Source: Gammaproteobacteria bacterium (GTDB lineage: Bacteria > Pseudomonadota > Gammaproteobacteria > Poriferisulfidales > Poriferisulfidaceae). Taken from it: 64,000 nt of DNA. Location of the stretch: NCBI GenBank assembly GCA_026713705.1, contig JAPONY010000081.1:431-64430 (forward strand), read 5' to 3'. The translations under genes were made by a program, and so were the position numbers. This document shows, in pieces, positions 1-64,000 of this stretch. Numbering within the stretch: position 1 is the first letter of the stretch; every line of letters starts with the position of its first letter. Under the pieces are notes generated by a model that was not told the DNA's origin, ran no database searches, and saw only the letters and a program-made list of their open reading frames with translations.

Positions 1-8693: not shown

Positions 8694-9212
8694 TCACTCG
8701 AAGGGCGGCCAAGCCCATTGCAGCAAAGCCTGCCGCTGGCGCGGACGGCAGGCGAGATCGCCCGGATCACAGTTCTTCCGGATCTGCGCCGCATGACGCA
8801 CGATGCCTTTCCATCTGCGAATCTGGGCCGCATCCACCACCGGGTCGCGCCGACCCAGGGAATAGCGGCAGTACCACTGGAACCAGCCGCGCGGGTCGTC
8901 GCCGATGATCCAGCCCTTCTCCCGCCAGACCCCAAGCGGCTGCCGCGACTTGATGCCGAAATAGTTAATTCCGGGATCCGGCTCCTCGCTCAGTTTCGCG
9001 CCGCGATACCAACTGGCGGGAAATTCCGAGCGGCAGTCGTTCAGGTACTTCCCCTCGAACACGCCGTGCGCCAGCATTTCCTTCGGTGTGAAATGCGGAG
9101 TGAATCCGTCTGCAAAATCCCGTCCTGCCCGCGCTTCCAGCAGGTAGCGGTAATCCGGCTGCATTTTGTCGTGCACCTCGACCCAGACGCCGGGGGCGTA
9201 TTTCCGGGACAT
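8694..9212 (-). CDS. conserved hypothetical protein (172 aa)
   Basis: Protein-like ORF with 'GWFQWYCRYSLGRRD'. The block looks familiar from widespread uncharacterised proteins, but I cannot name the family. Confidence 0.55.
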   Translation of the reverse strand: MSRKYAPGVWVEVHDKMQPDYRYLLEARAGRDFADGFTPHFTPKEMLAHGVFEGKYLNDCRSEFPASWYRGAKLSEEPDPGINYFGIKSRQPLGVWREKGWIIGDDPRGWFQWYCRYSLGRRDPVVDAAQIRRWKGIVRHAAQIRKNCDPGDLACRPRQRQALLQWAWPPFE

Positions 9213-9294
9213 GTCCGTGTCGGGTTTTCAGCGGTCCGCGGCCGATAGATTCCGGGTTGCGGGCTTCAAGTCCACCGAATCAGCGAAAGGGAGA

Positions 9295-9717
9295 TCAGCC
9301 GGCAACCCGCAGGGTCACGTCCACGCCCACCAGACCGGATTTTCCCAAGATCTCATCCGGCACCTTCACCTTGATCTGGGAGACATCCAGATCCTCGATC
9401 TTTCCGGAATCGACGTGGTACAGGTGATGGTGCGGCGCCAGATTGGTGTCGTAGATGCGCGAGCGGTCGCCCAGGTTCAACTCCTGGAGCAATCCTTTCT
9501 CGACGAACAGCTCCAGCGTGTTGTAGACCGTGCTGCGGGAAATCGAGGTGTCGCTCGCCTGCACCCGGCGGAACAACTCCGATGCCTCCATGTGCTGCCG
9601 GCAGGTAAACAGGATAGCGCTGATCGCGACGCGCTGGCGGGTCGGCGTGATGCCGTGCGCACGCAACAGGGCCGCCGCTTCGTCGACGTTGGAGATTGGG
9701 ACTGATTCCAATTCCAT
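9295..9717 (-). CDS. Fur-family transcriptional regulator (Irr-like, no CxxC)
   Basis: 'GITPTRQRVAISAILF...HMEASELFRRV......ISRSTVYNTLELFVEKGLL' winged helix plus a 'HHHLYH' metal/heme-type His cluster. The C-terminal CxxC pairs are absent. Confidence 0.85.
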   Translation of the reverse strand: MELESVPISNVDEAAALLRAHGITPTRQRVAISAILFTCRQHMEASELFRRVQASDTSISRSTVYNTLELFVEKGLLQELNLGDRSRIYDTNLAPHHHLYHVDSGKIEDLDVSQIKVKVPDEILGKSGLVGVDVTLRVAG

Positions 9718-9875
9718 GCCGCCATTGTACTCCTGATTCGTCCTGCTGCCCGTAAGACCTCCCGCCTCATGAAAAGCGGGAGAATTCTAAGCTGGAGGAA
9801 ACAATAAAATTTATGTATATTCAATCATTTACTGAAATGAATCGTCTAAACACCAAAACGCAGAGGGATTGGGAC

Positions 9876-9912
9876 TATAATAGCGCGCCCAAATAAAATC
9901 ACGATTATTTGG
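9876..9912 (+). promoter_or_regulatory. candidate -10 box (TATAAT) and perfect 8-bp inverted repeat upstream of the Panacea antitoxin gene
   Basis: TATAAT at 9876-9881. CCAAATAA (9889-9896) and TTATTTGG (9905-9912) are separated by 8 nt. This is either an operator or a 5'-UTR hairpin. No convincing -35 box. Confidence 0.35.
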
Positions 9913-9932
9913 ATTTGTTAGGGGGAAAAATA

Positions 9933-10370
9933 ATGGGCGTACAGGCGATTGATGTAGCCGACTACATTCTTAAAAATCTTGGCACAATGCCCGCCATGAA
10001 ACTCCATAAGCTTGTCTATTATTCTCAGGCTTGGTCTCTTGTGTGGGATGACAAGCCCATTTTCCATGACCGGATTGAAGCATGGGCAAATGGCCCGGTT
10101 ATCCGGGCCTTGTATAACAAACACAAAGGAAGATTTCGCATAGGCAGCATTAAGGGTGCCGAATGGAAATTGCTGAACTCTGAACAGCGCGAAACCATTG
10201 ATGCTGTTCTCGATCACTATGGTGACAAATCTTCACAGTGGCTCAGTGATTTGACTCACATGGAGGCCCCGTGGCAAGAAGCACGAGCAAAAGCGAGTCT
10301 TGCCAGTGGACAACGTGGAAACGCATGCATCACTCATGCATCTATGGCTGAATACTACTCTGCTTTGTAA
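9933..10370 (+). CDS. Panacea-domain (DUF4065, SocA-like) antitoxin
   Basis: Start at ATG 9933 (GGGGGA SD). 'MKLHKLVYYSQAWSLVWDDKPIFHDRIEAWANGPVIRALY' is the DUF4065 signature as I recall it. Confidence 0.75.
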   Translation: MGVQAIDVADYILKNLGTMPAMKLHKLVYYSQAWSLVWDDKPIFHDRIEAWANGPVIRALYNKHKGRFRIGSIKGAEWKLLNSEQRETIDAVLDHYGDKSSQWLSDLTHMEAPWQEARAKASLASGQRGNACITHASMAEYYSAL

Positions 10371-10474
10371 CGCAACTTGGGCAGGAAGCCAGCCAAGAAA
10401 TTATCCAAATCATCCGAACTCCCCCATCCCACTAAAAAGCAAAGAGTGGCGGGGATTCGGGCAAAGAAGGTCAT

Positions 10475-10819
10475 TTGTCCTGGAGATTCAGTGCGTGTGA
10501 CAAGAACGGTCCTTGGCCTTGGCTGAAACTATCAGACCCAAAAACATACCAGCGTGTAATTAAGAAATTGTCAGATTTTGAACAAATGAACCCAGAGCAA
10601 ATCAAGAATACCGGGAGTCACCCTATTGGTGTTTATAAGATTGTGAAAGGCGCTAGAGATCGCCTTCAGCAACTTCGTAAAGATGATGTTGATGAACTTT
10701 ACTCGTTTCGAATTTCTAGCAGAGAAAGGGTCTGGTGCATAAGGAAGCAGAATGTTATGGAGGTCTTGTGGTGGGACCCAGAGCACAGCGTATACCCAAC
10801 ACAACCTGGCAATACCTAG
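10475..10819 (+). CDS. putative toxin partner of the Panacea antitoxin (unclassified; RelE/ParE-like C-terminal pattern)
   Basis: 114 aa from TTG 10475; the first ATG would give 78 aa. '[35 protein letters not shown]' resembles the beta-strand core of RelE/ParE-like toxins. It starts 105 nt after the antitoxin stop. Confidence 0.45.
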
Positions 10820-11025
10820 ACGGCTCACACCGTCAACTTCCTGTATGCAATAGTCTCGCCGATCATCGCCCGGGTCGGGTCGCCACTATTAGTGCTTGCA
10901 TGCCATTCGCGGATTTTTCAGCCCGGTGGACTCCCTGGAGAAAGAATTCCCGCGCCATATATCCTAAAATGCGGGAAGTTATTGACTTTCCGGCCTGCTG
11001 TGCCGGGGAAATCCGACCGCCTCCC

Positions 11026-12999
11026 ATGCCTGCCTGCTCGACCGCCTCTTCTCCTCAAGCCCAGATATTCCCCGTGCCTGACGCGACAGCGAAAGCGGCA
11101 CTGATCGACCGGGCCGGCTATCTCGAGAACTACCGCCGCTCGATCGAGGACCCGGAAGGATTCTGGCTGGAACACGGCCGAAGGCTTGATTGGATCCGGC
11201 CCTACACGCACATCCGGGACGTCTCCTACGATGCGCCCGACCTGCACGTCCGCTGGTTCTACGACGGCAGCCTGAACGCCTGTTACAACTGCGTGGACCG
11301 CCATCTCGAATCGCGGGGAGACCAGGTCGCCATCCTTTGGGAAGGCGATGAACCGGACCGAGACAAAGCCATCACCTACCGGGAACTGCATCAACAGGTC
11401 TGCCGCTTCGCCAACGGGCTCAAGGCGGCCGGGGCTCAAAAAGGCGACCGGATCACCATCTACATGCCGATGATCCCGGAGGCGGCCGTAGCCATGCTGG
11501 CGTGTGCGCGGATCGGCGCCATCCACTCCGTGGTGTTCGGCGGCTTCTCGCCTGAAGCGCTGGCGGGACGCATCCGCGACGCCGACAGCAGCATGGTCAT
11601 CACGGCCGACGAGGGCGTACGCGGCGGCAAGCGGATTCCGCTCAAGGCGAACGCCGATCAGGCCGTCGAAGCCTGTCCCTCGGTCAAACACGTCGTGGTC
11701 GTCCGCCACACCGGCGCGGAGATCGCGTGGAGCGAAAGTCGCGACCTTTGGGCGCACGACCTGGCCGCGCAGGTCGACGACGACTGCCCCCCGGAAGAAA
11801 TGGCCGCGGAAGACCCGCTGTTCATCCTCTACACCTCGGGCTCCACCGGCAAGCCAAAAGGCGTGCTGCACACTACCGGCGGCTACCTGGTTTACGCCTC
11901 GATGACCCACCAGTACGTGTTCGACTATCACGAAGGCGAGATCTACTGGTGCACGGCCGACGTCGGCTGGGTGACCGGGCACAGCTACATCGTGTACGGC
12001 CCGCTGGCCAACGGCGCCACCACCCTGATGTTCGAAGGCGTACCGAATTACCCGGATGCCTCCCGTTTCTGGCAGGTCTGCGACAAGCACCAGGTCTCCC
12101 TTTTCTACACCGCGCCCACGGCCATCCGCGCACTGATGCGCGAGGGCGAGGAGCCGGTGCGCCGGACTTCTCGCAAAACACTCCGCGTGCTCGGCACGGT
12201 CGGCGAACCGATCAACCCGGAAGCCTGGCTGTTCTACCACCAGGTCATCGGCGACGGCCGCTGCCCGGTGATGGACACCTGGTGGCAAACCGAGACGGGC
12301 GGAATCATGATCACTCCCCTGCCTGGCGTTACGGATCTGAAGCCGGGCTCCGCGACCCGCCCCTTTTTCGGGATTCGCCCGATCCTCGTGGACGCCGAGG
12401 GAAATGAAATAGAAGACGCCGGCGAAGGCAACCTGTGCATCGCGGACAGCTGGCCCGGGCAGATGCGCACGGTCTACGGCGACCACCAGCGATTCATCGA
12501 CACGTATTTCGCCACCTATCCCGGACGCTACTTCACCGGCGACGGCGCCCGCCGGGACGAAGACGGCGACTACTGGATTACCGGCCGAGTCGACGACGTG
12601 ATCAACGTCTCGGGGCACCGCATGGGCACCGCCGAGGTGGAGTCGGCCCTGGTCGCGCATCCACAGGTGGCGGAGGCGGCCGTGGTAGGCTTCCCCCATG
12701 AAATCAAAGGGCAAGGGATCTATGCCTATGTCACGCTGATGGCCGGACTGGTCCCGGACAAGGAGCTGCGGGATACCCTGAGCGCATGGGTGCGCCAACA
12801 GATCGGGCCGATCGCGCGGCCGGACTTCATCCAGTGGGCGCCGGGGCTGCCGAAGACCCGTTCCGGCAAGATCATGCGCCGGATCCTTCGCAAGATCGCG
12901 GCCGACGACTACGCGGAACTGGGCGACACCTCGACGCTGGCCGACCCGGCCGTGGTCGACGACCTGATCGAGAACCGCATGAACCGGGCTTCCGCATGA
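11026..12999 (+). CDS. acs: acetyl-CoA synthetase
   Basis: '[19 protein letters not shown]', 'WWQTETGG', C-terminal '[18 protein letters not shown]'. Start taken at ATG 11026 (657 aa); the longer ORF from 10735 overlaps the upstream toxin gene. Confidence 0.95.
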
Positions 13000-14045
13000 A
13001 GCCTACTTTTGTCGCCATCGCCATCGCCCTGGCCCTCCCGGCCTCCGCGGCACAGGCACAGGATCAGAAAGGCTACCCCGCTGCGCTCGTCGTGGTCGAA
13101 CAGGCGGTGAAGCGGTCCATCTCTCCCACGGCACTGTACAGCGCCACCGTCATCAGCCGGGACGATGCGAAGTTGTCCGGAGAAATCGCCGGGCGTCTGA
13201 CGTGGGTCGCGGAAGTCGGCGACCGCATCCGGAAAGGGGGAAGCGTGGCGAAGCTGGACGATACTTTCTTCCGGCAGCAGGTGATCGAAGAGCAGTCGAT
13301 CATCCAAAGGGAGCAGGCCAAGTTTGATTTCCACACCCGGCAGGTGGAACGTCTGGAGAGGCTGCTGGAGGAAAACAACATTGCGCGCAGCCAGGTCGAC
13401 CGGGAAAGAACGGACCGGTCTGTCGCGCACAACAACATCCTGTCCGCCCAGGCTCGCCTGTCGCAGGCCGAGGAACGTCTCAAGCGCGCCAGTGTCCTCG
13501 CGCCCTTCGACGGTGTCGTGTCGGAAAGATGGCTGCAAACCGGGGAATGGGCGGATCACGGAGACACCATCGTGCGCCTGGTCAGCATCGACAACCTGGA
13601 GATCGAAACCCATATCCCGGCCGGCTCCCTGAAGCTCGTGGCGGTCGGCATCCCGCTGGCCTACACCGACGGGAAGACCTCGGGAACCGGCACGGTGCGC
13701 ACGATCGTGCCGATCGGCGGGGACGTGTCCCGGCTTTATGAGCTGCGAATTTCCGTCTCGGATCCCTCCCTGAGCGCCGGCAACCTGCTGCGTGTGGCCG
13801 TCCCGACCGCGCTCCCGCGCGAGGCGGTTTTGGTCTCCCGAGACGCCCTGATCCTGCGCCGGGAAGGAATTTACGTGTACCGGGTCAACGAGGCGTCCAT
13901 CGCTGAAAGGGTTGAAGTGCAGACCGGGATCGCCGAAGGCGGCCACATCGAGGTGATTGGCGGGATCCGGGAACATGACCGGGTAGTCATCCGCGGCGGC
14001 GAAAACCTGCGCCCCGGCATGCCGGTCCAAGTGAAACCCCTGTAG
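12996..14045 (+). CDS. efflux RND transporter periplasmic adaptor (membrane fusion protein)
   Basis: ATG 12996 overlaps the acs stop (ATGA). Signal peptide '[21 protein letters not shown]', a coiled-coil hairpin region and an HlyD-like barrel. Confidence 0.85.
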
Positions 14046-14055
14046 ACAGCGACTC

Positions 14056-17000
14056 ATGGGTCTGATCCGGCTTGCCCTAGGGAACCCCGTGGCAACGATG
14101 GCCGGGTGCCTGCTCGCCATCCTGTTCGGGTCGGTGACTCTGACCCACCTGCCGATCCAGCTTGTCCCCGAGGTGGAGCAACCCGAAATCGTCATCACGA
14201 CCACCTGGCGGGCAGCCGCCCCGGAGGAGGTCGAAACTGAGATCATCGAACCCCAGGAGAAGCAGCTCCGCGGCCTGCCCGGCGCGAAAGAACTTCTCTC
14301 CGAAGCCAACATGGGCACCGGAAAGATCACGATCACCTTCCAGGTGGACCAGGAACTGGACCGCGCCCTGATCGAAGTCATCAACCGCCTGAACCGCGTT
14401 CCCAGCTACCCCGAAGATGCGGACGAGCCCATCCTCAGCACGTCGGGCGGCCGCGGCCGCCCCATCGCCTGGTTCGTCATCCGGCCGGCCGAAGGCAACC
14501 CCAGGCCGATCAGCGCCTACCAGGACTTTATCGAGGAATCCGTCCAAGCGCGCCTGGAGCGGGTTCCCGGAGTCGCCCTCTCCCAGGTGTACGGCGGCAA
14601 CGAGAACGAAGTCCGCATTACGGTGGACCCGTACAAGGCGGCCGGACTGGGGGTGGACCTGACCCAGGCGATCGGGCTGGCCACCGGCAACGAAGACATC
14701 TCCGGCGGCACGGCGGACGTCGGGAAGCGCCGCTACACGCTGCGCTATGCCGGCGCGTTGGATGCCCGGCAACTCAAGGAACTGATTCTGGCGTGGCGCG
14801 AAGGCGAGCCGGTCACTTTAGGGGACATCGCCCGCATTGAACGCCTGCCTGCCGACCGCAGCAATTTCGTGGTTACCCAGGAGGGGCACTCCATCGCGGT
14901 CAACGCCTACCGCCAGACGGGCGTCAACGTGCTCGAAACCATGGCCGATATCCGTGCTGCGGTCGAGGAAATGCAGCGCGGCCCCATCAAGCGCGCCAAT
15001 CTCGTCCTTGAACAGGTCTACGACGAGACGGTTTACATCGACAGCGCCATCCGGCTGTTGCGCAACAGCCTGAGCCTGGGCATCCTGCTGGCGATAGCGG
15101 TGCTGTGGTGGTTCCTGCGGAAATTGCGGGCCACGCTGACCGTCGCCCTGACCATTCCTTTGTGCCTGTTCGTGACGCTCGTCGTGATGAACATGACGGG
15201 CCGCACCATCAACATCATTTCCCTGGCGGGCATGGCTTTTGCCGTGGGAATGGTCATGGATGCCGCCATTATCGTGCTGGAGAACATCGTGCGCATGCGT
15301 GAGCGGGGCATGGCCTCCCGGGAAGCCGCGCTTGAGGGGGTGCGCCAGGTCTGGCCCGCCTTGTTCGCGTCCACCGTGACGACGGTCGCGATCTTCCTGC
15401 CCATCATCTTCATGAAGGATCAGAGCGGCCAGCTGTTCGCGGACCTTGCCATCGTGATCTCGGTCGCCATCGCAACCTCGCTGCTGGTCGCAAGCGTCGT
15501 CATCCCCGTCGCAAAGCACAAGTTCCTGGCCAAGGAAGAGCTGACGAGCCTGCACGACGCCTGGTGGAACCGCGCAACCTCGATCATCATGAGCCTGACC
15601 GGCACGGCCACCCTGCGCGCATTCTGGATCATCGGCTTGATCGGTACGGCGGTGGCCGCCACCTACCTGATGTTCCCCAAGACCGACTACATGCCCACGG
15701 GCAATCGCAACCTGGTGATCGGCATCGTGATCCCACCCCCGGGCGTCAATATCGATCACATCGAGAAGGAAATGGGCGAGGTGATCGTTGAGCGCCTGCA
15801 GCCCTATCTGGAAGGAGAAAAAACCCCGAAGGTCAAACGCTTCTTCTTCGTCGCCGCGGAAGGCTCCATTTTCCTTGGCGCGCGGGCCGAGAATCCCGAC
15901 AAGGAAGAAATCAACCAGCTGGTGGGCGTGGTGAACGAAGTCGTGTCCGGATTCCCGGACAGTTTCGCCATCGCACAGAAGGCCTCCCTGTTCAGCGGCG
16001 TCGGCGGGCGCGCGGAAATCGACATCAACGTCCAAGGGAGCAACATCGACGACTTGCTGAAGGCCGCGAGGGTCGGGTTTGCCAAGATCCCGGAAGTCTT
16101 CAACGGAGCCCGGGCCCGTCCGCGCCCCGGCCTGGAACTGGCCGAGCCCGAGTTGCGGATGGAACCCAATGATGAACGCCTGGCCGAGATCGGGTGGAGC
16201 CGGAGCATGATGGCGCGGATCGCGCGGTTTTTGGGTCAGGGCATCTTCGTGGGCGAGCGGTTCGATGGCGAGAAAAAACTTGACGTGATTGCCCGAGTGG
16301 AGCCCTGGACAACCCCGGAGGAGTTGGCGTCGATCCCCCTGTACACATCGAATGGCGGCGTGCTGCCGGTCAGCGAACTGGTCGACATCCAGCGCACGGC
16401 CGGTCCGAACCAGATCCGCCGCCTGGATCGGCGGCGCACGGTAACGCTGGAACTGCGCCCACCCGACGGAATGCCGCTGGAGGAAGTGATCGAGAAAATA
16501 AACCAGGAAGTTGTTCCGGTGATGGAAAAGGAATTGCCCGAGGACGGGGAGATCCGGCTCAGCGGCTCCGCGGACAACCTGAAGACCGCGATCCAAAGTT
16601 TCTCCAGCAGCTTCATTCTCGCGATCATCATTCTTTATCTGCTGGTGAGCGGCTTGTTCCGGTCGTTCATCGACGGCATCTGGGTCATCCTGGTGCTGCC
16701 GCTCGCCACGGTGGGCGGCGTGCTCATGCTGCGCTTCCTGGCGCTCCCTGCGGATCTTTTGACCATGCTCGGGTTTATCGTTGTGCTGGGCCTGGTCGTG
16801 AACAATGCGATTCTTCTGGTGCATCAGGCGCGTGCCGCAGAACGTGGAGGAAAATCGAGGCACGACGCGGTGTGGGAATCCGTGCATGTGCGCTTGCGCC
16901 CCATCCTGATGAGCACCCTGACCGGTGTTTTCGGAATGATGCCCCTGCTGCTCCTGCCGGGGCCCGGCTCCGAGATCTACAAGGGTTTCGCGAGCGTCAT

Positions 17001-17109
17001 CATCGGCGGGATGGCCGTCAGCACCGCCTTTACGCTGATTCTATTGCCCTGTCTCCTGCAGCTGGGCAAGGTGAAGAGCAATACGGATGATTTGGTTCCC
17101 GGGGTTTGA
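14056..17109 (+). CDS. RND efflux permease (AcrB/AcrD/AcrF family)
   Basis: 1017 aa with 12-TM architecture and two large periplasmic loops; 'AMAFAVGMVMDAAIIVLENI' is a typical RND motif. Confidence 0.9.
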   Translation: MGLIRLALGNPVATMAGCLLAILFGSVTLTHLPIQLVPEVEQPEIVITTTWRAAAPEEVETEIIEPQEKQLRGLPGAKELLSEANMGTGKITITFQVDQELDRALIEVINRLNRVPSYPEDADEPILSTSGGRGRPIAWFVIRPAEGNPRPISAYQDFIEESVQARLERVPGVALSQVYGGNENEVRITVDPYKAAGLGVDLTQAIGLATGNEDISGGTADVGKRRYTLRYAGALDARQLKELILAWREGEPVTLGDIARIERLPADRSNFVVTQEGHSIAVNAYRQTGVNVLETMADIRAAVEEMQRGPIKRANLVLEQVYDETVYIDSAIRLLRNSLSLGILLAIAVLWWFLRKLRATLTVALTIPLCLFVTLVVMNMTGRTINIISLAGMAFAVGMVMDAAIIVLENIVRMRERGMASREAALEGVRQVWPALFASTVTTVAIFLPIIFMKDQSGQLFADLAIVISVAIATSLLVASVVIPVAKHKFLAKEELTSLHDAWWNRATSIIMSLTGTATLRAFWIIGLIGTAVAATYLMFPKTDYMPTGNRNLVIGIVIPPPGVNIDHIEKEMGEVIVERLQPYLEGEKTPKVKRFFFVAAEGSIFLGARAENPDKEEINQLVGVVNEVVSGFPDSFAIAQKASLFSGVGGRAEIDINVQGSNIDDLLKAARVGFAKIPEVFNGARARPRPGLELAEPELRMEPNDERLAEIGWSRSMMARIARFLGQGIFVGERFDGEKKLDVIARVEPWTTPEELASIPLYTSNGGVLPVSELVDIQRTAGPNQIRRLDRRRTVTLELRPPDGMPLEEVIEKINQEVVPVMEKELPEDGEIRLSGSADNLKTAIQSFSSSFILAIIILYLLVSGLFRSFIDGIWVILVLPLATVGGVLMLRFLALPADLLTMLGFIVVLGLVVNNAILLVHQARAAERGGKSRHDAVWESVHVRLRPILMSTLTGVFGMMPLLLLPGPGSEIYKGFASVIIGGMAVSTAFTLILLPCLLQLGKVKSNTDDLVPGV

Positions 17110-17154
17110 TCGAATTCTCGACTTCGCCCACAAACACCCCTGCCACGCCGTGAC

Positions 17155-18063
17155 TCAGTCCCACCCGAGCAGTTCACGTAACACTATCGCGCGTTGCGCG
17201 TTCGATTTGGATATCCGTTCGCGGATGACGCCCATAGGATCCGGAATAGGGTCAAAGCAGTTCCACACCAGATCATCGTATCCAGGCGGTTTTGCAACTG
17301 GATCTCTGCTATCTGGCCACCAGCCATAAGCTGCTTCGGCATGGTGCCGAAGATATGGCACCAGCGGCCCCTGCTTGTCGGATAAACCGCCAAAGGATTC
17401 CGGCATCATGGCAAGGTTCGCCAAATGCGTGTACGCATCTGGAGCTTTCACGTCATCCCACACATGCGCGAACACCCAGCCTTTGGGGTGCGCTGTTGTA
17501 CTGAAACCGTGTGCCCAAAGGAGTGCCCATCTGGGCGCGGTGTTGTCGTCGTACAGGATTCTGCGCCCATCAACTATTCCAGTCTCGCCACGTTGCTCTT
17601 TTCGTCCTCTGACAGCCGGAAATACCGCTCCATCCATACGCTTGACCACATCTGGATGCGGCAGCCGACAATGACGAACCGCGATTTTCACCAGTTCGGC
17701 GATGTCTTCGCTGATATCCGGCGGGTCCGGTTTTGCCACTGAAGCGGCTTGCCCTCTGGCAGAACGACGCACGGTGCCTGCGGCTACGCGATACGATTCA
17801 AGAAAGCACAGCATGTCTGCTGGCGCTTTGGGCCAGGAATAGATCCCTTTTTGCCAACTGTCCGTTTCGAGAGCGTTCTTATTCGTGCCAACCCAACCGA
17901 GGAGGTCATCATGCGGCACACGGAAAGATCCTTCCGCAATGCAAATCTCAAGGACTACGCCCTTGCCCACGAATGCCCGCTTGAGGCAGGGCCGGTTGAA
18001 TTTTTCTGTTTGCGAACACATAGGGCGTGGGAGATTGGCACTGAACGTGCAGTGTAATGCCAT
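17155..18063 (-). CDS. hypothetical protein (302 aa), last gene of the R-M operon; possible HNH-like C-terminal block
   Basis: Starts 21 nt after the hsdR stop on the same strand. 'WVFAHVWDDVKAPDAYTHLANLAMMPE...YLRHHAEAAY' loosely resembles an HNH_2-type H...N...H pattern. Family not recognised. Confidence 0.5.
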   Translation of the reverse strand: MALHCTFSANLPRPMCSQTEKFNRPCLKRAFVGKGVVLEICIAEGSFRVPHDDLLGWVGTNKNALETDSWQKGIYSWPKAPADMLCFLESYRVAAGTVRRSARGQAASVAKPDPPDISEDIAELVKIAVRHCRLPHPDVVKRMDGAVFPAVRGRKEQRGETGIVDGRRILYDDNTAPRWALLWAHGFSTTAHPKGWVFAHVWDDVKAPDAYTHLANLAMMPESFGGLSDKQGPLVPYLRHHAEAAYGWWPDSRDPVAKPPGYDDLVWNCFDPIPDPMGVIRERISKSNAQRAIVLRELLGWD

Positions 18064-18084
18064 TTCTATCGCAAACAGAAAAAC

Positions 18085-21000
18085 TCAAATGCTTTCAGTG
18101 GCAGTTTGCCTGAAACGGGAATCATGCAACCATTCTGCAGACAGAACTTCCGCCTGCTCCAATACTGTCCGCGTCGCTTTCTCCTGCTTGTCTGGCGGAT
18201 AGCCGTGTTTTCTCAGTATCCGTTTGACCAGCAAGCGCAACTGTGCCCGCACGCTCTCGCGCACGGCCCAATCAACAGTGACGTTGTTCCGCACAGCCTC
18301 AACCAACTCGCAAGCAATGGCGCGCAACGTTTCATCCCCCAGCACCTGAACCGCACTGTCATTGGCGCCAAGCGCATCGTAGAAGGCTAGTTCATCCTCC
18401 GTCAGCCCCAATTCTTCACCACGGGCGTTCGCCGCGCGTATGTCGCTTCCCACCTGAATCAATTCCCCGATTACTTCCGCGACTTCAACCGACCGATTGT
18501 GGTACTTGCGAATGGTCTGCTCAAGCATCCGGGCGAAAGAGCGCGCCTGCACGATATTCTTTCTCCGTTGCCTGGAGATTTCGCCTTTCAGCAACCGCCG
18601 CAGCAATTCGACCGCCAGATTGCGTTGCGGGAGGTCGCGCACTTCGTCGAGAAAGGCATCCGACAGAATGGAGATGTCGGGTTTCTTCAGGCCGGTGGCA
18701 TCGAAGATGTCGATGATTCCCTCGGAAAGCACTGCCCCCGAGACGATCTGCCGCACGGCATAATCCAGAATTTCGTCGGGTTCCGCGTCAGAAGACCCGT
18801 GTTTGACCAAAGCGATGCGAACCGTCTGGAAAAATTCCAGATCATCGCGAATGGCGAGCGCCTTTTCATTCGGCACTGCAAGCGCGAAGGCTCGCGAGAG
18901 ATCGCTCGACGCAGACACGAAACGGGTCTTGCCGTCCTCCTGCTTCAGGACATGATCCAGCGCAGCGGGCAGCAATTCCAGCCGCTCCCGCTCTTTTGAC
19001 GAGGTCCAGACCGAATAATCGAAGCCATGAAACAGGTCTCGACAGATCTCATATTTCTCCAGCATCACGGCGACTGCATCTTCCTGATCGAGAGCAGGCT
19101 GTCCCTCATCCTTGCCCTCGGTATAGGTTTTCGTCGCATGCTTGAGTTCGTGAGCCAAACCCAGGTAATCGACGACCAAGCCACCCGGCTTGTCTCTGAA
19201 GACCCGGTTGACCCGGGCGATCGCCTGCATCAGACCGTGACCGCGCATCGGCTTGTCGATGTACATCGTATGCAGGCTCGGCGCATCGAAACCCGTCAGC
19301 CACATGTCACGCACCAAGACGATCTGAAACGGATCATCGGGATCCCGGAAGCGGATCGCCAGCTTCTCACGGTGAGGCTTGGCTCGAATATGCTCCTGCC
19401 ATTCTGGCCCATCGGAAGCGGAACCGGTCATGACCACCTTGATCTTGCCTTTGCCATCATCTTTCGCACACCAATCCGGACGAAGCTTCGACAATTCCTG
19501 ATAGAGATCGACGCAGATACGCCGACTCATGCAGACGACCATCGCCTTGCCTTCCATGGCTTCGAGACGATGCTCAAAATGCTCAACGATGTCGCGCGCC
19601 ATGTGCCTAATCCGCTTTTCGGCGCCTACCACGGCCTCCAGTTGTGCCCACTTGGTCTTTAGCCGTTCCTTATGCTCGGTTTCTTCGCCTTCGGTCACTT
19701 CCTCGAAGTCCGGGTCGATCTTCGGACGCTCCTTCTCGTCAAGTTCCAGCTTGGCCAACCGACTTTCATAATAGATCGGCACGGTCATTTTGTCGTTCAC
19801 CGCCTGCTGGATATCGTAGACGCTGATGTAGTCCCCAAATACCGCGCGTGTGCTGGCATCCGCGATTTCTATCGGCGTACCGGTAAAGCCCACGAAGGAG
19901 GCATGCGGCAGGGCGTCGCGCAGGTGCCGTGCGAAGCCATCGATGAAGTCGTATTGGCTGCGATGCGCCTCGTCGGCAATGACCACGATGTTGCTTCTCT
20001 CCGAGAGAATCGGGTGCCGGTCGCCTTTTTCCTCTGGAAAGAACTTCTGGATGGTGGTGAAGATCACGCCGCCGGACTCGACGGACAGTTTGGCGCGCAA
20101 ATCAGCCCGGCTCTCGGCCTGGGCCGGTGCTTGACGCAGCAGATCCTGGCAGCGGGTGAAGGTTCCGAACAGCTGATTGTCGAGGTCGTTGCGGTCGGTC
20201 AGCACGACGAGGGTCGGATTCGTCATGGCGGGCTCCCGGACGATGCGCCCGGCATAGAAAGCCATGGTCAGGCTCTTCCCCGCCCCCTGGGTGTGCCAGA
20301 CCACTCCGATTCGACGGTCTCCCGCCTTGGTCGTTCTCCCGGCATAGTCGTGTTCATGTGCGGCGGTTCGGTACTGCTGTTGCAATTCGGCGGCGCGCAG
20401 GGTTTCGAATACGGCTTTTCCGACTGCGTAGAACTGATGGTAGCCCGCTACCTTCTTGGCCAAGGCGCCTCCGCCGTCATCTTCGAACATGATGAAGTCC
20501 CGCAGGAGCGAGAGGAAGTTTTCTTTCTTGAAGACTTCGTAGATCAGCGTACGAAGCGACAGACGAGGCTCTATTGCGAGCTCTCCACCGTAGTCCATGC
20601 GCCAAGGCCGGAACCACTCCCACCCGGCGGTCAGCGTTCCGATCTTCGCCTCGATTCCGTCGGAGACAACCAGCAGCTCGTTCATGGAAAACAGCGTTGG
20701 CAGTTCGGCCTTGTAGGTCTGGAGCTGTTTCCAGGCACTGTGCAGAGTGGCCCCTTTGTCTGAGGGACTCTTGAGTTCGATGATCGCCAACGGAAGACCG
20801 TTGACAAACACCACGAGGTCGGGGCGCCGCTCGTGTTTGTCCTCAATGACCGTAAATTGATTCACCGCAGACCAGAAGTTGGCGTCGGGATCGTCGAAGT
20901 CGATCACCCGCGCCTGTGCGCCGCGAACCGAATTGTCCTCGGCCCGGTACTCCACCGTCACCCCGTCCACCAGCATGCGGTGGAAGTTCCGATTTCGCGC

Positions 21001-21246
21001 TTCCAGGGTCGCCCCTTCCAGTCGGATCAATTTGCGGCAAGCCTCTTCCGCAGCAGCTTCCGGGAGTTCGGGATTGAGCTTCCGGATCGCGGTATGCAGT
21101 ACGGAAGTCTCGGTAACCTCCGAATAATCAGGATGCGGCGAGAGGGAACGAGCTAACATTTTCTCCCTTCCGTCAACGCTGTATTCCATGCGCCGGAGCC
21201 AGTCGATGACCGTCTCTTCCACGATCGATTCGGTAATCAAGGGCAT
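18085..21246 (-). CDS. hsdR: type I restriction enzyme, R subunit
   Basis: 1053 aa. Walker A '[11 protein letters not shown]', DEAH box '[11 protein letters not shown]', an N-terminal PD-(D/E)xK region ('[17 protein letters not shown]') and a C-terminal helical domain. Confidence 0.95.
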
Positions 21247-21250
21247 CCGC

Positions 21251-21940
21251 CTATCCTTTCTTCCCGATCGGAGACAGATTCTCCAAACGCGTCAGCCATT
21301 CGTTGAAGTGATGGCATTCTGCACGAATGCGATCCAGTCCGACCCGGCGGGCGATGGCAATGCCGTGAACCACCTTGTTATAGGGCGGATGCGATAGAGA
21401 TTTAAGCCGAGCCGAAGGGTGGGTCGCCGGACCGTCATCGATATGTTCGGGACTTTGGGCGCCACGCCGGGCTCGTTGCATCTCTTCCGAATGCCCGGAC
21501 CACATGTCCTCCGTCTCGGCGATCTTCGTGGCATCGGAAAACAGCAGCGCTTCAAATTCATACGGCTGTATGTGTGGGAAAAAGCGGTCCGCCCGACACT
21601 CCGCCGCCTGGACGACCACCCTGCGGAACTCGGCCTCGATGGCGGCAGCACGGTCAAGCGGGTCGCGTCGCAAAGCAGATTCGGCCCGGCCTGGGAAATC
21701 CGACGGCAATCCGTACAGGTCGAACAAAGTGGTGACGTAGGTGTCCTTACGGCCGCGCAAAAGCGACCGAAGCGACCGCAGCACCCGCTGACGGGTCAAG
21801 GCACCACCCGCATGTCCCGAAGAAGTCGCGATCAGTCTCGGTTTGACAAGCACGGACCGGTCCAGCATGGGGTGGTAGAGAATTTCGTTCAGGAACGCTT
21901 CTTCGGTCCGGCCTTCGCAAACAGCGATCACCTCGATCAT
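21251..21940 (-). CDS. DUF4276-like (Toprim-like) protein
   Basis: Start taken at ATG 21940, which forms an ATGA overlap with the upstream ATPase stop. The N-terminus '[21 protein letters not shown]' matches the DUF4276 'EG.TE' signature as I recall it. Confidence 0.65.
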
Positions 21941-23034
21941 CGGCTCAGGCAACCGCCGAAAGTATTCATTTTCCACAAATCACCCAAGGTGTATTCATCC
22001 TCTTCCAGCCAGACCTGCAAATCTTCCCTATTCAGCCGGTCGAACAAGGACTCTCCATTCTCGCGGTTGACCACGACGATGTCTTCAGGGTCCATCTCGC
22101 TGACAAGATCCGCGGACTGTGTTGTGACGATGATTTGCCGAGTTTCACTCGTGCTTTTGAGCATGTCGGCCACCAAGGCGATTGCACGCGGATGGAGGCT
22201 CAACTCCGGCTCGTCGATGAGCATCAGTCCGGGCGCGAAATGATCCGGCTGGAGCAACACGGTCGCCAGTCCAATGAAACGCAATGTCCCGTCCGAGAGT
22301 TGCCGCGGTCCAAGCGTCATTTTGGAATTCCCTGCATGAAGCCATTCCAGTTCCACGTATTCTTCCTTGCCTTCGCGATAGATGAAGTCTTCCAGAAAAG
22401 GGGCTACATGCCGCGTCATGGTGATGATCTGCCGGTAATGGTTCGGATATCTTTCGTTCAGATGCCGCAGAAATGGAACCAGATTGCTTGCATCCGAATG
22501 CAATTCGAGGTTGTCGCGAGTCTCTCCCGCGCTCCGCATTCCCGATTCCCTGCTGGTATCGCTCAGGTGATACGAGCGCCAGCCCGCGACAGCCTCCCGT
22601 AAGTAGCCGGAAAAGCCATCCTCTTCCCGTGCACCAATCTCTTCAAGCCTCGATTCGTCATGGCCTCCGCCAAGCGAATGGGCGACGGAGTCCCTTTCGT
22701 CCAGAGTTCTTGCTTCCTCTTCCTTGAAAACAAGGCGTTCACCATCCGGCACGAGAACAAACCGATAGGCGTTCTTGCCGAATGTGATCTGTACCTCGAT
22801 CTCCCGGGTGGCGTTCACTCCATCGTGCAGAATGGTTTTGGGCCTGTTGCCCAGAGCGACAAACATCTGAAGGCGCTTCTCGGCCACGCACCTCAACATC
22901 CGGAACAGGTCGATGAAATTGCTCTTGCCCGCCCCGGCGGGACCGATCAGGACATTCAGGGGCCTCAACTCGAATTCTTCGAGGGCACGGATGGACTTGA
23001 AGCCGCGGATGGTGAGGTGGGTCAGTTGAGGCAT
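21937..23034 (-). CDS. ABC/SMC-like AAA ATPase (AAA_21/AAA_23 type)
   Basis: 'LTIRGFKSIRALEEFELRPLNVLIGPAGAGKSNFIDL' (Walker A) and 'LMLIDEPELSLHP' (Walker B/D-loop). Confidence 0.85.
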   Translation of the reverse strand: MPQLTHLTIRGFKSIRALEEFELRPLNVLIGPAGAGKSNFIDLFRMLRCVAEKRLQMFVALGNRPKTILHDGVNATREIEVQITFGKNAYRFVLVPDGERLVFKEEEARTLDERDSVAHSLGGGHDESRLEEIGAREEDGFSGYLREAVAGWRSYHLSDTSRESGMRSAGETRDNLELHSDASNLVPFLRHLNERYPNHYRQIITMTRHVAPFLEDFIYREGKEEYVELEWLHAGNSKMTLGPRQLSDGTLRFIGLATVLLQPDHFAPGLMLIDEPELSLHPRAIALVADMLKSTSETRQIIVTTQSADLVSEMDPEDIVVVNRENGESLFDRLNREDLQVWLEEDEYTLGDLWKMNTFGGCLSR

Positions 23035-23046
23035 AGTGGCAAAAAA

Positions 23047-24525
23047 TTAGGTTTTGTCTTCTAGTGAATCATCTTCGAGACCACTGTAGAGTAATTCTAA
23101 ACACTGCACCGAATGCACAAACCCGATTCCAGTCCTATATGGGGTTGTGGTTCTTTCCAGCAAACCGTCAACATAATAGATCACATCTTCTGCCCGGGGC
23201 GCATCAGGGAAATCTGGTGTTGCGCCCTTTTCCGCGGATTGAGCCCATATTCTGTACTTCTTCATAAGCGGCGTTTCGATTTCATCATCACGAGAGCCTG
23301 AAACTTCGTAACAAGCAAGAACGACCACTGCTTCAAACAAGTTGCTTTTTTTCTCTTCCCTAATATCGTTTGCCCCTGAACGAGAAAACACCGCATCAAC
23401 GACTTGCTCGTCCGAAGCCTCTCCCCGGATAAACCTATGGTACAGATCGGCATTGATTGTCCTAAGGATTAAAGCCACGACCGCCGCCATAGCAGCTAAT
23501 CGATGTTTGCCCCGTAGCGAGGCAAGCACCAATCCAAGACGGTGAATGGCCTGTGCGATGCGTCGAAGACTAAGGTCGGAGGATTTAAAGAAAACCTGAA
23601 AAAAAGTAAGGGCATCTTCATAGTTCCACATCTCACTCCTTTGGGTTCGCTGAAAATAGTCAGGAACACATGCTGCTCTAAGCGACACATCGATAAATGT
23701 GTCACGTTCTGGCTCAGGAAGCTGAAAGTCAATGTCGAAAAAACGGCGCAAGTAGTCTTCCGCATCAAATCCACTGCCGTACAACCCCTTGATTGAATGT
23801 CCCAATTGGTCACGATTGATTGCTAGAACAAACACCACGTGATCTACTGAAAACAAGTGCTTGGCAACTTCCAAGAGTTCAACTGCATAAGAGGGGCGGC
23901 ATCTGTCCAACTCGTCTATCATTATTACGAGGGGGTGTTCGCGTTCTTCCGACAATACTTTCGCCATATCCTCCAAGACGACTCTAAACTCCTTGACCGA
24001 CTCCTGAGCTTTTTCATAAACCGACAGCCTGTCTTCAGCATAGGAAGTAAGAATTTGAGCCACCTCCTCCTTTAGCAACGGCGCGACATCCAAAAGACCC
24101 ATGGCGGCCCGAATTAAACCAGGGGTGACCCATCGAACGATTTCCGTTGCCACCTTTTTAGTTTCGTTGATCTTTTGGGTCAGGTCGGTCTTTTCCCCCG
24201 GTGGGCTAGTTGTATATTCCTGCAGCCCTTTCATCAGTTCTGCGGAAAGGGTTACTAATGGCTCATTGGAAAAATCCGTTTCCCATGCATTGAACTTGAC
24301 CAAAGGAAATTTCCGATTGAGCAAATGCTGTGCCCACATATTAAGGAATGTGGTTTTTCCGTTTCCCCATGCGGCATCGACAGCCAAAACGCAGGGGCCC
24401 TCAAATACATCAATCAGGCGAGTGAGCACCTCTGCCGATTCTTTTCGCCCAAGAAGATCGTTTTGGAATGGATCGTCTTGCGGCACATCAATTTCTCGAG
24501 GCTGTATGCGTATTGCCTTACCCAT
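23047..24525 (-). CDS. KAP-family P-loop NTPase
   Basis: 'DDPFQNDLLGRKESAEVLTRLI', Walker A 'AAWGNGKTTFLNM', Walker B 'LVIMIDELDRCRP'. I see no strong transmembrane insert. Confidence 0.85.
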   Translation of the reverse strand: MGKAIRIQPREIDVPQDDPFQNDLLGRKESAEVLTRLIDVFEGPCVLAVDAAWGNGKTTFLNMWAQHLLNRKFPLVKFNAWETDFSNEPLVTLSAELMKGLQEYTTSPPGEKTDLTQKINETKKVATEIVRWVTPGLIRAAMGLLDVAPLLKEEVAQILTSYAEDRLSVYEKAQESVKEFRVVLEDMAKVLSEEREHPLVIMIDELDRCRPSYAVELLEVAKHLFSVDHVVFVLAINRDQLGHSIKGLYGSGFDAEDYLRRFFDIDFQLPEPERDTFIDVSLRAACVPDYFQRTQRSEMWNYEDALTFFQVFFKSSDLSLRRIAQAIHRLGLVLASLRGKHRLAAMAAVVALILRTINADLYHRFIRGEASDEQVVDAVFSRSGANDIREEKKSNLFEAVVVLACYEVSGSRDDEIETPLMKKYRIWAQSAEKGATPDFPDAPRAEDVIYYVDGLLERTTTPYRTGIGFVHSVQCLELLYSGLEDDSLEDKT

Positions 24526-24536
24526 TTTTCAACTCG

Positions 24537-26123
24537 TCAAATTGTTGTGCCGGGGCGCCCAATACCTTTCGTCTGAATTTTCCCAGAAACAAGTCCAGGC
24601 AATAGCGTATCTCTCAAAAAGGATAAGAGGTGGGTTTCTGATGTGCCATTCCTGATACGTTTATCCAATGTATTGACTTGACTGTCGAACGCGTTAATAA
24701 CTTCTGCCGTAGGTTCCAGAACTCGAAGCGCTTCAAATTGTTGCTTGTTTATTGATCCAAACACTGTTCCCGTGTGTTCGTATTGGCGAAACTGCTTCTG
24801 GATAGCCCACGCCGAATAATATGTGAACGAAACTGAGCCAGATCTATGTCGTAAAGCTGCTACTCCACGGCCAATACAACATTTTTCCCAAGCCATGTTT
24901 ATATCTCCTACCGGGGCTCTAACACTGACGAGCGTGTCTCCCGGCTGAGCGGTTCGCTTGGGGGCAGTACAAAATTTCCTTTTCTGGGGAAACCTGAACT
25001 CAAAATCAGAACTTCCCTGAAAGAAAGGCAAGCCATCAGCGTGTTCGTTGTAGGTGTTCCCAGAAGGGGATTGCCCCATCTCAAGATCAAAGGTATCGGC
25101 AAGATTTCGAATGCCCCACCCCTCCGGGACATCCCCTAGCTCAGATTCCGCTAACCGGTCAGGGAAAAGATTGGCAATGTGCTTTGGCAATCCTGTATCG
25201 CGGTTTTCCATTTTTGCGCGAACCGGATCAAAATCAACGAACCAGGATTTGAACAACGCCCGAGCCATTTCTTCCAAGGTTTCGTTCATGCGGCAGTTTA
25301 ATTCAATCTTATCGTCCAGCGTACCCAGTACATCTGCAATGGCACGTTGTTCAATTAGGGAAGGCAGGCGTATACGAATACTCCCTAATGCTGACCCTGA
25401 AAGTTCACCGAATGTCGTCCCTGTTGTGTATTGTTTTAATTTCTCAGTGTTTTGAATAAGCCAATAATACAGGTATTCAGACGGAAATCCTTCATGCGGC
25501 ACAAGTGAACGAAAGCCTTGGTTAGTAGAAATTGGATTCTTTGCGATAGCCACATAACCAACTGGCGCTCGGGTAGAAAGCAGTACAGATCCGCTCGGCA
25601 AAAGTTTTGCTGAAGAATTTTCTAGCCCTTTTTGTGACAGGCTTCTCTCTCCGCAAGTGATATATCGGGCATGTGGTTCAGACAGGTCTTTCGGCGTCAA
25701 CCACGGAATGTTCCCCCCAAAGTTATCTGGATCTTTCGTCGAAGGAGTGCCTCCCCCTACGATATCGGCAATTTGCTCGATTGTGTATTCATCCCAATCG
25801 TTTTCTTTTTCGGAAGAATCTACTAAATTTATGCGTTCTCCCTCAATCTGCTCTCTAAACGATTCCGGGACCTCGTCCCAGACGAACAAATCCACCCTGA
25901 ACGGCAAGTCGCTTTCCTCGAACGCTTCCCGGAGGTCGCCAACCCGGTCTTTCTGTTCTGGAGACGCAAACGCCACCAAATCAAGGTCGGATTGCGGACG
26001 GGAAGTCCATTTCACGCGGGAACCATAGGCCCAGACGGCCACCCCCGGCAGATACTGTTGAATTAAAGCCAGAACAGTCTTGCGCTGGCTAGATGTAATG
26101 TCGATGGCCTGCTCTATTCCCAT
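24537..26123 (-). CDS. hsdS: fusion protein: minimal nucleotidyltransferase (MNT) domain + type I R-M specificity subunit HsdS
   Basis: Start at ATG 26123 (GGGGAG SD). Residues 1-~105 carry 'GS-x10-DLD' and 'VDLFVWDE' (MNT). An uninterrupted frame then runs into a two-TRD HsdS: 'IVGGGTPSTKD', central 'LPSLIEQRAIADVLGTLDDKIELN', distal 'LLSFLRDTLLPGLVSG'. Confidence 0.85.
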   Translation of the reverse strand: MGIEQAIDITSSQRKTVLALIQQYLPGVAVWAYGSRVKWTSRPQSDLDLVAFASPEQKDRVGDLREAFEESDLPFRVDLFVWDEVPESFREQIEGERINLVDSSEKENDWDEYTIEQIADIVGGGTPSTKDPDNFGGNIPWLTPKDLSEPHARYITCGERSLSQKGLENSSAKLLPSGSVLLSTRAPVGYVAIAKNPISTNQGFRSLVPHEGFPSEYLYYWLIQNTEKLKQYTTGTTFGELSGSALGSIRIRLPSLIEQRAIADVLGTLDDKIELNCRMNETLEEMARALFKSWFVDFDPVRAKMENRDTGLPKHIANLFPDRLAESELGDVPEGWGIRNLADTFDLEMGQSPSGNTYNEHADGLPFFQGSSDFEFRFPQKRKFCTAPKRTAQPGDTLVSVRAPVGDINMAWEKCCIGRGVAALRHRSGSVSFTYYSAWAIQKQFRQYEHTGTVFGSINKQQFEALRVLEPTAEVINAFDSQVNTLDKRIRNGTSETHLLSFLRDTLLPGLVSGKIQTKGIGRPGTTI

Positions 26124-26530
26124 GTCTCCCCGCTCATGGCCTGATAGAGTCCGATGGCATCGTCGATAAAATCGGGTATCAATTCCAAGCAGGCTTTTGC
26201 CTTCTTGCCATCGTAGTCGTGCGAGGTGTCGACGCGGGCTTTGACATAGCGAAACCATTGCTCTATCGGAGCAGCGAACAAGCCGTTCTCGCAAGCTGAT
26301 CTGAAAAGAGGCTTCGGACTGTTGGGTAGATCCGCCATGCCCATCTCTTCAACCAAGTACCGTTTCAGCACTTTCCACAGGCAGTCATAGCAAACCTCAA
26401 ACCGCTGAATGACCGATTCGGCCACGGCATCGCGCACCAAGGCTGGCAACTCCGGGTCCAACCCCAAGTGGTTTTCATGCTGTTCCTCCAGGCGCTTCAA
26501 GGATGACCGGAATTTTGAGAAATCAATCAT
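26114..26530 (-). CDS. HEPN-domain protein (HI0074-type nucleotidyltransferase substrate-binding subunit; putative RNase toxin)
   Basis: 138 aa, helical, with the Rx4H motif 'RVDTSH'. It overlaps the MNT-HsdS start by 10 nt. Confidence 0.8.
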   Translation of the reverse strand: MIDFSKFRSSLKRLEEQHENHLGLDPELPALVRDAVAESVIQRFEVCYDCLWKVLKRYLVEEMGMADLPNSPKPLFRSACENGLFAAPIEQWFRYVKARVDTSHDYDGKKAKACLELIPDFIDDAIGLYQAMSGETWE

Positions 26531-26569
26531 AATCGCGTCCTCTTGACAATTTGGGGGAATCCTGTCCTA

Positions 26570-26815
26570 TCAGTTGGATGCCCGAAGGAGCGCGAGAGCG
26601 CTCACCGCATCATCGGCAATCGACGCATCTTTATTCTGCGGAGAAAACTCTTGATGCCGCCCTTCCCAACTATAGGCTGCACGATCCAACTGTACCCGAA
26701 CCACCTTTGCGCGCTCCGACGACACATCATCGAAACCGTTCTCGTAGCCCTGCACAACCACCCGTAGTTCCGGCGGATAGCCTTCAAGAAGGCGAATGAG
26801 TTCCTCGACAGTCAT
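26570..26815 (-). CDS. small hypothetical protein (81 aa)
   Basis: The internal ATG 26815 of ORF 26570..27076 forms an ATGA overlap with the hsdM stop. Begins '[27 protein letters not shown]'. No family recognised. Confidence 0.5.
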
Positions 26816-28428
26816 TTGCCACCATACCCCAGCGCCTTCATGTTGTCTGCGATGCGGGCATCCAGTTTTGCAGACTCTGCTTGCTGTTCCTGCAACTGTG
26901 CGACTAGCCGGTCCATTTTCTGCTCGAACGGCTCGTCGTCTTCCTCCGGCTCTTCCCATCCAACATAACGGCCAGGGGTAAGTATTCCATCGTGCTTGCC
27001 CACTTCGTCCAGCGATGCACTCTTGCAAAAACCGGGGATATCGACGTAACCGTTCTCCTTCTCCTTGCCGCGCCAAGCATGGTAGGTGCCTGCAATGCGC
27101 GCAATGTCTTCCTCGGCGAAATCCCGATGGGTGCGATCCACCATGTAACCCAGTTTCCGTGCGTCGATGAAAAGGATCTCGCCCCGCCGGTCGCGGAACC
27201 TGCCATTGCTGCGATCACGGGCCAGAAACCACAGGCACGCCGGGATCTGGGTCGAGTAGAAGAGTTGGCCCGGCAGCGCGATCATGCAATCCACCAGATC
27301 CGCTTCTATCAAACCCCTGCGAATGGCGCTCTCCGCTGATTGACCTGACGACATCGATCCGTTGGCCAACACGAAGCCCGACATGCCGGTCGGGCTCAGA
27401 TGATGGACGATGTGCTGCACCCAGGCAAAATTGGCGTTCCCTTTAGGGGGGATGCCGTATTTCCATCGCTTGTCGTCCGTCAGGCGCTCGCCTCCCCAGT
27501 CGGAGATGTTGAACGGCGGATTGGCCAGAATGAAGTCGGCCTTGAGACCAGGGTGCTGATCGTCGTGGAAGCAGTCTCCCTGGGAGATCTGGCCTTCAAT
27601 GCCGCGGATCGCCAGATTCATCTTCGCGAGACGCCAGGTCGTGTAGTTCAACTCCTGCCCATAGACCGCAATGTCCGCCTTGGCGCCGCGAGGCGTTTTC
27701 CCTCCATTGCCGTTTCCGGTCGCATGGGCGCGTATGAACTCGACCGACTGCACGAACATGCCCGACGAGCCGCAGCAGGGATCATAGACGCGGCCCCGGT
27801 AGGGCTCCAACATCTCCACCAGCAACTTCACGATGCAGCGCGGAGTATAGAACTCACCACCTCTCTTGCCTTCGGCGCTTGCGAACTGGGACAGAAAATA
27901 TTCGTAAATCCGCCCCAGCACGTCACGGGACCGGGCGTTTTCGTCACCCACCTTGATGTTGCCGATCAGGTCGATGACCTGACCCAGCCTTTGCTTGTCG
28001 AGAGATTCGCGCGCATAGTCCTTGGGGAGCACGTTCTTGAGCGACGTATTCTCCCGCTCGATGGCATCCATCGCATCATCGACATGCTTGCCGATCTCGG
28101 GTTGCCGCGCCCGCTCCTGAAGGTATGGCCAGCGCGACTCCCGCGGCACCCAAAAAATATTTTCCGCCACATATTCGTCGCGGTCTTCCGGGTCATGGCC
28201 TTCCGATTCCTTGTCTTTCAGGAATGCGCGCTTCTCCTCGAATGCGTCGGACACGTACTTGAGGAAGATCAGACCGAGCACCACGTGCTTGTACTCGGAC
28301 GCATCCATGCTGCCCCGCAAGGCATTGGCCATGTCCCACAGCTCGGCCTCATGGCCGATCACCGCGCCATTATTCTCCCGGCTCTTCGCCGAACCCTGTC
28401 GCTTCTTTTCCGGCTGCTTCCGCGCCAT
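26812..28428 (-). CDS. hsdM: type I restriction-modification system, M subunit (N6-adenine DNA methyltransferase)
   Basis: Start at ATG 28428 (AAGGAG SD). '[32 protein letters not shown]' (HsdM N-terminal domain), motif I 'DPCCGSSGM', motif IV 'NPPF'. Confidence 0.95.
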
Positions 28429-28505
28429 GGTCGGATTCTCCTTTCGCGTAAGGATCGATGGCGGATGCGTTGTAGCCGACGGCATGCATCCACCATCCTT
28501 TGCAT

Positions 28506-28535
28506 ATCATATTACGCGAGAATGAACGGTTTCAA
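28506..28535 (-). promoter_or_regulatory. candidate promoter of the hsdM-led operon (TTGAAA-18 nt-TATGAT on the minus strand)
   Basis: On the plus strand, 'atcata' at 28506-28511 and 'tttcaa' at 28530-28535, about 80 nt upstream of the hsdM ATG. By-eye match only. Confidence 0.3.
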
Positions 28536-28597
28536 TTCTCCCAGGCCGATTTAAGGTTGGCAGGCCCCGCATGAAGCGAGGCTCATGATCTCTGCCG

Positions 28598-29809
28598 TCA
28601 TCGCGGCCTGAGCCAATCGGCCACGGGTCTCAGCAAAAACGTTTCCAGATCGATGCCCCCTTCTCCGATCAGCAGTTTGCGGGTTGGCTTGAAAAGTCTG
28701 GAGAAAGCTGTCATGCCTGCCCGAGCGCCAGATGGGCGCCCACTTTTCACCTCAATGGCAATCAAGTGGTCTCCCGACTGGATGATGAAATCGACTTCCC
28801 GGCCCTGTTCGCGCCAATAATGAATGACACAATCGCCGGAGAGGGCCGCATTAATCAGGTGGGTGCCGACCGCCGACTCGACCAAGTGCCCCCAGAATTC
28901 CGAATCCCCGCGGGCCTTGGAAAAGGAGATGTTCTTTTGCGCCGTAATCAGCGCAGTGTTGAAAACCTGGAGTTTCGGGCTTGACGCTCTTTGCCTTATC
29001 CGGGTTCCCGCGTACTTCGCCAATCCCGACACCAGGCCAGCGCCCGCCAACAGATCAAGGTAATAGGCCAGCGTGGTCGTATTGCCGGCATCCTGCAACT
29101 GGCCCAGCATCTTGTTGTAGGAAAGGATTTGCCCGGAGTAGGCGCAACCCAATTCAAGCACCCTGCGGAGTAATGCCGGCTTGTTCACCCGCGACAGCAA
29201 CAGCACATCGCGTGAAATAGTCGGCTCAATCAGCGAATCGCGAACGTAGCGAGCCCATCGGGTCGGCTGTTTTATCAGGCGTGCCGCACCGGGATAGGCT
29301 CCGTAAAAAACGTATTGTTCCAAAGACCACCCGAACACTTCACGCATCTCCACGAAACTCCAGTGTGGAAGATGTGAGACTTCGAAGCGGCCAGCCAAGC
29401 TCTCGCCCAAGCCACGCTGGACGAGAAGCGGGGCTGAACCAAGCAGAACGACCTTCAGGGATCTGCCCACATGCGTGTCGGCGTCCCAGTATGCTTTCAC
29501 CGCCTCGGACCAACCCGTGACTTTTTGCACCTCATCAAGAATAAGAAGTGCGCCATTTCGGTCTGCCTCATCGGCAAGCAGGCGAGCAGCCTCCCACTGC
29601 TGCCCAATCCATGAGATGTCGCGAAGAACCGGTTGATCAGCACTAGCATAGTGCATGGGCAACCCCGACCGGTCAGCCACCTGTTTGACGAGGGTCGTCT
29701 TTCCAACCTGCCGCGCACCCGAAAGGACTTGGATAAAACCACGGGGCTCCACCAAGCGCTGGATAAGATCTTCAGCCTGAGGGCGTACGTAATCTGGCAA
29801 ATTACTCAT
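28598..29809 (-). CDS. AAA ATPase with C-terminal DUF4143 domain (COG1373-like)
   Basis: 'VLSGARQVGKTTLVKQV' Walker A and 'LLILDEVQ' Walker B; a C-terminal nuclease-like DUF4143 region ('EVDFIIQSGDHLIAIEVK'). Confidence 0.8.
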   Translation of the reverse strand: MSNLPDYVRPQAEDLIQRLVEPRGFIQVLSGARQVGKTTLVKQVADRSGLPMHYASADQPVLRDISWIGQQWEAARLLADEADRNGALLILDEVQKVTGWSEAVKAYWDADTHVGRSLKVVLLGSAPLLVQRGLGESLAGRFEVSHLPHWSFVEMREVFGWSLEQYVFYGAYPGAARLIKQPTRWARYVRDSLIEPTISRDVLLLSRVNKPALLRRVLELGCAYSGQILSYNKMLGQLQDAGNTTTLAYYLDLLAGAGLVSGLAKYAGTRIRQRASSPKLQVFNTALITAQKNISFSKARGDSEFWGHLVESAVGTHLINAALSGDCVIHYWREQGREVDFIIQSGDHLIAIEVKSGRPSGARAGMTAFSRLFKPTRKLLIGEGGIDLETFLLRPVADWLRPR

Positions 29810-29830
29810 TACATTGAGTAATTTTACTCA
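29802..29830. repeat. three 7-bp TTACTCA/TGAGTAA units (direct, inverted, direct) over the ATPase start codon
   Basis: TTACTCA at 29802-29808, TGAGTAA at 29815-29821, TTACTCA at 29824-29830. The first unit contains the ATG (as its complement) of the 28598..29809 gene. Confidence 0.4.
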
Positions 29831-29981
29831 TTTTATTGGGTGAATCAACCCCTCGCGGACAACAGCGAGGCGTTCGCCAAGGCGAGCTAGCCGACCCCCT
29901 CATCTTTCGGAAACCGGCTTTCGGCACGACATTATGAACAATCCCGCCCACACTTGCGGTAAACTCCGCCCACATGCACCA

Positions 29982-30740
29982 ATGCAGGGATATATTTTGA
30001 CGTCTTCCATCGCTTGTCCGCCCACCCAGCAAACCCCGCACAAGAAAGGCTTGGCGGCGGCCATATCGCTCGCAAGTCTGGCTTTGTTGCTCCAAGGCTG
30101 CGCCACCTTGTCGGAGAATGAATGCGAGACGGCGGACTGGTGGCTCATCGGTCAGGAAGACGGATCCAAAGGCCTGTCTCTTGCCCACATCGAGGAACAC
30201 CGGGAATCCTGCGCAGAGCATGGGGTGACGCCCGACCGCGATGCCTATGCCAAAGGCCACCGCAGCGGCCTGGCGGTCTACTGCACCCGGTTCACCGGCT
30301 ACAAGGTCGGCCGAAGCGGCCGGCCCTACCATGGAATCTGCGACGGCCCGCTGGCGGAAGCGTTCGACCCCGGGCTTCGCAGGGGGCGGATGGTGCACGC
30401 GCTGGAGACGAAAGCCTGGGACATCAAGCAGAAACGAGAAAGTCTAGGGGAGAAGATCGGGCGGCTGGAACATGAGCGGAAGACGCTGCAGGAGAAACTC
30501 GCGGCGGACGAAAGCATCCCCCAGGACCTAGAAAGCATGGCGGAGAAGGTCGTGGAGCTCGGCCAGGAACTGGAAGTGCTGAAGCAGGAATACGAAGACT
30601 CGGCCCAGACGCAGGCCGATGCCGTGGCGCGGTTCGACGAAGCGATCGAACAGGCACGGGACGATGGCTACGCCGACGACGGCGAGCTACTCGGCGGAAC
30701 GCGGCGGATCATCCGGTCCTTGAAGGACGAGTTGGACTAA
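29982..30740 (+). CDS. DUF2799-like lipoprotein with C-terminal coiled coil
   Basis: Start taken at ATG 29982. Lipobox 'LLLQGC', 'CETADWWLIGQEDGSKG...YC...GYKVGRSGRPYHGIC', then an acidic heptad-rich tail. Confidence 0.65.
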   Translation: MQGYILTSSIACPPTQQTPHKKGLAAAISLASLALLLQGCATLSENECETADWWLIGQEDGSKGLSLAHIEEHRESCAEHGVTPDRDAYAKGHRSGLAVYCTRFTGYKVGRSGRPYHGICDGPLAEAFDPGLRRGRMVHALETKAWDIKQKRESLGEKIGRLEHERKTLQEKLAADESIPQDLESMAEKVVELGQELEVLKQEYEDSAQTQADAVARFDEAIEQARDDGYADDGELLGGTRRIIRSLKDELD

Positions 30741-30873
30741 CGCGGTGGATGCCAGGACCGGACCCGCGTCCGTCACCCCCGAACGAAGCCAACCTTCGCC
30801 AACCCTCGTTGATGGAAAGGTTCGAGTCATCACGACAAACCGGCTCGCACCTGCAATATAATCCGCCCACATC

Positions 30874-31635
30874 ATGAACGAGAGGGCGCACACCCTGATG
30901 CTTTCCGCTTCTTGTTCGCCCCCTCAACAGACTTGGCCGAAGAAAGGCTTGGCAGCCGTCATATTGCTCGCAAGTGCGGCTTTATTGCTCCAAGGTTGCG
31001 CCACCCTGTCGGAAGATGAATGTTTGGCGGCAGACTGGTGGATTATCGGGCACAAGGATGGGTCCGAAGGCGAGCCTTTTGCCCTTCTTGCGGAACACCA
31101 TGAAGCCTGCGCAGAACATGGGATAAAACCCGACCGCACCGCCTACGCAGAAGGCCGACAAAGCGGGCTGCAAACATATTGCTCACGGTTCAACGGCTAC
31201 AGAGTCGGCCGAAATAACAGCCGTTACCGCGGGGTCTGCACGGGTCCGCTGAAAGAATCATTTCTGGCAGGGTTTCGCAGAGGGAAAGAAGTGCGCGAAA
31301 TGGAGATGGCCGTGTGGGCCATCAAGCAAGATCGGCGGAAGCTCAGGAAGAAAATCCGCAAGCTGGAAGAAAAACTGGAAGCGCAGCGCGCGAGGTTCGA
31401 GTCGGACGAGAGCAGTCCCGACGACCGGGAAGACGCCTGGGCGAGAATCGGGGAATTCGAATACGAACTGGAGAAGCTGGACCTGGAGTACGAAGAATCG
31501 GGAACAAGACAAGCCGATGTCCTGCTCCGGCTCGAAGAAGCAACCGGGCGGGCGAGAAATGATGGATATTCAGATGATGGCGGGTATCTCCAGACGTATC
31601 GGGATCTCAAGGATTTGGGGGACGCGTTCGACTGA
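30874..31635 (+). CDS. DUF2799-like lipoprotein, tandem paralog
   Basis: Same architecture and lipobox 'LLLQGC' ('CLAADWWIIGHKDGSEG'). Nucleotide-level similarity to the upstream copy is visible around the signal peptide. An alternative start lies at 30898. Confidence 0.65.
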   Translation: MNERAHTLMLSASCSPPQQTWPKKGLAAVILLASAALLLQGCATLSEDECLAADWWIIGHKDGSEGEPFALLAEHHEACAEHGIKPDRTAYAEGRQSGLQTYCSRFNGYRVGRNNSRYRGVCTGPLKESFLAGFRRGKEVREMEMAVWAIKQDRRKLRKKIRKLEEKLEAQRARFESDESSPDDREDAWARIGEFEYELEKLDLEYEESGTRQADVLLRLEEATGRARNDGYSDDGGYLQTYRDLKDLGDAFD

Positions 31636-31932
31636 GGCCGGCGGATTTTTCACCACGCCTGCACCTCTGCCTTCCCACAAACACTTCGGACCTAGCTACC
31701 AGGGATTAACCCTGCAACTCGGGGCGGGCGCCGAATATCTTTCGGGCACACCCAAAATGCATTATGCGAATCTGGGGGAAAGATTCGCAAGTGGTGACCC
31801 TCACAGCCCGGCACGCATTGAATATTCGGATGCCTATGGGTATTTCGGCACTTTCTCCATTGTCGCCGGCCTGTAACCGGAAAGAAGCCATCTCACAACG
31901 TCAGTTTCCAGACTGCACCTCACAAAAAAGAT

Positions 31933-32307
31933 CTATTGATGGGGAAAATACTTGACGTTCGTCAAATCCTTGAAGTCGGCATCCTGCGTCCACAGCGTGG
32001 CCTCATGCCTGCGTGCGGTCGCATAAATGATGCTGTCCGCCAAAGGCAATTGGTATTCGATTCCGAAAACGGCGGCATCCACTGCCAGCCTTTCGTCCAG
32101 GACGACAACCCTCCCCTGCTCCATATGCGCAATAGCTCGCAGGGCGGCCTCCTCTCCTCTTTGGCGCTGGATATTCTTGAACACCTCAGTCAGGGTGATG
32201 CTGGGAACCAGCAGTTCCCCCAGACTGCCTATGGGAGCCGCAAAGGATTGCGCGTTCGGGCCGTCGGCAAAGTAGGACAACCAACCGGACGAGTCGACTA
32301 CGTTCAC
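31933..32307 (-). CDS. vapC: PIN-domain ribonuclease toxin VapC
   Basis: 'VVDSSGWL' N-terminal acidic motif, 'LADSIIYATA' and 'TQDADF' PIN residues. 4-nt overlap with the upstream antitoxin gene. Confidence 0.85.
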   Translation of the reverse strand: MNVVDSSGWLSYFADGPNAQSFAAPIGSLGELLVPSITLTEVFKNIQRQRGEEAALRAIAHMEQGRVVVLDERLAVDAAVFGIEYQLPLADSIIYATARRHEATLWTQDADFKDLTNVKYFPHQ

Positions 32308-32510
32308 AGGCGATCTTCATCCCGCTCTACATGGGTGTCGATGCCTTTCAGAAATCCCCTCAGGTTCTCCAGCGGCTCTATGGGAATCAATTGTATCTGG
32401 TCGCGGCAACGGATCATCTGGATTTTCTGTCCCGGCACGATCCCGCTCGACTCTCGGATTTTTTTAGGAATCACAATCTGATATTTTGGCGAAACGGTGA
32501 CGGTGGCCAT
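32304..32510 (-). CDS. vapB: AbrB/SpoVT-family antitoxin VapB
   Basis: 'VTVSPKYQIVIPKKIRESSGIVPGQKIQM' swapped-hairpin motif; AGGAG SD. Confidence 0.85.
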   Translation of the reverse strand: MATVTVSPKYQIVIPKKIRESSGIVPGQKIQMIRCRDQIQLIPIEPLENLRGFLKGIDTHVERDEDRL

Positions 32511-32544
32511 GAAAGGTACTCCTTCGATACGTCTATCATACTAT

Positions 32545-32573
32545 ATTATAGAGATCGATATATTTTTTGTAAA
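32545..32573 (-). promoter_or_regulatory. vapBC promoter (TTTACA-17 nt-TATAAT on the minus strand) with ATCGAT-containing palindromes
   Basis: On the plus strand, 'attata' at 32545-32550 and 'tgtaaa' at 32568-32573, with an exact 17-nt spacer containing ATATCGAT. The -10 box is about 35 nt upstream of the vapB ATG. Confidence 0.5.
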
Positions 32574-32619
32574 ACAGCGTGTATCGAGTCGTCCCTGAAG
32601 TATTCATAATAAGTTGATT

Positions 32620-32739
32620 TTATTGACTTAAAGCCGCATCCATACTGCCCCGCAAAGCATTGGCCATCTGCCACAACTTAGCCTCATAGCCAATAGTTGC
32701 ACCATTGTCAACTGGTTTTTCCTTTTGCTTTCGCGGCAT
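32620..32739 (-). pseudogene. N-terminal fragment (39 codons) of a second type I R-M hsdM gene
   Basis: The minus-strand translation is [39 protein letters not shown]. It aligns with the resident HsdM N-terminus '...[30 protein letters not shown]' and stops right after GSMDA. Confidence 0.7.
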
Positions 32740-32875
32740 ATCACGCTTCCATTATTTTCCCGCGCCTCTGCGAGACCTCTCCGAACCTAACAAGCAGCCC
32801 TACAATTGGGGGTGAAAATCACTTTATGCCAAGATCAGGGATGTTGTTTACACAGAACAATAAAAGTTCAAATCC

Positions 32876-33640
32876 TTATGCGGCAAGTTTTTCTTGCATT
32901 TGCTTACGACTGGACCATAAAACCGGAGACACATCATAATTACGAAGGGCGCTCAGAACATTCTCCGAAATTGTTTGTTCCGAGTCATTTAGGATCGCGT
33001 AGGCATGGGCATCCGAGGCGCGTGTTTCCTTTATGTCTGTCCAAGAAAATATCACTGACTGCGCCGCATCTCTGTTAGGACGATTGATCGCGCGCAGCAC
33101 TCGTTCCGGTTTGGTTTCTGATTTTGGGATAACAAAATCGAAACGATGATCATAGCCGCTTTTGCCAGTAAACTTAACACTAGGTGTATACCGAATCCTC
33201 GCACTATCTAACCAGACCGTCACATCTTCATTAAACAAGCTAGCGACTGTGGGTGAAGCTAAATAAAACAGATCGTTAATAGCAAGCATTGCCTGCACAA
33301 GGTTATGTTTCCTCAGAGCAAAATCGTTTTCTGACGCCCGTATTTCAAGTGCCTTTCCTTTAGCCTCTACACCAAATCCCTTGAGCGTTGTCTTGAAAAG
33401 AATCTGCCGCCTCGGACTATCTATGCTGCAACCAGACATTTCTAAATCTTCCACGATATGTCCGTCATCTGTCAGCACATACCCGTTGCCCTCGCGCTTA
33501 GCAAAAATTTGAAGGCAGTCATTGTGCCGATCCAAATAAGGTGTGGTGATTTCTACGAAATCGTCAATTTGGCGAAGGCTCGTCCGGTCCCGCAACCATT
33601 GTAAGTATTGGTCGATCTGTGACTGCATATCTTCAATCAT
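32876..33640 (-). CDS. DUF1828 + DUF1829 domain protein
   Basis: Start at ATG 33640 (ATGA overlap with the upstream gene stop). '[41 protein letters not shown]' is DUF1828-like and '[33 protein letters not shown]' is DUF1829-like. The gene is AT-rich. Confidence 0.65.
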
Positions 33641-34083
33641 GCCAGCAACCCTCTTTGAAAGATTGGCGGTTCGGTAATATTGCAAAATCGCATAAAGTCT
33701 TCAAGAGTTTTCAGAGGGTCGTCTAGATTGGAAAAATGTTCGCCTGGAACTGGGAAGGCCCACTTATCACCATATCCCTCACGATAGAGATGAAGGTGCA
33801 ACGGTCCAATTTCTTCACCATCTGGATTCCGGTGCGGTGCGCCACCAAAATCAAGTCTTGCCAGAATCACGGTCTGGCGAGCTCGATTCTGGTATGTGCC
33901 TTTGATGAGGTCAACGCGCGCTCGCCGCAAATCAAGAGAAAACGTCTCGTGGCGATCCGCTGAAACGAGTGGAACCATTATGCGTCCCGTAGGAGACGGA
34001 TAATCGTATCGGGTTTCGTCGACCCGGTGTTTTTCCATTTCTATTAGCGAATCCGCTTCAATTTGTGTAAGGCTTGTTTCCAT
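33637..34083 (-). CDS. hypothetical protein (148 aa) with an 'HRNPDG...HLHLY' His cluster
   Basis: GGAAGGGG SD. A clean AT-rich ORF 113 nt downstream of nuoN and translationally coupled to the DUF1828/1829 gene. No family named with confidence. Confidence 0.6.
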
Positions 34084-34196
34084 AGAGTAAGCCCCTTCCT
34101 AGAGCACTTCTATTGGTTGGGATGGCGCTTCTCAATCCACAAGTGTGATCGCCGTGCTGCGTAGTGTATCCACCTGCCCAAGCCTCCGCAAATCCC

Positions 34197-35624
34197 TCAC
34201 TGCCCGCCGACAAAAACCCCCGCTGCCCTCTGGCTCATCTCCAGCCAGGGCTGCGGCACCGCGAAAATAACGACCAGCACCAGCGCATTCGCGCTGACCA
34301 GGAAGACATGAGTCAAATCCTCCCCGGGCTCGGCGGGACGCTCCGCCTCCTCGAAGTACATGTACCAGACGATGCGGAGATAGTAGTAGGCGCCCACCAC
34401 CGTCAGCAGCACCGCCGCGACCGCAAGCGGCCACAGCCCGGCCTCGACCACCGCCTGCAGCACGTACAGTTTGGCGTAGAACCCGGCGGTCAGCGGCACG
34501 CCCGCCATGGAAAACATCAGGATCAGCACCATGATCGCCAGCCAGGGATGGCTGTGGTTCAGGCCCTTGAAGTCCTTGATGTCCTCGGCCGTGGTCCGGG
34601 CGTTGAGCAACAGCAGCATGCCGAAGCTTCCCGCGGCCATCAATGCATAGACGAGGGTGTAGAAAACCGCCGAACCCATCCCCTTCGGAGACCCCGCGCA
34701 CAGCGCCAGGAACACGAAGCCGGTGTGGGCGATGGCCGAATAGGCCAGCATCCTCCGGATCCGGGTCTGCGCGATCGCAACAAGATTGCCGAGCAGAAGC
34801 GACAGGACCGCCAGCGCCATCATCAGGGTCGTCCAGTCGGCGGCCAGGGCCATCAGGCCGTCGCCGAACAGGCGCAGCAGGAGCAGCAACCCGGCGATCT
34901 TGGGGGCGGCCGACAGGTACGTCGCCGCAGGCAGGGAAGAACCGTCGTAGACGTCCGGCAGCCACATGTGGAACGGCGTGGCGCCCAGCTTGAACGCCAG
35001 GCCCGCCAGCATGAATACCGTGCCGAGCAACAGGATCCGATTCGTCTCCATCTGTCCCAGTCGTTCTGCCAACTCTCCGATGTGCAGAGTGCCGGTCGCT
35101 GCATACATCAGCGACATCCCGTACAGGAGAAAACCCGAAGCCAGCGCCCCGAGCACGAAATACTTGAGCGCCGCCTCGCCGGCACGACCGTCGTCGCGCA
35201 CCATGGCGATCATCGGGTACAGCGACAGGGCAAGGATTTCCAGTCCCATGTACAGCGCGACCAGATGTTCCGCGCCGCTGATCAGGAACATCCCAACGCA
35301 TCCAAATGTCGCGAGCGTATAGAACTCGTTGGACTGGAGGCGATCGGAAGAAACCGGGTACCCCCGGGCGTACCGGAGGACCAGCACGGTCAGCACGCAG
35401 ATCAGGATGCGCAGGACATCCACCTCGGCGGAACGTTCGAACATGCCGCTCATCAGCAGGATCGGGGCGTCCGGCGCGGTCGCGAGCATCGCGCCCACCG
35501 CCGCCGCCAGCGTCAGCATCGTGAGCGGCCAGGCCAGCGGCCGCGGACACAGCAGGATAAAGCAGGCGCCGACGACCAGCACGATCTCCGGCAGCATCAG
35601 GATCATTTCCTGCGCCACGCTCAC
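34197..35624 (-). CDS. nuoN: NADH-quinone oxidoreductase subunit N
   Basis: 475-aa polytopic ND2-family protein; last gene of the nuoA-N array. Confidence 0.9.
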   Translation of the reverse strand: MSVAQEMILMLPEIVLVVGACFILLCPRPLAWPLTMLTLAAAVGAMLATAPDAPILLMSGMFERSAEVDVLRILICVLTVLVLRYARGYPVSSDRLQSNEFYTLATFGCVGMFLISGAEHLVALYMGLEILALSLYPMIAMVRDDGRAGEAALKYFVLGALASGFLLYGMSLMYAATGTLHIGELAERLGQMETNRILLLGTVFMLAGLAFKLGATPFHMWLPDVYDGSSLPAATYLSAAPKIAGLLLLLRLFGDGLMALAADWTTLMMALAVLSLLLGNLVAIAQTRIRRMLAYSAIAHTGFVFLALCAGSPKGMGSAVFYTLVYALMAAGSFGMLLLLNARTTAEDIKDFKGLNHSHPWLAIMVLILMFSMAGVPLTAGFYAKLYVLQAVVEAGLWPLAVAAVLLTVVGAYYYLRIVWYMYFEEAERPAEPGEDLTHVFLVSANALVLVVIFAVPQPWLEMSQRAAGVFVGGQ

Positions 35625-37111
35625 GGGGCGCCTCCCGCCTTGAACGCCTGCGCCTGGTCGATCAACTGCACCACGGACGGCTCAATCAAATCCAGCAGCG
35701 GCACCGGCCACAACCCCACGCCCAGCACCGGGACGGCCAGCGCCATCAAAATCAGCATCTCGCGCCCCGACAGGTCCTGGAACGCTTTCACCTCCGCGTG
35801 TTCGGCGGGGCCGAACACCACCCGCCGCACCATCCACAGCGAATAGGCGGCCCCCAGCACCACCACCATCGCCGCCAGCACGGCCAGCCACCACCCGGCC
35901 TGGAACGTGGCCAGGATCACCATCACCTCGCCCACGAACCCGGAAGTGCCCGGCAGGCCGGCATTCGCCAGCGCGAAGAACACGAACAGCGCGCCGAACA
36001 CCGGCATCGTCTCGAGCACGCCGCCGTAGTCCTGGATGTTGCGACTGTGCCGGCGGTCGTACAGCACGCCCACGCAGACGAACAGCGCGGCCGACACGAG
36101 CCCGTGCGAAATCATCTGCACGATCGCGCCGCTGACGCTGAGCATGGCCGTCTCCGTCGCCAGCCGGTACAGGATGAATAGCCCGAGGGTGACGAACCCC
36201 ATGTGCGCGATGGAGGAATATGCGATCAGTTTCTTCATGTCGGTCTGCGCCAGCGCGGTGAACCCGATGTAGACCACCGCGATCAGGGACAGCCCGATCA
36301 CCAGCCCGTCAAGCGCGAGCGAAGCATCCGGCGCGACCGGAAGGCAGAAGCGCAGCAGGCCGTAGCCGCCGATCTTCAACAGCACCGCGGCCAGCACCAC
36401 CGAACCCGCGGCCGGGGCTTCGACATGGGCGTCGGGCAGCCAGGTGTGCACCGGCCACATCGGCACCTTCACCGCAAACCCGAGCAACAGCGCGAGGAAC
36501 AGCCAGGTCTGCTCCAGCGACGACAGCGGCAACGCATACCAGTCCGTGATCCGGAAGCTTTCGGACTGGAGGGCCAGATAAACAAACGCCACCAGCATCA
36601 GCACCGACCCCAGGAAGGTGTACAGGAAGAACTTGACGGCCGCATAGACCCGGTTGTCGGAGCCCCAGATTCCGATGATCAGGAACATCGGGATCAGCAT
36701 GGCCTCGAAAAACACGTAGAACAGTGCCGCATCCATCGCGCAGAACACTCCGATCAGCAGGCCCTCGAGAATGAGGAACGCCGCGAAGAATTGCGTGATG
36801 TGGCGTGTGGCGGTGTTCCAGCCGGTCAGGATGGCGAGCACGCCGATGAAGGCGGTGAGAACCACCAGCGGCAGCGACAGGCCGTCGACGCCCAGGTGAT
36901 AGTCGATGTTGAAGGCCGGAATCCATGAGGTCTGGTATTGCCACTGGTAGCCCGCCGCCGGGTCGAAGCCCGCCACGGCCACGAGCGACAGCACGAACAC
37001 GAACAGGCTGGCCGCCAGCGACCAGCGGCGCACCACGGCCGGGTCCCGAAGCACCAGGGTCGCGAAGCCCGCCGCGATCGGCGTCCAAATCATCAGCCCG
37101 AGCAAGGACAC
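35621..37111 (-). CDS. nuoM: NADH-quinone oxidoreductase subunit M
   Basis: 496-aa ND4-family antiporter-like subunit; 4-nt overlap with nuoN. Confidence 0.9.
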   Translation of the reverse strand: MSLLGLMIWTPIAAGFATLVLRDPAVVRRWSLAASLFVFVLSLVAVAGFDPAAGYQWQYQTSWIPAFNIDYHLGVDGLSLPLVVLTAFIGVLAILTGWNTATRHITQFFAAFLILEGLLIGVFCAMDAALFYVFFEAMLIPMFLIIGIWGSDNRVYAAVKFFLYTFLGSVLMLVAFVYLALQSESFRITDWYALPLSSLEQTWLFLALLLGFAVKVPMWPVHTWLPDAHVEAPAAGSVVLAAVLLKIGGYGLLRFCLPVAPDASLALDGLVIGLSLIAVVYIGFTALAQTDMKKLIAYSSIAHMGFVTLGLFILYRLATETAMLSVSGAIVQMISHGLVSAALFVCVGVLYDRRHSRNIQDYGGVLETMPVFGALFVFFALANAGLPGTSGFVGEVMVILATFQAGWWLAVLAAMVVVLGAAYSLWMVRRVVFGPAEHAEVKAFQDLSGREMLILMALAVPVLGVGLWPVPLLDLIEPSVVQLIDQAQAFKAGGAP

Positions 37112-37115
37112 CGCG

Positions 37116-39046
<1,931 letters not shown>

Positions 39047-39050
<4 letters not shown>

Positions 39051-39352
39051 CCGCGCACCTCGCTCAGGTCCTCGGCATCGATGGTCTCGCGGCTGCGGAA
39101 CACCACCACCACGATGGCCAGGCCGATCGCGATCTCGGCGGCGGCGATCGTCAGGACGAACAGCGCGAACGCCTGTCCCCCGAGGTCCTGCAGGTAATGG
39201 GACGCCGCGATGAAGTTGGTGTTGACCGCAAGCAGGATCAGCTCCAGCGACATCAGCAGCACCAGCGCGTGCCGGCGGTTGACGAACACGCCGGCGACGC
39301 CGATGGCGAACAGCGCTCCGGACAGGAGCATGAAATGGGTCAGACTCAGCAT
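39047..39352 (-). CDS. nuoK: NADH-quinone oxidoreductase subunit K
   Basis: 101-aa ND4L-like protein with three TM helices; overlaps nuoL and nuoJ. Confidence 0.9.
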
Positions 39353-39942
39353 GGGGGCTCGGATCGGCCGTCGGTCAGCCGCAGGCGGTCCTGTTTGCGC
39401 ACCCGGCTTTGCTGCGCCGGGTTCTGCCGGTGGTGATCCGGCCGCGCACGCAGCGTCAGCGCAATCGCGCCGACGATGGCGACCAGCAGCGCCACCGCGG
39501 CGGCCTCGAATGCCAAGGCGTAGTCGGTGTACAGCACGGAACCCAGCGCCTGCGTGTTGCTGTGCCCGAGCGGCGCCGGCATGGGCGCGGAAGCAGGGAC
39601 GAAGTCCGGTGCGATCAGGGCCGCGCCGAGTTCGGCGGCCATGACCCCCGCCACCGCCAGCGCGACCAGGCGGTAGTTGCGGCGGTGGTGAATCGTCGGC
39701 GTGTGGCGCTCGACCATCATCACCACGAACAGGAACAGCACCAGGACCGCCCCGATGTAGACCAGCACGAGCAGGATCGACAGGAACTCCGCCTCCAGAA
39801 GCATCCAGAGCATGGCGGCGGTGAAAAACGACAGGATCAGGGACAGCGCCGCATGCACCATGTTCCGCAACGTCACGGTGGCCACGGCGGCCGTCAGGAG
39901 CACGGCGCCGAACAGGTAGAACAGCAGCGTCTGGAAAGCCAT
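39346..39942 (-). CDS. nuoJ: NADH-quinone oxidoreductase subunit J
   Basis: Internal ATG 39942 of ORF 39346..40392 ('[16 protein letters not shown]'), ND6-like. The upstream part of that ORF is out-of-frame overlap with nuoI. Confidence 0.85.
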   Translation of the reverse strand: MAFQTLLFYLFGAVLLTAAVATVTLRNMVHAALSLILSFFTAAMLWMLLEAEFLSILLVLVYIGAVLVLFLFVVMMVERHTPTIHHRRNYRLVALAVAGVMAAELGAALIAPDFVPASAPMPAPLGHSNTQALGSVLYTDYALAFEAAAVALLVAIVGAIALTLRARPDHHRQNPAQQSRVRKQDRLRLTDGRSEPPC

Positions 39943-40436
39943 CAACGGAACCCGGCGTCGGCCTTGCGGTGTTCGGCGATGTGTTCCTCGTACTGGTCCC
40001 CGACGGCGAGCAAGTCTTCCTTGGTCATGATCTGGTCGCCGCGGCGCTCGAAGTGGAACTCCAGGATGTCGGTCTCGACGACCGCGTCGGTCGGACAGGC
40101 TTCCTCGCAGAAGCCGCAGTACACGCATTTGAAGAGGTCGATGTCGTAGCGGGTGGTTCGCCGGCTGCCGTCCTCGCGTTCCTCGGACTCGATGGTGATG
40201 GCCAGCGCCGGGCAGACCGCCTCGCACAATTTGCAACCGATGCAGCGTTCCTCGCCGTTGGAATAGCGCCGCAGCGCGTGCAGGCCGCGGAACCGGGGGG
40301 ATTTCGGGGTCTTCTCGTCCGGATAGCGCAGGGTGATCTTGCGCGAGAACAGGCGCCGCGCGGTCAGCCGCAAGCCGCGCAGCAGATCCCACAGGCTCAG
40401 GCTGCGCAACAGGAACATCAGGGAACTCAGGCGCAT
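39942..40436 (-). CDS. nuoI: NADH-quinone oxidoreductase subunit I
   Basis: Two 4Fe-4S ferredoxin motifs: '[12 protein letters not shown]' and '[12 protein letters not shown]'. Confidence 0.95.
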
Positions 40437-40440
40437 GGCA

Positions 40441-41475
40441 TCACCCCGCGAGCCCCGCGAAACGCGCGGCGCCCAGCACGAAAATCCAGATCAGCGTCAC
40501 CGGGATGAACACCTTCCAGCCCAGGCGCATGATCTGGTCATAGCGGTAGCGCGGGAACGTCGCCCGGAACCACAGGAAGCAGAACATGAAGAACGCGGTC
40601 TTGAGAAGCCACCAGTGGATGCCGGAGTCCAGCACCGGGACCTGCCGCGCCAGTTCCGTGCCTTCGAGCGGCGACAGCCAGCCGCCGAAGAACAGGATCG
40701 CGGTCAGCGCCGAAATCAGGATCATGGCGGAATACTCCGCCAGGAAGAACACCGCGAACGCCGCGCCGGAGTATTCCACGTGAAAGCCCGCCACCAGCTC
40801 CGACTCTCCCTCGACCACGTCGAAGGGCAGGCGGTTGGTCTCGGCCACGCCCGACACCAGGTACACCAGCAGCAGGGGCAGCAGGGGCAGGAAGAACCAG
40901 TCCAGCATGCCGCCGGACTGCGCCTGCACGATGGCCGCGAGGTTGAGGCTGCCGCTCAGCATCAGCACGCCGACCAGCGCGAACCCCATCGCGATCTCGT
41001 AGGACACGACCTGCGCCGCCTGGCGCATCGCCCCGAGCAGGGCGTATTTCGAGTTGGAGGCCCAGCCGGCGATGATGATGCCGTACGCGCCGAGCGAAGT
41101 CAGCGCCAGGACGTACAGCAGGCCGGCATCGATGTTGGCCAGCCACAGGCCGTCGTCGAACGGGATCCCCGCCCAGGCGCCGAGCGCCGGGACGAGCGCC
41201 GCCAGCGGCGCCAGCCGGAACAGCATCCCGCTGGCTTGGCTGGGATGCACGACTTCCTTGGTCAGAAGCTTCAGCACATCGGCGATCGGCTGAAACAGGC
41301 CGCGCGGCCCGACCCGGCTCGGCCCCAGGCGCATCTGCATGAACCCGACGATCTTGCGTTCGGCATACGTGTAGTACGCCACCGCCGCCAGCAACGGCAC
41401 CAGGATCAGCATCGCGCCGAGCAGGAGCCATCCGACCCGAATCCATACCGACAGGTCGGCCGCCCACTCAAACAT
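40441..41475 (-). CDS. nuoH: NADH-quinone oxidoreductase subunit H
   Basis: ND1 family ('[20 protein letters not shown]'). Start taken at 'MFEWAADL' (41475), overlapping the nuoG stop. Confidence 0.9.
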
Positions 41476-43764
41476 GGCGCAGGTCCACCTCTCCGAACGC
41501 GTTGCCGAGCAGCCCCAGCCGGGCATCTCCGGTCACCAGGTAGACGCAGTCGCGCGGCATCCGCGGATCCGCCACCAAGGGAAGCTCGAGCGTCTCCCCG
41601 TCTTGCGACAGGCGGGCGTGCGTCGCGTTCGTCAGGCCGTGTTTTCTCAGGGTTTCCGGGTGCAGCCGCAGCACCAGATCCCGCCCCAGTTCGGACTGCT
41701 GCAGGGCGTGGGCATGCCGGCTCGCCGGGTCCTGCTGGTAAATCGACGGGGAACCGACCCGCAGAAGCCCCTTGTCCGACAAACGTTTGCCGGACCTGGG
41801 CGGCTTCTCGACCCTGACCGTGCGCCCTTCCAGGCCCCGGCAGTGCGCCACCAGGGAAGCCCCCGCAAGACCCGGGGCATGGCCCGTGGCGCGGAGCAGT
41901 TCCACCAGCGCCTCCGCCCCGTCCCTCACCTCGCCCGGCGGCGGCACGGCGGCGGTCATCGACTGCCAGCGCCCCTCCAGGTTGATCAGGTGCCCGCTGC
42001 GTTCGCCGACGGTGGGAATCGGCAGCAACAAGTCGTACGGCAGATGCTCCGGGTCCGGAATGAACGACTGGAATCCGATCGTGGTGCGCGCCGCGGCCAG
42101 CGCCCGGCGCAGCTGCGCCGGATCGGCAACGTCGCAGGCCGGATCCATCCCGTAGAACACCCAGAGGTCCGGCGGTTCCTGTATCCGCGCCGACAGGTCC
42201 ATTCCGTCCATGGCTGCACCCCCGGGGCCGCGGTGCGCGACGCATCCGGTCAGCCAGGCGCCGGGCGCGTTGGCGCCCTCGGGGAGGGTGCCCAGGCGGG
42301 TTCCGGTCTGTTTGCACAAGTTGCGCACGGAAGCGTAAAGCAGGCTGGCATCCGGGTGGTTGAGCGCCAGCGGGCCCAGCCAGAACAGGGCGTTCTCCGC
42401 CTCTCCCAGGCGTTGCGCAAGCTGTTCGGAAAAGCGGGTGCCGCTTTTCCTTCCCGCCGCCGCAGGCGAGCGTTCTATGGTATGCAGAAGGGTCAGCCAT
42501 ATACGGGGCGACAGCACGGCCTCCTGGGTCGGCGCGAAGTTCCAGTCGAACGGGGCGGGGTTGATGATCCAGACCTCGGTGCCCGAGTTCACGGCCTGGC
42601 GCAGCCGGTAGTTGAGAATCGGCTGGTCGTGCCGCAGGAAGCTGCCCAGCAGGACGATCACGTCGCTTTCGGCAAGCTGGTCCATGGTGCACCCGAGCGT
42701 CGGCACGTGCGGATGCTGCCGGCCCCCGCGGAAGTCGGACATGCGGGCCCGGTGTTCGACCGTCCGGGCGCCGCAACTGCGCAGCAACTGTTGGAACCGG
42801 AAGCACTCTTCCACCGTGCTGGACGGATGGATCAGGCCGGCCTTCTCGCCGGATTCCGCCAAGGCCGCCGCCGCCTGGTCCAGTGCTTCTTCCCAGCTCA
42901 CCCGAACCCAGCTGTTGCGGTGGCGGGCCAGCGGCCAGCACAGGCGGTCCGGGTGGGCCGCCGCCTGATAGCTGAACCGGTCACGGTCCGACAGCCAGCT
43001 TTCGTTGATCGTTTCTTCGACGAGCGGCACGCAGCGGATCTGCCGTCCGCGCAGCGTGTGGCGCGACAGGCGGGACCCGACCCCGTCGTGCTCGCCCAAG
43101 CCCGGGTGGTTGTCCAGTTCCCAGGCCCGCGCGCTCATCCGCGAAGGACGGGCATTGAGCGCCCCGACCGGGCACAGGTCGATCACGCATCCCGAAAGTT
43201 CCGAATTCATCGCCCGCTGAATGTAGGTGCCGATCTTCATGAACTCACCCCGCCCAAATGCGCCCAACTCCTGCTCGCCGGCGATTTCCTCGGTGAACCG
43301 CACGCAGCGGGTGCAGTGGATACAGCGGGTCATGTCGGTCGACACCAGCGACCCCAGGTCCGGATCCAGCACCACCCGCCGCGCCTCCGAATAACGGGAG
43401 ATGTCGCTGCCGTACTCCAGGGCCAGGTCCTGAAGCTCGCATTCGCCGCCCTGGTCGCAGATCGGGCAGTCCAGCGGATGGTTGATCAGAAGGAATTCCA
43501 TGGTGGCGCGCTGCGCCTCGCGGGCGAATTCGGACCGGGTCTGCACTTCCATGCCGTCCATCACCGGGGTGGCGCAGGCCGGGACCGGTCCGCGCGCGCC
43601 CTCCACCTCGACCAGGCACATGCGGCAGTTGGCCGCCACCGAAAGCTTCGGGTGATAGCAGAAACGCGGGATCGGAACGCCCTCGCGATCCGCCACCGCG
43701 ATCAGCATCTCGCCGGCGGCCGCCTCGACCGCGCGCCCATTCAAGGTGATCGTGACCGGATCGC

Positions 43765-43768
<4 letters not shown>
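41468..43768 (-). CDS. nuoG: NADH-quinone oxidoreductase subunit G
   Basis: ATG 43768 (ATGA overlap with the nuoF stop); 766 aa. N-terminal Fe-S cluster cysteines: '[19 protein letters not shown]', '[14 protein letters not shown]'. Confidence 0.9.
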
Positions 43769-45041
<1,273 letters not shown>

Positions 45042-45045
<4 letters not shown>

Positions 45046-45524
45046 GACAGCGCCTCCAGAATCTTGTCGATTTTCTCCGGAGTCAGGTTTTCATGGTAGA
45101 CATGGTCGACCTGCATCATCGGCGCGCCGCAGCATCCCGCCAGGCATTCCTCCTCGGACTTCAGGAAGATTCGCCCGTCCTCGGTCGACTCGCCGGCACG
45201 GATGCCCAGGCTTTTCTCGATATGGGCCAGGATTTCCTCGCCGCCGCGCAGCCAGCAGGAGATGTTGGTGCAGACCGCCACCGTATGGCGTCCGACCGGC
45301 TGGTGCTGGAACCCGGTGTAGAACGAGCCGACCTCGTACACCTGGATGGCCGGGAGGCCCAGGTAGTCGGCCACGGCGTCCATCCTCTCCGGGGTCAGAT
45401 GTCCATACTCCTTCTGCACTTCGCGCAAGGCGCCCAGTACGGCCGAGCGCCGGTGCTCGGCGGGAAAGCGCCCCAACCAGGCGTCGATGCGGTCGCACAG
45501 GTCCGAAGTCAGGATGTCGCTCAT
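45042..45524 (-). CDS. nuoE: NADH-quinone oxidoreductase subunit E
   Basis: Internal ATG 45524 (overlaps the nuoD stop); 160 aa. 2Fe-2S ligands: '[10 protein letters not shown]' and 'CLAGCCGAP'. Confidence 0.9.
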
Positions 45525-46774
45525 CGGTCGACCTCGCCGAAGACCAAGTCCAGGGTCCCGATCAGGGCGACCACGTCCGCCAGCATGTGTCCGCGCGACA
45601 ACTCGTCGAGCGCCGCCAGGTGAGGGAAGCCCGGCGCACGGATCTTCAACCGGTACGGCTTGTTCGCGCCGTCCGAGACCAGGTAGATTCCGAACTCGCC
45701 TTTCGGGTGCTCGACCGCGGCATAGGTCTCGCCCTCCGGCAGGCAGAACCCTTCCGTAAACAGTTTGAAGTGATGGATCATCGCTTCCATGTCGTGCTTC
45801 ATTTCCTCGCGCGGCGGCGGCGCGATCTTGTGGTCGTCGACGATGACCGGCCCCGGATTCTTGCGCAGCCATTCCACGCACTGGCGGATAATCCGGTTCG
45901 ACTGGCGCATCTCCTCGATTCGAACCAGATAGCGGTCATAGCAATCTCCGTTGGTGCCAATCGGCACGTCGAACTGCATCGCGTCGTACACCGCGTACGG
46001 TTGCCGCCGGCGCAGATCCCAGGGGATGCCGGAGCCGCGAAGCATGGGCCCGGTGAATCCCAGTTGCAGCGCCCGCTCGGGGCTGACCACGCCAATGTCC
46101 ACCGTCCGTTGTTTCCAGATTCGATTGTCGGTCAGCAAGGTTTCGTATTCGTCGACGCAACCGGGGAAGCGCTCGGTGAACGTTTCCACGAAATCCAGCA
46201 GGCCGCCCTCGCGGTCGCGGTTCCGCCGGCGGGCCTCGCGCTTCGTGCAGAAGCGCGACGGTTGGTAGCGCGGCATGGATGCCGGCAGGTCGCGGTACAC
46301 ACCGCCGGGGCGATAGTACGTCGCGTGCATGCGCGCGCCGGTCGTCGCCTCGTAGCAGTCCATCAGGTCTTCCCGCTCCCGAAACGCGTACAGGAATACG
46401 GTCATGGCACCGATGTCGAGCGCGTGCGCGCCCAGCCACAGCAGGTGGTTGAGGATTCGCGTGATCTCGTCGAACATGACCCGGATGTACTGCGCGCGCA
46501 CCGGGATTTCGAGTTCCAGCAACTGCTCGATCGCCCGCACGTAGGCATGTTCGTTGCACATCATGGACACGTAGTCCAGCCGGTCCATGTAGCCGATGCT
46601 CTGGTTGTACGGCTTGCTCTCGGCCAGCTTCTCGGTGCCCCGGTGCAGCAGGCCGATATGCGGGTCGATGCGTTCCACGACCTCGCCGTCCAGCTCCAGC
46701 ACCAGTCGCAGGACCCCGTGGGACGCCGGATGCTGCGGCCCGAAGTTCATGGTGTAGTTGCGGATCTCAGCCAT
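45521..46774 (-). CDS. nuoD: NADH-quinone oxidoreductase subunit D
   Basis: 417 aa; '[15 protein letters not shown]'; the 49-kDa subunit. Confidence 0.95.
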
Positions 46775-47447
46775 GGCCCTCTCCGCGCCGGACCTTCGGC
46801 ACGCCGACCCGGGGCTCGATGGTCACCGGTTGGTAGATGACTCGCCGGAGATCCGGATCGTAACGCACCTCCATATGGCCGCTGAGGGGAAAGTCCTTGC
46901 GCAGCGGGTGGCCGATAAAGCCGTAATCGGTCAGGATGCGGCGCAGGTCCGGATGGCCCTCGAACACGATGCCGAACAGATCGAAGGCTTCGCGCTCATA
47001 CCAGTCCGCGCATTGCCAGAGCGCCCGCACCGACGGCAGCGTCGGCCAGGCCCCGCTCGCGCAGCGCGCCACGACCCGGACGCGGCGGTTGTGGGACAGC
47101 GACAGCAACTGATAGGCCACCGCGAACCGCTGGTCCTGCTCGGCCGGCGGATGGGGGTCCTCGAAGGAATAGCGTGCCGAGGTGGCGGCCTCGAAGGCCC
47201 GTGAAAACCCGGTGGCGGTTGCCTCATCGGTGCTCCACTCGGTCTCGCCGTATTCGGCGTAGTCCAGGCCTGCCAGGTCGATCAGTTGTTCGAACCGGCA
47301 CTCCGGATCGTCGCGGAAGTGACGCAGGATGTCGATCAGGTGCTCTGCCGTGGTCATCAAGCTCGGGCAATCACGGTCGGTGCGGATTTCCGCCCGGTCG
47401 CCCAGCCAATCCGCCTGCGCGGAAATCCAGGAATCAGAAGCGGTCAT
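46767..47447 (-). CDS. nuoC: NADH-quinone oxidoreductase subunit C
   Basis: 226 aa; '[29 protein letters not shown]'; the 30-kDa subunit. Confidence 0.9.
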
Positions 47448-47948
47448 TCAGCGGGCCAGCGTATGGGTGCGGCGGATCTTGTTCTGCAATTGCATGATTC
47501 CGTACAGCAGCGCTTCCGCGGTCGGCGGGCAGCCCGGCACATAGATGTCGACCGGCACGATGCGGTCGCAGCCGCGCACGACGGAATAGGAATAGTGATA
47601 GTAGCCCCCGCCGTTGGCGCAGGACCCCATCGAGATCACCCACTTCGGGTCCGGCATCTGGTCGTACACGCGGCGCAGCGCCGGTGCCATCTTGTTGACC
47701 AGGGTGCCCGCCACGATCATGACGTCCGATTGCCGCGGGCTCGGCCGGAACAGCATCCCGAAACGGTCCAGGTCGTAGCGCGACGCACCGGCGTGCATCA
47801 TTTCCACTGCGCAGCAGGCGAGCCCGAAGGTCATCGGCCACAGCGAGCCCGAGCGCGCCCAGTTGACCAGCAGGTCGGCGCTGGTCACCATGAAGCCCCG
47901 CTGGAGCTGTTCCGCCTCCTGCGGGCGCAATTGTTCCATCAATCCCAT
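47448..47948 (-). CDS. nuoB: NADH-quinone oxidoreductase subunit B
   Basis: '[10 protein letters not shown]', '[10 protein letters not shown]' and 'VPGCPP' N2-cluster ligands. The start is at 47948, or alternatively 47939. Confidence 0.9.
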
Positions 47949-48298
47949 TCCAACGCCCCCCGCCGCCATTCGAATACGAAGCCCACCGCCAGGATCAGCA
48001 GGAACACCGCCATCGAAATCAGCCCGTACACCCCGATTTCCTCCAGCGCCACCGCCCACGGAAACAGGAACGCTACCTCCAGATCGAACAACACGAACAG
48101 GATTACGACGAGGTAGTAGCGCACGTCAAACTTCATGCGCGCGTCATCGAACGGCTCAAACCCGCATTCGTAGGGGCGCGTCTTGTCCGGATTCGGGTCC
48201 CGCCTGGACATCAGATGTCCCAGCAACAGCACGGTCGCGCCGATCCCTACGCCCACCAGAAGGAACAGCAGTACAGCCAAATACTCGTCAAGCATCAA
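47939..48298 (-). CDS. nuoA: NADH-quinone oxidoreductase subunit A
   Basis: 119-aa ND3-like protein; '[12 protein letters not shown]'. Confidence 0.9.
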
Positions 48299-48749
48299 GT
48301 CTCTCCCGATTCATGCTCGTGACAGTCCCGCGGAAATACTCCGCGGTGCGGGTTCTGCAAAGCCGAACAACGGCCAGACCCCATCGGTGGCCTCTGGAAA
48401 TACGGTTCCCGCGAAATCCCATACAAATTATAGACCCCCGCCCCACGAACAAGAAACCCGGCGAGCCCTGCAAGCGTTGGCCTCTCGCCCTGCCTCATCC
48501 CCCCCCTCCCCACGGATTGCCATTGTCCCCATTAGGGACGATTCCCCCCCCTGAATTCGGGCTTTTCGGGGAACTTGAGCACACATGAATGTCAAACACA
48601 TGGGGGATTCGCGGTGGTTGTCCGCGTGATCCAGCCACGGCATCGACGCCGGCAGCCGCTGAAGTACTAGCGAGGTACGACATGCTGGACGAGTCGCGGG
48701 CGGAATCCGCCATCAATCGGAACGCATCGGTTCCGGCTAAGGCCGGCTG

Positions 48750-48914
48750 ATGCCCAGGAAAGCCGAGAGCGCGCGGCGGCGCGCATTGAATATCTGCGTC
48801 GAGTGCCCGGAGCCTTCTTTCACGGCGCGTTGCCCGAAGTGCAAGGCGCGCGAACGGGAACGCGATAAGCGGGCCCGGCGCGCCAAGCGCGCGCGGAAAC
48901 GTGTCAGGAAGTGA
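48750..48914 (+). CDS. possible small basic zinc-ribbon protein (54 aa)
   Basis: Hand translation: MPRKAESARRRALNICVECPEPSFTARCPKCKARERERDKRARRAKRARKRVRK*. It has two CxxC pairs and a Lys/Arg tail, and is below the ORF-track size cutoff. It ends 1 nt before tRNA-Val on the opposite strand. No clear SD. Confidence 0.3.
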   Translation: MPRKAESARRRALNICVECPEPSFTARCPKCKARERERDKRARRAKRARKRVRK

Positions 48915-48915
48915 G

Positions 48916-48992
<77 letters not shown>

Positions 48993-49048
48993 ACGGAAAA
49001 TCCGGTTGGCTTTTTCAATACTACCACGCGCGAAGGCGGGCGGGCGGT

Positions 49049-49594
49049 TCAGCCTGGCGTGCCTTCTACTAATTCCAGCAAACCGGCCAGGTCGTCCGCG
49101 TGCTCTTCCTCCATTTTCAGGATATCTTCCATGATCCGGCGGGTCGTGGGATCGTTGTCCTTGAGCCAGCGAATGATTTCGGAGTAGGTCTCGATGGCGA
49201 TTCGTTCCGCGACCAGGTCCTCCCGGATCATGTCGGACAGGGACTCGCCTTCGGTGTATTCCGCATGCGAACGCGTGGCCAATCCCTTCGGGTCGAAATT
49301 CGGCACGCCGCCGAGCTGGGTGATGCGCTGCGCAATCCAGTCCGCATGCATCTGTTCTTCGTTGGCGTGCTCCAGAAACTCTGCGGCCACGGTCGGCGCG
49401 TTGATTCCGGTTGCCATGTAATAGTGGTTCTTGTAACGCAAGATGCAAACGATCTCGGTCGCCAATACCTCGTTCAGCACTCCGATGACCTGCTCCAGGT
49501 CGGCCTTGTAGGCTCCCGTCACTGCGCCGTCGGTCATTTTTGCCCGGGCGCGGATGCGGATTGCTTCCAGATCTGTTTTGAATGGTTGTGCCAT
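49049..49594 (-). CDS. ferritin-like / bacterioferritin-family protein
   Basis: Internal ATG 49594 (181 aa). Di-iron-type motifs: 'LATEIVCILRYKNHY', 'EHANEEQMHADWIAQRITQLGG', 'MEEEHADDL'. Confidence 0.7.
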   Translation of the reverse strand: MAQPFKTDLEAIRIRARAKMTDGAVTGAYKADLEQVIGVLNEVLATEIVCILRYKNHYYMATGINAPTVAAEFLEHANEEQMHADWIAQRITQLGGVPNFDPKGLATRSHAEYTEGESLSDMIREDLVAERIAIETYSEIIRWLKDNDPTTRRIMEDILKMEEEHADDLAGLLELVEGTPG

Positions 49595-49644
49595 GTCGGC
49601 CCCCTTGCTTTTTCTCTTCTCCCCCCCTTTGGACATTCTATCGT

Positions 49645-50439
49645 TTAAAGGGTTCCAGACAGCCCGTCCACGGTCCGGCTCAGAGCACCCAAGGCCATGT
49701 AGTGGGGCAAGCAGAATTGCATGGTTGATTCTTCCTCCCCCACCGCGGCCGGGCCGTGGACATAGGGGGCGCCATCCGACTCCCGAACCAGCTGCAAAAG
49801 TGCCGGCATCCCCGCCAGGCGCGCAAGATCCTCCAGAATTTCCGGTCGCGCAAACAAGAACCGGCTGATCCGTGCCGCGATCCCCTGCCCGGTGAATCCC
49901 TGCCTTCTGCACCACTCCGCGGAGATTGCGGGATCCTTCGCGAGTTGCGTCACCACGCCAATCGGAATCCGGCAGGATCGCGACCAGTCCGTTTTCCTCT
50001 TCCAGGCCTCCGCCAGGCGACCCTCATTGATTTCCGGATGTCCTTCCGGATAACCGGAGAACCACACCCGTTCAAGTCCGCTTCGCTCCAGCGCCCCGGA
50101 GTCCATCGCATCAAGGCTGTCTTTCAGAAACCCCGCCGGCTCCACATCGCCCGCCAAGACTAATGCTTCCCGAACAGCTGCTTCGTCATGCAAGAGCCGG
50201 ATCGTTTCTTCCAGCTGCTTCGGGTCCCGATAGCGCCGCGCCGTCAGGTGCGGCACGGGCTGGTGACCCAACTGCCGCACGCGCAGGCAATCCTGAATGA
50301 ACCCCTCCAGCGTCTGCCCGCCCAAGTGCGCCACGAAGACGTTCCATGTCCCCGGCAGTCGCGCGAGACTGTCGCCTTCCCGGCTCAGATCGTCGCCGGT
50401 GACTTCCAGGCTGGGAGACAAATCTTTTGCCACAATCAA
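49645..50439 (-). CDS. methylenetetrahydrofolate reductase-like protein
   Basis: 'PVPHLTARR' and 'ALVLAGDVEPAG' resemble the MetF-family 'pHLTc' and 'aLrGD.P' blocks. This is a moderate by-eye match only. Confidence 0.45.
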   Translation of the reverse strand: MIVAKDLSPSLEVTGDDLSREGDSLARLPGTWNVFVAHLGGQTLEGFIQDCLRVRQLGHQPVPHLTARRYRDPKQLEETIRLLHDEAAVREALVLAGDVEPAGFLKDSLDAMDSGALERSGLERVWFSGYPEGHPEINEGRLAEAWKRKTDWSRSCRIPIGVVTQLAKDPAISAEWCRRQGFTGQGIAARISRFLFARPEILEDLARLAGMPALLQLVRESDGAPYVHGPAAVGEEESTMQFCLPHYMALGALSRTVDGLSGTL

Positions 50440-50498
50440 GGGTTGCGTAATCTGCGGTCAGGGTAAAATTTGGCCTCACCCTATACTTTACTCCGAAG

Positions 50499-51350
50499 AT
50501 GAGGCCCCGATTCCTTGCTACATGCCTTTCCGTTGCCGGACCGTTGCTCGCAGGCATCACGGCTGCAAACGCCATGGATATCATCCTTGACGGCCCGCTG
50601 ACCCAGGGCGGACTCGTTCGCGGCCAAGTCGCGCCCGGCCAAACCGTGACGCTGGATGGTCAGGCCGTCGCCACGACCGAGGATGGGCATTTTGTCATTG
50701 GCTTTGGGCGGGAACATCCCTCGCGTTCCACCCTGCGAGTAAATGGCCCCAAATCCGTCTTCGAACGAACCCTGGCGATCACGGCGCGTGAATACCAGAC
50801 CCAGCACATCAAGGGACTGCCGAGGAAGATGGTCACGCCGGATCCGGATGACCTCGCGCGCATCAAGCGCGACCAGGCTGAGGTCAAGGCGGCTCGTGCC
50901 GTACACAGCACCCGCTTGGACTTCCTGCAGCCCTTCCGGTGGCCCGCGGTCGGCATCATTACTGGCGTTTATGGAAGCCACCGGGTTTTGAACGGCGAGC
51001 CGCGCAACCCGCATTACGGGATCGATATCGCCGCGCCTGCCGGCACTCCCGTGCGGGCGCCCGCCCCCGGGCAGGTCACGCTGGCACATCCGGATATGTA
51101 CTACACTGGCGCGACCATAATCCTGGATCATGGCTTCGGCGTGTCATCCACCTTTCTTCACCTGCAAGGCATCGATGTCGCAGTCGGACAAGCCGTGGCG
51201 GCCGGCGAACAGATCGGCCGAGTCGGATCCAGCGGGCGCTCTACCGGCCCGCACCTGGACTGGCGCATGAACTGGTTTGGCACCCGAGTCGATCCGGCCC
51301 TGCTGGCCGGGCCCATGCCCGCCCCCCCGGGCGAGGAAGAATCTCAATGA
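50499..51350 (+). CDS. M23-family metallopeptidase
   Basis: 'HYGIDIAAPAGTPVRAPAPG' and 'GSSGRSTGPHLDWR' (HxxxD / HxH-type LytM motifs); signal peptide present. Confidence 0.85.
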   Translation: MRPRFLATCLSVAGPLLAGITAANAMDIILDGPLTQGGLVRGQVAPGQTVTLDGQAVATTEDGHFVIGFGREHPSRSTLRVNGPKSVFERTLAITAREYQTQHIKGLPRKMVTPDPDDLARIKRDQAEVKAARAVHSTRLDFLQPFRWPAVGIITGVYGSHRVLNGEPRNPHYGIDIAAPAGTPVRAPAPGQVTLAHPDMYYTGATIILDHGFGVSSTFLHLQGIDVAVGQAVAAGEQIGRVGSSGRSTGPHLDWRMNWFGTRVDPALLAGPMPAPPGEEESQ

Positions 51351-51832
51351 AGCCGAGCCTGATTGGGGTTCTTCTGGTCTTCGGGCTTGCCGCGGCTCAC
51401 GCCGCCAGCCCGGTCGACCGCGTTGTCGTGAAGAAATCCGAGGCGGTCCTGCAACTCATGATCGGAGAGCAAGTGATCCGCCAGTTTCCTATCTACCTGG
51501 GTGGAAACCCCATCGGTCATAAGCAGCATCAGGGAGACCGCCGAACCCCTGAGGGGCGTTACCTGCTCCACGAGCGCAAAGCGAAAAGCCGCTTCTACCG
51601 GGCCCTGCGCGTTTCCTATCCCAACAACGCCGACCAGGCCGCAGCGAAAGCGGCCGGAAAATCTCCGGGTGGCGACATCATGATTCACGGCATGCCTTCT
51701 CTAGAGAAGCGCAGCCTTCTGATGTTCGATGGGCGGAATTGGACTGACGGCTGCATCGCGATCAGCAACCCGCACATGCGGGAGGTCTGGGACTTGGTGG
51801 ATTTGGGCACGCCGATAGAAATCCTGCCATAA
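51347..51832 (+). CDS. L,D-transpeptidase (YkuD domain)
   Basis: Internal ATG 51347 (ATGA overlap with the M23 gene stop). Signal peptide; 'IMIHGMP...NWTDGCIAI' catalytic His/Cys motif. Confidence 0.85.
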   Translation: MKPSLIGVLLVFGLAAAHAASPVDRVVVKKSEAVLQLMIGEQVIRQFPIYLGGNPIGHKQHQGDRRTPEGRYLLHERKAKSRFYRALRVSYPNNADQAAAKAAGKSPGGDIMIHGMPSLEKRSLLMFDGRNWTDGCIAISNPHMREVWDLVDLGTPIEILP

Positions 51833-52032
51833 TCAAGCAGTTATTTGTTTCTGCCTGCTTCTCTAGGTAAATCAACAATATAACCCCCCGGCCTTTCGCC
51901 GGTGAATTTTAATCTCGCTGAAATATCCAGCACTTCTGCCGCCGTCTTTTCCGGTTCGGTATAGTCCCTTATCCCCACGGCTTTGTTCGGACTCGAAGCC
52001 GTAATTATGACAACGACAACTGAGGGGTTTCT

Positions 52033-53376
52033 GTGTCCGCAATCTGGCAAGGCTGTCTTCGGTACCTGGAAGCAGAATTGACTGAACAGGACATTAATAC
52101 TTTCGTTCGGCCGCTGCACGCCCAAGAATCTCCGACCTCTCTCCTGCTTCTGGCACCCAATATGGTGCTTCTCCAGCAGGTCCGGAACCGCTTCATGGGC
52201 CGGATCGAGAATTACGTTCGGGCGTTCGCCCGTGAAGACCTGAGCATCGACCTGCGCGTCGGAACCCAGCCGTCCGACACCCAAACTCAATCCCCCCTCT
52301 CCGTTCAGGCGGAAACTCCCGCCCCCGACTTTGGCGCCGACCTCAATTATTCCGATCGCCTGTTGCCGAAGTTCACGTTTGACAAATTCGTGCGCGGCCA
52401 CTCCAACGAGCTGGCTTATGCGACAGCCGAACTTGTTTCTCAACAAGCCGGCAACGATGATTACAACCCCTACTTGATCTACGGGGGCGTCGGTCTCGGG
52501 AAAACCCACCTGATGCAGGCGATTGGCCACGCGATCCTGCAGAACCAGCCGGAGACCGGCGTGGTCTACCTGCATTGCGAGCAATTCGTCCAAAGCCTGA
52601 TCAGCGCGCTCCAGCGTAACCGAATAGATTCTTTCAAGGCTTACTACCGCTCCGTCGACGTGCTCCTGATCGATGACATTCAGTTCCTTGCCGGCAAGGA
52701 GCGCTCACAGGATGAGTTTTTCCATACTTTCAATGCCCTGACAGGCCGGCAGCGCCAGATTGTCGTAACCTGTGATCGATATCCCAAGGAGATCGAGGGA
52801 ATGGAGGATCGGCTGAAGTCGCGCCTCGGCGGCGGCATGTACTGCGCGATCGATCCGCCCAGCACGGAAACCCGGGCCGCGATTCTACTCAGCAAGGCGG
52901 AACAGCGCGGCATTGAGCTACCCAACGAGGTCGCCTGGTTTATCGCCGAGAAAACCATCGGCAGCGTGCGCGAACTGGAGAGCGCTCTCTCCCGCGTAAT
53001 CATGCAGGCTAATGTCAGAAGACAAGTGATTGACCTGGATTTTACTCGCCGTTGTTTGAGAGACATCGTTCCTATACGCGACCGCTTGCTCAATGCGGAG
53101 CAGATCAAATCCGCGGTGGCAACGTACTATGACGTGACGAAAGAGGATCTCGACTCCCCGCGCCGCCCCCAGGCGATTGCCCTGCCTCGGCAGATGGCCA
53201 TGAAACTATTGCACGAGTTGACGCAGATGAGCCTGGCCAGCATCGGCGAGTCTTTCGGTGGCCGGGATCATTCCACCGTTCTGTACGCCTGTCAGAAAAT
53301 CCAGAAGCGGCTGGACGAGAACGACGAGCGGACCCAGGCCGATTACCGGAACCTCAAGCGGAAGCTTCTTAATTGA
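52033..53376 (+). CDS. dnaA: chromosomal replication initiator protein DnaA
   Basis: GTG start. 'NPYLIYGGVGLGKTHLMQAIG' Walker A, 'VDVLLIDDIQFLAGKERSQDEFFHTFN', and the C-terminal DNA-binding 'GGRDHSTVLYACQKI'. Confidence 0.95.
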   Translation: MSAIWQGCLRYLEAELTEQDINTFVRPLHAQESPTSLLLLAPNMVLLQQVRNRFMGRIENYVRAFAREDLSIDLRVGTQPSDTQTQSPLSVQAETPAPDFGADLNYSDRLLPKFTFDKFVRGHSNELAYATAELVSQQAGNDDYNPYLIYGGVGLGKTHLMQAIGHAILQNQPETGVVYLHCEQFVQSLISALQRNRIDSFKAYYRSVDVLLIDDIQFLAGKERSQDEFFHTFNALTGRQRQIVVTCDRYPKEIEGMEDRLKSRLGGGMYCAIDPPSTETRAAILLSKAEQRGIELPNEVAWFIAEKTIGSVRELESALSRVIMQANVRRQVIDLDFTRRCLRDIVPIRDRLLNAEQIKSAVATYYDVTKEDLDSPRRPQAIALPRQMAMKLLHELTQMSLASIGESFGGRDHSTVLYACQKIQKRLDENDERTQADYRNLKRKLLN

Positions 53377-53567
53377 GTCCGAGAAAGGATGTGAACGATT
53401 TGCGAACAAATTATGGGAAACCGTGGACTGTTGGCGAAAACCTCTTTTTTAGTCCCAGGCCCACTTCTGTTTTCCACTGCCCGTGAGTTGCATAATTGGT
53501 TGATTCACCTATAATTATCATGGTTATCAACGGTTTTAACCCCCCTTAACAATAATAAATTTAAATC

Positions 53568-54725
53568 ATGAAGTTCACTATTGAACAGCAAACGCTTGTC
53601 GATCCCCTCCGGAAGCTCGCGAGCACCGCCCCGGATGTTGCTTCCCTGAATGCCTCTGTTTCCGGCACCGATGCGGTCAATGCCGTTGCAAGCATTCTGA
53701 TCGAGCCTGATAAAAACGGGGTTCGTTTCACTGCTACGGACAATACCCTGCGTCTAGCGTTTCATATCCCTGTCGAAGGCGAAGACCTCAAGCCATGCAC
53801 AGTGCCAGCATCGACTCTCCTGCACATCTGCTCCAGGTTTCCCGCCGACGCACAAATTTGTTTTGAGCTCGAGGAAGACGGGAAGGCGATGAATCTCTGG
53901 CACGGCCGGAGCCGCTACAAGCTTGTGGTTGTCGACGCAGACGAATTCCCAAGCATCACTTCCCAAGACGATGAGTACGAACTGTCCATGCCGGAAGGCG
54001 TCCTGCGGTCTCTGCTTTCGAACGTTCGATACGCAATGGCACAGAATGACATGCGCTACTACCTGCTGGGAGTCTTGCTGGACGTGGGCCCCGAAGCGGT
54101 GACAGCAGTCGCAACCGACGGTCACCGCATGGCTGTAGCTGAGCACGCGATGCCGACGGGAGTGGAAAACCCAGTCCAATTGATCGTCCCCAGCAAGGGC
54201 GTCGATGAATTAACCAAGATCCTGACCGACCAAGACCAGGACTTGGTTCTTCATTTGGCAGGAAACCACCTGAGACTGGACCTGTCCGGAGACCGATGCG
54301 CATTTCACACCATGCTGGTGGACGGAAAATATCCTGATTTCCGGACGGTGGTGCCGACGGAACGAAAAGTACAAGCCGAAGTCAGCCGGGAAGCCCTCAT
54401 CAAGGCGGCAGAACGGATTACCCCGGTTACGGACGAATTGACGCAGGCGGTTATGTTGACGTTCAAGGAAGGCGAGAGCCTTGAGATTGGCGCCAAGAAC
54501 AACAAGGGTGACGTCGGCGAAGAGATGATAGAAATGACTCTATCACGGGAGTCCGGGGCAGAAGACGAAGTAAAAATCTCTATAAATATCAAATACTTGA
54601 TAGATGCCCTTCAATCCTTAGGCTGTGCCGATGCCGTACTCGGGGTCAACGACGGCAGCAGCAGCATGGTAATCAACCCCTTGGAAGGAAGCGGCAAGCA
54701 TATCATCATGCCGATGAAGGCTTGA
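53568..54725 (+). CDS. dnaN: DNA polymerase III beta sliding clamp
   Basis: 385 aa; 'ATDGHRMAV', 'YPDFRTVVP'; located downstream of dnaA. Confidence 0.95.
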   Translation: MKFTIEQQTLVDPLRKLASTAPDVASLNASVSGTDAVNAVASILIEPDKNGVRFTATDNTLRLAFHIPVEGEDLKPCTVPASTLLHICSRFPADAQICFELEEDGKAMNLWHGRSRYKLVVVDADEFPSITSQDDEYELSMPEGVLRSLLSNVRYAMAQNDMRYYLLGVLLDVGPEAVTAVATDGHRMAVAEHAMPTGVENPVQLIVPSKGVDELTKILTDQDQDLVLHLAGNHLRLDLSGDRCAFHTMLVDGKYPDFRTVVPTERKVQAEVSREALIKAAERITPVTDELTQAVMLTFKEGESLEIGAKNNKGDVGEEMIEMTLSRESGAEDEVKISINIKYLIDALQSLGCADAVLGVNDGSSSMVINPLEGSGKHIIMPMKA

Positions 54726-54731
54726 GCGCCG

Positions 54732-55829
54732 GTGCGGCTTGCCAGCCTGGAGGTTAAGAACCTTCGATGCTTGCGGGAAATCCCGGAACTGTTGCCGCAC
54801 CCCGAATTCAACCTGATCACCGGCCCCAATGCCGCCGGAAAAACAACATTCTTGGAAGCTATCGACCTATTGGCTCGGGGGCGAAGCTTTCGGTCCCATC
54901 AGGCAAAGGAACTGGTGACGAAAGGAGAGAAAGAATACCTTTTGCGTGGGCGGGTCGACTCAGGCGATGAGAAAGAGGGGGCCATTCCATTCACCCTAAG
55001 CCAGCGCAGAACAGACGAAAAACTTGAATTACGCTGCGACGGAGAGCCAATCAAAGGGCTGTCGGATCTTGCCCCTCGGTTGGCCGTCCAGGCAATTCAT
55101 CCCGACAGCCATGCCTTGGTTCATGGCCCTCCGGCCCGGCGCCGCGCGTGGCTGGATTGGGGCGTGTTCCATGTGGAACCTGAATATAGGCGGCGTTGGG
55201 CGTCCTACCAGCGCGCCCTGAAGCAACGCAACGCCGCCCTGAAGAATCGAAACCAAGACCCGGAGGGCTGGGATCGCCCGCTGGCCGAGGCGGGGGAGAC
55301 GCTGACTGCCATGCGCCGGCGGTATCTGGAAGAGATCCGGGATCCGCTGGAGGGGTTTGCGCAGATTCTTCTTCCCGGACTGGACTTGGAGGCGAGTTAT
55401 TTTCCGGGATATGACGAAACAGCAGGGCTTGCGGAATCATTGTCTGCGGGCCTCAAGGCGAGCCGTGAATCCGGACGAACCACCACGGGCCCGCACCGCG
55501 CGGAGCTGGGTCTGGCACTGGGCGGAATGCCAGCAACGCGAATCGCGTCCCGAGGCCAGTCGAAATTGTTGTCCTGCTGCCTGCTTCTGGCACAGGTGGT
55601 ATTGTTTCAGGAACTGAGAGACGAAAACTGCATATTGCTGTTCGACGATCTTTCAGCGGAACTGGATGAACCGCATTTAGAACGCCTTCTCGAGGCGCTT
55701 TCCGGCAGTGAAGCGCAACTCTTCGTAACCCGAATCCGGGACGAGCCGCTGGAGCGACTTCCGGAGGGATCCCGAGGCCATGTGTTCCATGTGGAACAAG
55801 GGCGGATTTCATTGACATCAGGGGGCTGA
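54732..55829 (+). CDS. recF: DNA replication and repair protein RecF
   Basis: 'NLITGPNAAGKTTFLEAI' Walker A, 'GSRGQSKLL' signature, 'LLFDDLSAELD'. Confidence 0.95.
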   Translation: MRLASLEVKNLRCLREIPELLPHPEFNLITGPNAAGKTTFLEAIDLLARGRSFRSHQAKELVTKGEKEYLLRGRVDSGDEKEGAIPFTLSQRRTDEKLELRCDGEPIKGLSDLAPRLAVQAIHPDSHALVHGPPARRRAWLDWGVFHVEPEYRRRWASYQRALKQRNAALKNRNQDPEGWDRPLAEAGETLTAMRRRYLEEIRDPLEGFAQILLPGLDLEASYFPGYDETAGLAESLSAGLKASRESGRTTTGPHRAELGLALGGMPATRIASRGQSKLLSCCLLLAQVVLFQELRDENCILLFDDLSAELDEPHLERLLEALSGSEAQLFVTRIRDEPLERLPEGSRGHVFHVEQGRISLTSGG

Positions 55830-55844
55830 TCAAGGTAAAATTAG

Positions 55845-58262
<2,418 letters not shown>

Positions 58263-58267
58263 AGAAA

Positions 58268-60307
58268 ATGGGTTCGGCCAACCCCCTTCTGGAGGAGCGG
58301 CCGTTACCGGCGTTCGGCCGGATTCTTCCGGAACATGCATGCCCGGCGATCGAGTCAATCCTCGACGAAAACCGAGATCTGATAAAGAATTTAAATCCGG
58401 ATTCGCCAGACGAAGCCTCGCTGTTGCATCCCTTGGAGACAGCGGAAAGCCGCCTGCAGGAAGCATTTTCCCCGATTCAACACTTGCGCGCGGTGTGCGA
58501 TAGCCCCGAGTGGAGAGAGGCATATCAAGCATGTTTGCAGAAAATAACGGAATATAGTACAGAAATACTGCATAATAAAGATTTATATGGATATTACTTG
58601 AATCTTCGGGAGGGTGAGAAATGGCTGGGTTTGTCAGCGCCACGCCAGAAAGAGGTAATTCTTAGCCTAAGAAACTATCGTTTGGGCGGTGTGCACCTCC
58701 CAAAGGAGAAAAAGAAGCGTTTTGCCGAGATTGAGCAGGAATTAGCTGTCTGTTGTGCCCGTTTCACGGACAATGTCACCGATGCGACTGGCGCATGGTC
58801 GCTTTTACTGGCCGAAGACACCCGGTTGGAGGGGATGCCGGCTCCCTATCGCGAAATGCTCCGTGCAGATGCCGAGGCGCATGGTCTGGACGGCTGGCGT
58901 ATTAGCCTCATGCCTCCAAGTGTGCAGGCAATCCTCACCCATGCGAATGATCGAGATCTCCGCCACGAGGTGTATGTGGCATATACAACCCGGGCATCGG
59001 ACCAAGGGCCGCATGCTGGGAAATACGACAATACCGGCTTAATCGAGCAAATCCTTAGCTTGCGCCATGAACAGGCCCAACTATTGGATTTTCCAACGAT
59101 TGCCGATCATGCTCTGGCTACGCGAATGGCCGAAACCCCTTCGCAAGTGCTGGATTTTCTCCACGACTTGATCGAGCGCGCTCGGGAGCAGGCAAAAAAT
59201 GAATGGGAGGAGCTTCAGGAATTTGCCCGAAATGAATTGGGGTTGAACGACATGCAGCGTTGGGATCAAGCTTGGGTCAGAGAACACCTCCGAATCAGCC
59301 GGTATGGTCTGCGGGAGGCGGAACTCAAGCCGTTCTTCGCGGCAGATACGACGATTCAAGGCATGCTGGATCTTGCTGCGGACCTTTTCCAGTTGGAGAT
59401 TTCTCGGCGCGATGATGTAGAAACTTGGCATCAGGACGTAAGGTTTTACGAAATCCGTGATGCGGACGGAGAGCTTCTCGGGCAATTCTATTTAGATCCG
59501 TATGCCCGGCCCCACAAGCACGGAGGAGCTTGGATGGGAACTTGCGCCAACCGTCGCCGCCGTGAAACAGGCACACAGCCAGCCGTTGCCTATCTGACGT
59601 GCAATGGTTCGCCGCCGACGGCCGACACGCCGGCGCTATTCGGACATGCCGACGTGGTCACCCTGTTCCACGAATTCGGCCATGGTCTGCATCACATGCT
59701 GACTCGGGTCGACTGCGCCGGAGTGTCCGGCATCGAGGGGGTGGAATGGGATGCGGTCGAATGGCCGAGCCAGTGGATGGAAAATTGGTGCTGGGAACCG
59801 GAAGTCCTAAATCGTTTTGCGCGGCACTACCAATCCGGCCAATTGCTGCCAGCGGAAACAGCCGGACGATTGCGCGACAGTCGGATTTTCAATGCAGGGC
59901 TGGATCTGATGCGCCAGCTGGAATTTGCGCTGTTTGATTTCCGGCTGCACCTCGAATACCGACCTGAACGTGGTGCGCGGGCCGAAGAGCTTTTGGCTGA
60001 AGTCCGCCGCGAGATCGGCGTGATGGAAACGCCGGAATTCGTACGGGCCGCACACAGCTTCGAGCACATCTTCTCCGGCGGGTATACCGCGGGCTATTAC
60101 AGCTACAAGTGGGCGGAGGTTCTGTCCGGGGACACGTATGCCGCATTCCAGGAAGAGGGCCTGTTCAACAAAGAGACCGCCAAGCGTTTTGCGGACTGCG
60201 TCCTGTCGGCGGGCGGCGTGCGGCCCGCGGCCGAGATGTTCCGGGCTTTCCGGGGGCGCGAACCAAATCCGGATGCGTTGTTGCGGCAGATGGGGCTGGC
60301 GGCATGA
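58268..60307 (+). CDS. prlC: oligopeptidase A (M3 family)
   Basis: 'TLFHEFGHGLHHML' HExxH zinc motif; 679 aa. Confidence 0.9.
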   Translation: MGSANPLLEERPLPAFGRILPEHACPAIESILDENRDLIKNLNPDSPDEASLLHPLETAESRLQEAFSPIQHLRAVCDSPEWREAYQACLQKITEYSTEILHNKDLYGYYLNLREGEKWLGLSAPRQKEVILSLRNYRLGGVHLPKEKKKRFAEIEQELAVCCARFTDNVTDATGAWSLLLAEDTRLEGMPAPYREMLRADAEAHGLDGWRISLMPPSVQAILTHANDRDLRHEVYVAYTTRASDQGPHAGKYDNTGLIEQILSLRHEQAQLLDFPTIADHALATRMAETPSQVLDFLHDLIERAREQAKNEWEELQEFARNELGLNDMQRWDQAWVREHLRISRYGLREAELKPFFAADTTIQGMLDLAADLFQLEISRRDDVETWHQDVRFYEIRDADGELLGQFYLDPYARPHKHGGAWMGTCANRRRRETGTQPAVAYLTCNGSPPTADTPALFGHADVVTLFHEFGHGLHHMLTRVDCAGVSGIEGVEWDAVEWPSQWMENWCWEPEVLNRFARHYQSGQLLPAETAGRLRDSRIFNAGLDLMRQLEFALFDFRLHLEYRPERGARAEELLAEVRREIGVMETPEFVRAAHSFEHIFSGGYTAGYYSYKWAEVLSGDTYAAFQEEGLFNKETAKRFADCVLSAGGVRPAAEMFRAFRGREPNPDALLRQMGLAA

Positions 60308-61068
60308 AGGTCGCGACCTGGAACGTGAACTCGCTTCGGGTGCGTCTGCCGCATGTGCTTCTCTGGCTTGAGGACAACCCGGTAGATGTCTTGTGCCTTC
60401 AAGAAACCAAGGTGGTGGATGCGGATTTTCCGCAGGAGGAAATCGAACAAGCGGGGTATCAAGTGGCGTTTGCCGGGCAGAAGACCTACAACGGGGTCGC
60501 CATGCTGACGAAGCAAACGACCACGGAAGTGGCGGCCGACGTCCCCGGGCTGGACGATCCTGATCGCAGGATATTGGCCGCAACCGTCGGGGATTGGCGA
60601 ATTCTCAACCTATACGTGGTCAATGGAAAGGAGGTCGGAGATCCCAAGTACGACCACAAGCTCCACTGGCTGCAAAAGGTAAAGGAGTTCATCGAACTTG
60701 ACCTGCAGAAGCACGAGCATTACCTGATCATGGGCGATTTCAATATCACGCCTGCGGACGAAGATGTGCACGACCCGGATCTCTGGCGGGAGCGCATCCT
60801 CTGCTCGACGCCGGAGCGGGAAGCGCTGGCAGCGATCAAGGCCGCAGGTTTCGAGGACTGCTTCAGGCGCTTCGAGCAGGAGCCGGAATCATTCAGCTGG
60901 TGGGATTACCGGCAGGGGGCGTTCCGCCGCAACATCGGTCTGCGCATAGACCTTATTCTCGCCAGCCCGGCGGCCGCGGCGCGCTGCACGGCTTGCCATA
61001 TCGACAAGGATCCGCGCCGTTGGGAACGGCCTTCGGATCACACGCCCGTGGTGGCGGAGTTCAGCTAG
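60304..61068 (+). CDS. xthA: exodeoxyribonuclease III
   Basis: Internal ATG 60304 (ATGA overlap with the prlC stop). 'MKVATWNVNSLRVR', 'LCLQETK', 'GDFNI', 'SDHTPV'. Confidence 0.9.
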   Translation: MKVATWNVNSLRVRLPHVLLWLEDNPVDVLCLQETKVVDADFPQEEIEQAGYQVAFAGQKTYNGVAMLTKQTTTEVAADVPGLDDPDRRILAATVGDWRILNLYVVNGKEVGDPKYDHKLHWLQKVKEFIELDLQKHEHYLIMGDFNITPADEDVHDPDLWRERILCSTPEREALAAIKAAGFEDCFRRFEQEPESFSWWDYRQGAFRRNIGLRIDLILASPAAAARCTACHIDKDPRRWERPSDHTPVVAEFS

Positions 61069-61095
61069 GAAAGGCCGGCCTGTCAGGCCGGGGAT

Positions 61096-61845
61096 TCACT
61101 GAAGAACCGAGCACCCGTCTTGAGTGCAGCGGAATACGACGTGGCGGATTCCGGTCAAACAGTTGACCTCGTACAGGTCTTCACCGCCGCCGGACTTGAG
61201 TAGCGACATTTTGCTTTGCTTCAGACAGCCGGCGCCGACCAGCGCCTCCTGGGCTTGGCTGTGGTATTGGCCACGGCGATACTCCCTCTCCAGAGAGATA
61301 TCGGCGAGCGCGCCGTCGGTCTCCTCGATCTTCGGAGCCGTGGCGCGAGGCAATTCCGGTTCGTCGTAGCTCTCCAACTCCACCAGGCCCTCATTCAGTG
61401 CACGCTTGTGGTTGCGCAGGAATTCGTTGATTTTATAAACCTGTTCTACCGCCGTGTCTTCACAGGCCTCCACGTCCGAACAAAATGCCTCCACCTTGAT
61501 GGTGGCGACACCGCCTTCGTGCGAGACCCTCGTGACGCGGTACTGAAATTCGACCCGGTGCCGATCAGGCTCCGGGTTGAAAGCGGTCATGGTGATCTCG
61601 TTTTTCGGGACGACAGAGAAACGGGCATTCTGGTCCAGCCAGGCCCGGGCCTGTTGCCACAGGTAGTCGCATTCCTGCCCGAGATTGCAGGAGACGAAAT
61701 CCTTGGCGCCTGCTTCGATCTCGTTGTCGCCGGTGTCTTCCCCGATGCCGAGGTCGATCGCCGAGAGATCAAGGTCATCCAGACCCACGCCGCATCCGCC
61801 GATCAGGCCGAAACAGAGAAACAGGGGAAGAAGATGCCGCCGCAT
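61096..61845 (-). CDS. hypothetical lipoprotein
   Basis: Lipobox 'LIGGC' after a hydrophobic N-terminus; multiple Cys; no family recognised. Confidence 0.6.
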   Translation of the reverse strand: MRRHLLPLFLCFGLIGGCGVGLDDLDLSAIDLGIGEDTGDNEIEAGAKDFVSCNLGQECDYLWQQARAWLDQNARFSVVPKNEITMTAFNPEPDRHRVEFQYRVTRVSHEGGVATIKVEAFCSDVEACEDTAVEQVYKINEFLRNHKRALNEGLVELESYDEPELPRATAPKIEETDGALADISLEREYRRGQYHSQAQEALVGAGCLKQSKMSLLKSGGGEDLYEVNCLTGIRHVVFRCTQDGCSVLQ

Positions 61846-62011
61846 ATGGATAGGGAGATAAAGAGGGGAAACAGGCCGACAATTTTGCCCGAAAACAGGC
61901 GGATAGGCAAGTCCGGGGGCTTTTCACCAATGCGGAGACATTGGGGGTTTCCGCTTTCCGGCATGGCATCTAAATATTGACCATAGTTATTGACTATGAT
62001 ACGATTTTTGT

Positions 62012-62248
62012 ATGATTGAAATGCAAATCTCGAAATTCAAGGCAACCTGTCTGTCGGTTCTCGACCGGGTCGCAAAGACGGGTGAACCGGTTCTCGTCAC
62101 CCGCTTGGGCAAGCCGCTTGCGCGGATTCTTCCGCTGCCGCCAGGCCCAGCTGGCGATTGGCTGGGCGCCATGAAGGGTTCCGGTGAAATCCATGGCGAC
62201 CTTATCGCCCCCGCAGCGGAATCATCGGATTGGGAGGTGCTCGGATAG
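62012..62248 (+). CDS. Phd/YefM-family type II antitoxin
   Basis: 'ISKFKATCLSVLDRVAKTGEPVLVTRLGKPLARILP'; 3-nt gap to the PIN toxin gene. Confidence 0.8.
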   Translation: MIEMQISKFKATCLSVLDRVAKTGEPVLVTRLGKPLARILPLPPGPAGDWLGAMKGSGEIHGDLIAPAAESSDWEVLG

Positions 62249-62251
62249 CAA

Positions 62252-62647
62252 GTGGCCCTCCTTCTCGACACGCATATCTGGCTGTGGGGACTGCTTGAGC
62301 CCCACCGGCTGACCGAACAGGTCAAGCAGGCACTCGCCGCGGAAACGACGGCATTGCGGCTTTCTCCGATCAGTTTGTGGGAAACCCTGATGCTTGCCGA
62401 ACGCGGTCGCATTACGCTTGACCGCGACCCCTCGGATTGGCTGGACAAGGCAATGAAGGCGTCTCCCGTGATGGAAGCGCCGATCACTTTCGATGTCGCG
62501 GCTGCCAGCCGCAATATCGCTCTGGACCATCAGGACCCGGCCGACCGATTCATTGTCGCGACAGCCAAAATCTTTGATCTCAGGCTGGTCACCGCGGATT
62601 TGCGGCTTTTGCGGTGTCAGGAGATCATGGTCTTGCCAAACCACTGA
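62252..62647 (+). CDS. vapC: PIN-domain toxin (VapC family)
   Basis: 'LLLDTHIWLW', 'DPADRFIVATA', 'LVTAD' PIN acidic residues; GTG start. Confidence 0.8.
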   Translation: MALLLDTHIWLWGLLEPHRLTEQVKQALAAETTALRLSPISLWETLMLAERGRITLDRDPSDWLDKAMKASPVMEAPITFDVAAASRNIALDHQDPADRFIVATAKIFDLRLVTADLRLLRCQEIMVLPNH

Positions 62648-62678
62648 CCGGACCGGGCACATCCCCCGGCAAGCAGGC

Positions 62679-64000
62679 TCAAACAGCCAGCAGGCTGTCC
62701 ATGGACATTTCTGCCGGGCGCTCCAGACCCATCAGGTCCAGCACGGTTGGCGCGACGTTTCCAAGTCCGCCTCCGTCGCGCAACTGGCGTTCGGCCTGGT
62801 CCATCACGACACAGGGAACCGGATGCGTCGTGTGCTGGGTGTGAGGGCGCCCGTCCGCATCGATCATTTCGTCGCAATTGCCGTGATCGGCGGTCAGCAT
62901 CAAGGCCATTTCGTGCTCTTTCGCCACATCGACAATCCGACCGATCTGGGAGTCCAATGCCTCGATCGCCTGGATGATCGCATCTCTTCGCGCTGTGTGT
63001 CCGACCATGTCGGCATTGGCGAAATTGACCAGAATGAATCCGTACTGCCGGCTGCGAATAGCATCGATCACCGCATCCGCGACCGCCTCCGCGCTCATTT
63101 CCGGGCATTGATCATAGGTCTCGACATTCGGTGAAGGCAGCATCACACGCTGCTCGCCCGGCCAGGGCGGCTCGCGGCCTCCATTGAAGAAGAAGGTGAC
63201 ATGGGGGTATTTTTCGGTTTCCGCACAGTGCAACTGCGGGATGTCGTGGCGACTGATGATCTCGGCCAGCGTCACGGCCGGCCGGGCCTCCTCGAAAGCG
63301 ACCGGCACCTCGTGGTCGAGACCGAACTCGGTCATGGTCACCAGTTTCGCCGGGGAATAATTCCCGCGATTGAATTCCGTGAAAATAGGCTTGCCCAGGC
63401 TTTCTGCCAACTGGCGCGGCCGATCATTGCGGAAATTGAAGAACACCATAAGGTCATTGGACTCGATCGGTATGGCCCCCGCACAGACAGTGGGCTCGAT
63501 GAACTCGTCGCCGACATCTTCCGAGTAAGCCTGTCGGATGGCCGCATCCGCATCCGGGGCGGAGGCTCCCTGGCCATGGACGATGGCATCGAAGGCGCGC
63601 TGGGTCCGTGCCCAGCGACGGTCGCGATCCATCGCGTAATACCGGCCGCACACGGTGTCGATGGAACCCACGCCTTTGAGCGCAGCCTCCAGTTCGGGCA
63701 GGTATTCCAGGGCACTTTGCGGCGGCACGTCCCGCCCATCGGTAAACATGTGGACATGCGGCGAGGCTCCTCCGCGCCGCGCCAGCTCGATCAACGCCAG
63801 GAGATGGCGGAGATGGGAATGCACCCCCCCGTCGGACACCAGGCCGAGCAGGTGTACCCGGCTGCCCCGCAAGGTTGTTTCACGGAAAGCCCTCCGAAGA
63901 ATCCGGTTTTCGTAAAACGAGCCGTCGTGAATGCTCTGGTCGATGCGGACGAGATCCTGCAGGACAATGCTTCCGCACCCCATGATCATGTGGCCGACCT
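62679..64000 (-). CDS. gpmI: 2,3-bisphosphoglycerate-independent phosphoglycerate mutase, N-terminus beyond the window
   Basis: 'LVSDGGVHSH', 'YAMDRDRRW', 'NFANADMVGHT', 'TADHGNCDEM'. The frame remains open to position 64000. Confidence 0.9.
   Translation of the reverse strand, partial: VGHMIMGCGSIVLQDLVRIDQSIHDGSFYENRILRRAFRETTLRGSRVHLLGLVSDGGVHSHLRHLLALIELARRGGASPHVHMFTDGRDVPPQSALEYLPELEAALKGVGSIDTVCGRYYAMDRDRRWARTQRAFDAIVHGQGASAPDADAAIRQAYSEDVGDEFIEPTVCAGAIPIESNDLMVFFNFRNDRPRQLAESLGKPIFTEFNRGNYSPAKLVTMTEFGLDHEVPVAFEEARPAVTLAEIISRHDIPQLHCAETEKYPHVTFFFNGGREPPWPGEQRVMLPSPNVETYDQCPEMSAEAVADAVIDAIRSRQYGFILVNFANADMVGHTARRDAIIQAIEALDSQIGRIVDVAKEHEMALMLTADHGNCDEMIDADGRPHTQHTTHPVPCVVMDQAERQLRDGGGLGNVAPTVLDLMGLERPAEMSMDSLLAV

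Follow-up and report, generated by a model that had tools for sequence, protein, structure and literature searches.

A putative class I HEPN/MNT module with its MNT domain fused to the HsdS subunit of a type I restriction–modification operon

Introduction

AMPylation of the motif tyrosine has been demonstrated for HEPN/MNT pairs of class I, also called type VII (PMC7641770), and all characterised pairs of this class are toxin–antitoxin (TA) systems that act by tyrosine AMPylation (PMC7641770, PMC11586414). In the type VII pair of Legionella pneumophila (8XDJ/8XEO/8XEH), the MNT poly-AMPylates the tyrosine and associates with the HEPN tetramer at an MNT:HEPN ratio of 1:4, contacting it through a2 and the a2–b3 loop rather than through the MNT C-terminus (PMC11586414). 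The MNT gene usually comes first in HEPN/MNT pairs (PMC3710099).

A different arrangement is found in PrrC/EcoprrI, where a HEPN RNase lies inside a type I hsd locus. PrrC is an ABC-ATPase–HEPN fusion that lacks an antitoxin; it is silenced by associating non-covalently with the type Ic enzyme EcoprrI. To our knowledge, this is the sole worked example of restriction–toxin coupling. Over a decade ago, comparative genomics predicted a coupling of restriction to toxins that cause suicide or dormancy, and a PrrC-like back-up role was predicted in general for HEPN domains linked to restriction–modification (R-M) systems (PMC3710099, PMC3632139). The fusion partners stated for such HEPN domains include nucleases, helicases and ATPases, with methylases excluded, and an MNT-HsdS fusion is not described among them (PMC3710099). 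Our full-text literature search, with most subscription journals outside its coverage, returned no description of an MNT-HsdS fusion either, in agreement with the original prediction for this locus, which was aware of no characterised example.

Results and Discussion

A HEPN–MNT::hsdS gene pair in a type I operon

The window, i.e., the whole stretch of 64,000 nucleotides that was analysed, contains a type I R-M operon with the gene order hsdM, orf81, HEPN, MNT::hsdS, three cargo genes and hsdR (Table 1). The open reading frames and motifs that had originally been reported (a 138-aa HEPN, a 528-aa MNT-HsdS and a 10-nt overlap between them) are as described, and so is the complete type I hsd setting, with full-length hsdM and hsdR flanking the pair on the same strand. 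HsdM contains HsdM_N (PF12161) and N6_Mtase (PF02384, E 2e-102), and its best solved relative is 3KHK (E 2.5e-142). HsdR matches that of EcoR124I (E 8e-32). The small orf81 was called on contigs that carry the identical locus and occupies the same position in approximately 45 of 80 related loci; it had no Pfam or PADLOC match and only 11 close homologues, and its AF2 model is unreliable (pLDDT 50). Between hsdS and hsdR, the KAP-family NTPase is a candidate defence gene by its profile matches, and the AAA_21/DUF4276 cargo pair (PF13304, PF14103) matches the PADLOC profiles HEC-01A (E 5e-119) and HEC-01B (E 5e-71). A scan for promoters and terminators gave counts no higher than expected from shuffled sequence. 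The sole promoter-like site upstream of hsdM scored 10/12 (28535-28506).

Table 1. Features of the operon, with positions in the window.
Feature	Position	Strand	Description
hsdM	26812..28485	-	Longest ORF 557 aa; gene calls on identical contigs use a start that gives 538 aa
orf81	26570..26815	-	81-aa conserved ORF in the hsdM–HEPN interval; 4-nt overlap with the hsdM stop
HEPN toxin candidate	26114..26530	-	138 aa; HI0074 / NTase_sub_bind family; RX4HXY = R99..H104-D-Y106
MNT::hsdS fusion ORF	24537-26123	-	528 aa; ATG at 26123, stop at 24537
HEPN/MNT::hsdS overlap	26114..26123	-	10 nt, ATGGGAATAG; HEPN TAG 26116-26114, MNT::hsdS ATG 26123-26121
MNT domain of the fusion	25824..26123	-	aa 1-100; GSX10DXD and D78
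MNT–HsdS linker	25788..25823	-	aa 101-112, VDSSEKENDWDE; in frame, stop-free, no internal start
HsdS proper	24537..25787	-	TRD1, central conserved helix, TRD2, C-terminal helix
KAP-family P-loop NTPase cargo	23047..24525	-	PF07693 E 1e-38; PADLOC PDC-S20 E 4e-119
AAA_21 ATPase and DUF4276	21251..23034	-	Cargo pair in the hsdS–hsdR interval; AAA_21 ATPase 21937-23034, DUF4276 21251-21976
hsdR	18085..21246	-	1053 aa; HSDR_N, SWI2_SNF2, ResIII, T1R_D3-like, T1RH-like_C

In the ORF listing, the fusion ORF is longest (585 aa) when read from a TTG; the ATG that yields 528 aa is the start supported by homologues and by gene calls on identical contigs. The Shine–Dalgarno (SD) sequence originally assigned to this ATG, GGGGAG, is indeed present at 26131-26126, but as it ends only 2 nt ahead of the start codon, coupling via the overlap is at least as likely as initiation at a classical SD. 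Translational coupling of HEPN and MNT::hsdS through the overlap is probable from the gene layout. The 10-nt geometry (HEPN ending at 7007 plus the stop, MNT starting at 7001) is common to nearly all related loci, and the overlap measures 8 nt or 4 nt in divergent relatives. Inspection of the sequence near the junction revealed no in-frame ATG, GTG or TTG that could start a separate complete HsdS, which rules out an independent HsdS from an internal start. HsdS can therefore be produced only as an MNT fusion.

A stop lost or a frame shifted by sequencing or assembly error between separate MNT and hsdS genes is a practically negligible explanation. At least 20 contigs encode the identical 528-aa product, at the same locus each time and with the reading frame intact across the junction; they come from ENA, JGI and Logan, and differ in sample, pipeline and assembler. 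As these contigs were assembled independently, an artefact is excluded, and the artefact reading is further contradicted by the presence of the fusion in 63 of 80 related genomes and on a finished Zymomonas mobilis plasmid.

Domains of the HEPN, MNT and HsdS parts

In profile searches, the HEPN protein matched NTase_sub_bind (PF08780, E 2.7e-24) and scored 61.7 bits against TIGR01987 HI0074 (cutoff 55.8), while a PADLOC search gave no match. Its motif R99-VDTS-H104-D-Y106 corresponds to RX4HXY, and its solved relatives are HI0074 (1JOG, E 2.7e-9) and the Legionella HEPN toxin (8XDJ, E 1e-4). The N-terminus of the fusion matches Polbeta (PF18765, aa 28-105) and NTP_transf_2 (PF01909), with the motif G34-S35-RVKWTSRPQS-D46-L-D48 (GSX10DXD) and D78 in VDLF. 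This domain resembles HI0073 (1NO5) both by sequence (E 8.8e-18) and by fold (TM 0.86, rmsd 2.0 A), and falls below the cutoff of the MntA equivalog NF047752 (35.4 bits against 60). Judged by these profiles, it is a short, HI0073-like MNT and no MntA orthologue. Class I HEPN/MNT pairs are defined by a GSX10DXD MNT and an RX4HXY HEPN of PF01934 or PF08780 in neighbouring genes (PMC7641770); all of these were found here, with PF08780 as the HEPN family, so that the defining motifs of class I (type VII) in both partners support the putative TA identity that was first proposed.

Two Methylase_S stretches (PF01420, E 6e-40) follow from aa 108 of the fusion, and PADLOC classes this part as Specificity_I. 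The AF2 model of the fusion (pLDDT 90.7) has long helices at residues 256-296 and 473-513, and its confidence drops below pLDDT 50 in the linker at residues 103-107, with a confident domain on either side. In Foldseek, the HsdS part matched 1YF2 (E 1e-31) as well as 5YBB, 2Y7C and 7VRU. PF01420, AF2 and Foldseek thus identify an HsdS with two TRDs and a conserved long helix between and after them, and the protein as a whole consists of an MNT, a flexible linker of approximately ten residues and a complete two-TRD HsdS. Among homologues, TRD1 is highly diverse although conserved parts, the MNT and the central helix, flank it on both sides; the linker varies in both length and sequence. The TRD1 diversity suggests that fused HsdS proteins are working, diversifying specificity subunits. 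As there is also no alternative hsdS start, we take the fusion to be a working HsdS, which would direct sequence-specific methylation and restriction together with HsdM and HsdR.

Comparison with described systems

HI0073/HI0074 of Haemophilus influenzae (1NO5, 1JOG) and the Legionella pair are the closest solved relatives of both partners. They share with our locus a PF08780-type HEPN that carries RX4HXY and a short MNT of approximately 100 aa in which the long C-terminal helix a4 is missing. Their MNTs are free-standing, whereas ours forms the N-terminal domain of HsdS. Our pair also reverses the usual gene order, with HEPN first and the frames overlapping, and is embedded within a type I hsd operon. 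As the Legionella MNT does not use its C-terminus to bind HEPN, fusion of HsdS at this end should not block HEPN binding. HepT/MntA of Shewanella oneidensis (PMC7641770) likewise has GSX10DXD and RX4HXY, and the same mechanism would be expected, with AMPylation of a tyrosine beside the RNase site. It differs in its HepT, which belongs to PF01934 (DUF86) instead of PF08780, in the extra a4 helix of MntA, and in being a free-standing system with the antitoxin gene first.

With PrrC/EcoprrI, our locus has in common a HEPN RNase candidate within a type I hsd locus, here at a conserved position between hsdM and hsdS. Unlike PrrC, the HEPN is a 138-aa single-domain protein accompanied by an enzymatic antitoxin, and the antitoxin, not the toxin, is attached to HsdS. 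A profile search of the HEPN for an ABC-type NTPase domain found only PF08780. The HEPN is therefore not a member of the PrrC family and would at most be a functional analogue.

The fusion recurs across phyla

MNT::HsdS fusions make up 101 of the 120 best database homologues and 63 of the 80 closest genomic loci, the latter from approximately ten phylum- or class-level groups and nearly all (59 of 63) with hsdM upstream. When homologues were clustered at 50% identity, 92 of the best 150 representatives had a length of at least 450 aa. Both the gene overlap and the synteny hsdM-HEPN-MNT::hsdS-(cargo)-hsdR are kept among related loci, which are located in defence islands, on plasmids or on integrative elements, and the same design was found in a divergent MNT subclade. 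By these counts, the fusion is the dominant state of a large R-M lineage that spans hundreds of genomes, with approximately 357 loci in GTDB, and its presumed rarity was overstated. The original prediction had named a stop or frameshift at the junction, or homologues that are always split, as grounds for abandoning the fusion; neither was found, as the frame is open and the fusion recurs.

A search with the 175 N-terminal residues retrieved mostly ORFs of 170-307 aa that were cut off at contig ends or had frameshifted tails, and incomplete ORFs of MNT plus partial HsdS exist (P0105, L064, L013). That the fusions are remnants of hsdS is ruled out by the full-length search and the genomic loci, in which complete fusions are the norm. 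Tandem MNT-MNT-HsdS variants also occur; the long N-terminal extensions of P0136, P0185, P0190 and P0209, considered as HEPN candidates, proved to be a second MNT domain, and no HEPN-MNT-HsdS triple fusion was found among the homologues.

Other states of the locus are informative. The cultured strain Z. mobilis ATCC 10988 carries the fusion on plasmid pZMOB01, the only one of the compared Zymomonas plasmids to do so; the HEPN encoded there is WP_014466388.1. The HsdRMSp data for strain ZM4 (PMC8432527) are inapplicable, because the HsdS of pZM32 is an ordinary 420-aa protein with no HEPN/MNT. Acetobacter plasmids (A. ascendens LMG 1591, A. oryzoeni B6) contain the module in the same order as here, but with MNT and HsdS as separate proteins: hsdM-HEPN(HI0074)-MNT-hsdS-hsdR. 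In A. oryzoeni the two genes are in different frames, and in A. ascendens they share a frame and are one stop apart (E*DIQKM). Within the same R-M lineage, locus L089 lacks the HEPN/MNT module, and L091 has an unfused classical MntA-HepT passenger (MNT first, DUF86) that does not adjoin hsdS. As the latter shows, TA pairs are common cargo in the hsdM–hsdS interval of this lineage.

Conservation, co-inheritance and loss of HEPN

The residues expected to be functional are strongly conserved, with R99, H104, D105 and Y106 of HEPN at 95% or above in 59 orthologues and the MNT catalytic residues likewise in 64 fusions. RX4HXY is complete in 56 of 58 intact HEPNs, and an exact GSX10DXD was found in all but one of 63 fusions. 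The identity matrices of MNT, HEPN and HsdM are correlated (r 0.47-0.61, Mantel p = 0.001), a pattern that would also arise from plain physical linkage during horizontal transfer.

No intact HEPN is present in 17 of the 63 fused loci, although one of these lies at a contig end and some splits may be long-read frameshift errors. HEPN has been deleted repeatedly, leaving 3' remnants beside an intact MNT::HsdS. As about a quarter of the fused loci lost HEPN and kept MNT::HsdS, HEPN is accessory to R-M function and not required for it. This asymmetry is expected of a costly toxin, and retention of the fusion without the toxin is also as expected if it persists merely as the sole hsdS start.

Proposed function and alternative explanations

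We tentatively propose, with a confidence that stops somewhat short of calling it probable, that this is a type I R-M operon with a built-in class I (type VII) HEPN/MNT pair, in which the AMPylating antitoxin is tethered to every M2S and R2M2S complex. HEPN and MNT::HsdS would be made from overlapping, coupled frames. As HsdS is available only as the fusion, each M2S1 methylase and R2M2S1 endonuclease would bear one MNT on a flexible tether beside TRD1. HEPN would dock on the complex, and the tethered MNT would AMPylate Tyr106, which adjoins the RX4H RNase site, and so keep the HEPN oligomer inactive. Neutralisation of the toxin would thereby hinge on ongoing synthesis and on the integrity of the R-M core. 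If a phage shut off host expression, or disabled or occupied M2S, fresh HEPN would stay unmodified and cleave RNA, so that growth would stop or the infection would abort, as a back-up to restriction. That HEPN is a growth-inhibiting RNase neutralised by MNT AMPylation has indirect support from its repeated deletion at loci that kept MNT. A PrrC-like role in abortive infection is plausible, and restriction coupled to a suicide or dormancy effector seems to fit the conserved fusion best.

The trigger originally suggested, a simple release of HEPN, is incompatible with covalent neutralisation by tyrosine AMPylation (PMC7641770, PMC11586414). Dissociation alone cannot activate HEPN, so a trigger must either block MNT or let unmodified HEPN build up. 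Moreover, HEPN lies upstream of MNT and the two are translated together, which makes it hard to see how unmodified toxin would outrun its antitoxin. A switch with the M2S core as TA sensor, in which the tethered MNT would be active only while the core is intact and unoccupied, so that Ocr/ArdA-type or other phage attack would stop AMPylation and new HEPN would arrest the cell, is rather unlikely. Against the proposed coupling also speak the same R-M lineage, which evidently works without the module (L089) and with an unfused MntA-HepT (L091), and the maintenance of the fusion in the toxin's absence in 17 of 63 fused loci.

The fusion might instead stabilise the R-M cassette itself. With a TA pair welded to hsdS, the cassette could neither lose or inactivate its specificity gene nor be displaced without freeing HEPN, to the benefit of a selfish element and without any phage sensing. 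Type I systems alone are poor at post-segregational killing, a point in favour of such an addiction module. The module and HsdM are co-inherited at roughly 70% identity across the approximately ten groups, implying transfer as a unit, and the defence-island, plasmid and integrative-element locations fit as well; moreover, toxin-first order and coupled translation would make disruption of the MNT::hsdS start dangerous. Yet AMPylated HEPN is inactive even after gene loss (PMC7641770), so classical post-segregational killing is not expected of class I HEPN/MNT. A nonsense or frameshift mutation 3' of MNT would kill HsdS without freeing the toxin, and incomplete ORFs that retain MNT do exist, as listed above; HEPN is also easily lost. 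We regard addiction as unlikely. Our estimate is similarly low for a frozen accident, in which a HEPN–MNT cassette landed just upstream of hsdS, its stop was lost, the fusion was tolerated, and it persists by descent and transfer as the sole hsdS start, with the TA as an uncoupled passenger. The single in-frame stop in A. ascendens means that one substitution can make or break the fusion, the linker is unconserved, the fusion outlasts HEPN, and free-standing TA pairs are common cargo of this lineage. However, the fused form dominates (63 of 80 loci), and a crude NJ tree places it in several MNT clades, with free and split forms interspersed among them, which suggests repeated fixation. Furthermore, a clean re-split into two adjacent intact genes is essentially absent among the 80 closest loci, the MNT catalytic site is intact in 62 of 63 fusions, and the reversed, overlapping gene order is strictly maintained.

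Finally, the tethered nucleotidyltransferase could have been repurposed to modify an R-M subunit, DNA ends or a phage protein, with HEPN as its substrate-binding partner, as in the original reading of HI0073/HI0074 that is echoed in the name ‘nucleotidyltransferase substrate binding protein’. Persistence of the MNT catalytic motif where HEPN is lost and the tandem MNT variants would agree with this. We consider it very improbable, as 56 of 58 HEPNs have the full RX4HXY RNase/acceptor motif and every characterised class I pair is a TA system (PMC7641770, PMC11586414). The HEPN losses look recent, with recognisable remnants, so retention of the MNT motif afterwards says little.

Implications

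The fused design is widespread, conserved and apparently unstudied. Fusion proteins are labelled in annotations simply as ‘restriction endonuclease subunit S’ and the adjacent toxin gene as ‘nucleotidyltransferase substrate binding protein’, so that finders of TA and defence systems overlook the module. In the MNT-HsdS design, the physical link is encoded in the gene: HsdS, which nucleates the R-M complex, includes an antitoxin enzyme whose TA class is well understood. As the antitoxin lies covalently within HsdS and is conserved in hundreds of genomes, the coupling hypothesis becomes directly testable, and nature provides both fused (Zymomonas) and split (Acetobacter) plasmid forms for comparison. 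If the M2S-sensor switch is true, many phyla would possess a modular counterpart of PrrC that works through a tethered antitoxin, and the immunity–suicide coupling hypothesis would gain a direct mechanistic instance. The MNT-HsdS design may couple restriction of DNA to a back-up by cell suicide or dormancy.

The HEPN gene and the MNT::HsdS fusion

The HEPN, MNT::hsdS and hsd genes all lie on the minus strand of the window. The original prediction described a 138-aa HEPN ORF with an Rx4H motif, overlapping by 10 nt a 528-aa ORF in which a minimal nucleotidyltransferase (MNT) continues in frame into HsdS, and ORFs, motifs and domain matches all bore this out. The HEPN stop codon (TAG, 26116-26114) falls within the following gene, which starts with the ATG at 26123, and the HEPN motif R99-VDTS-H104-D-Y106 extends the RX4H RNase motif to RX4HXY. 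In the fusion, residues ~14-105 match Polbeta/NTP_transf_2 nucleotidyltransferases (PF18765, PF01909), with the catalytic signature G34-S35-x10-D46-L-D48 plus D78, and two Methylase_S stretches extend across residues 108-528; in this part the protein is an ordinary HsdS with two TRDs. The junction (aa 101-112, VDSSEKENDWDE, 25788-25823) is free of stops, and no in-frame ATG, GTG or TTG that would give an intact HsdS its own start was found in the sequence. A 585-aa TTG-started ORF, an upstream extension of the 528-aa frame, was rejected, being unsupported by homologues and by the gene calls on identical contigs.

Genes and features of the hsd region and its surroundings in the window
Feature	Position	Strand	Description
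KAP NTPase (PADLOC PDC-S20), AAA_21 + DUF4276 pair (HEC-01A/B)	within 21251-24525	-	between hsdS and hsdR; defence island
MNT::hsdS	24537-26123	-	uninterrupted frame, 528 aa
HEPN ORF	26114-26530	-	138 aa; PF08780 NTase_sub_bind, E 2.7e-24; TIGR01987 (HI0074 subfamily) above cutoff
orf81	26570-26815	-	conserved 81-aa ORF between hsdM and HEPN; overlaps hsdM stop by 4 nt
AAA_14/DUF4143 ATPase (PDC-S01)	28598-29809	-	just upstream of hsdM; defence island
Tandem paralogues (268 + 253 aa)	29934-30740, 30874-31635	+	DUF2799 (PF10973), lipoprotein-like N-termini; adjoin defence island
Pair resembling VapBC-type TA	31933-32510	-	68-aa AbrB/SpoVT-like ORF (32304-32510) overlaps 124-aa ORF (31933-32307)

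The identical 528-aa protein recurs on no fewer than 20 contigs, which stem from different samples in ENA, JGI and Logan assemblies and have constant neighbours (hsdM, the 81-aa ORF, HEPN, the fusion, the KAP NTPase, the AAA_21/DUF4276 pair and hsdR). This excludes a sequencing or assembly artefact as the source of the fusion, and answers the original concern that a frameshift or lost stop had created the junction.

The AlphaFold2 model of the fusion (pLDDT 90.7 overall) falls below 50 at residues 103-107, so that the linker is the sole low-confidence stretch between two confident domains. The MNT part matches the fold of HI0073 (TM 0.86) and the remainder matches HsdS structures (1YF2, E 1e-31). 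Among homologues, the linker varies in length and sequence, whereas G34, S35, D46, D48 and D78 are conserved at 95% or more in 64 fused proteins, as are R99, H104, D105, Y106 and the Q42..E45 pair in 59 HEPN proteins; the latter pair corresponds to the proposed metal site of the Legionella toxin. Exact GSX10DXD occurs in 62 of 63 fusions and RX4HXY in 56 of 58 intact HEPNs. TRD1, which lies between two conserved parts, the MNT and the central helix, is highly diverse, as would be expected if these are functional specificity subunits that swap their recognition domains.

With its neighbours, the hsd operon makes up a defence island. The cargo at the same position differs in related loci and includes SIR2, a reverse transcriptase, and an OLD-like TOPRIM ATPase with a UvrD-family helicase, a pair that looks Gabija-like by domain content. 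The 81-aa ORF occupies the same place in about 45 of the best 80 related loci, HEPN-less loci included, and is absent from the divergent MNT subclade and from MNT-less relatives. It had no match in Pfam or PADLOC, its sole source name is 'hypothetical protein', and its AF2 model is unusable (pLDDT 50). In the VapBC-like pair, the 68-aa ORF appears, judged by sequence, to resemble an AbrB-like fold, and the cut gene next to it is labelled PF01850 PIN on the identical contigs.

Recurrence of the fusion

The MNT-HsdS fusion is real and more general than the original prediction, which called for a database search, had assumed. When the full-length fusion was searched against 5.8 billion proteins, 101 of the best 120 matches had MNT N-terminal to HsdS (494-770 aa), and the remaining 19 were HsdS without MNT (421-445 aa). 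Many of the fused matches come from NCBI genomes, where their sole name is 'restriction endonuclease subunit S'. The MNT domain alone, run exhaustively with HMMER against 1.84 billion cluster representatives, matched 2875 at E <= 1e-3, of which 151 also reached E <= 1e-30; of the best 150, 92 are at least 450 aa long. Scanning the MNT alignment over one genome per GTDB species yielded 357 loci, the best 80 of which (L009-L088) fall, by record titles, into about ten phylum- or class-level groups (Acidobacteriota, Gamma-/Alphaproteobacteria, Rhodothermales, Opitutales, Nitrospira, Latescibacterota, Binatia, Spirochaetia, Planctomycetota and Tectimicrobiota). In 63 of these 80, the MNT frame runs at least 450 codons on into HsdS; within the 7-kb flank, hsdM lies upstream in 59 and hsdR downstream in 37 of the 63.

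The geometry of the HEPN/MNT overlap is identical in nearly all related loci. A divergent MNT subclade (35-45% identity; for example a 2.7-Mb MAG, Sulfuricurvum sp. and a Deltaproteobacterium) has the same hsdM-HEPN(PF08780)-MNT::hsdS layout with an 8-nt overlap, and the cargo before hsdR differs in each. A cultured example is plasmid pZMOB01 of Zymomonas mobilis ATCC 10988 (L095/L098), a compact four-gene operon (hsdM-HEPN-MNT::hsdS-hsdR) that encodes a 527-aa fusion (WP_014466389.1) and contains both GSX10DXD and RX4HXY. The well-studied plasmid system of Z. mobilis ZM4 is of another kind and not this module.

Several variants of the architecture were found. A DUF559 domain (Vsr-like endonuclease, PF04480/PF18741) of ~100 aa lies between TRD1 and TRD2 in proteins P0188 and P0124 and loci L019, L027, L065, L075 and L085, and such proteins reach 680-770 aa. 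Tandem MNT-MNT-HsdS proteins occur as P0136, P0185, P0190 and P0209 and at L067 and L075. A second, free-standing and more divergent HEPN->MNT pair lies between hsdM and the fused gene in L017, L020, L023, L024, L030, L044 and L062, and L059:7001-12631 is a 1877-codon ORF that starts as MNT::HsdS and continues for ~1250 residues without a Pfam match.

Evolution of the module

Pairwise identity matrices of MNT, HEPN and HsdM correlate across 38 loci (r = 0.58, 0.61 and 0.47; Mantel p = 0.001). Accordingly, the module moves and diverges together with the R-M genes and is not repeatedly re-inserted; plain physical linkage would also give this correlation.

An intact HEPN directly upstream is missing from 17 of the 63 fused loci, one of them at a contig end. 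A HEPN 3' remnant is recognisable before the MNT start in the HEPN-less loci inspected: L025 has an internal deletion (IDYDKSQQSLKRLEEQH joined to GLYQIMSGETWD), and L051, L056, L088, L063, L057 and L018 retain just the last 7-17 codons. At L058, L061 and L077 (Candidatus Versatilivorator / Versatilivoraceae), a HicA/HicB-like pair, assigned by eye from the sequences, takes the place of HEPN at about 6520-6960. Here, one toxin module seems to have been swapped for another before a retained antitoxin-HsdS fusion. Four more HEPNs are split, perhaps by true frameshifts or by long-read sequencing errors. The MNT motif is unbroken in every locus where HEPN is lost, replaced or split, a pattern of asymmetric decay that is typical of toxin-antitoxin modules. 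Judged from these loci, HEPN is not required for R-M function and behaves as a dispensable, costly partner.

Split forms were found on Acetobacter plasmids, where gene order is the same and MNT and HsdS are two separate proteins. On the A. ascendens LMG 1591 plasmid (L097, 3402-4964), they share one frame, with one stop codon and four codons between them (…SIFLE*DIQKM…), and in A. oryzoeni B6 their frames differ. A crude neighbour-joining MNT tree without support values, and thus a hint only, has fused forms in several clades, intermixed with free or split relatives including HI0073, and so points to repeated events of fusion or fission. Within the same R-M lineage, hsdM directly overlaps hsdS where the module is absent (L089/L090), and in L091 the two genes flank a passenger of the classical, unfused MntA->HepT(DUF86) type. 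Because of these split forms, the tree and the module-less and unfused relatives, it is likely that a toxin-first HEPN->MNT cassette was placed directly upstream of hsdS, that loss of the MNT stop produced the fusion, and that the fused state became dominant.

Proposed function

Class I HEPN/MNT systems are defined by GSX10DXD and RX4HXY in neighbouring genes, with PF08780/PF01909 pairs explicitly covered, and their MNT poly-AMPylates the motif tyrosine, which blocks the RNase (PMC7641770). By sequence, HEPN and MNT of the window fall under this definition of class I (type VII). Among characterised systems, the nearest is that of Legionella pneumophila, in which a short MNT without helix a4 binds as one monomer to one tetramer of the 139-aa HEPN, via helix a2 and the a2-b3 loop (PMC11586414). 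By analogy, the C-terminus of such an MNT would be free to carry HsdS, and one MNT per M2S1 complex would be stoichiometrically enough.

We tentatively favour a class I pair built into a type I R-M operon. In this account, HEPN and MNT::HsdS are co-translated and every methylase/endonuclease complex carries one tethered MNT, which would AMPylate HEPN Tyr106 and silence it. Neutralisation would then be bound to synthesis and integrity of the R-M core, and a phage that stops host expression or incapacitates the complex would cause unmodified HEPN to build up until the cell arrests. Such a link between R-M core and HEPN control is plausible. The original idea that mere release from the complex activates HEPN is insufficient alone: neutralisation is covalent, and the trigger must therefore act on MNT activity or toxin supply. 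The system may work like PrrC; it is not a member of that family, since its HEPN lacks an ABC ATPase domain. Nor is its MNT an orthologue of MntA (NCBIfam equivalog 35.4 bits against a cutoff of 60).

HEPN/MNT::HsdS could instead act as an addiction or stabiliser module with no phage sensing, which we consider rather unlikely. We give a similarly low probability to a neutral origin, in which the fusion is a frozen accident that is tolerated and kept because the sole hsdS start lies within it. Persistence of the fusion after HEPN loss speaks for such an accident, as does the single substitution that separates split and fused states; that fused forms dominate and recur, and that the gene overlap is strictly retained, argues mildly against it. 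It is very improbable that the nucleotidyltransferase has been repurposed for a target other than HEPN.

A 2013 census predicted PrrC-like roles for R-M-linked HEPN domains, which fuse to nucleases, helicases and ATPases, not methylases (PMC3710099). The MNT-HsdS fusion is not mentioned in the text of that census, PMC3632139, PMC2701414, a BREX survey (PMC12839542) or a 2026 study of proteins that join MNT and HEPN (PMC13000451); databases contain it, apparently unrecognised and uncharacterised. While the general idea of immunity-suicide coupling is not new, the fusion, an overlooked architecture that is both conserved and widespread, offers a clean experimental handle on such coupling, with natural fused (Z. 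mobilis) and split (A. ascendens) versions in cultured Alphaproteobacteria.

Follow-up and report, generated by a model that had tools for sequence, protein, structure and literature searches.

A DUF6978 and DUF1828/DUF1829 gene pair in a sponge-symbiont genome as a copy of the phage defence candidate PDC-M24, and a possible effector role for its smaller protein

The anticodon nuclease PrrC, encoded between hsdS and hsdR in EcoprrI, is silenced by the restriction–modification (R–M) enzyme and freed by a phage anti-restriction peptide. PrrC has been cited as the archetype of R–M-embedded defence by Payne, Hughes, Fineran and Jackson, whose “guilt-by-embedding” set in PADLOC-DB v2 includes the phage defence candidate PDC-M24, predicted from its embedding in type I R–M operons (10.1101/2024.01.29.577857). 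The text of that preprint names neither the PDC-M24 pair nor a mechanism for it and reports none of the 145 PDCs as tested (10.1101/2024.01.29.577857), and the literature searched contained no report testing any member of the pair. Ntox24 (PF15529) is an all-β domain with Y, H and H, predicted to be an RNase toxin and also found in toxin–antitoxin (TA) systems (PMC3482391). TumE (DUF6516) consists of two helices lying against an antiparallel sheet of seven strands, for which the PDB holds no neighbor, and its TumA partners are for the most part hypothetical proteins predicted to bind DNA, among them a remote RelB homologue (PMC10584680). Finally, the experimentally validated HipAD/DS-6 system combines a HipA-like kinase toxin with a non-toxic partner, DS-6B, which carries DUF3037 and DUF1829 (DefensePredictor; PMC13092281).

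In the window, by which we mean the whole stretch of 64,000 nucleotides analyzed here, two co-directional genes follow nuoN (34197..35624, minus strand), the stop codon of which lies 113 nt ahead of the ATG of the first gene. Gene A (34083..33637, minus strand) encodes 148 aa and gene B (33640..32876, minus strand) encodes 254 aa, both being recognized from the ORF list together with Pfam and PADLOC matches. The two overlap in an ATGA at 33637..33640 (minus strand; TCAT on the plus strand), in which the TGA of A overlaps the ATG of B. A preliminary description of this region had pointed to the overlap, which is present in the letters, and to two low-GC genes behind a GC-rich nuoN, which the ORFs and the GC profile bear out (0.44–0.49 over 32600–34000, with ~45% for the cassette, against 0.61–0.70 in the nuo genes); the peptides that it quoted are likewise found in the translations. 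Among 20 aligned homologues of B, 18 begin at the “MI” of this ATG, and an alternative TTG start at 33685 would lengthen the protein to 269 aa. Gene B has its own Shine–Dalgarno-like AAGAGGG about 10 nt upstream of its start, within the 3′ end of A. The 113-nt leader between the nuoN stop and gene A (34084..34196, minus strand) carries a Shine–Dalgarno-like GGAAGGGG at 34099-34092 and a weak possible promoter (TTGCGG-17 nt-TACACT); a scan for sigma-70 consensus sites and terminators detected no strong site in the leader and none upstream of gene A, and its site count was no higher than in shuffled sequence. With dN/dS values of 0.15–0.17 for A and 0.11–0.21 for B, both genes of this copy are intact and under purifying selection. 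Since 3,395 homologous clusters at 90% identity were found for A and 7,183 for B, the two are genuine genes, far beyond chance.

Profile searches placed both proteins in catalogued families. Protein A matched Pfam DUF6978 (E 3.8e-43, 147.4 bits, gathering cut-off 29.6) and PADLOC PDC-M24A (PDLC04538; E 1.5e-54, 182 bits), its residues 4–145 aligning with positions 2–143 of a profile of 146. Protein B matched, as the preliminary description had proposed, DUF1828 at residues ~20–127 (E 1.4e-26, 93.1 bits, gathering cut-off 22) and DUF1829 at residues ~150–250 (E 9.5e-34, 116.2 bits, gathering cut-off 22.2), and its residues 5–254 aligned with positions 4–255 of the 255 in PDC-M24B (PDLC04539; E 1.6e-105, 350 bits). 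Both models required for PDC-M24 are matched here by adjacent genes of one co-directional cassette. NCBIfam has no model for either A or B, and their PHROGs matches were confined to families of “unknown function.” The cassette is almost certainly a horizontally acquired 1.4-kb copy of PDC-M24 with both genes intact and under purifying selection, situated at the edge of a defence island in the genome of a sponge symbiont. The earlier statement that neither partner has an assigned function holds insofar as the literature searched gave no tested role; the pair itself is already catalogued and is to that extent less new than had been assumed.

With B as the anchor, the linkage of the two genes was examined across 80 genome loci that span more than 12 phyla. 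A full-length gene A was found directly upstream of B in 58 of them, and 57 of these 58 exhibit a 4-nt NTGA overlap (ATGA in 48, GTGA in 8 and TTGA in 1), the conservation of which suggests translational coupling and a fixed stoichiometry of the two products. In viral contigs chosen by A, B was adjacent in 23 of 23 assessable cases, even at 31% identity and with four of the pairs inverted, and the same adjacency was observed in all assessable metagenome contigs chosen by A. The distance matrices of the two proteins were strongly correlated (r = 0.95, Mantel p ≤ 0.001), indicating co-divergence, and A and B form a bicistronic pair conserved together, as do the genes of type II TA systems. The homology searches proposed earlier for both proteins showed homologues that are syntenic almost without exception. 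In a search of representative sequences, the best 150 matches were ordinary family members. Longer homologues of A (~200–310 aa) added no informative domains except a partial 8xMP match in P0345, and one of them, P0334, runs into a partial DUF1828 match. Apparent fusions of A and B (P0225, P0213 and P0334) were rejected as cases of a frame-shifted or deleted A read through into B.

The usual homes of the pair are type I R–M operons and prophage lysogeny modules. Co-directional type I R–M genes in the order hsdM-hsdS-[A-B]-hsdR surround it in 58 of the 80 loci, and 22 loci have no R–M genes within 10 kb. Distant copies of the pair, in the temperate phages Lj965 and 37 (the latter of S. aureus), lie between repressor and integrase, beside a superinfection-exclusion gene (sie), their small ORFs being relatives of DUF6978 (hhalign probability 98.5–98.7), and the family is found in temperate phages of staphylococci, streptococci and lactobacilli. 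A transferable unit of ~1.4 kb, consisting of the leader, A, B and ~80 nt of 3′ flank, was delimited by blastn comparison with another copy (L186), which is 87% identical over exactly 32795..34194 (minus strand) and resides in a different setting, among IS elements and an AbiE system. This homology begins at 34194, 3 nt past the nuoN stop, and thus includes the leader, which moves together with the two genes; the block of low GC corresponds to the same unit. An 11-nt inverted repeat flanking the cassette, with one arm inside nuoN, was taken as chance.

Directly after B in the window is the 5′ part of an hsdM relic (~32739..32620, minus strand; roughly 36–39 codons), which aligns with the N-terminus of an intact HsdM and is a trace of an R–M operon formerly joined to the cassette; in a sister genome, a 3′ relic of hsdR directly follows B. 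In this genome as in its sister, the cassette is under constraint and the R–M parts next to it have decayed. Further along lies vapBC (VapB 32510..32304, VapC 32307..31933, minus strand), an independent TA pair of a MazE/AbrB-type antitoxin and a PIN toxin. VapBC and the hsdM relic had both been named as neighbors and both are present, and the picture has to be corrected in one respect: 4.4 kb further on there are also an intact HsdM of 557 aa and a whole type I R–M operon (18085..28485, minus strand; hsdM, NTase::hsdS, KAP NTPase, AAA_21 ATPase, DUF4276 and hsdR). The cassette lies upstream of this operon, not between hsdS and hsdR, with vapBC, two lipoprotein genes and an ATPase gene intervening. 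The PADLOC match, the synteny and the R–M and prophage homes together support the initial proposal of a candidate two-component TA or anti-phage module.

The AF2 model of protein A (pLDDT 90.9) depicts a small α+β protein with a helix at residues 7–15, ~8–10 strands and a second helix at 123–133. The invariant cluster of the family is H84-x-N86-P87-D88 ... H96-x-H98, accompanied by K18, R76 and E102, and K18, R76, H84, N86, D88, H96 and H98 are polar residues of a type suggestive of catalysis. Metal binding by this His block is plausible, as H84, N86, D88, H96 and H98 are invariant or nearly so. A Foldseek search of A against the PDB returned PH-domain and DDB1 noise only (best E 0.04, TM ~0.2), the BFVD gave one uncharacterised phage protein, and PDB searches with sequence profiles of either protein gave no match. 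An HNH or His-Me-finger reading of the PHRNPDG...HLH stretch was dropped, as neither structures nor profiles lent it support. The check for nuclease folds by predicted structures was positive for B, by Foldseek, and yielded for A no neighbor of known function; hence the argument for A as an enzyme is drawn from its conserved residues. Weak Ntox24 matches were observed in 30 of 75 and 5 of 34 homologues of A at 13–17 bits, below the 24-bit cut-off and not independent of one another because they come from related sequences. The best of them reached 16.9 bits (E 0.008). The matches span residues 62–112, in the His region, and protein A of the window itself gave no Ntox24 match. Set against the Y, H and H of Ntox24, the β core of A carries Y64, H84 and H96/H98, in matches that stay below the cut-off.

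Protein B was modelled at a pLDDT of 90.5, with an N-terminal antiparallel β-meander (strands 21–57) plus helices and a C-terminal domain (~150–250) predicted to adopt the αβββαβ core of restriction endonucleases (REase; PD-(D/E)xK). Foldseek retrieved VC1899, Card1, Can2 and Cdn1 at probability 1.0 (E 8e-5 to 5e-4) as well as XisH (2inb; TM 0.64, rmsd 3.7 Å over 123 columns), and the C-terminal domain additionally matched NucS, Kpn2I and MspJI. The canonical catalytic D...(D/E)-x-K motif was not found in B, where the second position after E179 is V, I, L or F and K173 is variable. D168 and E179 are conserved in most members, not in all (they are H and Q in L098 and L100). The same degree of conservation applies to N186 and to the pair N218-D219, and the B′ proteins are without the E179-R180 segment. 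The strongest conservation lies in the N-terminal domain and not in the nuclease-fold domain. Domain searches detected no HTH, RHH or AbrB domain in A or B; the REase-fold domain of B could bind DNA.

Decay of the two genes is asymmetric. Among the 80 loci chosen by B, 21–23 retain an intact, conserved B next to a gene A that is disrupted, truncated or missing, and P0225 and P0213 exhibit the same pattern of a broken A beside B. The converse, a damaged B next to an intact A, was seen in only 2 of the 64 loci chosen by A, though B is the longer target. The asymmetry reaches a Fisher p of 1.4e-4 to 1.7e-5 in a comparison of species-representative genomes (many of them sponge MAGs) with JGI metagenomes, each set having been chosen for an intact focal gene; a few of the frameshifts in A may be assembly errors. 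In orphan B proteins, 97.9% of the invariant positions are preserved. Because A is lost beside an intact B far more often than the reverse, because its invariant residues are polar and catalytic in type with weak Ntox24 matches falling on the His region, and because B is without the canonical (D/E)xK motif, A would be the toxic part of the pair rather than B. We therefore tentatively favor, at somewhat less than an even chance, a TA-like module of abortive infection with A as effector and B as neutraliser or sensor.

Under this proposal, the pair would work as a toxin-first type II TA or abortive-infection module, in which A would be a toxic enzyme with its active site in the H84-x-N86-P-D88 ... 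H96-x-H98 cluster, its likeliest activity being that of a nuclease or RNase directed at nucleic acid of the host or the phage. B would bind A and keep it inactive, with its REase-fold C-terminal domain and highly conserved DUF1828 domain serving as the sensor, until a phage cue frees A; inside type I R–M operons, that cue could be an attack on restriction itself. Such guarding of R–M is not to be simply assumed as the trigger of the window copy, because this cassette lies outside an R–M operon. The NTGA overlap and the ribosome-binding site of B in the end of A would ensure that no A is made without B. Several features of B count against the proposal: it is large for an antitoxin, it has no recognisable DNA-binding HTH, its fold is typical of defence effectors, and D168 and E179 are kept in most members.

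The roles might also be reversed, B being a nuclease effector of PD-(D/E)xK fold regulated by DUF1828 and A a small sensor, activator or specificity subunit, so that B would cut phage or host DNA once A detects infection. Among the effectors of defence systems, those with an REase fold are the commonest, which favors such an assignment, together with the matches of the C-terminal domain of B to Card1, Can2, Cdn1 and VC1899 (probability 1.0), NucS, XisH, Kpn2I and MspJI and the conservation of D168, E179, N186 and N218-D219 in most members. The persistence of B without A, as an inert effector could persist, is consistent with it too. However, the (D/E)xK lysine is missing, K173 varies, some members have lost D168 and E179 jointly (to H and Q in L098 and L100), the B′ proteins dispense with the E179-R180 segment and conservation peaks outside the nuclease-fold domain, in the N-terminal one. 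Moreover, if A were harmless on its own, loci with an intact A and a broken B would be expected no less often than the converse, and the counts were 2/64 against 21–23/80. We regard the reversed roles as a somewhat doubtful alternative.

The movement of the 1.4-kb unit between unrelated contexts and phyla and its TA-like architecture would likewise suit a selfish cassette that stabilises R–M islands or prophages by addiction and offers no protection from phages, in which case orphan copies of B could serve as anti-addiction immunity genes. Yet the cassette occupies proven defence-gene slots, namely hsdS/hsdR and prophage repressor/integrase next to sie, a pattern that has correctly pointed to defence systems on repeated occasions (10.1101/2024.01.29.577857), and TA and defence roles are not mutually exclusive; addiction as the sole function is improbable. 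The embedding of 58 of 80 loci in R–M operons, the hsdM relic directly after B in the window and the hsdR 3′ relic after B in the sister genome could further be explained if A and B did not stand alone but modulated the type I enzyme in whose operon they usually lie, by restriction alleviation or through the activity of hsdR, and if the copy at nuoN were a leftover of a decayed operon. An R–M accessory of this kind is very improbable in view of the 22 of 80 loci without R–M genes within 10 kb, the phage copies and L186, which have none either, and the purifying selection on the cassette here and in the sister genome while the R–M parts decayed. Returning to A as effector and B as neutraliser, a fuller version would make DUF6978 a toxin of a fold not described before, with a His-based active site (H-x-N-P-D ... 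H-x-H) and probably nuclease or RNase activity, held by a catalytically degenerate REase-fold sensor; in the hsdS/hsdR slot it would be a second line, triggered once type I restriction has been disabled by a phage, as a two-protein analogue of PrrC, and orphan B would confer immunity to incoming toxin copies. Taken in all its parts, this version is speculative and unlikely.

In comparison with the described systems, the cassette shares with PDC-M24 the gene order, the adjacency and near end-to-end HMM matches, and its relatives are embedded in type I R–M operons as described for that candidate, whereas the present copy lies outside an R–M operon, 113 nt after nuoN and with an hsdM relic adjoining. 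Toxin-first type II TA systems such as higBA and hicAB likewise consist of two overlapping genes with the small protein first. The model of A, in which two helices lie against an antiparallel sheet (helix 7–15, ~8–10 strands, helix 123–133, no PDB neighbor), resembles TumE by description only, and no DUF6516 match at E ≤ 10 was obtained among the 75 + 34 homologues of A; B differs from TumA in its 254 aa, its REase fold and its lack of an HTH. Weak matches to Ntox24 cover the His region of A but stay under the 24-bit cut-off. HipAD/DS-6 is the only validated DUF1829-containing defence system in the literature searched, and DUF1829 occurs there in the non-toxic partner of the toxin, which is the role proposed for B; this is a likeness by domain name, and the toxin is a kinase instead of a DUF6978 protein, with DUF3037 in place of DUF1828 as the second domain of the partner.

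The best structural matches of B, the CARF nucleases Card1, Can2 and Cdn1 and VC1899 (PDB 6xl1, 7bdv, 9u49 and 1xmx), have in common with it the plan of an N-terminal regulatory and a C-terminal REase-fold domain. Over the whole protein, however, the TM is 0.32–0.40 with an rmsd above 10 Å, the N-terminus of B consists of the DUF1828 β-meander and helices and not of a Rossmann-like CARF domain, an ExK motif is missing and the surroundings of the cassette contain no CRISPR type III genes. With PrrC, the family shares the co-directional hsdS-[x]-hsdR slot in 58 of 80 loci, but there is no similarity of sequence or domain, two proteins are involved and not one, and the pair also occurs outside R–M systems, in phages and solo islets, the window copy not being embedded. 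PDC-M24 is abundant, with thousands of 90%-identity clusters in more than a dozen phyla and in temperate phages, and the window copy adds nothing new as an instance; the gain lies in the comparative results, that is, the asymmetric loss of A, its invariant His/Asn/Asp cluster, the non-canonical nuclease site of B and the two preferred genomic slots. If the toxin reading is true, A would represent a new toxin fold, and the pair would join PrrC as the second known backup defence for type I restriction.

The cassette comprises two open reading frames on the minus strand of the window, gene A (34083..33637; 148 aa) and gene B (33640..32876; 254 aa), which follow the stop codon of nuoN (34197..35624) at 113 nt and exhibit a GC content of 0.44–0.49 over the pair vs. 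0.61–0.70 in the nuo genes. The reading frames, distance, and GC values agree with the co-directional, low-GC pair described after nuoN in the preliminary description. The ATGA overlap that it reported was likewise seen in the sequence: TCAT at plus-strand positions 33637–33640 reads ATGA on the coding strand, with the TGA of A overlapping the ATG of B. An alternative TTG start upstream would yield a 269-aa B protein; homologs begin at the ATG instead. The SD-like GGAAGGGG sits 8 nt before the ATG of A, and AAGAGGG lies ~10 nt before the ATG of B, within the 3′ end of A. The window shares with a sister genome carrying the cassette at the same site (L185), and with a copy from an unrelated genomic context (L186), a conserved 110-nt leader upstream of A (34084–34194, minus strand), which begins 3 nt past the stop of nuoN. 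This leader holds TTGCGG and TACACT separated by 17 nt, a weak promoter-like pair that produced no score in a consensus scan. An 11-nt inverted repeat (10/11 complementary; 32752–32762 and 34260–34270) flanks the cassette, which is probably due to chance, because one of its arms falls within the coding sequence of nuoN. Purifying selection acts on A and B alike: dN/dS values against L185 are 0.17 and 0.21, respectively, and those against L186 are 0.15 and 0.11.

The A protein matched Pfam DUF6978 (E 3.8e-43) and B matched DUF1828 (E 1.4e-26) and DUF1829 (E 9.5e-34), so that the earlier domain assignment of B holds for both domains. Nearly end-to-end matches were also found with the two components of PDC-M24, a phage-defense candidate of PADLOC-DB: A with PDC-M24A (PDLC04538; E 1.5e-54) and B with PDC-M24B (PDLC04539; E 1.6e-105). 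No NCBIfam model matched A or B, and in PHROGs both matched only families of unknown function. We regard the window pair as almost certainly an intact, constrained, and horizontally acquired PDC-M24 cassette.

Scanning species-representative genomes with the B alignment recovered 80 loci (61–73% identity) spread through Gamma-, Alpha-, and Betaproteobacteria, Nitrospirota, Nitrospinota, Acidobacteriota, Binatia, Chloroflexota, Planctomycetota, Bacillota, Kiritimatiellia, Chlorobi, Spirochaetia, Elusimicrobia, and others. A full-length A was located directly upstream of B in 58 of these 80 loci, 57 of which conserve a 4-nt overlap (ATGA in 48, GTGA in 8, TTGA in 1). When viral contigs were chosen by A instead (24 loci, down to 31% identity), B was adjacent in 23/23 assessable cases; the divergent viral loci exhibit a 30–70-nt gap in place of the overlap, and in four contigs (L094, L098, L100, and L104) the two genes are convergent, possibly marking a subtype that differs in regulation or chemistry. 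Among 80 metagenome loci chosen by A, B was present wherever the contig has room for it. The two proteins diverge in step, the correlation between their pairwise distances being r = 0.95 (Mantel p <= 0.001), or 0.73 when the cellular set is taken alone. The synteny on which the proposed pairing depended is therefore clearly kept outside the window. Many of the closest B homologs (61–73%; L001–L080) come from MAGs of many phyla with sponge-symbiont-like names (Porisulfidus; bins SB0677, RHO1, APA); because these names span phyla and the window DNA itself derives from a sponge metagenome, an exchange of the cassette between phyla that share one habitat is suggested. In three loci (L080 8733–9964, L014 9129–9914, and L013 7766–8431), the ordinary B is closely preceded by a further, highly divergent pair or B-like gene in tandem, with the A-like product 30% and the B-like product about 20% identical and the latter starting with MN..EL..S.GRSLP.LF.C; PDC-M24-type cassettes can thus form arrays inside R–M operons.

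Genes of type I R–M systems were found within 10 kb in 58/80 genome loci, all on the cassette strand and in the order hsdM–hsdS–[A–B]–hsdR, and in 36/80 metagenome loci, although these contigs are short. Temperate phages of Staphylococcus, Streptococcus, and Lactobacillus carry distant copies (26–31% identity). Prophage Lj965 and S. aureus phage 37 have the pair between a CI-type repressor and the integrase; a superinfection-exclusion gene adjoins it in Lj965. By hhalign, the small upstream ORFs of these two phages are DUF6978 relatives (probability 98.7 and 98.5, respectively), and they retain the H-x-N-x-DG...H-x-H-x-Y motif. Both the hsdS–hsdR slot and the repressor–integrase slot are classical positions of defense genes.

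Unlike most of its relatives, the window copy is not embedded in an R–M operon. Downstream of nuoN, the minus-strand order is A, B, an hsdM relic, vapB, vapC, two DUF2799 genes, an ATPase gene, and an R–M operon, so that VapBC and the relic are indeed neighbors of the cassette. The relic (~32739..32620, minus strand; roughly 36–39 codons of the 5′ end) aligns with the N-terminus of the intact HsdM (28485..26812); its position directly after B is an unusual order, as relatives mostly carry hsdM upstream of the pair. The two DUF2799 lipoprotein genes after vapC are on the strand opposite to the cassette, and the AAA_14/DUF4143 ATPase gene separates them from the complete type I R–M operon (18085–28485, minus strand). 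The latter encodes a 557-aa HsdM and HsdR, with several embedded modules, namely a nucleotidyltransferase fused to HsdS, a KAP NTPase, and an AAA_21 ATPase with DUF4276. The sister genome L185, 95.8% identical at the nucleotide level over nuo, A, and B, lacks vapBC and the whole R–M operon; directly after B (10888–12256) come a relic of the HsdR C-terminus (129 aa), an orphan gene, a single DUF2799 gene, and an RND pump, the HsdR fragment and the orphan gene being 76% identical to their window counterparts. The island was thus rebuilt differently around a conserved A–B: each lineage has retained the pair as the attached R–M parts decayed along different paths, and the two relics (hsdM in the window, hsdR in L185) suggest that the window cassette was formerly joined to an R–M operon. 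In L186 (87% nucleotide identity), homology covers window positions 34194–32795 exactly and nothing else, delimiting a transferable unit of 1.4 kb that comprises the leader and has its upstream edge 3 nt past the stop of nuoN. This copy is placed among IS elements and an AbiE system, which fits a mobile defense islet; an IS605 OrfB/TnpB-like gene, an AbiEi/AbiEii pair, and a DDE transposase were observed near it (3896–6298 and 10948–11892).

The two genes decay asymmetrically. Of the 80 loci selected for an intact B, 9 have no A, about 9 have A cut down to a 3′ remnant or truncated in some other way, 2 have A interrupted by a stop (L026, L051), and 3 have it frame-shifted (L004, L011, L033), totaling 21–23 depending on whether frameshifts in long-read assemblies are counted. 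Two database proteins, P0225 and P0213, add further cases, the putative catalytic region of A being deleted and B intact, and orphan B proteins retain 97.9% of the positions invariant among paired ones. Conversely, B was damaged in 2/64 assessable loci chosen for an intact A (L121, L142), though it is 1.7x longer; Fisher's exact p for A vs. B damage ranges from 1.4e-4 to 1.7e-5, comparing two sets from different collections, each conditioned on an intact focal gene. The A remnants always preserve the 3′ end, the carrier of the B ribosome-binding site. In six loci (L014, L019, L021, L025, L039, L044; ~9900–10000), the last 25–50 codons of A are left just upstream of B (..DFM.FC..VEPP.I.RGLFT), in L019 as an in-frame fusion with an unrelated upstream ORF. 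The pattern in these six looks like repeated recombination inside A that swaps its 5′ part and spares B with its ribosome-binding site. On the simplest reading of these sequences, A without B would be selected against and B without A would be tolerated or useful, the signature expected of a toxin (A) and its neutralizer (B).

The predicted structures bear on which partner might act as the effector. In the AF2 model of A (pLDDT 90.9, pTM 0.87), an N-terminal helix, a mostly antiparallel sheet (~8–10 strands), and a C-terminal helix were observed. Across homologs down to 27% identity, H84, N86, P87, D88, H96, and F130 are invariant and K18, R67, R76, D78, H98, Y100, and E102 nearly so; the His-rich block pointed out earlier is therefore a family signature, and it looks like a putative active or metal-binding site. 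The B model (pLDDT 90.5, pTM 0.55) has two domains, the C-terminal one adopting a restriction-endonuclease fold in Foldseek, with VC1899, Card1, Can2, and Cdn1 matching at probability 1.0, XisH at TM 0.64 (rmsd 3.7 Å), and further matches to NucS, Kpn2I, MspJI, McrC, and Bax1. The proposed search for nuclease folds hence succeeded for B only: the A model found no neighbor in the PDB (best E 0.04, TM ~0.2, PH-domain noise) and a single uncharacterized phage protein in BFVD, and a sequence-profile search of A against the PDB returned nothing.

The fold of B would favor reversed roles, B being a nuclease effector and A its sensor or activator. Its nuclease motif is non-canonical, with D168 and E179 kept in most members (H and Q in L098 and L100), no lysine after E179, and a variable K173, and the most conserved residues (T33, P34, D37, H39-N40-D41, D58, G60, Q116, D123) all belong to the N-terminal DUF1828 domain; together with the decay of A beside intact B, this makes the arrangement the less probable one, although it is the main rival. 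Addiction only, or an accessory function in R–M, is less likely still. Tentatively, and at somewhat short of even chances, we favor a toxin-first, TA-like abortive-infection module, in which A would serve as the effector, a His-dependent protein of the nuclease or RNase type, B would neutralize A and act as sensor, and the pair in its native slot would possibly guard type I restriction. The broader proposal of a candidate toxin–antitoxin or anti-phage module is upheld by the PDC-M24 match, the synteny, and the defense-type slots.

Among known systems, Ntox24 (PF15529) was the one recurrent secondary match when 75 A homologs were scanned against Pfam at a lax threshold, appearing in 30/75 (best E 0.008; 13–17 bits vs. 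a 24-bit cut-off) over residues ~62–112, the His region, and in 5/34 of a more diverse set. Ntox24 is all-beta with conserved Y, H, and H, is a predicted metal-independent RNase, and also occurs in TA systems (Zhang et al., PMC3482391); the relation appears weak, a lead rather than membership. DUF6516 produced no match at E <= 10 in either A set (75 and 34), and the A model resembles, by description only, its published member TumE, which has two helices on a seven-stranded antiparallel sheet, has no PDB neighbor, and inhibits translation (PMC10584680). In B, the DUF1828 domain is modeled as an antiparallel meander plus helices and differs in this from a CARF domain, and DUF1829 appeared in the literature searched only in DS-6B, the non-toxic partner in the validated HipAD system. 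The name PDC-M24 was not found in that literature, and the pair is accordingly catalogued but uncharacterized; the 145 PDC candidates were picked for their embedding in BREX, DISARM, or type I R–M loci and entered PADLOC for future study, with no tests reported there (Payne et al., bioRxiv 10.1101/2024.01.29.577857). The window instance itself is of modest interest, another member of this already catalogued candidate kind, and the comparative findings (the decay asymmetry, the invariant cluster, the degenerate nuclease site, and the defined mobile unit) render the candidate readily testable.
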